A DNA stretch of 64,000 bases from Ylistrum balloti (taxonomy: Eukaryota): positions 1-64,000 of the forward strand of contig NW_026783096.1 in assembly GCF_031769215.1 (NCBI RefSeq). The letters run 5' to 3'. The notes under the pieces are model-generated. The model was not told where the DNA came from, made no database searches, and saw only the letters and a list, made by a program, of their open reading frames with translations. Below, one piece after another: positions 1 through 64,000 of this stretch; the stretch's first letter is position 1, and every line of letters begins with the position of its first letter. The position numbers and the translations under genes are program-made.

Positions 1-480
1 TATTGAAGAGGTAACAGAGTGAAATGTTCTGTATACATCTCTGTAATTAAAGGAGTTCGGAGATGTCTATTTATATGGGTATCGTATTTAAGTAGCCATG
101 CATTTTTTGTCTAATCTCTAATATTTCTATCAAAATGTGCTTGGTTTCCTCAATATTTCTTTCGATAAAAATACAATTTTAATTTCCCAGGGCTATTTGA
201 GGCACTGTGTTACGGCAGCCATAGTGGCTATATCAACAAAAACATCACATGATTCATGATTATGAAAACACTGTTTTTGCATCAATGATATAAGTTGTAC
301 TTAAAATATTTTGGTAATGGATTAATTTAATAGAAAGTACATATTTACAATGTAAAAATAGTTTTATAAGTTGCTAGGTTTCAACATATTAGCAACCACA
401 GAAAGTTACCTTGTCTATTAAATATGCTTCTCCTTCCTAAGTTTGTGTCTTGGTCGTGTACAGGTAGTGTTTTGAACATG
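1..480 (+). repeat. ~450-bp interspersed/local repeat of unknown class (other copies ~42930-43385 and ~45273-45720)
   Basis: Shared blocks such as 'tgtctatttatatgggtatc', 'gaggcactgtgttacggcagccat', 'ataagttgtacttaaaatatt' and 'gtcttggtcgtgtacaggtagtgtt' occur in all three places, with scattered mismatches. Boundaries are approximate. Confidence 0.8.
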
Positions 481-663
481 CTGACTGTCACATCTGGAAA
501 GTCCAGCAGTGATTTGACTTACTTAGATGTGTTATGCGTGACAATACGATAACGCCGTCTCAGATAGTCGTTTAGAAAAGTATCCTCATGCATACATCAA
601 TGTCAACAATGTTCAAACGTGTCTATTTATATCTAAAAAGAGTCATTTTTATTATTCGGATTT

Positions 664-668
<5 letters not shown>

Positions 669-697
<29 letters not shown>

Positions 698-698
698 T
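669..698 (+). repeat. (CAT)n microsatellite (longer copy at ~45931-45966)
   Basis: Direct reading of the catcatcat run. Confidence 0.95.
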
Positions 699-2328
699 GA
701 CTATATTTCATACGTAATACATGATTGCCAGTGATCCACTTAATACATTTTAAATGCACTACTTTAAGGATTTGCATTTGTTTAATTGTGTGATTTATTA
801 TTACAATAAAACCCACTCATCCTTTCACATACCCATCTTATCCAGCGTCCTTGAAGAATTTCTTAATTTTCTACCTTTACATGCCATAAAGGTCGTTAAT
901 TTACTGATGCCGATTATGGTTAATGCTTTGTAAATGACACGTTTATGTATTATTATCATTTATCATGCTGAATAATTTCTAATATATACCTTGGTTTTCT
1001 TATTTATTCTAATACGATTTCCCTCCACATTGCACTGATACAGTTGATTATAACCAATGTACTGAATACAGGGATATTTTGAAACTGAAACATTCCAAAA
1101 TAGGACCTTAAATATTCCCCACCTTCATCTATCTTATTTTCATAGATCTAAAGTATAACACGACAGCACGTGTTTTACAATCACTTCATATATGCCATAG
1201 CTAACGCTTGCACTCTGTTGAAACAGTTAAATAAGCAAAAAGAGGAGATATATCTGATTAGGAACACCCGTAAAAAACTATAAGACCGGGCATGCGTACT
1301 AAATAGTATGAATGTTAAAGCTAAGGTGTCCCTTATACAGACACTTGACCTTATTATCTCTACGGCAGAAGAATCCGCATTACCTGATCGAGGACACTTA
1401 TAGCTCAGTCGGTTATATCTTCAGGTGAAAACTGCGGTAGATGTTCCTACACACCCTACCAGCGGTGGCTTGTGTTTCTCAGGAAGTTGTGATGTAGCAC
1501 AAGCTACTTAAAGGAGATCCACCTCAAAATGTTCTTGAATGTTCACAGGACGAAAAACATAGCAACTTCATGCTCGAGGATTGATAAAATAGTTAACCAA
1601 AGCAAGGCCTCTTGCTCATCTTTTAACATATTATTCTCTGATTGAAACACGTCTGCTCAAATTATAGGAAGTTGAGGCAGTAATGATGTGGTGAACCAAA
1701 TTATTTACATTGCTCTGAATAAAATACAATACTCTAAAACTGTCCTTTAATGCATGTTTCTGTATATGCCAATACATCTGGTTATAGGTTGCAACGTTTT
1801 TTAATGGTACATTTTGACATTTTAATATGAAAAATGTCTCCGAGAGGGCAAATCTGGGCAAACTTGTTTTCACCTTCTATACACTATCAAGGAAAGGTAA
1901 GAAAAACGCATCCTGAACCAAATTGATTTTATTCATTTTTTAAAATGTATTTTTAAGAAATGACTGGAACATAATATGGTGCATACAATATTTGATATTC
2001 ACGTCCAAGACACACTCTACTTGTACATTTACAATAAAATACCCCAGTGAACTAATGGTAATAAGAATAGTAGCAATATCTCACCCAGTATCTAATCTGT
2101 GATCGCACTTATCAATATCATTATCGTAATAATCTTATCCGTTATTACAATTGTCTAATGCACCATTAGTTTTATTGATATGATTATCGTTATAATATGA
2201 TCATGATCGCTTTCAATGATATTAATTTTGCTATTATTTTTTTCATTATTTTTAATGATATTTTTTATGATCAAGTCCGTGATCACCTGTTTTAACAGTA
2301 ATATCTTTATAACTCCTGGTAATTGCTT

Positions 2329-2792
2329 CGGAGTGTCACACTATATAGCTGTAGATACAGTACTATTAATTATCATACTTAGTACTAACACTCGGAATGT
2401 CACACTATATATCTGTAGATACAGTATTATTAATTATCATACTTAGCACTAACACTCAGTGTGTCACACTTCATATCTGTAGAAACAGTACTATCAATTA
2501 TCATACTTAGTATAACACTCGGAGTGTCACAATATATACATTAGATACAGTACTATCAATTATCATACTTAGTAATAACACTCGGAGTGTCACACTATAT
2601 ATCTATGGAAACAGTACTATTAATTATCACACTTAGTACTAACACTCGGAGTGTCACACTGTATATCTATGGAAACAGTACTATTAATTATCACACTTAG
2701 TAATAACACTAGATGGAAACAGTACTATTAATTATCATACTTAGCACTAACACTCGGTGTGTCACAATATATACTATACGTTAGATACAGTA
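2329..2792 (+). repeat. 63-64-bp minisatellite, about 7 units
   Basis: Unit resembles cggagtgtcacactatatatctgtagatacagtactattaattatcatacttagtactaacact; unit starts fall at 2329, 2393, 2457, 2520, 2583 and 2647. Confidence 0.95.
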
Positions 2793-3169
2793 CTGGCAAT
2801 CCAGCGTTTCCAAACAAGTCAATCAACACTAGCGCCATTCTCCTGTACTTTATTTGATGATTTTCCAAGTCCCTTCACCTCCTGATAAGTCACTATCAAT
2901 TGACTCTGAGTGATACCAGTGAACGACACTTTTGTTGATACCTAAACGTGTCTGCCGTTTTCACTCGATGGTTTGCTTATGCTTTTGAGTGCAATAAAAA
3001 AAATCGTGACAGCTATACTTCAAGAAATAATGATACTTTGTTAAAATTCCCGGAAAACAAACAGAAAAGTAATGAATGATCTGTAACAAAATTTCAGTTC
3101 TACAACACCTGCAATCTTACAAAAAAAACAATGATATGTTAATATAATCATAATACAAAATCAAATAAA

Positions 3170-3420
3170 ACTAGGGTAAAATATGAACAAAGAAAATATT
3201 GACACGGAGACCCTTGAAAAATAAGTATAAAAAAAAATTAACTATGTGTTCCCTAAGCGTTTTCTGCTTCATCGGCGACATCTGTCTTGTAAACCTTGGT
3301 AAATCAAAATTATTAATGTCACGTTCTTAATGGAGATCATGATATACGACAACAAAACCAAAAGCCAAATTAACGAGCATCAAACACGTCAAGCTTCATA
3401 TCGCACCAAGAACTAGAATA
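3170..3420 (-). mobile_element. 3' non-coding fragment of a Penelope-like-derived repeat (duplicate at ~47810-48060)
   Basis: The reverse complement 'ccaaggtttaca...gatgaagcagaaaacgct' matches the plus-strand copies at ~31480-31630 and ~35290-35400, which follow Penelope-like RT C-terminal coding remnants. Confidence 0.55.
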
Positions 3421-4417
3421 TTTCTCAATGCGATCACTATGGAAACCAATAATATTTATCAAATTGCATCTAATGAAACTCTGTGTAACGAGTTTGTCCG
3501 TCAATTGAAGACTTCCTGCACGGGAATCATGATTATATGATATTAAGTCAGTGACTCGTCGTACACAGATTTAGTCTTCAGAAGAATGGGCATAGTATTG
3601 ACAAACGGATATACAGCTATTACTAGTAAACTGTAACTAAATATAGCTATAAAGACGATCGGTTATAATTGTTAAATATCATGGCTTGACGTCAGTAAGA
3701 CAATGTCAATGGCATCTAGTTATACATGCAGATATATCTATCATGTCTCATTTTTAGATATGCAGCTATTTGCTATCAACGACTATCGTATACACATTTA
3801 CCCATTTAGGCCTCCAGAATCGGAATAAAGAACACGCCAAATTATACTTCATTAGCCACTAACCTCGATATTTCCCTGCTATGAGATTGCTGGCCAATAA
3901 ACCTTTTCTATTTTTCATTTATTTTAAAAGAAAACCCTGACCTTTTTATTTGCATTTCACACTTATATTTCCGTATTAACGCAACAAATCTAAATTTTAA
4001 ATCTAAACATGCAAAAGATAAAGAAACAAAAAATATACAAAAATACCGATTAGATTTATCTACTATGATACAAACAAGAAGTTTTTAATTTCTAATCACA
4101 ATGTTCTTTTTCTCACGCTTCCTACCCTCTCCGAAAGTTGACGTCATCTATGATTGTCCATGCCTTATATGATTATATTTGAAACTTCTACATTCTCTAA
4201 GTCCATTTCACTAGGTACAACTCTTCCGATGGTTGCATTCCCCGTTTTTTCGAGCAGACTTATAAGTTTTTTACGTCCTCAAGCGCTAATGATGCATTTC
4301 GATAACGCAAAATGTTAAAAGATTACTATAACACAGTCCCAATTTCTTTCTGAAAAAAATTACATCACGAATAAGTGCTGAACGAATGTACGGGTAAACT
4401 GTAGCCAAGTGTCTATT

Positions 4418-5661
4418 TTAAGATGAACTAACATATACAGCATAGACCACGTTAGCAGTCACAAGTAGCACAAAGAACGACACCAGGAATACTCGGTCCA
4501 TCAACACACCAAACTCCCTTTTCGTTACCGTAGTCAAGGTAATTGTTTCTTCATCCTTTAATTCCATCGCTCCGTCGCTCTTAACTGCATCATTGTTACA
4601 TGGAATTGAATTAATATCATCTCCAAATTTGTTCTTTCTTTTCTTGGCTTCAAAATGTTTTCGAGGGTAAGTGATTTTTGAAAGCCACATCGGGATTCGC
4701 TCTTCATTTTCTGCCAAATGGAATCTAAGTCCAATTGTAGTGAAGAAGAGAATAAGTGCACTGTATGTGACATTACAGATAAGGTACTGGGTGAAGATCG
4801 ACACTGGATTTGTGACAGGGAGTTTCTCTGATATCAACGTCATGTACACAGAAAACGAGAGAAACATGGTGACGGAGAAGGACACTCTCTCCCCGGAATG
4901 TGGGGGTAGAAGGAATACTGCTAAGTTAATGAAGCACAGGAGGACAATGGTGTCAGAAGGTTAACAATGATGAACTCCGGTTTTCGTTGAAAGATAACTC
5001 CAAAAGCGATCGTACTCGTTATGTAGGAGGTTTCATTACATGTATAGAAACCATTTACTCTCCACTGTGAGACATCTTCAATAGTAGACAGATTACTTAA
5101 ACTGACCGGAAGCAACACCAGTTCGTTTAAATAATCCGGAGATGTAAGTTTTATAGTACAGTTATGACGATCAAACGGATAGTAACTCATATCGGGTCGA
5201 CAGGATGTGCTTGTCATCACTGTATCAGATATTATATGTTGTCCTGTGTAACCACCACGAACATTGCCTTCCAAAAAAATTGTCTTCGTCTTGGTATTTC
5301 CGGATGGGTTGTTCAGAATAAGGAATGGGTTCCACACTTGACCACTTTCAAACGTCACATAAAATACTTTGGAAGTTGACATGTTCCATCGCATTATTTC
5401 ATTAGTCCATGTCGCAGTAAAAGTGGAAGTGCTCACAAGATCTCCTGATATTTCATGAAAAGCATTAATAGAATGAAAAGTCCATGTAACAGAAACATAA
5501 ATTGGGTAATACTGGTTCCAAACAGGACGGAGATGTTTGCTGTAGTTCTGAAGAAGTTGATTGTGGAATTCTCTAGCAGATTTAAATGTCAGGACAGTGA
5601 ATTCCAAACCAGATGTGATATGGCAAATGATATTCAGAAGAAATAAAGTGTTGATATCCAT
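4418..5661 (-). pseudogene. Intronless nAChR-like Cys-loop subunit, gene A copy 1, with a 1-bp frameshift at the start of M1
   Basis: Signal peptide MDINTLFLLNIICHITSG (first ATG at 5661), Cys-loop C-x13-C (CRPDMSYYPFDRHNC) and M1-M4 split over ORFs 4921-5670 and 4418-4885. The sequence reads aggacaatggtgtc here versus aggacaatcggtgtc in the intact copy, so one C is missing between 4948 and 4949. Confidence 0.9.
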
Positions 5662-6404
5662 ATCCTCCAACCGAATAGAATTCTGCTCAGCAACACGATA
5701 ACGTGTTTGAATGTCATGGGGGTGTTACTTTATAGAATATCTGAATATCTCTGTTATTGCCAGTGGATCATATCTTAATTCATATTGGCCAAAGCTATTA
5801 TGGAGAATGACAACGTGATATAGGTATATCAACAAATAATCGATCGCCCGTATTTTGTACTGTGACTATATACAATAATACGTGAATAATAAAAGCGCAT
5901 TTTGAAGCGAACTGATATATCAATAAAGAGTAGGCTATTTGTTAACATACCAATTAGGATTTATATTTCACTAATGGAGTTTTGTTGAAACTGTCCAGAA
6001 AATTGACTGACCATAGCCATTCTTCCATGTGATCTGATAAAGGTAAACTCTATATACATATAACGGTGATTCTTTAAGTGCTGGACACAATAATGATTGA
6101 TTCATAAACTTCAGTGCGTAACGATTGTGAAGCCATTCCTATCTTAATTCCACTGATGTTGTTGTATTGTTCTGTGTTCTGGGTAGTCCTTACATTCATC
6201 AATCAGAGCGTAGCTCTGGCCATTGCACCCAACGAAGTGGAATTTCCAAATGACAAGAATTTGATAATTAAAAGCAGTGTTTATTCCTTTCAATAAAAAG
6301 TAACCATATTGTCCAACAATTATTGAAAGTAGGTATATACATTTACGTATGTAATGATTTATATTAACTTTGAAAATAGATACTCTGACTGTGCTAATAG
6401 CCAG

Positions 6405-6852
6405 TTATCAAACTGTAAACGTCGTCACGGTTGTCAGCAATGATCAAACTGTAAACGTCGTCACGGTTGTCAACAGTGATCAAACTGTAAACGTCGTCAC
6501 GGTCGTCAGCAGTAATCAAACTGTAAACGTCGTCACGGTTGTCAACAGTGATCAAACTGTAAACGTCGTCACAGTTGTCAGCAGTATCAAACTGTAAACG
6601 TCGTCAAGATCTTCAACAGTGATCAAACTGTAAACGTCGTCACGGTCGTCAACAGTAATCAAACTGTAAACGTCGACACTATCTTAAACAGTGATCAAAT
6701 TGCTAAAGTTGTCACGATCTTCAGCAGTGATCAAACTGTTAAAGTTGTCACGGTAGTCAACAGTTATAAAACTGTAAACGTCGTCACGGTTGTCAGCAGT
6801 AATCAAAATGTTAACGTCGTCACGATCTCCAAAAGTGATCAAACTGTAAACA
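6405..6852 (+). repeat. 36-bp minisatellite, about 12 units (duplicate at ~51026-51473)
   Basis: Unit resembles atcaaactgtaaacgtcgtcacggttgtcagcagtg with period 36 (6411, 6447, ...). One 35-bp unit is present in both copies. Confidence 0.95.
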
Positions 6853-7924
6853 TTTTTTGGTATTTATCCACCCCATTATAGCAATTCAGTAAGTTTTCCA
6901 AATAAGAGATGCTGTGCCATTTACCTCCATTTAATTTCATATTTTCCAGATTGCTACTGAGTTTGACAGTTATCCGGCTCATCTTTTTGCCGGAAATCTT
7001 ACATTACGTTGTTTTTGTTTGGTTTTGTTTTTTTGTTTTTTGTTTTTTTTTTTGTTTGTTTGTTTTTCGTTTTGTTTTTCGTTTTGTTTTTTTTATTCAT
7101 TAAATAAGTTGTTGTTTAAGTGCATGTGAATTTTCAGTCATCACCTCTCAAGCTTAGGACATAAAGACCAAGAATATGTCGCATGTAATAAATTTCAAAA
7201 TACAAAGTTGTTAAGATTTGTTTCTGTCGGATACCGCGATATGATAATCCAGCCAACCTAGAGCCGTCAAATATACTGTATAAGAAGCCACTCGGTAGTT
7301 TAAAATTCACCTGGTTAGCCCTTTGAAAGGACAAAATGAAACCTAAGCCAAAGATTTAAGCTGGTGAGAAAAGATTTATTTAATGTGTATTTTGACGAAA
7401 AAGGCTTGACACATTTACTCAATTGTCATGCAAATATCCCCCCTGATATAGTTAGCATTCTAACAGCAAGTAAGGCCGGGCTGTAAAGCTTCCTAACCAG
7501 GATTATGCAGTCACGATGTTTCAAAAATGACATAGAACAAATTTAGTATATGAACTAGTAGCTAGTTTAATTAGGAACTGTCAATTACAGAGTTGTGTGC
7601 TCCTTATTCCGTCTTTTCGTAATGGAGGTTATCTGCTTGTGTGACCAGGTGTTAATTGTTACTTCATTCATTCATGTTATTTTCTCGCGTAGACTAATAC
7701 AGAAACAACAAATACACACTCCCAAGAGCAGATAACTCTTTATTACGAAAAACTCTTAATGATAGTACTTGAATTAACACTGGAACTTTATTGCATTCTG
7801 TCCGAATGCTATAAGGTCGATGTTAATGCCTCTTTTCTTTACCCATGATACGTAAATATTACTTAAGTTTGCATTTAACTCGACATTATTTAGGTTTTAC
7901 GTTTATCTCCTTGCATGCTGGAAA

Positions 7925-8062
7925 GGTGTGTATCTTCAAGCATAGTAAAAAGGTGTGTATCTCTATGCATGGCATAAAGGTGTGTATCTTCAAGCAAGGT
8001 AGAAATGTGTTTATTCTCAAGCAATGTAGAAATGTATCTATCGTCAAGCAAGGTAGAAATGC
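7925..8062 (+). repeat. 27-bp tandem repeat, about 5 degenerate units (duplicate at ~52543-52680)
   Basis: Unit resembles ggtgtgtatcttcaagcaaggtagaaa. Confidence 0.85.
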
Positions 8063-8736
8063 GGAAAAGTGTGTTGAGAATGAGAAATATCCTGTTTGGA
8101 AACCATAGACAAATTGTAGATATAGTACGTAGAGTATTTACGTAACATAATAAATACCTAATAGTGATCGCTGAGTATGGGCTACTAAGTGAAGTGTAGT
8201 GAAAGCTCTGGTAAAGTTCGAGGTGAAATAGTATAATAGAAATGCCTTATTAAATCATGTGTATGAAACTAACCCAGAACAACAATAAATATTTCAATTT
8301 CTACCCAAATCAGACTCAATGAAACTACTTCAACATTTAATAACCGTAACTTTACGTTTCAAAAAATGTGAAGCGACTGATGCCTGATATTTCTTGTTCT
8401 CCGCTTCGGTGCCTGTAAAACAATGGCCGACATCGCTTCGTTTGCGAGCCGGCGCACCACGTCTAGACGTTATTATTTCGCAAAAAAATGCATACTGTCT
8501 TTGTTGCACAGTATTATCTAAATTTTCATTAAAGTTGTCGAAAAAATATATTAAATAATGTTCTTATTTAAGTTTCATTGAATATGAAGTAACCACGCTG
8601 AAATATATTTCAACCTGTCACAATAATCTGTCTTCAAATGACGGACTATTTGCTTGTATCACGTCAAACGATATGATGACAAGAAACGAAACGAAAGTTT
8701 CCATGCTATAGCAAAAGAGATGCGTGAATTGAAATA

Positions 8737-8895
8737 TAAGGGTTGAATCTTGCTTGTGTCGATTTCATGGGATGATGAATTGAATTGGTCTTGAGATAAA
8801 TTTAATGAACTGCAAAGCAGTTCATGTTGAATTTGTCTCAAGACCAACTCAATTCATCATCCCATTAAATCGACATAAACAAGATTCAATCCTTA
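8737..8895. repeat. Long inverted repeat / hairpin with ~78-bp arms and a 3-nt loop
   Basis: taagggttgaatcttg...atgaactgc-aaa-gcagttcat...caagattcaatcctta; the arms are reverse-complementary with a few mismatches. Confidence 0.9.
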
Positions 8896-9124
8896 AATGA
8901 ACAACAGAATGTTGTGATATCGTGGTAATGTAAGCAGGTAGTGTTTAAGACATTTTTTTTATCAGAAGAAGTGACATATTGGAGATGAATAGCAGTACCA
9001 GGTTAACCGTAGTGAAGTGTCTTGATAAGATGGTGTAATATACACAGCATTGAATGTATTCATCGTATTTGTATTGGATGAACAGCAATACCAGGCTAAC
9101 CGTTGTTAAATGTATTTTGGAAAT

Positions 9125-10060
9125 GATGTGACATAATAAGCACAGCTTACAATTGCAGTCATCAGAAGTACAAGGAAGGACAATAGCAACACTCTGTCCA
9201 TCGGCCCACCTTACTCACTTTGCGTTACCGTAGTTAATGGATCTGTCCTCAACCTTAAAATCAAACCTTAAAATCACCCGATTTCTGCTGTTTCATTGAT
9301 AAACGATTTTTGTGAATTCCACATAGGGATTCGCTCTTCATTCTCTGCCATATGAAATTTCTGTCTAACTATAATAGAGAAGACAATAAATGCATTATAC
9401 ACAACATAACAGATGAGGTCCTGGGTAAAGATTGACACTGGATTTGTGACAGGGAGTTTCTCTAATATCAACGTCATGTATACAGAAAACGAGAGAAACA
9501 ACCTATATTTATAAATATTGACACGCGCTTCCCAGAGCAAGACAATCGGTGTCGAAGGCTCGTTATGATGACCTCATTGAAAGATCATTCTAAAGGCAGG
9601 TTATCACTGTAAAAGGAACAAGCTAGTATTTTCATTAGCAGCACCTCGAACTTTACCGTCCAAAACTCTATCTTCATTGTGGTATTTCTGATTGCGTTGT
9701 TTAGCGTAAGCAATTGATTTCACACTTGTTCAGTCAAACGTCACATAAAAGACTTTGTTAGCGAACACATTGCAGCGCATAAACTGATCAATCTATGTAA
9801 TAGTAAAATATGATGGGGTTGCCATATTTCCATATATGTTCTGAAAGCATTAATGAAAAAAACGTTTCATTCAATAGATACGAAAATTGGGTTAGTTTGA
9901 TATCTATTTGGACGGAGAAGATTGCTATAGTTCTGAAGAAGATGATTATAAAAATTGACATCAGATGATTCAAACGTCAAATTACTGAATTTCCGAAAGT
10001 GTTTGATATGGCAAATGACATTCTAAAGACAAAAAGAATGATGACAAAATACTCAGGTAG
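9125..10060 (-). pseudogene. Decayed nAChR-like paralog of gene A
   Basis: The minus strand retains FYNHLLQNYSNLLRP...IFVSIE* (Trp to stop), FLSFSVYMTLILEKLPVTNPVSIFTQDLIC, FHMAENEERIPMW and an M4 remnant. It has several deletions and frameshifts. Boundaries are approximate. Confidence 0.9.
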
Positions 10061-10329
10061 ATGGAAATGCTGCTTATCATTACGATAATGTGTTTGTCAG
10101 TATTGTTAGTCGGCAAGGAGAGTTCATTATCTGTATGATGAACACAAAATGGTAAAGATCACAAATATAAGTGATTATTCTGCCATTTAGATTAATAAAG
10201 TTGAGGATCCTTGACAACTGTTTTATCACCAATGTATGCACAATAACTTTCAGGTATGACCGCACAACTTTCAAGAAATGTGCGGCAAGGCCGTAAAATT
10301 TGTTACAAGAAGACGTCACGTGACAGCTT

Positions 10330-11317
10330 CAGAGACTGCCCGAGCAATTAGAATACTGTATGCAGGACAATCATAACTGTCTGTAGCTGCACACTTCAAT
10401 GTGGTCACAGTGTCATTTCTTGATCATGAAATCGCTTTCAGATGACCAGAAACGTCACCGATAGAACTCGAATGGAATAGGAAAGCCCTTCAGGATCGTT
10501 ATCTAATTACGTATTATCAGAAATCGGTTTTGCAAGTTCCTAAAGGTTGAATAGCGACTTTTGTCAAGCAACAGGAAGAAGACCTTCTGAAGAAACACTG
10601 AGGAATAGATTTCACCGTTCTGGATTACGTGTTCACAGACCCGTGGTATGACTCACACATACCATAGCTTGGAAGCATTGGGCAGCTGCCTTTGTGAATT
10701 GGCGGCTACGTCAACGACACCTATCATTTTAAAGGATGAGTCCAGATTTCAACATGACAGGAGGCGTGTTTGGCGTGGGTTTGAGTTAGAGGTATGTTGA
10801 CTGATGCGTCACTGAACATGACCGTTTCGGTTGGGGCTTGGTAATGTTTAGAGGGGGTTTTTATTGTCGGACTGACTTGTACGTGACTGGAGGCTCACAG
10901 GTTTACGATACCGGAATGAAGTACTTCATTCAATGGTAAGAGCCTTTGCGCATGGTGTCGGCCCTGAGATTGTGCTGATGGACGACAGTTCTAGACCACA
11001 TAGAGATTCACTTTTGAAAAAGTACCTTCAAGTACCTAGTCTTTCACCCAACCTTAACCTGATCGAGCATGCATGGGGCATGTTAAGCAACCAACTGGAA
11101 CATTTTGAATTTTCAGCGCCATCGAGATTTTATATTTGTTTTAGAAGGATTTGAACATTTTATGTAATCATACGATTCAATGCAATGTATTCAAAGTGGG
11201 GAAAAACCGTTTTCTTTTTGCTTGACTTCATTCTTATATTGCTTATTCCAAAAGATTTTGCCTTTCGATACAAATAAATTAACCTTTAAAAAGAGCCTCC
11301 AAACTTTTTGTGCCCAG
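10330..11317 (+). mobile_element. Tc1-family DNA transposon relic (duplicate at ~54950-55950)
   Basis: Motifs QDRYL, DESRF, MDDSSRPHR and SPNLNLIEHAWGML (DDE remnants, with the D-E spacing shortened by deletion). A terminal-like 'aaactttttgtgcccag' is followed by TA. No left TIR was found. Confidence 0.85.
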
Positions 11318-11618
11318 TACATGGTCAATGGTTCAGATTAAGCGCTGATTGGCACAATTGAAGCAGCTGAGAAAATTCCGTTTATGTTCGTTAATAGACA
11401 GACATACTAATACTGGTAACCTCGTTTATGACATCCGACAATGAACCATCACTGTCTGTGTACAGGAAATACACCAAATAAAGTAGACAATGTCTTTTCA
11501 ACGATCTATTACATCAAATGCATTTTGGTTAAATGTTTACATATAATTTAGGGTTAATATTTCACTAATGGAAATGGGGTTATATTTGAATCCTGTCCGG
11601 AAACAGCACAACAAATAC

Positions 11619-11657
11619 CATTCATTCATACATTCATTCATTCATTCATTCATTCAT
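11619..11657 (+). repeat. (TTCA)n microsatellite (longer in copy 2, ~56252-56303)
   Basis: Direct reading. Confidence 0.9.
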
Positions 11658-12849
11658 AAATCCTTATAGAAGTAAACTATATTGTACATATTATGATTCG
11701 TTAAGTGCTGAACATAATACTGATTGATTTGTGAACCTCAAATGTGTTTCCTGTCTCTGATATGTATAATCAGTGACATTGTAAGTATCGCCATTACACT
11801 AATGTTGTCGCTTTGATATAAATCTATACAGGATGGCGAGTTATTGATTACATCTTATTACTAACATATTGGATATTTCAATATAATTATACATTTCCTT
11901 TTCATCCTAGTCTGTAAAACACCTTCATTACATTGCCAAGGTTATATTCGATATCGCTACCTCTCATTCATATATTTATAGTAAGTAATGCAAAATGGGA
12001 TGTGAAAAAATATTGCCTTATTCGGGGCCACATATATCAGATAAACCATTTACAGATATCCCATCTTGGCGACCTGTGTTTACGAATACATCACGGACTT
12101 TCCCTACTGCATTATCCCATACCTCAACCTTGCTTAAAAGGATTTGAAATGGAACTGTCGATGTTACCTACTTCATGTTTAAGACGTGACTTGTATCGAA
12201 ACGCTATACAACTTTTGCTTACGTACCCTGTGCTTGAGGAACGAAAGTGTTAACACATTGTCATTGTGCTTACTTAACCGTCGTCTAGGATCCATGATTT
12301 CTTCCTTTAAATTTCAGTAAGGATCACACAATCTTCATCTATATTTTACTGTTGAACTTCCTAATATGCTATCAGATAAGATATGCATTAACATACACAT
12401 ATATACTCTGAAACAACACAATGACGTGGTCTACTTGAAAACTTCAGTTTAGAAACACGCAAATTAAGATACTGAAATATAATGAGAATTTGGCCGTTTT
12501 CTGTTACTGAAAGAGTCTGTGAGACACCTGGCGCACAATAGCAAAGAGTGATTCCATGGTCCAATTTTCAAAAAATGCACTGGTTTGAACTTATTTGCCT
12601 AGTTTGGGCTTCAATGTCGTTCTTTTTTAACATCTCAAACAAAACATGAGACACTTTATACTGATTTAGAATGAAATCTAATTTAAACCGTCATATATGG
12701 AATCATTAAATTATCAACACGTGCGTAAATCGTTTGTCCTGACACCAATTAAAGTTTATCGTGCCTCCGCCGAACACACAATGCTATGTTCATAACGAGC
12801 ACATCTTATTAAAAGTTCACTAATTAGAAAGTTTACAAACACACTGCAG

Positions 12850-14625
12850 TCATTTGCGTATGATTTCTACCGGCATTAAACAATCATTAATCCATTTTAC
12901 ATCCGACACCCACCTGTCCATTAGATTACACTGGCTTGTTATATAGTTTTCATGCGCTTCATACTCAGATTGTAGCTTTAAGGATATACGTGAACAAATA
13001 TAACAGTAAACTACGTTAATCAGATCTGACACAAGCCATAAAAAGTCACGAAGCAATGCTCTTAAATGTAAAAGTTGAATTTGCATATAAGGGAATGAAT
13101 GCTTTTAACAGCAGCGCTATTTTACATCAGAAGTCTGTTTTAGCTAACATTTCTCCATACTTTCAGCAGAAATACCCCTGTGATTTCCTACAGTAACCCC
13201 AAACCATTTACATCCAAACTTTTCAACTACAAATGAATGCTGCAAGAACTGAATGTAGATGACCTAAGAAGTACTCCTTTGTCAGCTCGGTCGTATTCTA
13301 CTTCTACTTATAACTATGGTCCTACTAGGCACAAAGTATCTGGTGAATAAAGCTTAATTCAAACTGTTCAGCTACGACAGCTTAAGTATCGCAAAGCCCT
13401 GCCCGTTGATTGGAATAGATTTTCAAGATACTCATGGTTTCCGTTCAAAATATGCCAAAGATTGGGCGAAACGAGATTCACTTTCTGGGTGGGTTAAATC
13501 CATTTTGAAAAGGCTCAGCTGCTTGAAATCTAAAATAGAAACAAAACACTTGTCAGCTTTCCTCGATTCTGATGTTAAACCCATATTTCAAGATTTACAT
13601 GACAAGTACGTTATTGTGACTGTTGTTTAGGGGTCCAATAACTTGATCCTTGTCTGCAAACATTATTTCATTTCCTGCATACAAAAAAGAACAAGGATTG
13701 TTTGATAACGGAGGATATCTCGTCTATACAGTATGCTATTTTTCCAAAGAAAAAATACTTGTTCAGCATACTTTGGTACTAAAATTATTTAGATTACCTA
13801 TTAATGATAAGATGATAAGGATAAGGACCTCTCCCGTATAATTGGATTCCTACATTTCACAAGAATCTATATAAACGACGTTTTAATGCTGGCTCGTCTA
13901 GCTCCTCAACCAAACCTTTGTCAATACTAAGAACTCGACAAGGCTTTTGACCGATCTTCAAAACTCTTTTGTAAAACATACTCTTATACAAAAACATTTG
14001 ATGTTTCCACTCTGCACACCACCATACCAATGCTAAGAAAACTGGAAGAATGCCTTCGTTCTCTTCTTAAGAGCTTTCTTTTTTAGACAGATAACTATAC
14101 TGAAGTGCATTTCCTGCAAAACAATATATCTAAATAGGACGAAATAAGAAAAATGATCTTATTAAAACAAGTCACAAAGGCCATATAAAGTTTTTAAATA
14201 ACTATTTCGGATATATTGGCATAGTTCAGATAACAAGAAATATATTGACGCAATTAATCGTATAAACCCCAACAGAAATAGAATTCAAGGAAAAGAACAG
14301 CTCTACTACATCAGCCGCTTATCTCGTTCTTTTCCGACAATCAAACCAGTATGAACAACTTTCCAATAAGTTGTATAAGTGTGATCATTTTACTTTCCCT
14401 ATTGTGAATTTTCCTTCTCTGGAGTGCAACACACCTTCATCCTCATCCTATCGTGTTAACATATCGCAGTAGATTCGATATTCAAGAGTCTGTTCTAATT
14501 ATCACGTTATCCATCCATGAAATCTTCAATTGCCGGACAAAATCCTAAATCTTTCTTTTGTTCAAATTTTGCCCTAGATCTATTGAATTTGGATTATAAT
14601 TATGTGTTGATATTTTTCCGTTTTC
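12850..14625 (+). mobile_element. Degraded Penelope-like retroelement RT (duplicate at ~57480-59370)
   Basis: Frame-broken motifs LHDKYV..(P.DK)GSNNLILVCKH, WIPTFHKNLYKRRFNAGSSSSSTKPLS, KTFDVSTLHTTIP and FPIVNFP..ISQ*IRYSR match Penelope-like RT as recalled. Boundaries are approximate. Confidence 0.8.
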
Positions 14626-15183
14626 TTTCTTTTGTCTTTTCTGGGTTTTTTTTTTTTATTATTATTATTATTTAACTCAGTGATAAGATTAATTTAACAA
14701 CGACACCCACAAAAAAATCTGTAACTTTAAATGAAATACTGTTTAACAATCATTTTCTGGCTGCCTGGATGTCAGATAAAGTAAAGATAGTATAAAATTT
14801 ACATTGACGACTTCTTTGTTTTTAATCAGACTATGTAAATACAATCCCGTGTCGATACCCATGTTAACACGGGGTAATCGAATCGTTAACTGCTTATTGA
14901 TTTGCTCAAGAATAACAATAACAGTTGATGTCAATAATGGAACGGAATAACCCAACAACATTAACGATATTTCCTTATAGATATAGTTTGTTGAATGGCA
15001 TTATTGATATTTGTTCTGCGTGGTAGAGCTTAAAAGCGCCCTCTTTATCATTTACAAAAAAATTGTCAAAAATCAAATACACTGTATGTGCACATAATCC
15101 GTTATTTTGAAGTTATCCATCGAGTGAGTAATAGAGACGTGTCAGCAATGGTGACAAACAACAACGAACGTAGGCATCACACT

Positions 15184-16485
15184 ATGAATGCGTGGACCTT
15201 TCTGTTCATATTTGCCTGTTTTATGTGCTTTCATGTAAATTGTGACGAGAAAAAGAGTCATGTTGTTGACATCTCCTATGAATCTGTTACCGAGTTACAG
15301 CATTTATTGCTACAAAACTACAGCAAAGATTTTCGCCCCATACATAATCAAGGAAGACAAGTAGTGATATCTGTTTTCTGGGAACTACACAGCATAAATG
15401 CCTTCAATGAGGTCACAGGAGAGTTCGTAACAAGCTCCAGATTTACAACTGCGTGGGTCAATGAAATGATGAAATGGGATCAATCTTTATACAATACATC
15501 TTACATCATTCTTAACAGTGCAAATATATGGATTCCGGTACTTGCTTTCGATAACCCGACTGGAAGTACTGATATCAGGAAGGAATACGAACACGGAACC
15601 ATTCGTTGTACTCCTAAAGGCAACCATTTCTTTGCGGTAGCGATAAGGACGAGCACAATTTGTCAACCTGACATGCGTTTATATCCGTTTGATCGCCATA
15701 ATTGCACCATAATAATTTATACACCTGATTATCTAATTCATGAGATTGCCTTAATACCATTCATTCTGACCGATGTTTCTAAATTAATAGTGGTTTCCCA
15801 ATGGGAGGCTACTAATTTCTACAGCTATAATGACGATACAAGAGATTACAGCCGGCTGGTATTCGGAATTGAGTTCAAAAGAAAACCGGAATTTGTTATC
15901 TTTAATCTACTGGCACCAGTTGTCCTCCTGTGCTTGCTCAATATAACAGTATTCCTTCTACCCCCACAGTCCGGGGAGAGAGTGTCCTTCTCCGTCACCA
16001 TGTTTCTCTCGTTTTCTGTGTACATGACGTTGATATCAGAGAAACTCCCTGTCACAAATCCAGTGTCGATCTTCACCCGGTACCTTATCTGTAATGTCAC
16101 CTACAGTGCACTTATTCTCTTCTTCACTGTAATTGGACTTAGATTCCATTTGGCGGAAGACGAAAATGAGATTCTTTACGGTTGCCTTCAGCGATTAATC
16201 AAAGCCGTATATCTCATTTTTTTCCTTTGTGGAAGACGAAGAAGACAAAAAGAAGATGACCACCAGGTGGCACTCGACAACAAATCTGCTGATACTGTAA
16301 GTACCACCGATTCGCTTCCTCCCGTGTTACCCGAAAATCACAGAGATTTGAATAAAGACAAAAACGTAGGAGATATTCTTATGAAAGACTTCGGCAGACT
16401 GATTGACAAATTTTGTTTAGTGTTCTTTCTAATGATGATTGTAGCAGGGAATTTAACGTTTGTGTTATATATCGCACTATCTTGA
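15184..16485 (+). CDS. Intronless nAChR-like Cys-loop subunit, gene B copy 1 (433 aa from ATG 15184; alternative in-frame ATG at 15148)
   Basis: Intact ORF with signal peptide MNAWTFLFIFACFMCFHVNC, Cys-loop CQPDMRLYPFDRHNC, M2 GERVSFSVTMFLSFSVYMTLISE, and M4 before TGA. No vicinal CC (non-alpha type). Confidence 0.95.
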   Translation: MNAWTFLFIFACFMCFHVNCDEKKSHVVDISYESVTELQHLLLQNYSKDFRPIHNQGRQVVISVFWELHSINAFNEVTGEFVTSSRFTTAWVNEMMKWDQSLYNTSYIILNSANIWIPVLAFDNPTGSTDIRKEYEHGTIRCTPKGNHFFAVAIRTSTICQPDMRLYPFDRHNCTIIIYTPDYLIHEIALIPFILTDVSKLIVVSQWEATNFYSYNDDTRDYSRLVFGIEFKRKPEFVIFNLLAPVVLLCLLNITVFLLPPQSGERVSFSVTMFLSFSVYMTLISEKLPVTNPVSIFTRYLICNVTYSALILFFTVIGLRFHLAEDENEILYGCLQRLIKAVYLIFFLCGRRRRQKEDDHQVALDNKSADTVSTTDSLPPVLPENHRDLNKDKNVGDILMKDFGRLIDKFCLVFFLMMIVAGNLTFVLYIALS

Positions 16486-19400
16486 TACTTGTTAAATGTT
16501 TGTATTGATTTACATACGCTTTAATTTATGTTATATGTATCCTGACTTTATCCTCCTTTCTCTTTACGTCATTAAAGCCCCAATATACGAAAAAATCACT
16601 ATAAAAAAACAAACTTTATCTTATTTTCCCCGTAATATATGTATCAAAACAAATACTTTCCATGAATTAAGAAAATAAAACTGACTGTTTTCAATTTAAC
16701 TATGTGGGACCCACAATAATTCATACATTACCGCTCGTAGCGATGACATTGCACATGCGCATATTCCGCGTGTGTAAACATGGCAGACACAGTACAGACG
16801 TTCACCAGTCGCTTCCTTTTTTTCCAATCATACATCAGGCCAGTTCTGAATTTTTACATTATAATTGTACGTCGTATCGTTTCTAAACTAATTATTCCTT
16901 CTAATAATTTCCCAAAAACTGAATGTTTATCACAGGAATACTTCAAGTCTACGACAAGACTTCGCAAACATGCGTCCTCTACAAGTAGAAACCTCAACTC
17001 TCGCGAGATCAGGTCATGAACTTTCCGACGTGGTTCGGCAACAATCGTAATTTCGATGGAGGCTGTTTAAAATGGAGGTGTGTTTACAAATAGCGAGTTT
17101 CAACTGCTCATATATCAATACTTTATGCACAAAGTCATGGTAACTATTGTTTGAATAACTTAATTCTAACTATATCTTAGAGAATATATCAATAATTATG
17201 TGTGATTCTACATTAAATTTTTGGTGAATGTTACGTATATTGGGGCTTTAAAAATAACATGCCCGTAACTGTGATTGAAAATAAAACTTTATCTGTAAGA
17301 CTCAATATGTAAAGCATGAGTCTCGTTATTGTACTTGACAAATATATCATTATTCGTACAGGTAAATGTATCGAAAGTCACAAGTTTCAACATTTACCTA
17401 TGTGACACTTCAAATTCTCTCTGTATAACATATGATATAATGATGTGTGTAGCATGACTTTATAGACAAAGTGTTGAGGAAAACTTTGTGTACATCCATT
17501 TTCTATATGTCCATAAAAATAGCTTTCCCATTGCTGTGATTGAAATAAAACTGTGTTTGAGATTGACTCAATTTACAGTATACAACATTGTAACGGGAAG
17601 ACTTGTTTTGCTTAATTTAGATAACATATCACTGTCAACTGTTTTTAGTATACATGTATTTATTTACAATGATATAAAATGGTCTTAAGTCACTTAACAC
17701 CAGAATCTCTCACTCTTTCACTCCATTGATAGAACACAATAAAATAATAATAACATTTGTAAAGATGGGATGTGGTCCACACTTTCTATACAACAGTCTA
17801 ACAACAAACACTAATGTCTCCAAATCACAAGTAGGCAGTAATCCACAATGGTGCACACTGACGGTCAAATGTCCACACACCTACTAGCAGGCTGAATTCC
17901 ACTTTCAGTGTACTGAGTCCCTAACTACTATAGCTACTCAAGGTACTCCACAACCTTAACCCTCCCTGGCCGAGGACGAATCCTACGTCAACAGACTCGA
18001 GGACTGGACGATCATACCAAATAACCATCCCCAGTTGGAGGACTGCATGGACCCTGGTATACATCACCGGTCAATAGCATTGGCCACAGGTCCGTAACAC
18101 TACGGAAACGTCAATATGAGACCACATCGGCACCAACAATATCGAGTCAAACTACAATATAATTGACATACACTAATCACAAACGTATGGCCTATTATTC
18201 TCAATACATTGCAGTAAACATCTTACAAGAACATGTCATTACTAGCAACGCTACAGCAACATCCGTTTTGCGTGTAATACTATAAGCCACAATAGATGTA
18301 ACCACTGTATGCAACTCATTATACCTATTCATAATTATTCCAGCTTATAAACAGTAATTACTTGACTACTGTTAGGTTTGTTATAGTGTTAAATATTATG
18401 CAATATCACTACTTGAACATAAAAATGTACAGCCACCACCTTACTAGCTAACAATAACAAACACACACCTGTTAACACGTGTATACACCTGTACAGTACA
18501 GTAGCGACTCTATATAAACAGAACTAGTAATGACATTGTTTACGTCTGTTTACCGCACATAAAATAGTTAAAGTTACTCATGAATTCAACAAAACATGCA
18601 TAAACCTCTAACGGGTAAGGCACTCTACGAAAGCTGCGGTTTTCGTTGATGTTATTCCCGTATTTACGTTTGTTAACCGGCCATGGTTACCACGCACCTG
18701 CTAGTGTTCCCTATTCTCATGTCCTCTCCTCGTTTTCCAGTTCATATCCGGTACAAAATTTTCTACCGTGCGCACGTAATTCAAAGTTCATATGCATGTG
18801 ATATGTGACAATAGTTAGGTCAGTGATAAGTAAGCCTTCAATAAGGAAGAGTAGAATTCAGGTAATGGCGTGAAAGAAAAACCTGAGAAATGACTATAGG
18901 GGGCAACTGCATATTGACCTCTCCTCCCCAAAGTTAACAACAAGGAAACAAATATATATTCACCTGGTGGAGAAGATGTGCAAAAAAAATGTTCGCATTA
19001 TTCAATCGGGTACTTCATTAGATGTCCATTCGACTTCAGACAGACACGTGGTTGTAGTGAACCAATTATGTTTTGAAATATAAATATAAATAGAGAGGCT
19101 TTCGAAAATAACTCAATGAAATATGTAATTGGATACATGTATGTATATGGATGAGGTGGTGGGTGTAAGAATGTGTTCGTGTGTGTGTGGAAGATTGTGA
19201 GTGTGGTGGCGTATGTGTGGTTAGAAATAAAAAATTGTTTTCACATTCTCTTATTTAAGATATTGAAAAAGGTGCACAAACGATGAAGTCTTCTAAACAT
19301 TAGCGCTTTCAGTATAAAGTTTCACATGCTCAACCATTAGGACACATTTACAAAGTACACGGTGGCAAGGATACTATATTTTGACGACACATATACATTC

Positions 19401-21968
19401 GATGACGTTACAATAAATTAATATAGAAAACTATTATGTTAGTGTTTAAACAATGTGATAAAATCTCGTTTCTAGTATTGTTTGTCCTAAACCGTCTTAT
19501 ATGGACGATCAAGATAGACACATAAAAATGATACTACCCTCAAAAGAGTTGTCCGCCCTTGTCTCAGAAAGTGAATGGCCACTAAAATGTATTGGAAAAT
19601 GCTGGTCAATCCAGCAGATTAAGGAAAATGGATTAGTTTTAACATATTATCAATACAAGGATAGAACAGCATGGCATGAAACCTGCGGAGGCATCACGTC
19701 TAGTAATGAAGTAATGAAAACTATAATAAATATTTCTGATTTTCCTCATAATAAATGTTTAATATATCATTACATTATCATTACATTGAGTGGGAAAAAC
19801 TGGCATGAAAAGTTCCATTTATCTCATATCAAATAAAATGATTTCATATAGGCATATTTTGAAGTAAACTGATTTCCAACATCCAACTGGAACTGTGTGA
19901 CGTCATCTCATTATCCTTGCATATGTGTAAAATAAGTGTTACTACATCACATTGGAAGTTGTGACGTGGTCGAGTTGAATGTCATCAAGCGATACCTGAA
20001 ACAAAGAAACATTTATATAAGACGAGCTAGCAATCGTTATGACATAAGAAAACGGCAAACACATTTAACGTAAAACACTGTGACACCAGAAGACTGTTTA
20101 GTTTTTATGAAAAAACAGCTATTCAGTTTCATTGTCTGTCTCTTTTTACTGGCGAAACATTCCTTGGGGGTGGAGAAGTTGTTTTTTCTACTTCATTTTC
20201 ATTTCACTCATCAGTTTGTCTATTTCGCTATTTAACTGCCACCCTTCTCATATTGGCTATCATATTATTGAATTTAATAACATACATAAGATACCTATTA
20301 CAAAGTATAGATTTACTACTGACCGGAAACATAGCTTTTGTTTTGTTTTGTTTTGTTTTTTTTTTTTTTTTTTTTTGCTTATATAGTCTGATATCTGGCA
20401 TCAACGTTCACATGCAGTATTCAGTGTTTTTGTTATTATAATAATATCTTGATCATTTTTATGCCTTTCAAACAAGTGTTACTTCTCCAAAACTCTTTAT
20501 TTTGTAAAGATAGTTATGACAAATTTGGTGAAATTCTTTGGAAACCTACGAAGTGATTACTGATATTTCGTCAATCAGCAAATAACAGCTTTAACTCGAG
20601 GTCAGACTCAGTTGATAACAAACAATGGACGATATTAGCCATATTGTATCTGGTCTCTGTATTGACGTTTCGACATCTTAAGTGGTGAATCTTATTTCAT
20701 ATCTGATATTTCTGATATTCGGAAGAAAATACTTTTACCATTAATGATCGAAAGAAACACCTGCACATGTGTGCTGTCTTGCTACCTTCCTTTTCAGGTT
20801 GTATTAAGAGTTATCTCCCTTTTTACCACTCTTTTGTTACATAGTTGCATCGTGCATGCTTCATGATACTCAAAACATCTTAAGGCAACTATCGTGTAAG
20901 TTTATTGTATCATTCCTATCTGATATCAGTTTATACTCAAATATTTGATTCCAGTTTAATTCAATTTATTAGTAATACACTGTAATGTGATAATTAATAC
21001 CTAGATTTAAACATTGATCTTCAGGTCAAATCCATTCGGTATGTCCGTTATACACTGTTCGTTTATTTTCTATAACATGCTTGGAAAATTTAATCATAAT
21101 TTCGTTTCTTTCAACAAAGTGTAATTTCAAATAGTGGATTTAGTTTAACAATTTAGATTAGGTTGACATAGATGCTAATTTTATTTGCCCCCGATTACGG
21201 TAACGGGGTTACATAGTATATTTACATACATGTATATGAAACCACTCAAAGTTAATAGATGTGATTAGTGTGATTAGTATAAAATGTTAAATTCCAAGCT
21301 GCACATTTTATATTAACTCCTAAATTTTTGACACATTGTTTTATTCTGTATTTTGCTGTTTTTCACCCTCTCTTGATGTCTGTGGTCATTTACAATGCCA
21401 AAAGCAAATAAAGTTGATTCCATCACAACATGACTGTAATAATAATTTTGTTTTTGTATAAGAAAAACTGCTTCCTAATTTGTCAACGTGTTTCATCTCA
21501 TTTCTCGATAAGATATATCTACCTCCACCCACTTGATAGTGATTACCAAGTGTGTGTGTGCACCGCTGTCATTCGATGATGTTAAAAAAAACGGATTGAA
21601 ACAGCATACAATATTTAATATCTTACAATATACACGAATATTAAGAGATTAACAAATAATGGTCTTGTCGGGAAAATAAAATTCAAGTTTTGTAATTGTA
21701 TTTTTGCACATTTTGCTACTTAAAGCAGAATGCAATCTCACATCGCGCAAACAAAACCTTATACTGCCTTTAAATTTTGAGCCCGGCATACAAATAAAGA
21801 GTTGATTTCAATCCAGATTGTTGTCTTTTGCTTTGATGCCGAAAATGAATGATGAATCAGATGAGAATCACCAAACATCAGCAGCACCCTACCTGTTGTA
21901 TCAGGATAGCCAGAATTGATAACCAAGCTGCTCTTGTTCTACTCAGCACTCTCATAAATCGCTAATCC

Positions 21969-22049
21969 TTAAGATTCAACACTCTTACGACAAAAAAATG
22001 TAAACAAACCACTTGTCACGTTTGCTCTCGGAGAACATGCGTCTTTACT
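21969..22049 (-). CDS. SLC5 candidate terminal exon (SKDACSPRANVTSGLFTFFCRKSVES*)
   Basis: An AG acceptor in the correct phase leads to TAA, but there is no homology support and the pyrimidine tract is weak. Confidence 0.3.
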   Translation of the reverse strand, partial: SKDACSPRANVTSGLFTFFCRKSVES

Positions 22050-25000
22050 CTAAATAGATGTAACGAGCCCACTCATGACCGAATTTTGAATGACAAAAAA
22101 TGGCACGAATCAGCTTTTAATGATGTCTCGTTAAGTCACGCAATTTTTTATCGTAGTTATTTCTTCAAAAGTCATATTTTATTAAATTATGAGATTAATG
22201 TATTCATGTATTATTTTTGATTTGGAAACAAAGCTAAGAAATCAATTATCAATTTTTGATAGGAATATTTCAAGCTGGTATAAAAGAAAACTCTAATTGC
22301 GAGCTTATGAAAGCTTAATATAACTTACGTCATCCTGAGTAGATGAATGGTATTTGGAACCACAACAATATTTTCGTCTGGATGATTTCGGTATACAGCT
22401 ACACAACAGGTCACCCACAGGAACAGTGAGACTTTTGTCTACAGCATCTGACTCTGGTTAAAATGTAAACCACAAACAATTTCTAATAAGCACGTGACGA
22501 GATTTACTCATCACTAGAAACAATAATTTGCCAATATAGTAAAATTGCCTTTCCCATATATACCATTTTCAACAATTTCCCCGTGTAAAGTTGTATACTA
22601 CATTTTCCAAATCAGTGACACGAAAAAAAGGATTTCTTAAATTAATAATACTCCTTTAATTTTGAGATGAAAGCACCAAAGAAAATATTGAGTTACTTAC
22701 GTCTAAGGCGACTGATAAGCGATCCTGCTATGAGGACAGTAAATATACCGATTGGTCTCAGCCATTTATAGGAAATAGAATATAATATGTTGACACCTTC
22801 TCTGAAAGTAAATATGGATAATCAGTTGTTAGTATGAAAATCAAAACGAATTGTAATGTATTCAATGTTAACCAAAAATTACCAGTACACATTTGGAAAT
22901 CGATAGATTGAACGTTTTGATCAATTTTAAGGAAGGAACCAGACAGTTTTATGTGCTGTTATAAACTGAAAGATAGTATCAATCTGTATTCTTTCATATC
23001 CAGAATAATAAAACTGCATGTTTTGGTAATAGGTGTGATATTTCGTTGTTGAGAAAAAGCTACCAGAAAATTCAAACATGTCAACTTAACCTTCAGTCAA
23101 ACTCAAAATCAAAAAAAAAATGAAGGAAAGGAAGACAAATTTAATCTCCATGGCACCATTTGAACATACTAAAGGTTTTTAAGATGACAGATATGACAGG
23201 CATTCAGGATTTCGAACTAAATCGAAAAATACCAACAATTGGTCAGGACCATCTCCAGGTCATTTTTGGCAGTTTCCCACCATTTTAACTTGAAAGTTGT
23301 AAATGTAAAAAGAAGTTTACGTGCAAAGCAAGACAACCGACAAACACGATGGCTATTGGTCAGATGACCTATAAACTTGGAATTCAATGAACAATTACGA
23401 GGAGAATGAGATCAGCTGTAGAAAATACTTCTAAAGTTACGTACGGTCCTGACGAGGTGGTAATATCGGAAAGTTGCGATGATGCAAATGTCGACATATT
23501 ACTTGGTGCTATTGTACTGTTTATGTAGCTAGACATATTTGTATTGGTGATAAGAGAAACGTTTGGAAATATGCAGTTTTCCATAGAAGCTGGTTCAAGT
23601 TTTGTATTCACGCTGACTACATCATTTATGTATCGTCCGATCGCAAGCCATCCAACAAGTGCACAGCTCATACATCCACTAACCATGGCTCCCTGTAACA
23701 AACGCAATGTTCTTCAGCAGTCAAATTGGAGCCTCAGTTTTAATGATAGGAAGATTACATTATATAAAAAGATGGAGATATACACATCTTAGCAGTGTAA
23801 GGTCGGTAAATTACAGAATGATTTTATAATTGAGACAATTGAATAGGTAAAGAATATTGAAGAATATGAAAGTTAATTAAGGTGGAAATTGGAATTTATC
23901 AAAGCGTGTCAAATATTTTGTTTAGGAGAAAAGAAAATTGAAAGAGTTAATCACTTGAAAGGATTTTAAAGTTGTCAGAACTATTAATATCATACATTAC
24001 CATTGTGTTCATGTCTCCTGCAATTACCTACATATCTTACCAATGACTTTGTTAAGATGAAAATTACCAATGACTTTGTAGTACTGAAATTGGTATCTTA
24101 CCAATGAAGTAGAAATATAACGATTACAGAAGTCAATGATAATTTATCAATTATAAACTTGTTACTGCAATCAGTATCTTACCTACGAAGTAGAAATTTA
24201 TCGATGCCTTACTCAAATTAATATCTTAAAAAAAGAAGTTGAATTTAACAGACGGGTTTCTAATTAGTGTAACTGAATATCTTACCAATGAGTTTGCTCG
24301 TGGACAAAACAGTCCAAGCAGAAATATACCGATAATTGCTCCTCTTAAACAGGAACTTGTAGTTCGGAATATCTGAAAGTAGTAAACCAAGTCTCATACT
24401 TAACACCATCCAAATAACAATAAGTAACGACAGCACACAAAATACACAGGACGGCGAATACAAGCTGGTATCAATGACAGTTGGATGAAATTTAATGGGC
24501 AGAATATTCTTTCTTAGGTCGCCTGTCGTCGTGCGTCGTGCGCCGTGCGTCGTGCGTCTTTAACTTTTCACATATTCGACTTCTTCTCAAGAACCACGGA
24601 ATAGATTTTGACCAAACTTGGCACAAAGCATCCCAATAGGAAGCCACTTCAAGTTTGTGAAGAAAAAGGGCGTGGCCCCAATAGGGGCCTCAGGGGGGGG
24701 GGGTGGGGAAAGGGAGTAAAATTAGGTAAATCTTTAAAAATCTTCTTCTCCTGAACCAACAGTCAGATTAAGTTCATATTTGATATTTAGGGTCCTTATG
24801 GTAAGGTCTACAAAGTTTGCGAATGAAAAAAAAATTGGGTCAAAAACAGCACCACTAGGGGGCGCTAAAACGGGTCAAAATTCAACTTTGACCGTTTTCA
24901 ACCAAATTTGGTAGAAAGCATCTCTTAGTGAAGGACATATGAAATTATGTTGACAAAAGTGACTATGTCCTCTTTGGGGCCGATAAGGGGTGTAAAAGGG

Positions 25001-28000
25001 GCCATATGTAAAAACCTTCATTAAATGACGACTTCTCAAGAACCAGTAGATGGATTTTGACCAAACTTGGCACAAAGTATCCCCATTGGAGGCCGCTTCA
25101 GGTTTGTGAAGAAAAAGGGCGTGACCCTAATAGGGGCCCCAGGAGGGGGGAAAAGGGGAAACTTGATACGAATGTTCTACACATGATCCTGGCAAGTGTT
25201 TTCACTTTTTGGGGCGATTCAAAATCCAAGATGGCCACCCTGGCCTCTGTTTGGCTAAGACATTATGGACTTTCTCTCAAGAAACATTGGGTGGGTCATG
25301 TTCAAACTTTGTACAGATGTTTCACACATGGTCCTGCACAAATGTTGTCACATTTTTGCAACATTTTAAAATCCCCAGATTATTGACATATATTCTTCAG
25401 GTGACCGCTAAGGCCCCTTGGGCCTCTTGTTATGAATAATATTTATATTTGGTCTCATAGGATGGAAACTGTTCTTTCACCCGTAAGCAAAACTCATCTA
25501 AGAATCCACCACACTCAATTAAAAGTAACACTTTTGATGAAAGTTTTTTTCCTTATCTTCTGAATTGTCCTCCATTTTTGTATATTTATTTTTAAAGGAC
25601 ACGTAGTTGAATTTAGCTCTGCTGGAATATTTTTCAACATAACGTTAAATACCACTGAATCATTTACACTATGTCGCTATGTCAATGAACCGTTATCATC
25701 CAATCTTCATGCTTTGATAAAGGAGAATTATTCTAAATAAAAATTTCCCGGTGTTCGACATAGATTAATGCTTGATAGCTGTTTCAGATGATCTATTCAT
25801 ATTCATCATTTACCTCTCTGAATCGGTTTAACTGTCTTTATGTAGGTAAACAGCTTGCTGATAAAATAAAATGTTACGCATTTCTATAATCTTTTCTATT
25901 CACTCCATGAACAAAAGCAAAGTGAATACAGATGTTTACGTTTTGATTCACGTGCATGTATCAGGGCATGTTCTCTTATCTTACCCGTAAATCATTACCG
26001 TCATCATTACTGTCACCGGGTATTCAATATTTGTTCTATTGTATGTAAGTAAAATGGAACGTTATTACCTGTACGATTGGGCCTTCAAGACCGGAAACCA
26101 GGAAGGCAACGACAACACCAATAGCTCCAAACACCAGGACTGGTGGAAATATAAATAACTACATTTTGTATACAGAATGGGGGATTTTTTTTTTTTTTTT
26201 TTTTTTTTCCTTATTACTTATTTTATTATCGTTGTTCCTAAGGAAAAATCAGAAGATTCTTCCAAATACAAAACACTTTGGTTTCTGATTTACTTTTCAA
26301 TGCATCAGAACAAGACAAAGCTAAAGTATCAGCAATACATCGTAATGAACTTGAAGTAAAACAAATACAACAGATACAAAATTAGCAACGTGTTTGATGA
26401 TGAATGTAATCATGCTGTGTCTTACCTGATAGCTGTGTGATAATTGTAGACTTTCTATTCGACATAGACTTTGTATGGGGTTTTACTATATCCTCCCAAA
26501 ACAATGTTGAAAGACCACTCACTGTGGACGACATTGTGCTGAAGAGAAATTAATACCATTTAGGTTAATAAGCTGGTCCTGAATTCAACAACAATATAAC
26601 GGCAAAAAAACGAAAGAAGGAAAAGTTTTCTTTCCTTAAAATCATTTCAGAAAAATCCACTGCGATTATTTCAAAACTATTTGAACAACTCTCATCTAGT
26701 TGCATTTAAAATGTACTGTGTTCTATTGTGTGTCATTTAATTACACTTATCCTATCATACATCATACTTTAGTTTCGTAATTAATATTTTCCAAACTTTT
26801 GACATATATCTTTTTTCTGGAGGCTGTCCATTGATTGCATTGCATTGATTAACAATTATTTTAAAATAAAGTGATTATTTTGAAAAGCCCCCTTCAAAAC
26901 TAACGATAATCCAAATATAGCGCGAAACGCTGCGCCCTCTGGTGGGGAGAAAATTGTTTGTAAACAAATGCATGCGATATGGAGGCATCAAGTGACGAAA
27001 CGGTGAATTGTTATTTGATGGTTTAAATCTGCCAAACACGGTCTGACATACATAAAATATCACCAGCGATGATGACGTATCACTTACCAACTGTCTAGGA
27101 GAGTCTTCATTACTTTGGAAAAGTTTCATTCTTGAACTTGTCCATCTATCGTTCTGCTCTCTTATTGTTATTCGAGGGTGAGCATTTTGACACTGGCCTT
27201 TTCTACGTTTTTGTGTGCGATGACGTGACCCGTTTGCTACAAACACGCTTCGACTGGGAAGCCAGATTTGTTTAGTTTTTTCAAACGCATTTGCGCATGC
27301 TCACAGGTCAAAGTGTGCATTGGCGACTTGCTCATTTGCATCTGAACAGACGATTAGGATTTCCCATATAATTAATTAAAAATCCGACGGAAAACACGCG
27401 CTTGTATCAATATGTCGGCGAGGAAAGTTCATTTGGATTATAGAACTACATTTTTACGGATGAATTTTTAACAAACTTCACCTAATAGCCCCTTTATTGT
27501 TTAGTATGAGGTACAGAATATTCATATCCTATTGATACCTGACGCCTGTATTGCTCCAGAATATCGGATATTCTTGTTACTAATAAAGATATAATATTTT
27601 GACCAATAAGCAAATGCATTATTTTAAACAAGAGTTATAACTTCTATTCGGAGGAACTGACAAAGTCTTAACTGGTCTTGATTATATTGTTACTAACTAC
27701 GAATATTTATAATAATTTATAATTATCTCATTAAATGCACAAGTCAATCAAAAGCATTCATAGACGCGATTGACCTCACTTGATCTGGTCTTTACGAATA
27801 TTTTGTAAATATACCAAACATAAACATTTTCCCTACCTCAACGATGCACTAAATATTGCTGCTAAGTACAATCCGGGGAGGCATGGGGTGTTCTTAAAGA
27901 TGTCGACTACCATTTTTGCAATTAACTGAAAGTGATAAATATAAACAAAATATTACATGTTTCCATAATTTCAAAGCAAATGAACATTGAAAATAATTTA

Positions 28001-31000
28001 ACGATAATGAAACTTATCAACAGGAAATTGTCAGTAATTACTAAGCTTTGACATATAGCATGACTTTAAGCGGTATTTTTTCGGATAGTAGCAAATTTTG
28101 TTACAAAACGTTTATTTTTTTTTTCAATTATATCATTCTGTCCCGTTGTATCATGGTAGCCGCGGTTAGGTATCAAACATCGTAGGAACTTCGTTTCACA
28201 ATCCACAATTTGACATATCATGTTTCTAATTTCTAATACAAGATTTGTATTGCAATGGGTTTTTTTTATGTCTGTTCGCACTATTCCTTTTAGACAATTC
28301 TCATATGATTATGTCATAACTATTGTTGCAAGGTTTTTTTTGGGGGGAGGCGGTTTTTTCAATCATGATCACAACATTTAGATATATTCACATATCCAAT
28401 GTGTTATATCCATGTAAATGATATCAACATTGATTCATTGTTGTGGTTTTGCGGCCACTTTCCCCTTTAACATTAATTTTTCTTTTGTTTTACATACTAC
28501 GGTATAATCCATAAAGAACGAATAAATAAGAAAATAAAAATGAACTGAGGTAACTCAACTATAATACACAGTTTGAAATCTACAAAAACTTACCTGGTTC
28601 GGATTATTCACCTCCTTTGATTCCAATGGATCACAACCTTTTGCGTTATAGTACGCAAACAGAACGACTCCTTCCAGAGCAGCGATCAGGTTAGTTATAA
28701 GAAAAGCAAATGCCGTAAAGAGGTACATTCTGAAAGAAATCATGGTACTAGTAAATAACGTATAATTGTTGGTGTTATCAATAGAATAATCAAATACAAA
28801 GTTGTGAACTATTCTTTATTCATATTTCTAAAACGAATTTCATCAAGGATTGTTTATCTTTGCTGGTTGCCAGGATTCACAGTGCAAATATTTTTTTATC
28901 GAAGGGATCTGGCGCTTTGAGAGAGAAAACAACAAACTTACAATCAAGCCAAGTCATATAATCAAATGTTTGTACACTATTCGTTCCGCCATTTGTCCTA
29001 CTATTTTTTTATTTATATTTATTTTACTCTAAATATTGCATTATTAAATCATTACATATTTACTTACATATCAATATGCTGATGTGATTTTATGGGGAAA
29101 AACACTTTTTGATGCATTTACAGTTTTAAATAAAATCTTCGTGAAGATTTGTTAGTTGCTAAACAATCATAGCAGGTAAAATGCATATACCAGAATGTTG
29201 CTGAAATGTATTTTTAAGGTATGAAAACCAATCGCCATGACTTTTTCTGTCTACACAGTGGATGTGGTAAATTCCTGACGCAAACAAGACGTTTTATAAA
29301 GCTAAATCCAATTAGACTTTAAAAATCATTTCTGGAATTGAATTAAGTATTTAATAAATAAGTAAGACCAGTGAAGGCATATACAGTTAAGAATATTTCA
29401 CACTATAAAACCAGATTTTATGTTAATGACCAGCTATCCTAATTGAAATCATTTGTAATCTGATCATTGAGACAAGCTTCCTATTATAACACGCCAAACG
29501 CTGTTTTGTTTTTTTGTTTCGTTTTTTTTTTTTTTTTTTTTTTCTGTTTTAGTGCTTTTTAATAACAAAGCTTAACACACTATACTTTCCATATTGTTTC
29601 TACATGTATAGCATGGTCGGTATATGCTCCATGGTTACAACATCATATTGAAACTTTACAACCTAAAGAATGTATTTAAATAAGTTGATAGAAAATATAT
29701 TAATTGGACGACCTCTTTTCCAACACACCTCTTTGCTGATTTCACTGTTGGTGTAGCCTTAATTCTCAGAAATGACACCTGTGTTAGTGGTACCCCTAGA
29801 CCAGAGATAGTGCTCCCGACAACGAGGCTCCAAAACGTCTGTCGAAGTGTTGGATCAGGATCAAAGCTGATTAGGGAATAAAAGATTTGTAGCATAAAAT
29901 AATGGTATCATTATAAAGATATGGTGAATTAAAAGTAAGAATGAGGAGTAAAAATACTACAAGAATTTTCATTTATCATCCCCATCTGGAATTGAACTTT
30001 ACAAAATTAAGGAAAACAATGTCCCACATATGCATGTCATTTGGAATATTATCGTCATGATTCTCAACCAATCAACCAACATCCTTTAACAAACAAAAGC
30101 ACAAACTTCTACTTGTGATATTTCGCATGGATAAAGACGCCTTAACTGAAGTTTTATCGTGAAACGACGTCAAGATTTGTGAATGTGTTGAAATGATAAT
30201 GTCATACTTGAAAAGATTCATACGCCCTTTGTCACTAAACGATGTCCATGTCGCCGCAATTCCTCCCGCATCAATGGTACCCTGATTCAACAGACATTAC
30301 ATGTTATAAATAATATTTTAAGACCTCCACTTGCCCTAGTTTAAGTTTTTAAATTCGATAATCGTATATATGATTTTACTTTGACGTTGTTCTATGAATT
30401 AAACACCATTTGCAATGAAACATATTAAATAGGCATCGTCATGTATTCAAATAATGACTTCAATAAATCTAATATGTAATATTACCTTGATTAGCAGTAC
30501 AAATATTCCACCAAACATCAAAATCGCTTGAACAACGTCCGACCACACCACGGCTTGAAATCCCCCCTAGAAAAGTACAAATATTTTATTCTCTTGCAAA
30601 TAATTTTAGTCCATTCAAATCAGGATGAAATGATTACTACTAGATTGTCCCTGCTTCTGCTTTTATCATTCTCACATGTTTTATCAGTTATCTTTCGATC
30701 AGGACAATAATACTTCCCATGATCCATTGTTACTGACACCACACTTGAAATATATCCCAATATATCATATCATATATCTTCTCAATCAATTTCCGTGTTC
30801 ATAAAAACATTATTAGAAATTTCTCGACAATAACTTTAACAAATTCGATGAAAGACGGAATATAAAATTATCATAAAGTATAATTTTTAATGTTGAATGA
30901 TTACGGCCGAAATCTAATCGGATGTAAAACTGTTTATTGTAATGTTGTGGAAACGAAATACCAAATATCTCTAAGGTTCACTGGATATACGCATACAGAA

Positions 31001-34000
31001 GCCTTTCTGTTGATGACTGTGCCAGAAAATTGGCGAAACGTGAACGTGATGCATTGGTGTCACTTTTCACTTTGCGGTTGTCGGTGCTGATGATATGAAT
31101 CCCTTTTAAATGTCTAACGTGTTATCTCCACATTCAAGACGTTCGGTTAGGAATTAAATTGATCTCTAATCAGGTAATTTGCTTGCATTGTTTGCTAACT
31201 TTCACGGAAATGAACGTTTGTCATGGATTGAAGGTTATGTCATTAGTAAACTACCCCTTCAGATGTCTGATGTTGTTTTGTTTGTTTAGTTTTTGTACCA
31301 GGCATTATGATTTGTCAATAATCACGATTTTCGTACAAGAAGTCGTCAGCTGACTGACAAACTCGTAACACAAGGATTAAAAAGATGTAGGTTGATGAAA
31401 ATTATGTGGATGTATCATGGTAGTTTGCTGGTTGGTTCCGTTGTTGTATATGTTGACCGTAACATTACTTTCTTGGATTGACCAAGGTTTACATAGTGAG
31501 TGACATCGATGAAGCAGAAGACGCTCACTGTTCCAGAAATCCTGGTCCGATTCTCCTTGTACATTTTCAGGAGTCCCGAGTATTTTTGTTCTGTTTACAT
31601 TTTGGCCTAGTTTATGGAATTTGAGTTTGTAATAACAATTACATTGTCATGTTGTTTTTTTCCCCTTTACCATTAACATGACCGAGGACCACAAAATGTA
31701 ATCAGATAGAGGAAGTGAATTTTTCATTCAAATTAATTACTTTGACTAATTATGGGTATGATTATATGTTTTGTTTCATTAATAAACTTACAATGTAAGT
31801 ATAAATGACCACTACGACCATAACGCCGACAATGGACACCCAATCTGGAATCTCCGCCACTACAACACGAAAATCATTTATGCAAATCATGCATTCACCA
31901 ACAAAGGTATTACTATTTTATAACGAACTCTTAAAAGCATCTTCATGTTTGTCGACTTTGTTCACAGATTAATCATTTTGCAGCCACATCTCCGTCATTT
32001 CAAATAGTGTCTATACATGTTCTAACTATCCGTTCTTTTGAACCACAATTTACTCTTAATTTTCGCTTTGAGTTGTAATCCTTACCCTCCTCCAGTGTCA
32101 CTGCAGGAACAAATAATACCGTTCCTAGGTAGTTTAGCTGCAAAACAAGTGAATTGTAAAATAAACCACCATCAATCAGCTAGAAAATACCATGTTGTTA
32201 TCAATTAGCGTTCCTTCAACATTCCTTCTAATAAATATGAATTGATTTAACTTTTCAATATCTCGTCAATTACTCACTTTGTTGTACTGAACGAAAATCT
32301 CTTTCCTTAATTAATGTACCCTAAACGTTTTGCTGTAATCAACAACTTTGTAATACACAATAAATGGCAAAGAAAGTCCGAACGTCGTAATTAAATCCCT
32401 TTCTCAGATATTGTAACAGATCTGAAATGCACACCTTTGACTCAGCAGTGATCGCCTCCAATGAGTTACCCACATCTCTGACGTTACTCATTTAACCCAG
32501 TCCTATAGTAAATATACTAGGAAACGTACATCGTGCACTGGATATTCAAGTTTTTATCTATTTATGGCATGTATTCCATTGACACTTAAATATTACACTT
32601 TCAATTATGAACTGGATTTCTTTTGAGTAGATTGATGATGTATGATATGCAGGTGTCCAAACACACATGCGGATGTTATCTTTACTTTTTTTATAACCTG
32701 TGAATCTAGTGACTCTAAATGATATACCTTTTATAATCCAATTGCTCTGGGGGAATTATGACGAACTCTTAATTTACACAACCGAGTGAAATTCAAAAAT
32801 AATAAATGACAGTGCACCCGGCACCCTGTTTTTACAAATGGCATTATGATATTGAGAAAATATTCAAGTACAAACACGTTTATTTTGATATTCGTTATGA
32901 AAGCTGAAAAAATGTGAATAAGCAAGCCGTATTTGTGATAGATATAGTGTTGCATTAATTAGTAGTATATGGAGAAGATCATTTATTTCTTTTATATTTT
33001 TTTCCCAATCCATCGACTTTCCAAGTGCGTAATGTACAAAATCAAGCATTTTGAAGAGAGGGAACTTTTCGCGCAAGTCTGGCAGAATATGAATCAACCA
33101 TTTTGATCAACCATGCGCATTTTAAACATATTTTTTATTTGGTCCTTATTCATTTCCTCGAAGGACGCGTAAACTACACAAATATACAAACTAAGTTCAA
33201 GTTAAGGATATCTCTTGCCTGGTAACATCCCTTTGATCGCATACATTTTCACACATACAAACATTAAAGTGATAAACACCATGTCTGAAATATGCTTATA
33301 TAATGTGCTTAGCTGTCATTATAGTTTATAATACATTACAGAAATATCATGAATAATAAAATTTGAAATTTACATTAATGTTGCCGTTCATCATGAATAT
33401 GTATAGGTGGGTTTTAGGCAATATCACTCTATGCACCATTTGTAAAAAAAATCTATGAAATGAGAGCGCAGAACAATCCTCCACTAATTTGACAATACAA
33501 AAGAATTTATCATTCCAATAGCCGGTTTTGGTTTTTATTCAAATAGCGTATAGTCGGTTACTTTTGCGAGAATATTTTCACTTTTAGCGGTATGTTAACG
33601 TGACCACAAAGAGTTAATCCGTGAAATAATGAGACACGTGTTTCCAATATGTCATTTTAGACCCAGATCATGAAATTTGTATTCGTTATCATAGTTAAAG
33701 AATTTTACTAAAACATATTGGCCAGTAAAAATAACCACCTTTACAGTGTTTTATAACCTTAAACGGCTCATTAAACTCCCACGTCACATTATATTATTTT
33801 AAGTGATGCCTTTATTGTATTATTTATGTCTGTTTGTTTTGTTAACGTCAAAAATTATTAAACTTTAGTTTAAACTTTCATTTCTTACAAAATTTCGGAG
33901 GCAGAATTTAGACAATAAACAACATTTCTGTTATAATTTTTTCTAGTTTAGATAGAAAGATAGCAAAATATTAAATCACGGTTATTATACATATTAAAGC

Positions 34001-37000
34001 GATTTGAATGACCTATAAATAAGTCACTTGTTGGTCTTAATGTAAAGTTGTAGTGTAGATATTTCTTACTTTAACGAAATGGTATTCATATCTGATATAA
34101 ATGTCCATCTAAATATATTTGACGGCGAAGATATTTGGTCCCGCACTGTTTACAGACAGATCTAAACATGATCTTGCATACTAAAATCCAACTTATTTGT
34201 AAGATTATTGTTAAAAATGAAACATAATTTATCATAAATGGTCTGTTTTGCCATGTCACACGTCCATGTAACCAAAATCGTAAGAAACATAGTCACGTCT
34301 TGATGACTGTCTCAGCAGATAAAAACTTACTTTAAAGGGAAGTCAATTTGAGAGTTTTTCCATTTGCCAGAAAAACCGTATTCAAAGGGTTCATGTCGTG
34401 TCAAATTATTAAACTCGTTAAATAAATTCCATCTTATATTGACACTCATGTAACCTCTTTCTGTAAATATATGCAATTAAATATCCTATATGAAGATAGT
34501 TTGATTTCACTTAAATGTTTGACAGAAGAGTCAGATATCGTCGCCTTATTTCTCATAGATAAAATTTCCGCTTAAAAAGTATGGGATATGAGACGACTTT
34601 TTTATCAGGTTTAGCAGGATAAGAGTAATGATAATACCTACCCCTGAAATGATACTTAGCACTGTAGCAAACATTCGGATCCCGTGTGACTTGTACCGTA
34701 GTTCTAAATACTGCAATAAAAATGAAAGAAACATTTTCATATTTTTTATTTGTTTTATTGTTTGCAACTGTAATGTCTAACAGCATAACTTACAAACATC
34801 AGATGTATGATAACTGGTGATTAGATTTGTTTTCTTTAAATAACAAGACATTATTGATCATGTTTATCGTATATACATCAGAACTGACATTCAAGGATAC
34901 TACAGACTCTTCAACATCAGCCGCCTACCTCAATTTTCTACTTCAATCTAAACTTCAGATTGTGAGAGGTTTTTTTTTTTTTTTTTTTTTGTATTGCTGT
35001 ACAATATCAGTTATAGTGTTTACATGCCGCAGTTGATTAGATTGCAAGACCTGTTTCCATTTTCACGATTTTCGTGCAAGGAAAAGTAAACTGAAGGACA
35101 ACCCAGTAACACAGGATTTCAAGAGATACAGGTTGATGAAAATTATGGGGAAGCTTTATAGCCGTCATAGTGATCTCATTGAGAAATATTTCATTTCTTT
35201 GTGTGATATGAAGCTGAACGTGTTTGATGTCGTTTATTTGCCTGTTGGTTCCGTTTATGTTCACCTTGTGATATTACTTTCTTGAATGGATCAAGGTTTA
35301 CATGGCGTCCGGAACACCTGGTATTATTCTCCGTGTACTTTTCAGGAGTCTCCGCGTTTATATTTTGCTTTAGTTTTGTTGAAATGAATTTGGATAATGA
35401 TTATGTTGATTTTTTATTTTTTCACTCATACATTAAAAAATGTGCATGTGTTAAATGTTCATCCATTGCTCAATTACTTTATTGATTATAGCTTGAAACT
35501 TTACACAGGTAAGTTGTGTATGCCTCTCCATCATTTACATTGTCAGGCTGAAGTAGTACATTACTTTGTCTATCTTGTCAACGGTTTTTCGGTCATTAGT
35601 CCATCGCAAACACGTTTCTCGCCTAAAGATGTGTAAAAGCATAGTGTAACTACCTGTAATACACAAAACCAGCATAATTTTGGAAAACGTCTTTGATACT
35701 CCATCGCAAGGTTGAATGAAACTGATGAATTCCGCACCTGGCATGACCGAAGCCTTGTGATGTCCATTTGACCAAGAACAATGTAAATGTGCTGCCCTGG
35801 CCTGAAATGTTACCTGTTATGTCGCATATAGAACACGTGTGGGATGAGATGTTGCGTCGCTGACGTCACCTTCAAAATCAGCCGTTGACGTTACCAGACA
35901 TGTCACGTGCGTTTGTGAAAATATTAAATGTTATTTCCAAGCATTTTAAGCACACTTGTCGCATCAGTGTTGTCAAGCATGCAGCGATTCCAATGGTGGA
36001 CACACACGATGAGCTGGACTTTGTTTAGAGAACGTATGTGAAATCTGATCTCTTTCAAAGACGCTGCTGAGGCAATTACCATATAAATTGAGCTGATGTT
36101 AATTAAAAATAAGATAAAACACTGTTGAAATCTTTTTGGTGATTTCTTTTTTTCCGCTGGTATAAATATATAATCATGAATATATTTTCTATCTATGTGC
36201 CCTATTAAGTCCGTTTCATCCACTATGAAATAAGCATTGGTGTTCGTTATCGACACACACTCTTTTTAATGTCGTCGATGATTATGTATCCTAGTTTCTC
36301 GCATATTCAACTTATCAAAGCGTCTATCAGAAAGGAAATATCCCTCAGTTTGAATTGTAGGTACCACAGGGCGAAAACTCCTCAGACATTATGATTTCTT
36401 TGTTTATCTGGTTTTCGCTTTTATATTTTTACTGATTGTCTCTTGGATAAAAAGTGATAAAACACTTTTCGCATCAACATGGTAGTTATTACATAACAAG
36501 TACTTCGGTTGGACCTAAATTTACAAGGTGTGTAAAAAGTCTTTTTTATTGTCTGGTATTAACCTCTATGCACTGTTTTACGATTTGTTCTTTAGTCGTT
36601 GCAACAGTTCTAACTACATCGGTTGTCATTGTTATTTCTCAACTATGTGTGATAAATCTTCAAAATACTTAGAAAAGAAAAACGTGAAAAAAGGAAAAAC
36701 AAATGATCATACTAATCTCATACAGTAAAGCCCCGCTAAGTCGAACTCCTCGGGCCTGTGTCAATAGTTCGAGGAATACAGGGTATTCGAGTAATCAGAG
36801 GTTGGTCAAAATGCTTGTTATCACTAATATCACAGAGAGTAACGGCGTGTCGGCTTCAGTGACTATTTTTCTATACGTACTGTTTGTTTAGATAGGCCTA
36901 ATTACGGACACAAAGATATGTGAATCTAATCATAGAAAAATGCAAAAACAAACTCGTTGTTTAAAAGGCAGCTAAGGCATTAGCTTAATTTATGTATCGG

Positions 37001-40000
37001 GTAACATTCCAGGCTAGACTCCCGGGTGACAAGTTGGAGAAATGTTGTGATCTGATTCACAGCTTTTTAAGTAGAGATAAGTACCATTTACGTGAGCTTC
37101 AGAGTTTAATTGGTCTCCTTAACTTTGCATGTTCTGTTGTGATACCAGGTAGGCCATTTTTGAGAAGACTTATTAATCTTACAATAGGTGCTGCGCATTA
37201 CCGTATCAGGTTGACGCGGGAGGTCAAGGCAGATTTGAGCATGTGGTTAACCTTTCTAGCTCATTTTAATGGTTGTAATTTTTTCATACAAGAACAATTT
37301 GTCTCAAATGATACCTTGCAGCTGCATACAGATGCTGCTAGCACTCTAGGTTATGGAGCTATTTTTAAGGAGCAGTGGTTTAATGGTTCCTTTCCTGCTG
37401 ATTGGAAAGTGTATCACATTTCTAATCTGGAATTTTACCCCATTTTACTAGCCTTGAAAGTTTGGGGTTCACTGTGGAAAAAACACAGTATCTTATTCTT
37501 TACAGATAATGAGGCTCTGGTGCTTGTCATAAATAAGCAAACCAGCAAGGATCCAACATTATTGCATATGGTGCGATGGTTGGTTTTGCATTGCTTACGT
37601 CTTAATATTAACTTTCGAGCAAAGCATATTCCGGGTGTTAAAAATGATCAGGCTGGCTCTCTTTCTCGGTTGCAGATGGAAGCTTTCAGGGTCCTTGCAC
37701 CATCTGCTCAGAGAGAACCTGTGTTTGTACCAGAAACGTTCATTCCACAGGCCTTTTCAAACACATTGAAGAACTTTTAGCGTCGTCTTTAGCTCCTTCC
37801 AGTAAAGCAATTTATACTAGGGCTTGAAACCTTTTTGACCAGTTCGCTATGACACAGGGTTTTTCATCAGGGAGTGCTTGCATCTCTCCTTGTCATATTG
37901 CTCTATTTGTTGCCCATCTGCATCATAAACAATGTTCACTTAAGACTATTTCAACATATTTGTCAGCAGGAGCATATGTACATAAGCTTCTGCACAATTT
38001 TGACCCTACAGAGTCTTTCTTAGTGAAGAAATTAGTTGCAGGTTGTTATAGATTAAGTCCTTCAGTGGATATGAGACTACCAATTACGGTTGAAGTGTTG
38101 AACACGATACTTAAGGCTCTACAGCATGTTGCTCAGAATGCATTTGAAACTGCTTTGTTTCAAGCAATGTTTCTTTTTGCTTTTAGTACATTTGCTCGAG
38201 TTGGTGAGATTGCAGCAACAGAAAGTACTGTTAATCTGGTTCAGTTTCAACATTTTACATTCTCAAGATTACAGACTCCACCTACTGTTCATGTGGATTT
38301 TTATAATTTCAAACATAACCTGCAAAAGAAACGTCATGCTATTACATTTAGTCATGGCCCTGCGGTCTTCTCTGCGGTAACGGCACTTAATACTTACCTC
38401 ACATATAGAGGCAAGGGAGAGGGTCCTGTCTTTTTACTACTGAATCAGAAACCTGTGCCACGTGCTTGCTTTGACCGTATGTTAAAGTCCTGTTTGGCAT
38501 TCGCAGGCTTGGACAGTTCTGTGTACAAAGGTCACAGTTTTCGTATTGGGGCAGCATCATATTGGTCACAGAGAGGCACGTCAGACTCTCAGCTTCGTTC
38601 TTGTGGTAGATGGTCCTCAAATGCTTTCAGAAAGTCAGCTGCTCCATAACCGGATTGCTGGGGCCATTTGGTTATCTTTATGTAGCTGTTTAATAGGGCT
38701 AGTACCTCTTTAAAGCCTAAATACTGCTATTTTTAATGGACCCACCTGTCAGTCGACATCATGTCAAGTGTATGTTTGACAAACTTGCTGCATTTCAATA
38801 TTTTGGATACACCCCTTTTCTTACATGGATGCTCTTTTTGTGCTGGGTAAACTTTGCGTACGGTGACATTATTGTTTTATATTCCGGACACAATTTTAGT
38901 TGTCAGAGCTTGCTTGGGCCAGTTCTGTCACCTGATATTTGAGGTGCTCACATTTATAACTTTTGCCGTGGTGTGTTATGGACTGTGTGGTGCACTTGTT
39001 GTGCACTGCCTTTGCGGCCGTTTATTTTGCAATCATCTTATTTAACTTGTAATGTGTATATATGTATCTTGTTCTGATGGTGCATATTTTTTCAGAGCTT
39101 TTCTTTTTGCAGCTATATGTTTTGATTATGCATGTTTTAACAGAGCTTGCTTGGGCAAGTTTTGTCACACCGATTTATGGCCATTAGCCCTCTGGCTCAG
39201 GTTCCTGTTAGTCGGTCATGTTCGTTGTGCCCTTATGCATCATTTTGATGCTGAAGATAGATAGTTTCAGACCTTGCGGTCTCTGTTAACAATTTTTAAC
39301 TATTGTCTATTGGTATTTTTTCTTTTCATTTTCATATGCAATGTTTAGTTTAGTAAATTCTTTGTAAATGTGAAGCATCAACCAGTTTGGTCTGGTAGAT
39401 GTAGATCAAGTGTCTTCACATTCATCGGATTAAGTTCATTTTGGTATACTAATAAGAATCTTGTTGGATCTTGCTTGGGCCAGGTCCATTGTTTTTGTTT
39501 GTTGCCAATGTGTATATTCAATCAAAAGATAACTATGTGGCTTGGGTAGTTTTGTATGGGTTTCCAGCCTTGTATTTCCACAACTTTAATATTCATAGGT
39601 CGCCTTTGTAGGGAAGACATTTTGTCATGTCTTTGTGGCGGTTTTTTTGTTAACCCCACATTGGCTTTTTATAATTACTAAAAAATAATCTTTTGTTCAT
39701 TTTACGGTTTTTGTAACTGTAAGACATGTTTTTAATTTCATAAATAAATACAAAGTCACCCTCTCTGTAAGGGTGGCCTTTTTCATTCATACTCATTGTT
39801 GTGTCGTTTCTTGTCGTAGTGTGCAGATACATAAAAGGCAGCTAAGGCATTAGCTTAATTTATGTATCGGAAACACTATACAAGATATTTTTATTGTCAA
39901 AATTTTTGTTCAATATATATACGAGTTATTCCCCTTGATTTTCTTTCCAAAAATAACTAAGAGTTATGTCCCTTGAATTAGAGGGTCATCGGTCATCTGA

Positions 40001-42544
40001 TTGGTCAGTTACTTTCGCGCGGATGCTGAGACCCCTCTCATAACGCAGCCATCTTTATTTGTATCAATACGTAGTTCAATTAGTGGAGTGGATTTGCATT
40101 TGTTATGCAAAATTTACCCACCCACTTCCACCCTATCATCTGTTATATAGTAACGTTATTTATTATCAGCAATTGTGGCGGTTTTTTTGTTAACCCCACA
40201 TTGGCTTTTTATTATAATTACTAAAAAATAATCTTTTGTTCATTTTACGGTTTTTATAACTGTAAGATATGTTTTTAATTTCATAAATAAATACAAAGTC
40301 ACCCTCTCTGTAAGGGTGGCCTTTTTCATTCATACTCATTGTTGTGTCGTTTCTTGTCGTAGTGTGCAGATACATAAAAGTGTATAAATGCCCCTTGGGG
40401 AAAAATTCGTTACAACGATACATCAGTAGAAAATCGTTCCGTTATTAGTGTGTCATTTCGTAATTTGGTTTTACTGATTAAAAAAAGCTTTCGGTATAAT
40501 GTTACAATATCATTCAATTTTTTAAGTCAAGCTAAACCACGTGTGTACTAGAAAGGTAATGATCAAATTACTGCATAAGGTGTGAAGTATCAGCACAGGT
40601 AGGTAAACCTGTCGTTAATCCCTTAATTGGCTGCTGTCATGTCGGACACCTGTCAAGTGTGACACAGGTGGATTACATGTTCGAGGAAAACATTGGAATA
40701 TACTATGGTAATATTAGGGTACGGGGATAAATATGAGTTCGACGAAAAGGGGGTATTCGACGAATAGCGGTTCGAGAAATCCGGGGTTTTATAACATAGA
40801 ATATATAAGGAAACGGTAGGGACCGAGCGGGCAGTTCGACGAATACAGGGTATTCGTGGAATGCGGGTTCGAGTAAGTGGGGTTTTGCTGTAATTAGATC
40901 TACTCAAAAAAGGAAAACATTTGTATTGAGCAAATTACTTTCTCAAAGTTCAAGTTCTAATCGCTGACATATCCCTCAGAAGGGCTTTAAAATTGCATTT
41001 TCATTTCAAAATCGCTTCCAATAACAGTTGGAAATTGGACCGCCATTTGATTATTTGAAGGAATTGCAAACACAAACAAAATACATTTGACCGAATATAA
41101 GAATCATAGTAAACAAAACTAAAGCAGGTTTTTATTTCCGTATTTATCAGAAAGATCGCCCATTGTGACAGGATGAAGTAGACATATTGGTCAAACGTCG
41201 GCGACAATATCCCGATTTATTATTATCCACCCAAATGTCGCGGTATTAACGAAATCTGTATGACCATTTAAATTTGTCGTATTTGCCTACCTCAGAAAAT
41301 GGAAAATAGTGTCGGAAGCATTTCTTTCAGCAGAATCATCCTGCTTTGTACTTATCCTCATTTGCATTGTGTCACTTTTTTAAGATTGATTTCGACAGAT
41401 TCTGATTTTCCGCATTTGCTGTGTAGGTGTTACCAATTCAGACCTTGGCTCCACTGTATTTAATTCTGAATATGTGTTTGAAAGATGATTTTGATGTGTG
41501 TGTATTTTGCATAATGTTATTCGGGAGGTGTCGTAACACCATACAAATACAGCGCTTCATGGATATACCATTACCTTTGTTTACTTGTATTTCCACATTG
41601 ATCAGTTTGTAAGGGTATGAACTGTTTTTTACAATGACGTAGACTGGATGACGTATGGTTGTTTCAAAAAGACAGGAAATATATGTATTTCATAAACGCG
41701 TATCATCTAACTTGCTCTTTTCCGTGATGGGGGAATAAGTTTCATTCTTAAATAATTGAACGAAGTTTTCAAGATTGTTGATTATATGAGATACACTACA
41801 AACAAAACAATTCGTGATTTTTATAGATATGATATCAAATCTACACTGTTTACCTTAATAAACAACAAATTTAATAATGACATGTCAACATAAGAAGATA
41901 AGAACAAAAGAAAGATTAACATGGCGACCCTTAGAATATTAAAAGGCACCAACCATGTAAATCATAATGAATCCACGCGAGTGACGTCACGATAACGATG
42001 TAAACAAAAACGATATTATGAATTTCAAATATCAAACATTTTGCTTGAAAAATCAATACAAATCTTTCCTTTTGTCCCATGAAATAATTTTGCAGATGAA
42101 CTAGGGAGGACATTATTACATTTTGAAATCTTTGTAATAACAATATCAAAGTATTTAGGGGAGGCAATTTATCGGCTGATGCTTAACTGATGAAGTAATC
42201 ATGAAAAGTACCTCAAATATACTTGTAACCTCCAATCTCTTCAGTGTAGGCACCAAAAGATGTCGATTCAAAAGGTCAGCAAAGAAGTAACCAAAGTTTG
42301 CCATATACCACTGCATACCATACATGTACACTTCCGCCGGAACACCCAACATCGTGATGCCTGATTCATAGGAAACTACTAGCGATATTGCCACTGGGAT
42401 AGCGGCCATTTGTCCACTGCCCAATAAATACTGGGAAGTTGTCTTGTGTTTTCTTCCTTTCAAAGACTGATACAGACCAACTCCAAGTGACGTCATCACT
42501 GCTACGGCAATGATAGCATAATCCTCCCATTTCAGAAACGCCAT
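21969..42544 (-). CDS. SLC5-family sodium:solute symporter (SMVT/SMCT/NIS clade, SLC5A6/A8/A12-like), whole gene span, at least 595 codons in 15 traced exons
   Basis: Exons join in frame with canonical GT-AG sites. Motifs include YLLG..QM..IPVAISL, LGVPAEVYMYG, YLELRY, GGFQAVVWSDVVQ, FDPDPTLRQTFWS, GCDPL, PGLYLAAIFSASLSTMSS and LYSISYKW. The 3' end is uncertain. Confidence 0.92.
22329..22453 (-). CDS. SLC5 exon 15 (125 nt)
   Basis: ccag|AG TCA GAT...GAT GAC|gtaagt; encodes SDAVDKSLTVPVGDLLCSCIPKSSRRKYCCGSKYH. Confidence 0.8.
22701..22801 (-). CDS. SLC5 exon 14 (101 nt)
   Basis: tttcag|A GAA...AGA C|gtaagt; encodes EGVNILYSISYKWLRPIGIFTVLIAGSLISRLR. Confidence 0.88.
23445..23692 (-). CDS. 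SLC5 exon 13 (248 nt)
   Basis: tacag|GGA GCC ATG...GGA CC|gtacgt; encodes GAMVSGCMSCALVGWLAIG plus a Ser/Thr/Asn-rich extracellular loop. Confidence 0.88.
24286..24372 (-). CDS. SLC5 exon 12 (87 nt)
   Basis: tttcag|ATA TTC...TCA TTG|gtaaga; encodes IFRTTSSCLRGAIIGIFLLGLFCPRANSL. Confidence 0.85.
24514..25431 (+). mobile_element. Non-autonomous Helentron/Helitron-associated interspersed element (HINE/DINE-1 type)
   Basis: 5' ttaggtcgcctg, a (gtgcgtc)-type microsatellite, a duplicated core 'gactt..ctcaagaacc...agattttgaccaaacttggcacaaag' (~24578 and ~25030), and 3' caggtgaccgctaa plus the hairpin aggccccttgggcct followed by cttgtt. Confidence 0.7.
24852..24867 (+). promoter_or_regulatory. CTCF-consensus motif inside the HINE-type element
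   Basis: ccactagggggcgcta matches the CTCF core consensus; binding is not shown. Confidence 0.35.
26069..26139 (-). CDS. SLC5 exon 11 (71 nt)
   Basis: ccaccag|TC CTG GTG...GTA CAG|gtaata; encodes LVFGAIGVVVAFLVSGLEGPIVQ. Confidence 0.9.
26426..26538 (-). CDS. SLC5 exon 10 (113 nt)
   Basis: tcttcag|C ACA ATG...TCA G|gtaaga; encodes TMSSTVSGLSTLFWEDIVKP. Confidence 0.9.
26931..26945 (-). promoter_or_regulatory. CTCF-consensus motif in SLC5 intron 9
   Basis: The reverse complement ccaccagagggcgca matches the CTCF core consensus; binding is not shown. Confidence 0.35.
27837..27925 (-). CDS. SLC5 exon 9 (89 nt)
   Basis: tttcag|TTA ATT...TTG AG|gtaggg; encodes LIAKMVVDIFKNTPCLPGLYLAAIFSASLS. 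Confidence 0.9.
28594..28729 (-). CDS. SLC5 exon 8 (136 nt)
   Basis: tttcag|A ATG TAC...AAC CAG|gtaagt; encodes MYLFTAF...GVVLFAYYNAKGCDPLESKEVNNPNQ. Confidence 0.92.
29729..29866 (-). CDS. SLC5 exon 7 (138 nt)
   Basis: atcag|C TTT GAT CCT...AAG AG|gtgtgt; encodes FDPDPTLRQTFWSLVVG...QVSFLRIKATPTVKSAK. Confidence 0.92.
30208..30281 (-). CDS. SLC5 exon 6 (74 nt)
   Basis: aatcag|GGT ACC...TTC AA|gtatga; encodes GTIDAGGIAATWTSFSDKGRMNLF. Confidence 0.9.
30486..30566 (-). CDS. SLC5 exon 5 (81 nt)
   Basis: ttctag|GGG GGA TTT...ATC AAG|gtaat; encodes GGFQAVVWSDVVQAILMFGGIFVLLIK. Confidence 0.93.
31280..31640 (+). mobile_element. Penelope-like RT C-terminal / 3' fragment
   Basis: Encodes ...RQLTDKLVTQGLKRCRLMK followed by the same 3' sequence as ~35045-35400. 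Confidence 0.6.
31792..31859 (-). CDS. SLC5 exon 4 (68 nt)
   Basis: ttgtag|TG GCG GAG...TAC ATT|gtaagt; encodes AEIPDWVSIVGVMVVVVIYTYI. Confidence 0.9.
32086..32137 (-). CDS. SLC5 exon 3 (52 nt)
   Basis: tttgcag|CTA AAC TAC...GAG G|gtaagg; encodes LNYLGTVLFVPAVTLEE. Confidence 0.9.
34642..34710 (-). CDS. SLC5 exon 2 (69 nt)
   Basis: attgcag|TAT TTA GAA...TCA GGG|gtaggt; encodes YLELRYKSHGIRMFATVLSIISG. Confidence 0.92.
34870..35410 (+). mobile_element. Penelope-like RT fragment plus 3' region
   Basis: SELTFKDTTDSSTSAAYL motif, then 'aggttgatgaaaattatg...ccggaacacctggt...ttttcaggagtc' shared with 31280-31640. Confidence 0.65.
35730..35990 (+). mobile_element. Tc1 transposase C-terminal fragment
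   Basis: Translates as NNVNVLPWPEMLPVMSHIEHVWDEMLRR*RHLQNQPLTL, a degenerate WP..SPD..PIEHVW motif. Confidence 0.75.
36992..37780 (+). pseudogene. 5'-truncated RT C-terminus plus RNase H of the YR retroelement
   Basis: RLPGDKL...LRELQSLIGLLNFAC..PGRPFLRRL; RNase H motifs LHTDAA, LEFYP and FTDNEA; the last Asp is replaced by Gly (NDQAGSLSR). The ATG comes from the deletion junction. Confidence 0.85.
37765..38649 (+). pseudogene. Tyrosine recombinase of the retroelement, inactivated
   Basis: Motifs FARVGEI, KGHSFRIGAAS and GRWSS. There is an in-frame TGA at 37825-37827 (YTRA*), and the catalytic Tyr expected after GRW..AF is absent (AFRKSAAP*). Confidence 0.88.
42212..42544 (-). CDS. SLC5 exon 1 coding part (333 nt)
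   Basis: ATG at 42544; encodes MAFLKWEDYAII...YLLGSGQMAAIPVAISLVVSYESGITMLGVPAEVYMYGMQW...VTSIFE, then the donor gtactt. Confidence 0.95.
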
Positions 42545-42929
42545 TTCAGTGTCAACTGTCAGTTATCTGAATAAAAAGAAAAAAAATGAATTAACTGTAT
42601 TAATACATCGGGGAAACGAGTCTTTTGGACCCAGATATTCCTTAGTGTGGTTGTATATGTTGCTTCATGTACATCGATTCATTAAAGTATTAATACGAAC
42701 TATACTAAGTTTTGACTAAATCGCTGAGGTCACGATGTCTATGATGCATTAGTTAAATGGGGTATCGAGTGTTGCATAGTCATATACCAAATCTAAATTT
42801 TCTATGTATTTATCTTTTTAACAAAAGGAACACCTTCAGTGACTGTAATTCGTATTCCACCAGCCAAACGACATGTCTCTGTTGACAAAGTACGTTCTGT
42901 TTATTGGAGCGGTAACCAATAGCGATGCT

Positions 42930-43385
42930 ATGTATACATCTTTGTATTTAAAGGAGCTGGATGTTGTCTATTTATATGGGTATCTTATTTTAGTAGCCAT
43001 GCATTATTAGTCTAATCTCAGATATTTCTGTCAAAATGTGTTTGTTTTTCTCAATATTTCTTTCTATAAGAAAAAAGAGTATCAATCCCCCAGTTTTATT
43101 AGAGGCACTGTGTTACGGCAGCCATTTTGGCCATAACAACAAAAACATCACATGATTCGTAGTTTCGATCAAATTTTTCTGGTATCAATTATATAAGTTG
43201 TACTTAAAATATTCTGATAATGGATTAATTTGATAGCAAATACATATTTACAATGTTAAAAAGCTTTATAAATTGCTAGTTTTCAACGTATTAGCAACAA
43301 CAGAAAATTACCTTGTCTATTAAATATGCCTCTCCTTCCTAAATATGTGTCTTGGTCGTGTACAGGTAGTGTTATGAAATGCTGT
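42930..43385 (+). repeat. Third copy of the ~450-bp repeat seen at 1-480
   Basis: Same conserved blocks; homology stops after 'gtacaggtagtgtt'. Confidence 0.8.
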
Positions 43386-44149
43386 GAACGTTTATACAGT
43401 GATTTTACGGTGGATGGACCATTCAACAGTGATCCGCTTGAAGTGTTTGAAGCTTTGGTGTTTTTTGTCAAGAATGCAAGCTATTAAGCAGTTTGTATTT
43501 TTGCATGTTTGATATTTAAAATATGTAGATGATATTTGAAGATAACCGGCGTTTGAGATGTCCTTATTGTATGGTATATTTGACTTGTCTCACATTACGT
43601 CTGTAACAAAGGCTTACACATGTAATTTACCTGTCCCTTTAAATGACGCTTGAACGTTTATTACAATGGAAAAAACCAGAAAGTTGACTTTGATGTGATA
43701 TTTTGGCAATTGTTAAGGAAAGGTGTACTTGCATTGAGTGCGTTTGTGTAGCCGTGCGTAACGGACGATAGTGCTAACAGCCATGGCAAATCTATATTTA
43801 AAAGCAATATTGTGGCATATTTTAATAATGAGGAAAAACGCTAGTGAATATGAAATAGAGTATTTACGACGGTTTTCTGTCTAAACGTGTGTGTAGATCC
43901 GAAAACCAGTCCTCATGCCAAAAGTATGCAAGTGAAATATATCATTTATATGAATATATTCAAGGCAACATCAGTGAAAAGGTCCTACAAAAAGTGTAAT
44001 GAGTCAACATGGATTACGGAGCGCTTCATCTAGGCGGTATGGACGTCTCCATCGTATGCGTTACCAGTCCTAAGCCAAGCGATGGCCAACATCGAAACAG
44101 AAATTAATTTAGCGCGATTGACCATATTGCTATACGGCTAAAAGACAAA

Positions 44150-45272
44150 AATCACGAAATCGCTGATGATCCAAATCGTGTTTTTATTACGAATGTGATG
44201 GAATTAAAGCAGATAATCCAGGCAAACAATGACAGTATCACAGCCCGTCGGAATAGTATAGAAAAATCAATGAACGCTGACTTGAAAAATATGAAATGTA
44301 TCCTTGAGGAGAAAAATATTGAAATTGGGCGATTGAAAACGCAGTTGGAACAATATAAGGAAATGAGATACAATCTCGAACCTGTAACCCTGCAGTTCGG
44401 TTTTAGGAAAGAGATGGGTGCGATTCTAGCTATTTTTAGTGACAAAGAGGTTGTGTATTTTTTCACTGGAATGGAAGTCACTGCTTTACATTCCTTTCCT
44501 TGATAGCGAGAAAGCTTTTGACATCATATGGTGAAATGGTCTTTTTTATAAACTTTATGAGCGTGGTATTCGAGGGAAAATTTGGAAACTTACCTTCAAT
44601 TCTTATGTGAACACTAAAGTATGTATCTGATTGAAGAGCTAACTCAGTAATTACATGAAAATCTCGCGCGAGGTAGGCCAGTGGAAAATTCTCAGCACTT
44701 TTATGTTTGAATTATATGTAGATGAATTGATGAAGATTTTATGTGAGATAAAGTGTGGTGTTAACATTTTGAGCATGCATAATCCTGGGATTTTACTAGC
44801 TGATGAACTAACTAAATCCAGCCTACAAGATCCGCTTGAAGCGTCACGAACATACGCCTTCAATGGACAACTAAAATATAACGTTACCAAGAGTGCCGTT
44901 ATTATGTTTAACAACAGAAATCAATCGGTGAAACATGACTTCTGCATAGGGGTAAAATAATGATGGCCGATTTATGAATGTTTTACTTGGAGGAGAAATT
45001 ATGGCATCGGAAATAAGTCTCGAGAACTGAACTTCACTTATGACTGAGTCTGCAAACACAATATGCGTATTAAAGCCTGCACTTCTACATTGGTAGCAGC
45101 GCCTGTAGTGTTAATTCACATTTCTCACTTTAACAATAATTACATTGCTATGGGCCAAACCATTCCTTGTACATAGTTGTTTCATTTTCTATATTTCTAT
45201 AATCATATTTTGTTGAATCAAATTTCACATGTTGGAGGGAATAAAGATATTCAATTCAATTCAATTCAAATA
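44150..45272 (+). mobile_element. Degraded non-LTR retrotransposon (LINE): coiled-coil ORF1-like remnant, RT fragment and (ATTCA)n tail
   Basis: GQWKILSTFMFELYVDELM...ILLADE...KYNVTKSAVIMF corresponds to RT motifs QG..LSP, ADD and LKYN..KS. The 3' end reads aataaagatattcaattcaattcaattcaa. Confidence 0.7.
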
Positions 45273-45928
45273 TATTGAAGAGGTAACCAAGAGAACTGTT
45301 ATGTATACACCTCTGTATGTAAGAAATTGGATGCTGTCTATTTATAGTTGCCATGCATTATTTGTCTAATCTGTAATATTTCTATCAAAATGTGCTTGGT
45401 TTTCTCAATATTTCTTTCTATAAGAAACAATAATGTTAATTTCCCAGTTCTATTTGAGGCACTATGTTACGGCAGCCATTTTGGCCATATAAACAAAGCA
45501 TCACATGATTCTTAGTTATGATCAAATATTCTTGCAGCAATTACATAAGTTGTACTTAAAATATTCTGATAATGGGTTAATTTGATAGAAAGATCCTATT
45601 TATCATGTAAAAAGAGTTTTATAAGTTGCTAGTTTTCAACATAGTAGCAACCACAGAATGTTACCTTGTCTATTTAATATGCCTCTTCTTCCATGTCTTG
45701 GTCGTGTACAGGTAGTGTTTTGAACATGCTGACTGTCACATCTGGCAAGTCCTGCAGTGATTTGACTTACTTAGATGTGCTATGCGTGACAATACGATAA
45801 CGCCGTCTCAGATAGTCATTTAGAAAAGTATCTTCATACATACATCAATGTCATAAATGTTTTTTTATTTATTCTTATCTAAAAAATAAAGTCATTTCAA
45901 TTATTCGGATTTAGTTCCATCCCCATAA

Positions 45929-45967
<39 letters not shown>

Positions 45968-47069
45968 AAATATATTCATATATATAATACATAATTCTCA
46001 GTGATCCACTTCAAACATTTTATATTACTGTAATTTTCTCATTATAAAATTTTGATTTTTTCCCTGCACATATTTGTGATACAGTTGATTATAACCAATA
46101 TACTGAATACAGGGATATTTTGACACGGAAGCAGTCCGAAATAGGACCTTCAATATTTTCCATCTTCAATAGATCTAAAATATAAAACGACAACAGATGT
46201 TTTACAAGCACTCCATAAACGCCATTAGATCTTCAGGTGAAAGAAGGAAAATCTGGACAAACTTGTTTTCGCCTTTACGATTAAGAAAAAATTACGAAAA
46301 ATGCATATTTAACCATCTTTCCTTTATTCATTTATTATTTATTTATAAAAGTGACTAGAACCTAATTAATTTGGTGCATACAATTTGATATTTGATACGT
46401 GCAAGACACATACTACATGTACATTTACAATAGAATATGTGCAAAATTGACCACAGTGAACTTAATGGTAATAAGAACAGGAGCAATATCTCATCCAGTA
46501 TCTGATCCATGATCGCTTTTATCAATATCACTATTATAATCTTATCCGTTATTACAATTGTCTAATGCACCATCACTTTTATTAATATGATTATCGTTTT
46601 AATATGATCATGATCGCCATTATTGATATTAATTATGCTGTAAGTAAATCCGTGATCACCTGTTTTAACAGTAATATTTTTATAACTCCTGGTAATTGCT
46701 TCTTCTCCCTCCCAATGACACTACCTTGCCTAAATCATTCGCATTTCCGCTTCACCGTGTCTCATAAACTCCATGCCCATCAGCTTATCAGTACATCTTT
46801 ATGCCTATTTATGATAAGATCATTGTATGTCTTTAAAATATATTGTACTTACTTAACTAACTACGTTTAAATTTACTTATCAAAAACTTACAGGCAGGTC
46901 ATACTTATTTCAAATGATTCCTTTCTTAAGTCACCTTCTGTGTATGTATAATATATAAAACACCTGGTAATAAAAATATATTACTTATATCTTAATCATC
47001 CTTCAATTTAAACCTATTACGCAAACATTCTAGAAGTATTCTATTAATCACCTAATTAGTACTACAATG

Positions 47070-47432
47070 TAACACTCGGAATGTTGCGTCATATATATGT
47101 AGATACAGTACTATTAATTATCATACTTAGTACTAACACTCGGAATGTGACACTACATATCTGTAGAAACAGTAATATTAATTATCATACTAAGTACTAA
47201 CACTCGGAGTATCACACTACATATTTATAGATACAGTACTATTAATTATCATACTTAGAACTAACACTCAGTGTGTCACACTATATACGTTAGATACAGT
47301 ACTATTAATTGTCATACATAGTACTAACACTCGGAGTGTCACACTACATATCTGTAGATACAGTACTATTAATTATCATACTTAGAACTAACACTCAGTG
47401 TGTCACACTCTATACGTTAGATACAGTACTGG
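47070..47432 (+). repeat. 64-bp minisatellite, copy 2 (about 5-6 units)
   Basis: Same unit as 2329-2792. Confidence 0.92.
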
Positions 47433-61251: not shown

Positions 61252-64000
61252 TACTTGTTAAATGTTTGTATTGATTTACATACGCTTTAATTTATGTTAT
61301 ATGTATCCTGACTTTATCCTCCTTTCTCTTTACGTCATTAAAGCCCCAATATACGAAAAAATCACTATAAAAAAACAAACTTTATCTTATTTTCCCCGTA
61401 ATATATGTATCAAAACAAATACTTTCCATGAATTAAGAAAATAAAACTGACTGTTTTCAATTTAACTATGTGGGACCCACAATAATTCATACATTACCGC
61501 TCGTAGCGATGACATTGCACATGCGCATATTCCGCGTGTGTAAACATGGCAGACACAGTACAGACGTTCACCAGTCGCTTCCTTTTTTTCCAATCATACA
61601 TCAGGCCAGTTCTGAATTTTTACATTATAATTGTACGTCGTATCGTTTCTAAACTAATTATTCCTTCTAATAATTTCCCAAAAACTGAATGTTTATCACA
61701 GGAATACTTCAAGTCTACGACAAGACTTCGCAAACATGCGTCCTCTACAAGTAGAAACCTCAACTCTCGCGAGATCAGGTCATGAACTTTCCGACGTGGT
61801 TCGGCAACAATCGTAATTTCGATGGAGGCTGTTTAAAATGGAGGTGTGTTTACAAATAGCGAGTTTCAACTGCTCATATATCAATACTTTATGCACAAAG
61901 TCATGGTAACTATTGTTTGAATAACTTAATTCTAACTATATCTTAGAGAATATATCAATAATTATGTGTGATTCTACATTAAATTTTTGGTGAATGTTAC
62001 GTATATTGGGGCTTTAAAAATAACATGCCCGTAACTGTGATTGAAAATAAAACTTTATCTGTAAGACTCAATATGTAAAGCATGAGTCTCGTTATTGTAC
62101 TTGACAAATATATCATTATTCGTACAGGTAAATGTATCGAAAGTCACAAGTTTCAACATTTACCTATGTGACACTTCAAATTCTCTCTGTATAACATATG
62201 ATATAATGATGTGTGTAGCATGACTTTATAGACAAAGTGTTGAGGAAAACTTTGTGTACATCCATTTTCTATATGTCCATAAAAATAGCTTTCCCATTGC
62301 TGTGATTGAAATAAAACTGTGTTTGAGATTGACTCAATTTACAGTATACAACATTGTAACGGGAAGACTTGTTTTGCTTAATTTAGATAACATATCACTG
62401 TCAACTGTTTTTAGTATACATGTATTTATTTACAATGATATAAAATGGTCTTAAGTCACTTAACACCAGAATCTCTCACTCTTTCACTCCATTGATAGAA
62501 CACAATAAAATAATAATAACATTTGTAAAGATGGGATGTGGTCCACACTTTCTATACAACAGTCTAACAACAAACACTAATGTCTCCAAATCACAAGTAG
62601 GCAGTAATCCACAATGGTGCACACTGACGGTCAAATGTCCACACACCTACTAGCAGGCTGAATTCCACTTTCAGTGTACTGAGTCCCTAACTACTATAGC
62701 TACTCAAGGTACTCCACAACCTTAACCCTCCCTGGCCGAGGACGAATCCTACGTCAACAGACTCGAGGACTGGACGATCATACCAAATAACCATCCCCAG
62801 TTGGAGGACTGCATGGACCCTGGTATACATCACCGGTCAATAGCATTGGCCACAGGTCCGTAACACTACGGAAACGTCAATATGAGACCACATCGGCACC
62901 AACAATATCGAGTCAAACTACAATATAATTGACATACACTAATCACAAACGTATGGCCTATTATTCTCAATACATTGCAGTAAACATCTTACAAGAACAT
63001 GTCATTACTAGCAACGCTACAGCAACATCCGTTTTGCGTGTAATACTATAAGCCACAATAGATGTAACCACTGTATGCAACTCATTATACCTATTCATAA
63101 TTATTCCAGCTTATAAACAGTAATTACTTGACTACTGTTAGGTTTGTTATAGTGTTAAATATTATGCAATATCACTACTTGAACATAAAAATGTACAGCC
63201 ACCACCTTACTAGCTAACAATAACAAACACACACCTGTTAACACGTGTATACACCTGTACAGTACAGTAGCGACTCTATATAAACAGAACTAGTAATGAC
63301 ATTGTTTACGTCTGTTTACCGCACATAAAATAGTTAAAGTTACTCATGAATTCAACAAAACATGCATAAACCTCTAACGGGTAAGGCACTCTACGAAAGC
63401 TGCGGTTTTCGTTGATGTTATTCCCGTATTTACGTTTGTTAACCGGCCATGGTTACCACGCACCTGCTAGTGTTCCCTATTCTCATGTCCTCTCCTCGTT
63501 TTCCAGTTCATATCCGGTACAAAATTTTCTACCGTGCGCACGTAATTCAAAGTTCATATGCATGTGATATGTGACAATAGTTAGGTCAGTGATAAGTAAG
63601 CCTTCAATAAGGAAGAGTAGAATTCAGGTAATGGCGTGAAAGAAAAACCTGAGAAATGACTATAGGGGGCAACTGCATATTGACCTCTCCTCCCCAAAGT
63701 TAACAACAAGGAAACAAATATATATTCACCTGGTGGAGAAGATGTGCAAAAAAAATGTTCGCATTATTCAATCGGGTACTTCATTAGATGTCCATTCGAC
63801 TTCAGACAGACACGTGGTTGTAGTGAACCAATTATGTTTTGAAATATAAATATAAATAGAGAGGCTTTCGAAAATAACTCAATGAAATATGTAATTGGAT
63901 ACATGTATGTATATGGATGAGGTGGTGGGTGTAAGAATGTGTTCGTGTGTGTGTGGAAGATTGTGAGTGTGGTGGCGTATGTGTGGTTAGAAATAAAAAA

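What the first reader, a model, noticed from the sequence alone, without database searches (positions are those of the whole stretch)
4418..16485. Cluster of intronless nAChR-like channels with a dismantled acetylcholine site: candidate chemosensory receptor family
Seen in sequence: genes A and B are single-exon CDSs with a signal peptide, C-x13-C Cys-loop and four TM helices. Aligned by eye to vertebrate alpha7 (recalled from memory), the ACh aromatic box is largely gone. Loop A Tyr is N in A (WNPFLILNNP) and D in B (WIPVLAFDNP). Loop B Trp is P (TSPDY, YTPDY), and loop D Trp is T in A and R in B. Loop C has no vicinal CC and is about 6 residues shorter. The pore keeps cation-channel hallmarks: -1' Glu in GER, 9' Leu and 13' Val. 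Established knowledge: cephalopod chemotactile receptors are tandemly arrayed nAChR-derived channels that lack canonical ACh-binding residues, and bivalves have large nAChR expansions with many intronless members. Inference: these are cation channels gated by non-ACh, possibly environmental, ligands, evolving by birth and death (intact, frameshifted and decayed copies lie side by side).
Basis: partly seen in the sequence, partly recalled or inferred. Interest (0 to 1): 0.85.

Follow-up and report, generated by a model that had tools for sequence, protein, structure and literature searches.

The report
Scallop orphan nicotinic-like channel gene pair
Two intronless scallop genes for nicotinic-receptor-like cation channel subunits that lack the acetylcholine pocket are really there, but about a hundred genes in this genome look the same, the expansion is already published, and a smell or taste role remains untested.

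Summary
Genes A and B are single-exon Cys-loop channel genes (Pfam LBD plus TM domains, C-x13-C, four helices, GER/9'Leu/13'Val pore). Tool alignments to human alpha7 and to CC-bearing alpha9/10-like proteins confirm loss of loop A Tyr, loop B Trp (to Pro), loop D Trp and the vicinal Cys pair.

Copy A in the stated range is broken by a 1-nt deletion near 4948. An intact twin lies at 49038-50282, because the window holds two copies of one duplicated unit (A, dead copy, B).

These features are not special. Of 61 sampled intronless paralogues in the same genome (at least 97 exist), none has the CC pair or loop A Tyr, and all keep the cation pore.

A and B are an old scallop-specific pair with relatives in Pecten and Argopecten, under purifying selection. 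Their pocket loops are no more variable than the rest of the domain. They are no closer to cephalopod chemotactile receptors than to alpha7.

No RNA data exist, so a sensory role is untested.

This is a new member of the published bivalve nAChR expansion (Jiao 2019). This scan already reported at least five similar arrays elsewhere in this genome.

The parts
4418..5661 (-). Gene A, copy 1: A-type intronless nAChR-like subunit, reading frame broken as assembled
   Evidence: It forms two ORFs. It differs from the intact A' by one 1-nt deletion plus 4 substitutions. tblastn identity to A' is 99.4-99.6%.
4947..4949 (-). Site of the 1-nt deletion (codon 238, M1) that breaks copy 1 of A
   Evidence: locate it. 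In four independent DNA contig runs both intact forms (extra T after 4947, extra C after 4948) are present, and no contig positively supports the deleted form.
9124..10022 (-). Decayed A-like pseudogene (stops, internal deletion of the Cys-loop-to-M1 part)
   Evidence: tblastn pieces at 33-50% identity with in-frame stops.
15148..16485 (+). Gene B, copy 1: intact B-type intronless nAChR-like subunit (445 aa from ATG 15148, 433 aa from ATG 15184)
   Evidence: AlphaFold model has mean pLDDT 77 and a pLGIC fold, with Z 28.1 to alpha7.
49038..50282 (-). Gene A', copy 2: intact A-type subunit, 414 aa
   Evidence: Best solved relative is human alpha7, E 9e-32.
53794..54668 (-). Decayed pseudogene, copy 2
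   Evidence: tblastn with stops.
59914..61251 (+). Gene B', copy 2: intact, 98% identical to B
   Evidence: Against B, dS is 0.025 and dN 0.011.
2473..19234 (.). First copy of the duplicated segment (A, pseudogene, B)
   Evidence: Self-blastn shows 96-98% identity to 47093..64000, with an offset of about 44.6 kb.
47093..64000 (.). Second copy of the duplicated segment. It runs to the window end. The closest further copy is at the end of contig C619.
   Evidence: C619:490304-502619 matches window 61342-49034 at 98.2%.
4709..4991 (-). M1-M3 tract of A that is 91% identical in DNA to B (gene-conversion tract); the twin tract in A' is 49329-49612
   Evidence: Third-codon-position identity between A and B is 0.93-1.00 here, against 0.3-0.4 elsewhere and 0.47-0.60 between species. 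dS is 0.19 here and saturated elsewhere.
15874..16158 (+). Matching M1-M3 conversion tract in B (60640-60924 in B')

Best explanation
A and B are two anciently diverged subunit types of a scallop-specific branch of the published bivalve intronless 'nAChR' expansion. Each encodes a complete pentameric ligand-gated channel subunit: signal peptide, ligand-binding domain with Cys-loop, four TM helices and a cation-type pore.

Shown. The canonical ACh site cannot form on either face, because loop A Tyr, loop B Trp, loop D Trp and the CC pair are missing. Both the ligand-binding domain and especially the pore are under purifying selection across scallop genera. The genes sit head-to-head as an A, dead copy, B unit inside a recently duplicated segment of about 44.6 kb. 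A gene-conversion tract keeps M1-M3 of A and B nearly identical.

Inferred mechanism. They assemble, alone or together, into cation channels opened by something other than ACh at a remodelled, more acidic pocket (Asp or Asn at the loop A Tyr site, Pro at the loop B Trp site, NDD in loop C of B). This pocket is conserved between scallop genera. That suits a stable ligand, endogenous or a constant cue, better than a fast-changing environmental repertoire. I put about 0.45 on 'non-ACh-gated channel'. About 0.2 goes to 'silent accessory subunit of ACh-gated heteromers'. About 0.15 of the total goes to a peripheral chemosensory role.
For: Identity. Pfam LBD and TM domains match. The family profile hits alpha7 at E 3e-37. 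The fold matches alpha7 at Z 28.1.

Site loss. Shown by alignments.

Pore. GER, 9'L, 13'V and 20'E are present.

Place in the expansion. At least 97 single-ORF paralogues exist in the genome, from 203 candidates. In the ML tree, A with Argopecten P0004 and B with Pecten P0002/P0003 form a 100%-supported clade. That clade is nested among own-genome and oyster paralogues, apart from the CC-bearing alpha9/10-like proteins.

Constraint. Between Ylistrum B and Pecten P0002, LBD pN is 0.21 against pS 0.72, and M1-M3 pN is 0.11 against pS 0.55. Among A copies dN/dS is 0-0.19; among B copies it is 0.4-0.5.

Gene conversion..

Birth and death in three genera..

Literature. Jiao 2019 (PMC6896357) reports 99-217 nAChR genes in bivalves, many intronless and tandem, and only 13 of 132 C. 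gigas genes with a fully conserved principal site.
Against: No expression evidence at all: no RNA run holds the genes. No functional data exist for any member of this branch. The comparable lophotrochozoan orphan Alpo4 has resisted ligand screening (PMC10338036), so 'ligand-gated' is an assumption. dS between genera is saturated, so omega values are rough. The duplicate units may partly be uncollapsed haplotypes rather than true paralogues.
Confidence: 0.8

Rival explanations
1. A and B are peripheral ionotropic chemoreceptors for environmental ligands, a bivalve counterpart of cephalopod chemotactile receptors.
For: They share the CR hallmarks: intronless, arrayed, ACh residues lost, cation pore kept. 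Birth-and-death dynamics are present. The LBD has higher omega (about 0.5) than M1-M3 (0.08-0.44) among recent paralogues. A 2026 preprint reports a 'CR-like' clade that includes bivalves (PMC13174522).
Against: The same hallmarks hold for all 61 sampled paralogues, so they do not single out this pair. The pocket loops of B are conserved between Ylistrum and Pecten, and loops are no more variable than non-loop LBD columns (Fisher p 0.26-1.0). Omega is below 1 everywhere. There is no special sequence or structural affinity to CRs: by profile alpha7 scores 132 bits against CRT1 at 112, and by structure alpha7 gives Z 28.1 against CRT1/CRB1 at 22.9. No tissue data exist. Oyster paralogues are reported in early development, immune and stress responses (PMC6896357).
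Confidence: 0.15
2. A and B are ligand-blind accessory or structural subunits. They co-assemble with canonical alpha subunits in ACh-gated heteromers, as vertebrate beta1, beta3 or alpha5 do.
For: Both binding faces are defective while the pore and the Cys-loop coupling elements are very conserved. The genome also holds about 20 exon-type matches closer to a canonical CC-bearing loop B-C region than any intronless copy, so canonical partners probably exist.
Against: About a hundred accessory subunits would be an odd economy. The LBD loops are conserved between genera, which suggests a used pocket. Co-assembly was not tested here.
Confidence: 0.2
3. The genes are non-functional relics (retro-pseudogenes) with open frames kept by chance or youth.
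For: One copy is frameshifted as assembled and a decayed copy lies beside it. There is no expression evidence.
Against: A-type and B-type each stay intact in different scallop genera despite saturated synonymous divergence. M2-M3 is 90-100% identical in protein while third positions are about 50% identical. A' and the C619 copy differ by 5 synonymous and 0 non-synonymous changes.
Confidence: 0.04
4. The within-window duplication, and the extra copies on C619 and C1015, are assembly artefacts (uncollapsed haplotypes). On this view each haploid genome has only one A and one B.
For: The window contig is only 67 kb. Copies lie at contig ends (C619 end, C1015 start). Identities are 96-98%, within the range of bivalve heterozygosity. 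Variants specific to copy 1 (for example at 4595) are not seen in four other individuals.
Against: Both units lie on one contig 44.6 kb apart. Two distinct intact forms (CCAATT and CCGATT) occur together in all four independent individuals, which fits fixed paralogues better than alleles. A further B copy at 87% protein identity lies 2 kb from another on C619.
Confidence: 0.25

Closest known systems
Bivalve/lophotrochozoan intronless nAChR expansion (Jiao et al. 2019, PMC6896357)
   Same: The genes are single-exon and tandemly arrayed, and arise by lineage-specific duplication. The LBD is diverse and mostly lacks the principal ACh site, while the cation pore is kept. A/B nest among own-genome and oyster paralogues in the tree.
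   Different: This is a Pectinidae-specific two-type (A/B) branch on a long stem. Loop B Trp is replaced by Pro (39 of 61 paralogues keep Trp). There is an intergenic gene-conversion tract over M1-M3 and a recent segmental duplication of about 44.6 kb.
Cephalopod chemotactile receptors CRT1/CRB1 (PDB 8eis, 9e6b, 8eiz)
   Same: They are nAChR-derived, intronless, arrayed cation channels without the ACh residues. Fold match is Z 22.9, with 22-26% identity.
   Different: They are no closer than alpha7 or 5-HT3A by sequence profile or structure. No signal of diversifying selection in the pocket loops was found. No sensory-tissue expression or hydrophobic ligand is known. The resemblance is best read as parallel evolution.
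Human alpha7 nAChR (for example PDB 9viq, 8ut1)
   Same: It is the best solved relative: profile E 3e-37, Z 28.1. It shares the Cys-loop, the M2 pattern (-1'E, 9'L, 13'V, 20'E), and both loop C tyrosines in A.
   Different: Identity is about 20%. Tyr93, Trp149, Trp55 and Cys190-191 are not conserved. Loop C is 8 residues shorter. The gene is intronless.
Alpo4, orphan nAChR-like receptor of Alvinella pompejana (PDB 8bx5; PMC10338036)
   Same: It is a lophotrochozoan nAChR-like subunit without the CC tip, unresponsive to ACh, with an unknown ligand. Fold match is Z 23.7.
   Different: Alpo4 keeps the aromatic cage (F103, W159, Y199, Y205, W65). A and B have lost three of the five positions.

Membership tests
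Cys-loop pentameric ligand-gated ion channels, cationic (nAChR/5-HT3) branch | Neur_chan_LBD plus Neur_chan_memb domains in one chain | tested here: met
   Pfam PF02931 E about 1e-24 and PF02932 E 1e-9 to 1e-12 for B, A' and B'.
Cys-loop pentameric ligand-gated ion channels, cationic (nAChR/5-HT3) branch | Cys-loop C-x13-C and four TM helices in a pLGIC fold | tested here: met
   The Cys-loops are CQPDMRLYPFDRHNC and CRPDMSYYPFDRHNC. The AF2 model shows M1-M4 helices. Z is 28.1 to alpha7 and 26.0 to 5-HT3A.
Cys-loop pentameric ligand-gated ion channels, cationic (nAChR/5-HT3) branch | Cation-selectivity signature in M2 (-1' Glu, no PAR motif), 9' Leu gate | tested here: met
   The M2 sequence is GERVSFSVTMFLSFSVYMTLISEK, aligned to alpha7 M2. 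Glu and Leu are invariant in all 61 paralogues. Actual selectivity was not measured.
ACh-binding nAChR alpha subunit | Vicinal Cys-Cys at the tip of loop C | tested here: not met
   Absent in A, B and all 61 paralogues. Present in the controls P0017 and P0019.
ACh-binding nAChR alpha subunit | Principal-face aromatics: loop A Tyr93, loop B Trp149, loop C Tyr188 and Tyr195 | tested here: not met
   Tyr93 is N (A) or D (B), and Trp149 is P in both. The loop C tyrosines are retained in A and at least one in B.
ACh-binding nAChR complementary subunit | Loop D Trp55/57 | tested here: not met
   T in A and R in B. The B copy on C619 has T.
ACh-binding nAChR | Currents gated by ACh or nicotine | not testable with these tools
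   Needs heterologous expression.
Bivalve intronless nAChR expansion (Jiao 2019) | Single-exon CDS, tandem or clustered copies, lineage-specific duplication | tested here: met
   Uninterrupted ORFs occur here and in Pecten and Argopecten. Clusters include dead copies. At least 97 single-ORF loci exist in the genome.
Bivalve intronless nAChR expansion (Jiao 2019) | Phylogenetic nesting among bivalve paralogues | tested here: met
   The A/B clade (100% support) lies inside a 25-row group (97% support) with own-genome and Saccostrea sequences. It is a quick ML tree and long branches were flagged.
Cephalopod chemotactile receptors | Membership of the CR clade | tested here: inconclusive
   No CR sequence could be brought into a tree (reached no cephalopod). 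By proxy, profile bits are alpha7 132, 5-HT3A 124 and CRT1 112, and structural Z is alpha7 28.1 against CRs 22.9. This shows no special affinity.
Cephalopod chemotactile receptors | Diversifying selection on pocket residues | tested here: not met
   Loop columns are no more variable than other LBD columns, and omega is below 1. The test is weak, with only nine sequences.
Cephalopod chemotactile receptors | Expression in a peripheral sensory epithelium; activation by poorly soluble or hydrophobic ligands | not testable with these tools
   No RNA runs were found for this organism. Ligand tests need electrophysiology.

The most novel reading that the evidence does not exclude
The scallop A/B pair is an obligate heteromeric, non-cholinergic sensor. 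Its remodelled acidic pocket (Asp/Asn for loop A Tyr, Pro for loop B Trp, NDD in loop C) would detect a cationic or environmental cue in mantle or tentacle sensory cells. That would be an independent, bivalve instance of the neurotransmitter-receptor-to-chemoreceptor transition known from cephalopod CRs. On this reading gene conversion keeps the two subunits' pores matched.
Probability: 0.1. Interest if true: 0.7.

Novelty: new member of a known kind. Interest (0 to 1): 0.25.

Why it matters
If deorphanised, members of this expansion would show what bivalves do with about a hundred ACh-blind nicotinic-type channels. That question has been open since 2019. This locus offers a compact test case: two conserved subunit types with orthologues in other scallops.

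As it stands the finding adds no new kind of system. The site loss is the norm of the whole expansion. The literature already proposes non-ACh ligands, and a 2026 preprint already raises an ionotropic chemosensory role for divergent molluscan nAChR clades.

Tried and rejected
- RNA evidence. Two run searches found only DNA-type contig runs, with no RNA. Expression could not be tested.
- Tree with cephalopod CRs. The word-indexed protein searches, by single sequence and by profile, returned only 19 and 26 relatives and no cephalopod. PDB chains cannot be imported. CR affinity was therefore judged only by profile scores and structural Z.
- Full family census. The residue tally rests on 61 paralogues. 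For the same reason the exon-type canonical candidates could not be fetched to confirm a CC pair.
- Pocket-loop variability enrichment gave no signal.
- ESM Atlas look-up returned only generic Neur_chan clusters.
- Complex prediction for A+B was not run. Any two pLGIC extracellular domains would be expected to dock, so a pass would not separate heteromer from homomer.
- The idea that the M2-M3 identity of A and B reflects only protein constraint is rejected. Third codon positions are 93-100% identical between A and B but only about 50% between species, so it is gene conversion on top of constraint.
- The idea that the frameshift shows an established pseudogene is not supported. Four other individuals show only intact forms. 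It may be private to the assembled animal or a consensus error.
Full report
WHAT IS THERE

The stated range holds three copies of one gene family.
- B is an uninterrupted frame at 15148/15184..16485 (+).
- A lies at 4418..5661 (-) and is split into two ORFs.
- A decayed A-like copy with stops and an internal deletion lies at 9124..10022 (-).

A differs from an intact twin by a single-base deletion at about 4948 and four substitutions. The deletion is in codon 238, in M1: intact copies read CCGATT or CCAATT and this copy reads CCATT.

The twin exists because the window carries two copies of one segment. Positions 2473..19234 match 47093..64000 at 96-98% identity, about 44.6 kb apart. The second unit has an intact A' (49038..50282, 414 aa), a second dead copy (53794..54668) and B' (59914..61251, 98% identical to B).

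More copies of the unit sit at the end of contig C619 (98.2% identity, plus an extra B copy at 87% protein identity) and at the start of C1015.

The organism is inferred to be the scallop Ylistrum balloti. A protein named for that species sits on a contig of 128,142 bases, which is the length of C1015. The window's own protein sits on a contig of 67,395 bases, which is the length of C1239.

CHECK OF THE RESIDUE CLAIMS

Pfam finds Neur_chan_LBD and Neur_chan_memb in A', B and B'.

- Loop A Tyr is N (A) or D (B).
- Loop B Trp is P.
- Loop D Trp is T (A) or R (B).
- There is no vicinal CC.
- Loop C is 6-8 residues shorter.
- The Cys-loop is C-x13-C.
- M2 has -1' Glu, 9' Leu, 13' Val and 20' Glu.

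One nuance: A keeps both loop C tyrosines in the alpha7 alignment.

An AlphaFold model of B (mean pLDDT 77) has the pLGIC fold with four TM helices. Its best structural matches are alpha7 (Z 28.1), muscle and alpha4beta2 subunits, and 5-HT3A (Z 26).

HOW SPECIAL IS IT?

Not very. The genome holds at least 97 single-ORF nAChR-like loci, from 203 candidates. I extracted 61 of them and tabulated the same positions.
- 0 of 61 have the CC pair.
- 0 of 61 have loop A Tyr.
- 3 of 61 have loop D Trp.
- 39 of 61 keep loop B Trp.
- All 61 keep -1' Glu and 9' Leu.
- The median loop C length equals that of A and B.

So the 'dismantled acetylcholine site' is the ground state of the whole intronless expansion. 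The only local peculiarity is Pro at the loop B Trp position.

The literature already covers this ground.
- Jiao et al. 2019 (PMC6896357) describe 99-217 nAChR genes in bivalves, mostly intronless and tandem. Only 13 of 132 oyster genes keep the full principal site, and the authors suggest diverse ligands.
- A 2026 preprint (PMC13174522) reports divergent molluscan clades with substituted agonist residues, a 'CR-like' clade that includes bivalves, and a possible ionotropic chemosensory role.
- The Alpo4 paper (PMC10338036) makes the same argument for an annelid orphan receptor.

This scan has itself reported at least five similar arrays elsewhere in this genome. Its follow-ups reached the same verdict.

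EVOLUTIONARY ANATOMY

In a quick ML tree, A groups with an Argopecten protein and B groups with two Pecten maximus proteins. Together they form a 100%-supported, long-stemmed clade. That clade nests among own-genome and oyster paralogues, away from the CC-bearing controls. So A-type and B-type split before these scallop genera diverged.

The Pecten and Argopecten genes are also single-exon. They sit in loci with further intact, frameshifted and fragmentary copies, which confirms birth and death.

Selection is purifying.
- Between Ylistrum B and Pecten P0002, LBD pN is 0.21 against pS 0.72.
- For M1-M3, pN is 0.11 against pS 0.55.
- A' and the C619 copy differ by 5 synonymous and 0 non-synonymous changes.
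- Recent B paralogues have omega 0.4-0.5, with the excess in the LBD.

Columns of binding loops A-F are no more variable than other LBD columns. B's loop motifs are conserved between genera: WxPVLAxDNPTG, YxPDY and YNDDT..YSR.

A stretch of about 285 bp covering M1-M3 is 91% identical in DNA between A and B. Third codon positions there are 93-100% identical between A and B but only about 50% identical between species. This is gene conversion on top of strong protein constraint.

THE FRAMESHIFT

I laid four independent DNA contig runs from two studies on 4100..10050. Both intact forms appear in all four runs: an extra T after 4947 and an extra C after 4948. No contig positively supports the deleted form, and the copy-1 allele at 4595 is absent from all four. 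The break may be private to the assembled animal or a consensus error.

Both intact forms co-occur in every individual. That fits two or more real paralogous copies better than alleles. Contig data cannot settle copy number.

RELATION TO CEPHALOPOD CRs

I could not bring CR sequences into a tree. Proxies show no special affinity.
- B alone scores Torpedo beta 98 bits, 5-HT3A 94, CRB1 90, alpha7 86 and CRT1 84.5.
- For A' alone, alpha7 scores 114 bits and the CRs are not among the 60 best matches shown, the weakest of which scores 75 bits.
- The family profile scores alpha7 132, 5-HT3A 124 and CRT1 112 bits.
- Structural Z is 28.1 for alpha7 and 22.9 for CRT1 and CRB1.

The resemblance is functional-architectural, most likely parallel, and not clade membership.

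FUNCTION

No RNA run exists for these genes, so the tissue is unknown.

I commit to the following. These are functional orphan cation-channel subunits, with identity confidence about 0.8. They are most likely gated by a non-ACh ligand at a conserved, more acidic pocket (about 0.45). The rival roles are silent accessory subunits of ACh-gated heteromers (about 0.2) and environmental chemoreceptors (about 0.15). Decay to pseudogenes is largely excluded by the selection pattern.

The genome also has about 20 exon-type matches closer to a canonical loop B-C region. Canonical cholinergic subunits therefore probably exist elsewhere. I could not fetch them to confirm the CC pair.

VERDICT

The sensory half is untested and receives no specific support here. 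This is a new member of a known, published kind, and interest is low to moderate.

Noticed in passing
window 2473-19234 and 47093-64000; also G000:C619:490304-503366 and C1015:1-7550: A segmental duplication of about 44.6 kb period carries the A / pseudogene / B unit. Further copies at 94-98% identity lie at the ends of two other contigs, so the array is probably longer than assembled or partly haplotypic.
   Followed up: partly
window 4709-4991 vs 15874-16158 (and 49329-49612 vs 60640-60924): A gene-conversion tract lies between the otherwise about 45%-identical genes A and B and covers M1-M3. Third codon positions are 93-100% identical there. Long antisense ORFs overlap it (4671-4964 +, 49291-49611 +) and look spurious.
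   Followed up: yes
window 36992-38649 (+): Two adjacent ORFs have weak RNase H-like (PF17917, E 1.6e-4) and tyrosine-recombinase (PF00589, E 4e-5) matches. Both are below Pfam cut-offs. This is probably a DIRS/Crypton-type mobile element remnant.
   Followed up: partly
window 42155-42544 (-): An ORF matches the start of the sodium:solute symporter family (PF00474, E 1.7e-9). It is probably the first exon of an SLC5-type transporter gene lying between the two receptor units.
   Followed up: partly
window 6402-6851 and 51023-51472; 2328-2794 and 47070-47430: Minisatellites of about 36-bp and about 64-bp period lie beside gene A in both units. The 36-bp one gives a spurious 96-aa repetitive ORF at 51173-51463.
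   Followed up: no
window 8279-9074: This stretch has contig depth of about 500-2000 in four DNA runs, against about 20-50 (up to about 170 in one bin) in most of the rest of the laid stretch. It is a high-copy interspersed repeat inserted between A and the dead copy.
   Followed up: no
L038 (Pecten maximus LR736851.1:22670562-22691839): The Pecten B-type orthologue is flanked by a GFO/IDH/MocA oxidoreductase gene and an ionotropic glutamate receptor-type gene (Lig_chan). An A-like fragment lies 3.5 kb upstream of it. The second Pecten B-type gene lies about 156 kb away on the same chromosome.
   Followed up: partly
G000: C122, C240, C53, C190, C79, C179 and others: About 20 exon-sized open frames (170-230 aa) match a CC-bearing alpha10-like loop B-C region at 30-38% identity, better than any intronless copy does. 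They are probably the intron-containing canonical nAChR genes of this scallop. I could not fetch them to check.
   Followed up: no

What the first reader, a model, noticed from the sequence alone, without database searches (positions are those of the whole stretch)
4713..16154. Shared pore cassette: a 208-nt M1-end to M3 tract nearly identical between otherwise ~40%-identical paralogs
Seen in sequence: the reverse complement of 4713-4920 (gene A) matches 15947-16154 (gene B) with only 5 mismatches in 208 nt, including a 109-nt perfect run (4789-4897 equals 15970-16078). Synonymous positions are identical too. The ectodomains are about 40% identical in protein and the M3-M4 loops are unalignable. 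The decayed paralog also matches at 76 of 80 nt over 9421-9500, while its flanks are much more diverged. Purifying selection on protein cannot keep silent sites identical or act on a pseudogene. Inference: recurrent interlocus gene conversion homogenises the pore-lining M2 and M2-M3 gating linker. All subunits would then keep one compatible pore or assembly module while ligand-binding domains diverge, giving a constant-region / variable-region architecture.
Basis: partly seen in the sequence, partly recalled or inferred. Interest (0 to 1): 0.85.

Follow-up and report, generated by a model that had tools for sequence, protein, structure and literature searches.

The report
Gene conversion homogenises scallop channel pore
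In a scallop, clustered acetylcholine-receptor-like channel genes that are otherwise very different keep swapping a roughly 210-250-base piece encoding the pore, a clear new example of the known process of gene conversion limited to one part of a gene.

Summary
The reverse complement of 4713-4920 matches 15947-16154 at 203 of 208 bases, with a 109-base perfect run, and the pseudogene island 9421-9500 matches at 76 of 80. The window is Ylistrum balloti contig JAUZWB010001011.1. It holds intronless Cys-loop channel genes A, P (decayed) and B, each present twice because about 17 kb is duplicated.

Silent-site divergence between A and B is saturated in the ectodomain (pS 0.77) but is 0.04 in the tract. 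Between scallop genera the tract's silent sites are free (dS 0.95-1.4), so there is no nucleotide-level constraint.

Ectodomain and loop+M4 trees group genes by orthology; the tract tree groups them by species in Ylistrum, Pecten and Argopecten, and AU tests reject the opposite groupings. Among seven Ylistrum copies the tract has no fixed A/B difference, several shared variants and three four-gamete pairs, against 217 fixed differences in the ectodomain. Contigs from four independent read samples show the shared run as a separate unitig at about twice the flank depth, so it is not a polishing artefact.

Recurrent interlocus gene conversion is supported. The adaptive "constant pore / variable ectodomain" reading is not shown: tract edges differ between genera, pseudogenes take part, and M2 protein is kept nearly unchanged (one substitution) by purifying selection alone. 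This is a new member of a known kind.

The parts
4418..5670 (-). Gene A, copy 1 (A1): intronless Cys-loop channel gene. In this assembly it is split by a 1-nt deletion between 4947 and 4948, in M1.
   Evidence: ORFs; alignment with A2; Pfam domains on the intact twin; the deletion is absent from four read samples.
4713..4920 (-). Core converted tract in A1 (end of M1, M2 at 4823-4891, M2-M3 linker, M3). Extended similarity covers 4703-4947.
   Evidence: A separate 109-nt unitig at 4789-4897 has about twice the flank depth in runs X1 and X4, with a 117-nt equivalent (4789-4905) in X2.
9124..10022 (-). Pseudogene P1: a decayed A-like copy that lacks about 245 nt around M1.
   Evidence: tblastn and blastn; read contigs joining 4866 to 5348.
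9421..9500 (-). M2 island of P1, 76/80 identical to A and B. Third codon positions match at 24/27, against 57-74% elsewhere in P1.
15184..16485 (+). Gene B, copy 1 (B1): intact intronless Cys-loop channel gene of 433 aa, head-to-head with A1.
15947..16154 (+). Core converted tract in B1 (M2 at 15976-16044, linker at 16045-16068, M3 at 16069-16146). Extended similarity covers 15920-16164.
49038..50291 (-). Gene A, copy 2 (A2): intact, 417 aa.
49333..49540 (-). Core converted tract in A2.
53794..54668 (-). Pseudogene P2, the duplicate of P1. Its M2 island is at 54148-54227.
59950..61251 (+). Gene B, copy 2 (B2): intact, 433 aa.
60713..60920 (+). Core converted tract in B2.
2363..19234 (.). First copy of the roughly 17-kb direct duplication that carries A, P and B. 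The second copy is at 47041-64000 and runs to the window end.
   Evidence: blastn self-comparison (94-98% identity); comparison with two other contigs of the same assembly.

Best explanation
The tract is a product of recurrent, still ongoing non-allelic (ectopic) gene conversion among clustered, intronless Cys-loop channel paralogs (A, B, B4, the pseudogene P and a decayed fragment) of the scallop Ylistrum balloti. Between the distant paralogs A and B, conversion is confined to the end of M1 through M3.

Shown here:
- The A/B duplication predates the split of Ylistrum, Pecten and Argopecten.
- The ectodomain and the loop+M4 have diverged to saturation, whereas the tract has been overwritten within each lineage after the genera split.
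- The paralogs now share their variants and have no fixed difference in the tract.

Inferred:
- The restriction to M1-M3 is mainly a by-product. Strong purifying selection on the pore helices slows divergence there, so this is the only segment where A and B stayed similar enough for heteroduplex formation.
- Each conversion resets identity and keeps the segment convertible.
- The ectodomain and the loop diverged fast enough to escape, or conversions there are removed by selection.
- The consequence, whether or not it is selected for, is that all copies in the cluster carry one species-specific pore/M3 sequence and that amino-acid changes in M3 spread to all paralogs.
For: - **Silent sites.** For A2 versus B1, pS is 0.77 (saturated) in the ectodomain but dS is 0.042 in the 67-codon core. 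The same core has dS 0.95-1.4 and dN 0.06-0.10 between genera.
- **Identity matrices.** The tract is 97-98% identical (Ylistrum A/B), 93-96% (the two Argopecten sublineages) and 85-86% (Pecten A/B). The matching ectodomain values are 56%, 61-63% and 56-57%. Between genera the tract is 74-81% identical.
- **Trees.** The ectodomain tree supports the A and B clades at 100/100. The tract tree supports Ylistrum at 100/99, Pecten at 94/94 and Argopecten at 100/99.
- **AU tests.** Ectodomain data reject a Ylistrum clade (p 1e-66) and a Pecten clade (p 5e-79). Loop+M4 data reject a Ylistrum clade (p 7e-4). Tract data reject the B orthology clade (p 1e-4).
- **Variation among seven Ylistrum copies.** The ectodomain has 217 fixed differences and 0 shared polymorphisms. 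The core has 0 fixed differences, shared variants at five or more sites and three four-gamete pairs.
- **Perfect runs.** They reach 35-109 nt within a genus and at most 23 nt between genera.
- **Independent reads.** Four samples show the shared run as a separate unitig at about twice the flank depth: 109 nt in X1 and X4, 117 nt in X2, and a matching depth peak in X3.
- **By-product reading.** Tract edges differ between genera. Pseudogenes and a rearranged fragment carry the tract. B3 is a B1/B4 mosaic outside the tract. GC3 is raised in the tract in all three genera, 0.49-0.56 against 0.34-0.47.
Against: - No conversion event was observed directly. Everything is inferred from sequence patterns.
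- Some of the seven Ylistrum 'copies' may be alleles of the same loci, so copy number is unsettled. The assembly is fragmented at this locus.
- In Argopecten all copies form one clade in the ectodomain tree too (91/97). Conversion there rests on branch-length contrast, not on topology.
- Raised GC3 could reflect codon use in membrane helices rather than GC-biased conversion.
- The by-product-versus-selected question is argued, not tested.
- The residual A2/B1 differences in the core are mostly non-synonymous (4 of 6). That could hint at selection on those sites, although the numbers are small and the sites are polymorphic.
Confidence: 0.85

Rival explanations
1. Selected constant module. Conversion of M2-M3 is favoured by selection because the subunits must co-assemble around one compatible pore and gating linker while their ligand-binding domains diversify. 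This is a constant-region/variable-region design, as proposed for protocadherin clusters.
For: - M2 is included, at least in part, in the homogenised segment in all three genera.
- Species-specific amino-acid states in M3 are shared by paralogs within each genus.
- The ectodomain is highly divergent, with dN about 0.47 between A and B.
- Domain-restricted homogenisation attributed to selection is documented for protocadherins (PMC3966226).
Against: - The M2 peptide is nearly identical in all three genera at dS of about 1, so purifying selection alone maintains it.
- Tract edges differ: Pecten covers pre-M1 to the first part of M2, and Ylistrum covers the end of M1 to M3.
- Pseudogenes and a rearranged fragment are homogenised too.
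- Closer paralogs exchange any region of the gene.
- No evidence of co-expression or co-assembly exists, and no RNA runs were found.
Confidence: 0.15
2. A single historical event in each lineage, either one conversion or one chimeric gene formation, followed by ordinary divergence. There would be no recurrent or ongoing exchange.
Against: - There are no fixed differences, variants are shared between A and B copies, and there are three four-gamete pairs within 208 nt.
- Tracts have different age and extent: the P island is 95% identical and retains a silent state (the serine codon before ATC-TTC) shared with Pecten and Argopecten, where Ylistrum A and B both carry a different base, while A/B is 98% identical.
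- Independent species-specific tracts occur in three genera.
Confidence: 0.04
3. A nucleotide-level functional element (RNA structure, regulatory or editing-related sequence) embedded in the coding region is conserved by selection on the DNA or RNA itself.
For: Silent sites are identical between A and B. A and B are inverted relative to each other, so the tracts form a 245-nt inverted repeat.
Against: Between genera the same tract has pS 0.54-0.64 (dS about 1.0-1.4) while the protein is conserved, and nucleotide identity is only 74-81%. An element under nucleotide-level selection would be conserved across genera.
Confidence: 0.01
4. An assembly or polishing artefact: reads cross-mapped between paralogs made the consensus identical.
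For: The assembly is fragmented and redundant at this locus, and carries at least one probable indel error, the A1 frameshift.
Against: - De Bruijn contigs of four independent samples from two studies show the shared run as its own unitig at about twice the flank depth, with B-type and A-type continuations at its ends.
- The same tract occurs on three contigs of this assembly.
- The same phenomenon occurs in independent assemblies of Pecten maximus and Argopecten irradians.
Confidence: 0.01

Closest known systems
Domain-restricted concerted evolution in vertebrate protocadherin clusters (Noonan et al. 2004, as summarised in PMC3966226)
   Same: Tandemly clustered receptor paralogs in which one segment is homogenised by gene conversion within each lineage while the recognition domains stay diverse. 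Trees of the homogenised part have very short within-species branches.
   Different: There the homogenised part is one ectodomain of large variable exons that share spliced constant exons. Here it is the membrane pore segment (M1-M3) of complete, separate intronless genes, some in inverted orientation, and pseudogenes take part. Selection against conversion elsewhere is the proposed cause in protocadherins; here a homology-limited by-product is at least as likely.
RHCE/RHD and other young duplicates with shared polymorphism through conversion (Innan 2003, cited in PMC3966226). The theory of escape from conversion (Walsh 1987; Teshima and Innan 2004) is cited from my own knowledge.
   Same: Shared polymorphism and lack of fixed differences between paralogs in the converted part. 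Regions under divergent selection escape conversion.
   Different: Those are recent duplicates that are similar along most of their length. Here the paralogs are old (they predate three genera, with silent sites saturated) and only about 210-250 nt remain in concerted evolution.
Expanded intronless, tandemly arrayed nAChR-like genes of bivalves (Jiao et al. 2019, PMC6896357)
   Same: The same kind of genes: intronless, clustered, lineage-specific nAChR-like subunits with many decayed copies.
   Different: That paper attributes diversity to retroposition and stepwise tandem duplication. Its text contains neither 'gene conversion' nor 'concerted'.
Cephalopod chemotactile receptors (CRT1/CRB1; PDB 8eis, 8eiz, 9e6b)
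   Same: Lineage-specific nAChR-derived pentameric channels with diversified ligand-binding domains. They are among the best solved-structure matches of gene B.
   Different: They are only distant relatives at about the same score as 5-HT3A and Torpedo nAChR. No report of pore-restricted conversion was found for them in the searched library. The function of the scallop genes is unknown.

Membership tests
Pentameric ligand-gated (Cys-loop) ion channel subunit, nAChR-like | Ligand-binding domain plus transmembrane-region domain | tested here: met
   PF02931 and PF02932 score above the curated cut-offs in A2 and B1. The best solved matches are Torpedo nAChR beta, 5-HT3A and nAChR alpha7.
Pentameric ligand-gated (Cys-loop) ion channel subunit, nAChR-like | Cys-loop: two cysteines separated by 13 residues, containing the YPFD motif | tested here: met
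   Present at B1 aa 160-174 and A2 aa 157-171, read from the translations.
Pentameric ligand-gated (Cys-loop) ion channel subunit, nAChR-like | M1-M4 helices with a cation-type M2 (Glu at -1', Leu at 9', Glu at 20') | tested here: met
   M1-M3 align with the Torpedo beta chain. The M2 string begins with GER and ends with SEK, with Leu at the ninth position counted from Arg 0'. The prime numbering is read from the sequence and from my own knowledge of nAChR numbering. M4 is inferred from the C-terminal hydrophobic segment.
Pentameric ligand-gated (Cys-loop) ion channel subunit, nAChR-like | Acetylcholine-binding residues and ligand-gated current | not tested
Channel function needs expression and electrophysiology.
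Interlocus (non-allelic) gene conversion / concerted evolution | A bounded tract with near-zero silent divergence inside paralogs whose flanks are saturated | tested here: met
   dS is 0.042 in the core against pS 0.77 in the ectodomain. Run-length permutation gives p <= 1e-4.
Interlocus (non-allelic) gene conversion / concerted evolution | Phylogenetic incongruence: the tract groups by species and the flanks by orthology | tested here: met
   Trees. AU tests (p 1e-66, 5e-79 and 7e-4 for the flanks; p 1e-4 for the tract).
Interlocus (non-allelic) gene conversion / concerted evolution | Silent sites of the tract evolve freely between species, so there is no nucleotide-level constraint | tested here: met
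   dS is 0.95-1.4 between genera in the same 67 codons.
Interlocus (non-allelic) gene conversion / concerted evolution | Shared polymorphism and no fixed differences between paralogs (ongoing exchange) | tested here: met
   The core has 0 fixed differences, shared variants and three four-gamete pairs, against 217 fixed differences in the ectodomain. Caveat: some copies may be alleles.
Interlocus (non-allelic) gene conversion / concerted evolution | GC-biased footprint | tested here: inconclusive
   GC3 is 0.49-0.56 in the tract against 0.34-0.47 in the flanks in three genera. Codon use in membrane helices is a confound.
Selected constant-region / variable-region architecture | The same structural module is homogenised in every lineage | tested here: inconclusive
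   All tracts touch M2 but their edges differ: Ylistrum about aa 250-315, Pecten about aa 228-270 plus about 303, Argopecten about aa 223-310.
Selected constant-region / variable-region architecture | Homogenisation depends on function, so it is absent from pseudogenes | tested here: not met
   The frameshifted Argopecten copies, Pecten Pm_A, Ylistrum P and a rearranged fragment all carry the species-specific tract or part of it.
Selected constant-region / variable-region architecture | Subunits are co-expressed and co-assemble | not testable with these tools
   No RNA run holds the gene. Assembly needs experiments.

The most novel reading that the evidence does not exclude
The homogenised M1-M3 segment is a selected 'constant' pore and assembly module. 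Conversion would be maintained because it lets any combination of divergent ectodomains (A, B, B4) co-assemble into working heteropentamers and lets pore and M3 substitutions co-evolve in all subunits at once. That would be a combinatorial receptor design in a bivalve, possibly chemosensory.
Probability: 0.15. Interest if true: 0.75.

Novelty: new member of a known kind. Interest (0 to 1): 0.5.

Why it matters
This is a clean, multi-lineage case in which a short segment of old paralogs has stayed in concerted evolution long after the rest of the genes diverged to saturation.

- **Phylogenetics of bivalve nAChR-like families.** Trees built on the conserved transmembrane part will wrongly suggest species-specific expansions. 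Conversion, alongside retroposition and tandem duplication, shapes these families.
- **Channel biology.** All subunits of the cluster carry one species-specific pore/M3 sequence. This gives a testable hypothesis of co-assembly and offers natural chimeras for studying how the ectodomain couples to the pore.
- **Molecular evolution.** It offers a system to measure how local similarity limits ectopic conversion.

Tried and rejected
- The oyster pair P0007/P0008 (Saccostrea) was tested as a possible further case. The two are 92% identical along their whole length, so they are simply recent duplicates and uninformative.
- Six literature searches found no report of pore-restricted conversion in pentameric channels, bivalve nAChRs or cephalopod chemotactile receptors. 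This covers the held library only.
- A search of earlier scan notes for gene conversion in this genome found nothing.
- No RNA run holds the gene, so expression could not be assessed.
- Copy number (true tandem duplication versus retained haplotigs) could not be settled from contig depths, because there is no single-copy baseline. Comparison of contigs favours a real duplication.
- The loose end at 4713 in the reads could only be partly placed. It resembles the decayed fragment on contig 806 but is not identical to anything fetched.
- A nucleotide-level element and an assembly artefact were considered and rejected (see the rival explanations).
- A second and third large protein search and the representative search were not run. 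The first search already showed that this subfamily is confined to a few scallop genera among annotated proteins.
Full report
**1. The observation**

The reverse complement of 4713-4920 aligns without gaps to 15947-16154 with 203 of 208 identical bases. The mismatches leave a 109-nt perfect run, 4789-4897 = 15970-16078. At lower identity the similarity extends to 245 nt (4703-4947 / 15920-16164, 94%). The decayed copy matches A and B at 76 of 80 positions over 9421-9500.

Three points were missed:
- The window holds a direct duplication of about 17 kb (2363-19234 = 47041-64000, 94-98% identity). Every element is therefore present twice: A1/A2, P1/P2 and B1/B2.
- The abrupt 5' edge of the pseudogene island at 9500 is a deletion junction of the pseudogene relative to gene A. 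Read contigs of the pseudogene, laid on A, jump from 4866 to 5348.
- The five A/B mismatches are not fixed differences (section 5).

**2. What the genes are**

The window is contig JAUZWB010001011.1 of the Ylistrum balloti (saucer scallop) assembly GCA_031769215.1.

A (417 aa) and B (433 aa) are uninterrupted ORFs. Their features:
- Both Pfam domains of Cys-loop channels score above the curated cut-offs.
- Both have a C-x13-C Cys-loop containing YPFD, and M1-M4 segments.
- M2 is of the cation-channel type. It aligns with the Torpedo nAChR beta chain and has Glu before and after the helix and Leu at 9' (the numbering is from my own knowledge).

A and B are head-to-head, with A on the minus strand, B on the plus strand and the A-like pseudogene P between them. 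A and B are 43% identical in the ectodomain, 20% in the M3-M4 loop and 96% in the core tract.

Among annotated proteins, close relatives exist only in a few scallops: Pecten maximus at 58% to B, and Argopecten irradians at 45%. All other hits are at or below 34% identity. This is a small scallop-specific subfamily, not "all subunits".

**3. Silent sites**

Sliding windows along a codon alignment of A2 and B1 give pS of 0.6-1.0 everywhere outside the tract and about 0 inside it. The high values outside include conserved motifs such as the Cys-loop.

By Nei-Gojobori counting:
- Ectodomain, A2 against B1: pS 0.77 (saturated), dN 0.47.
- 67-codon core, A2 against B1: dS 0.042, dN 0.027.
- Same 67 codons between genera: dS 0.95-1.4, dN 0.06-0.10.

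So the protein is under strong purifying selection, but its silent sites turn over normally between genera. This excludes a nucleotide-level conserved element, a low local mutation rate, and protein-level selection as causes of the within-species identity.

**4. Comparison across genera**

I fetched the genomic loci of the relatives and found further, mostly frameshifted, copies by tblastn.
- **Pecten maximus:** two B-like genes, an apparently frameshifted A-like copy head-to-head with one of them, and a fragment.
- **Argopecten irradians:** an array of at least seven copies in alternating orientation, falling into two sublineages.

Region-wise nucleotide identities:

| Comparison | Ectodomain | M1-M3 tract |
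|---|---|---|
| Ylistrum B vs Pecten B (orthologs) | 68% | 77-79% |
| Ylistrum A vs Pecten A (orthologs) | 63-64% | 77-80% |
| Ylistrum A vs B | 56% | 97-98% (core) |
| Argopecten sublineages | 61-63% | 93-96% |
| Pecten A vs B | 56-57% | 85-86% |
| Any pair between genera | n/a | 74-81% |

The loop+M4 region behaves like the ectodomain.

Maximum-likelihood trees agree with this. The ectodomain tree has A and B clades at 100/100 support. The tract tree has species clades: Ylistrum 100/99, Pecten 94/94, Argopecten 100/99.

AU tests:
- Ectodomain data reject a Ylistrum clade (p 1e-66) and a Pecten clade (p 5e-79).
- Loop+M4 data reject a Ylistrum clade (p 7e-4).
- Tract data reject the B orthology clade (p 1e-4).

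Perfect runs reach 35-109 nt between distant paralogs within a genus, but at most 23 nt (median 16) between genera. Permutation gives p <= 1e-4 for the within-genus pairs.

In Argopecten all copies also form one clade in the ectodomain tree. Conversion there rests on the contrast in branch lengths: about 0.6 substitutions per site in the ectodomain against about 0.04-0.07 in the tract.

**5. Recurrent and ongoing, not a single event**

The same assembly holds two more contigs with this locus:
- JAUZWB010001333.1 carries A3.
- JAUZWB010000806.1 carries A4, a P copy, B3, a distinct intact paralog B4 (86% identical to B1 in protein) and a rearranged fragment.

Comparing A1-A3 with B1-B4:
- The ectodomain has 217 fixed differences and no shared polymorphism.
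- The 208-nt core has no fixed difference.
- Core sites 825 and 918 are polymorphic in both groups.
- At sites 884, 906, 934 and 935, some B copies carry the A state.
- At site 774, one A copy carries the B state.
- Three site pairs show all four combinations.

Whether these seven sequences are all separate loci or partly alleles, the pattern needs repeated exchange.

Tracts also differ in age and extent:
- The P island is 95% identical. At one silent site it keeps the state seen in Pecten and Argopecten, where Ylistrum A and B share a different, presumably derived, base.
- Its third codon positions match at 24/27, against 57-74% in the rest of P.
- Tract edges differ between genera: Ylistrum about aa 250-315, Pecten about aa 228-270 plus a second peak near aa 303, Argopecten about aa 223-310.

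**6. Not an artefact**

Logan contigs of four DNA samples from two studies were laid on 4200-6250.
- The 109-nt run 4789-4897 appears as its own unitig in X1 and X4, with a 117-nt equivalent (4789-4905) in X2. X3 shows the same depth peak.
- Unitig depth is about twice that of the A-specific flanks: 79.5 against 33-39 in X1, 48.9 against about 22 in X2, and 94.2 against about 35 in X4.
- This is what a de Bruijn graph gives when two loci share exactly that stretch in the raw reads.
- At the 3' edge (4709-4713) the contigs branch into non-A continuations. One is identical to B4 of contig 806. The other is related to the decayed fragment.

Together with three contigs of this assembly and two independent assemblies of other genera, this rules out polishing cross-talk.

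**7. Why only M1-M3**

This part is inference. I favour a homology-limited by-product.
- Purifying selection keeps the pore helices the slowest-diverging part. Their baseline between genera is 74-81% nucleotide identity, against 42-56% for A versus B elsewhere.
- That segment therefore stays similar enough for heteroduplex formation, and every conversion restores identity. The ectodomain and the loop escaped.

Support for this reading:
- The M2 peptide is nearly invariant in all three genera (one S-to-T change in Argopecten P0006), so conversion is not needed to keep the pore uniform.
- Tract edges are not tied to one structural module.
- Frameshifted copies and a rearranged fragment are homogenised as well.
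- Where paralogs are more similar, exchange is not confined to the pore. B3 equals B1 over aa 87-235 and equals B4 from about aa 316 to the stop. The Argopecten pseudogene sublineage is 97-100% identical in loop+M4 but 83-86% in the ectodomain.
- Raised GC3 in the tract (0.49-0.56 against 0.34-0.47) in all three genera fits long-term GC-biased conversion, but is confounded by codon use in membrane helices.

The selected-module reading remains possible, at about 0.15. Species-specific M3 residues are shared by paralogs, and selection against conversion in the ectodomain may contribute. No expression or assembly data exist.

**8. Relation to what is known**

Region-restricted concerted evolution is well documented. 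Examples are one ectodomain of the protocadherin variable exons, and RHCE/RHD (PMC3966226). The main description of bivalve nAChR expansions reports intronless tandem arrays but mentions neither gene conversion nor concerted evolution (PMC6896357). Searches of the held library found no report for pentameric channels or cephalopod chemotactile receptors.

I therefore class this as a new member of a known kind. It is a well-supported case in a family where it has practical consequences: trees built on the transmembrane region will mimic species-specific expansion.

**9. Verdict**

- Recurrent interlocus gene conversion is supported (0.85).
- The adaptive constant/variable architecture is unproven (0.15).
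- Interest is moderate (0.5).

Noticed in passing
window 4947-4948 (gene A1, M1): The 1-nt deletion that splits A1 into two ORFs is absent from A2, from A3 on L005 and from the A4 protein P0023. Every contig of four independent read samples carries one extra base there. It is probably an assembly indel or a private allele, which weakens any reading of A1 as an ectodomain-only gene.
   Followed up: partly
window 2363-19234 and 47041-64000: A direct duplication of about 17 kb at 94-98% identity carries A, P and B. Contig 806 matches copy 2 at 98.1% over 11.4 kb, and contig 1333 matches copy 1 at 98.2%. This suggests a real tandem duplication with both haplotypes partly assembled, but copy number is not settled.
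   Followed up: partly
window 36992-38649: Two adjacent ORFs have weak RNase H (PF17917) and tyrosine recombinase (PF00589) matches. This looks like a DIRS-like retroelement in the spacer between the two copies of the locus.
   Followed up: no
window 42155-42544; L005 10017-12914: An exon of a sodium:solute symporter (PF00474) gene lies downstream of gene A. The same neighbour follows A3 on contig JAUZWB010001333.1.
   Followed up: no
L007 10037-14820 (contig JAUZWB010000806.1): The other version of the locus has B3 followed 2.2 kb later by a distinct intact paralog, B4, which the window lacks. B3 is a mosaic: identical to B1 over aa 87-235 and identical to B4 from about aa 316 to the stop.
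   Followed up: partly
L007 17720-18110: A rearranged, decayed B-like fragment keeps about 95 nt of the tract, perfect apart from a 1-nt deletion. Reads of four samples hold a related form with the whole tract (the loose end at window 4713) that matches nothing fetched exactly.
   Followed up: partly
L002 1777-3040 and 10001-11296; L001 6137-6510 and 10001-11278; L003/L004: The head-to-head (minus/plus) pairing of family members recurs in Pecten (A-like pseudogene with B2, fragment with B1) and in Argopecten (three successive minus/plus pairs about 13 kb apart). Most copies outside Ylistrum are frameshifted.
   Followed up: partly
window 6299-6923, 7874-8088, 2264-2764 and their duplicates: There are tandem repeats with periods of 36, 27 and 64 nt in the intergenic DNA between A and P and downstream of A.
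   Followed up: no
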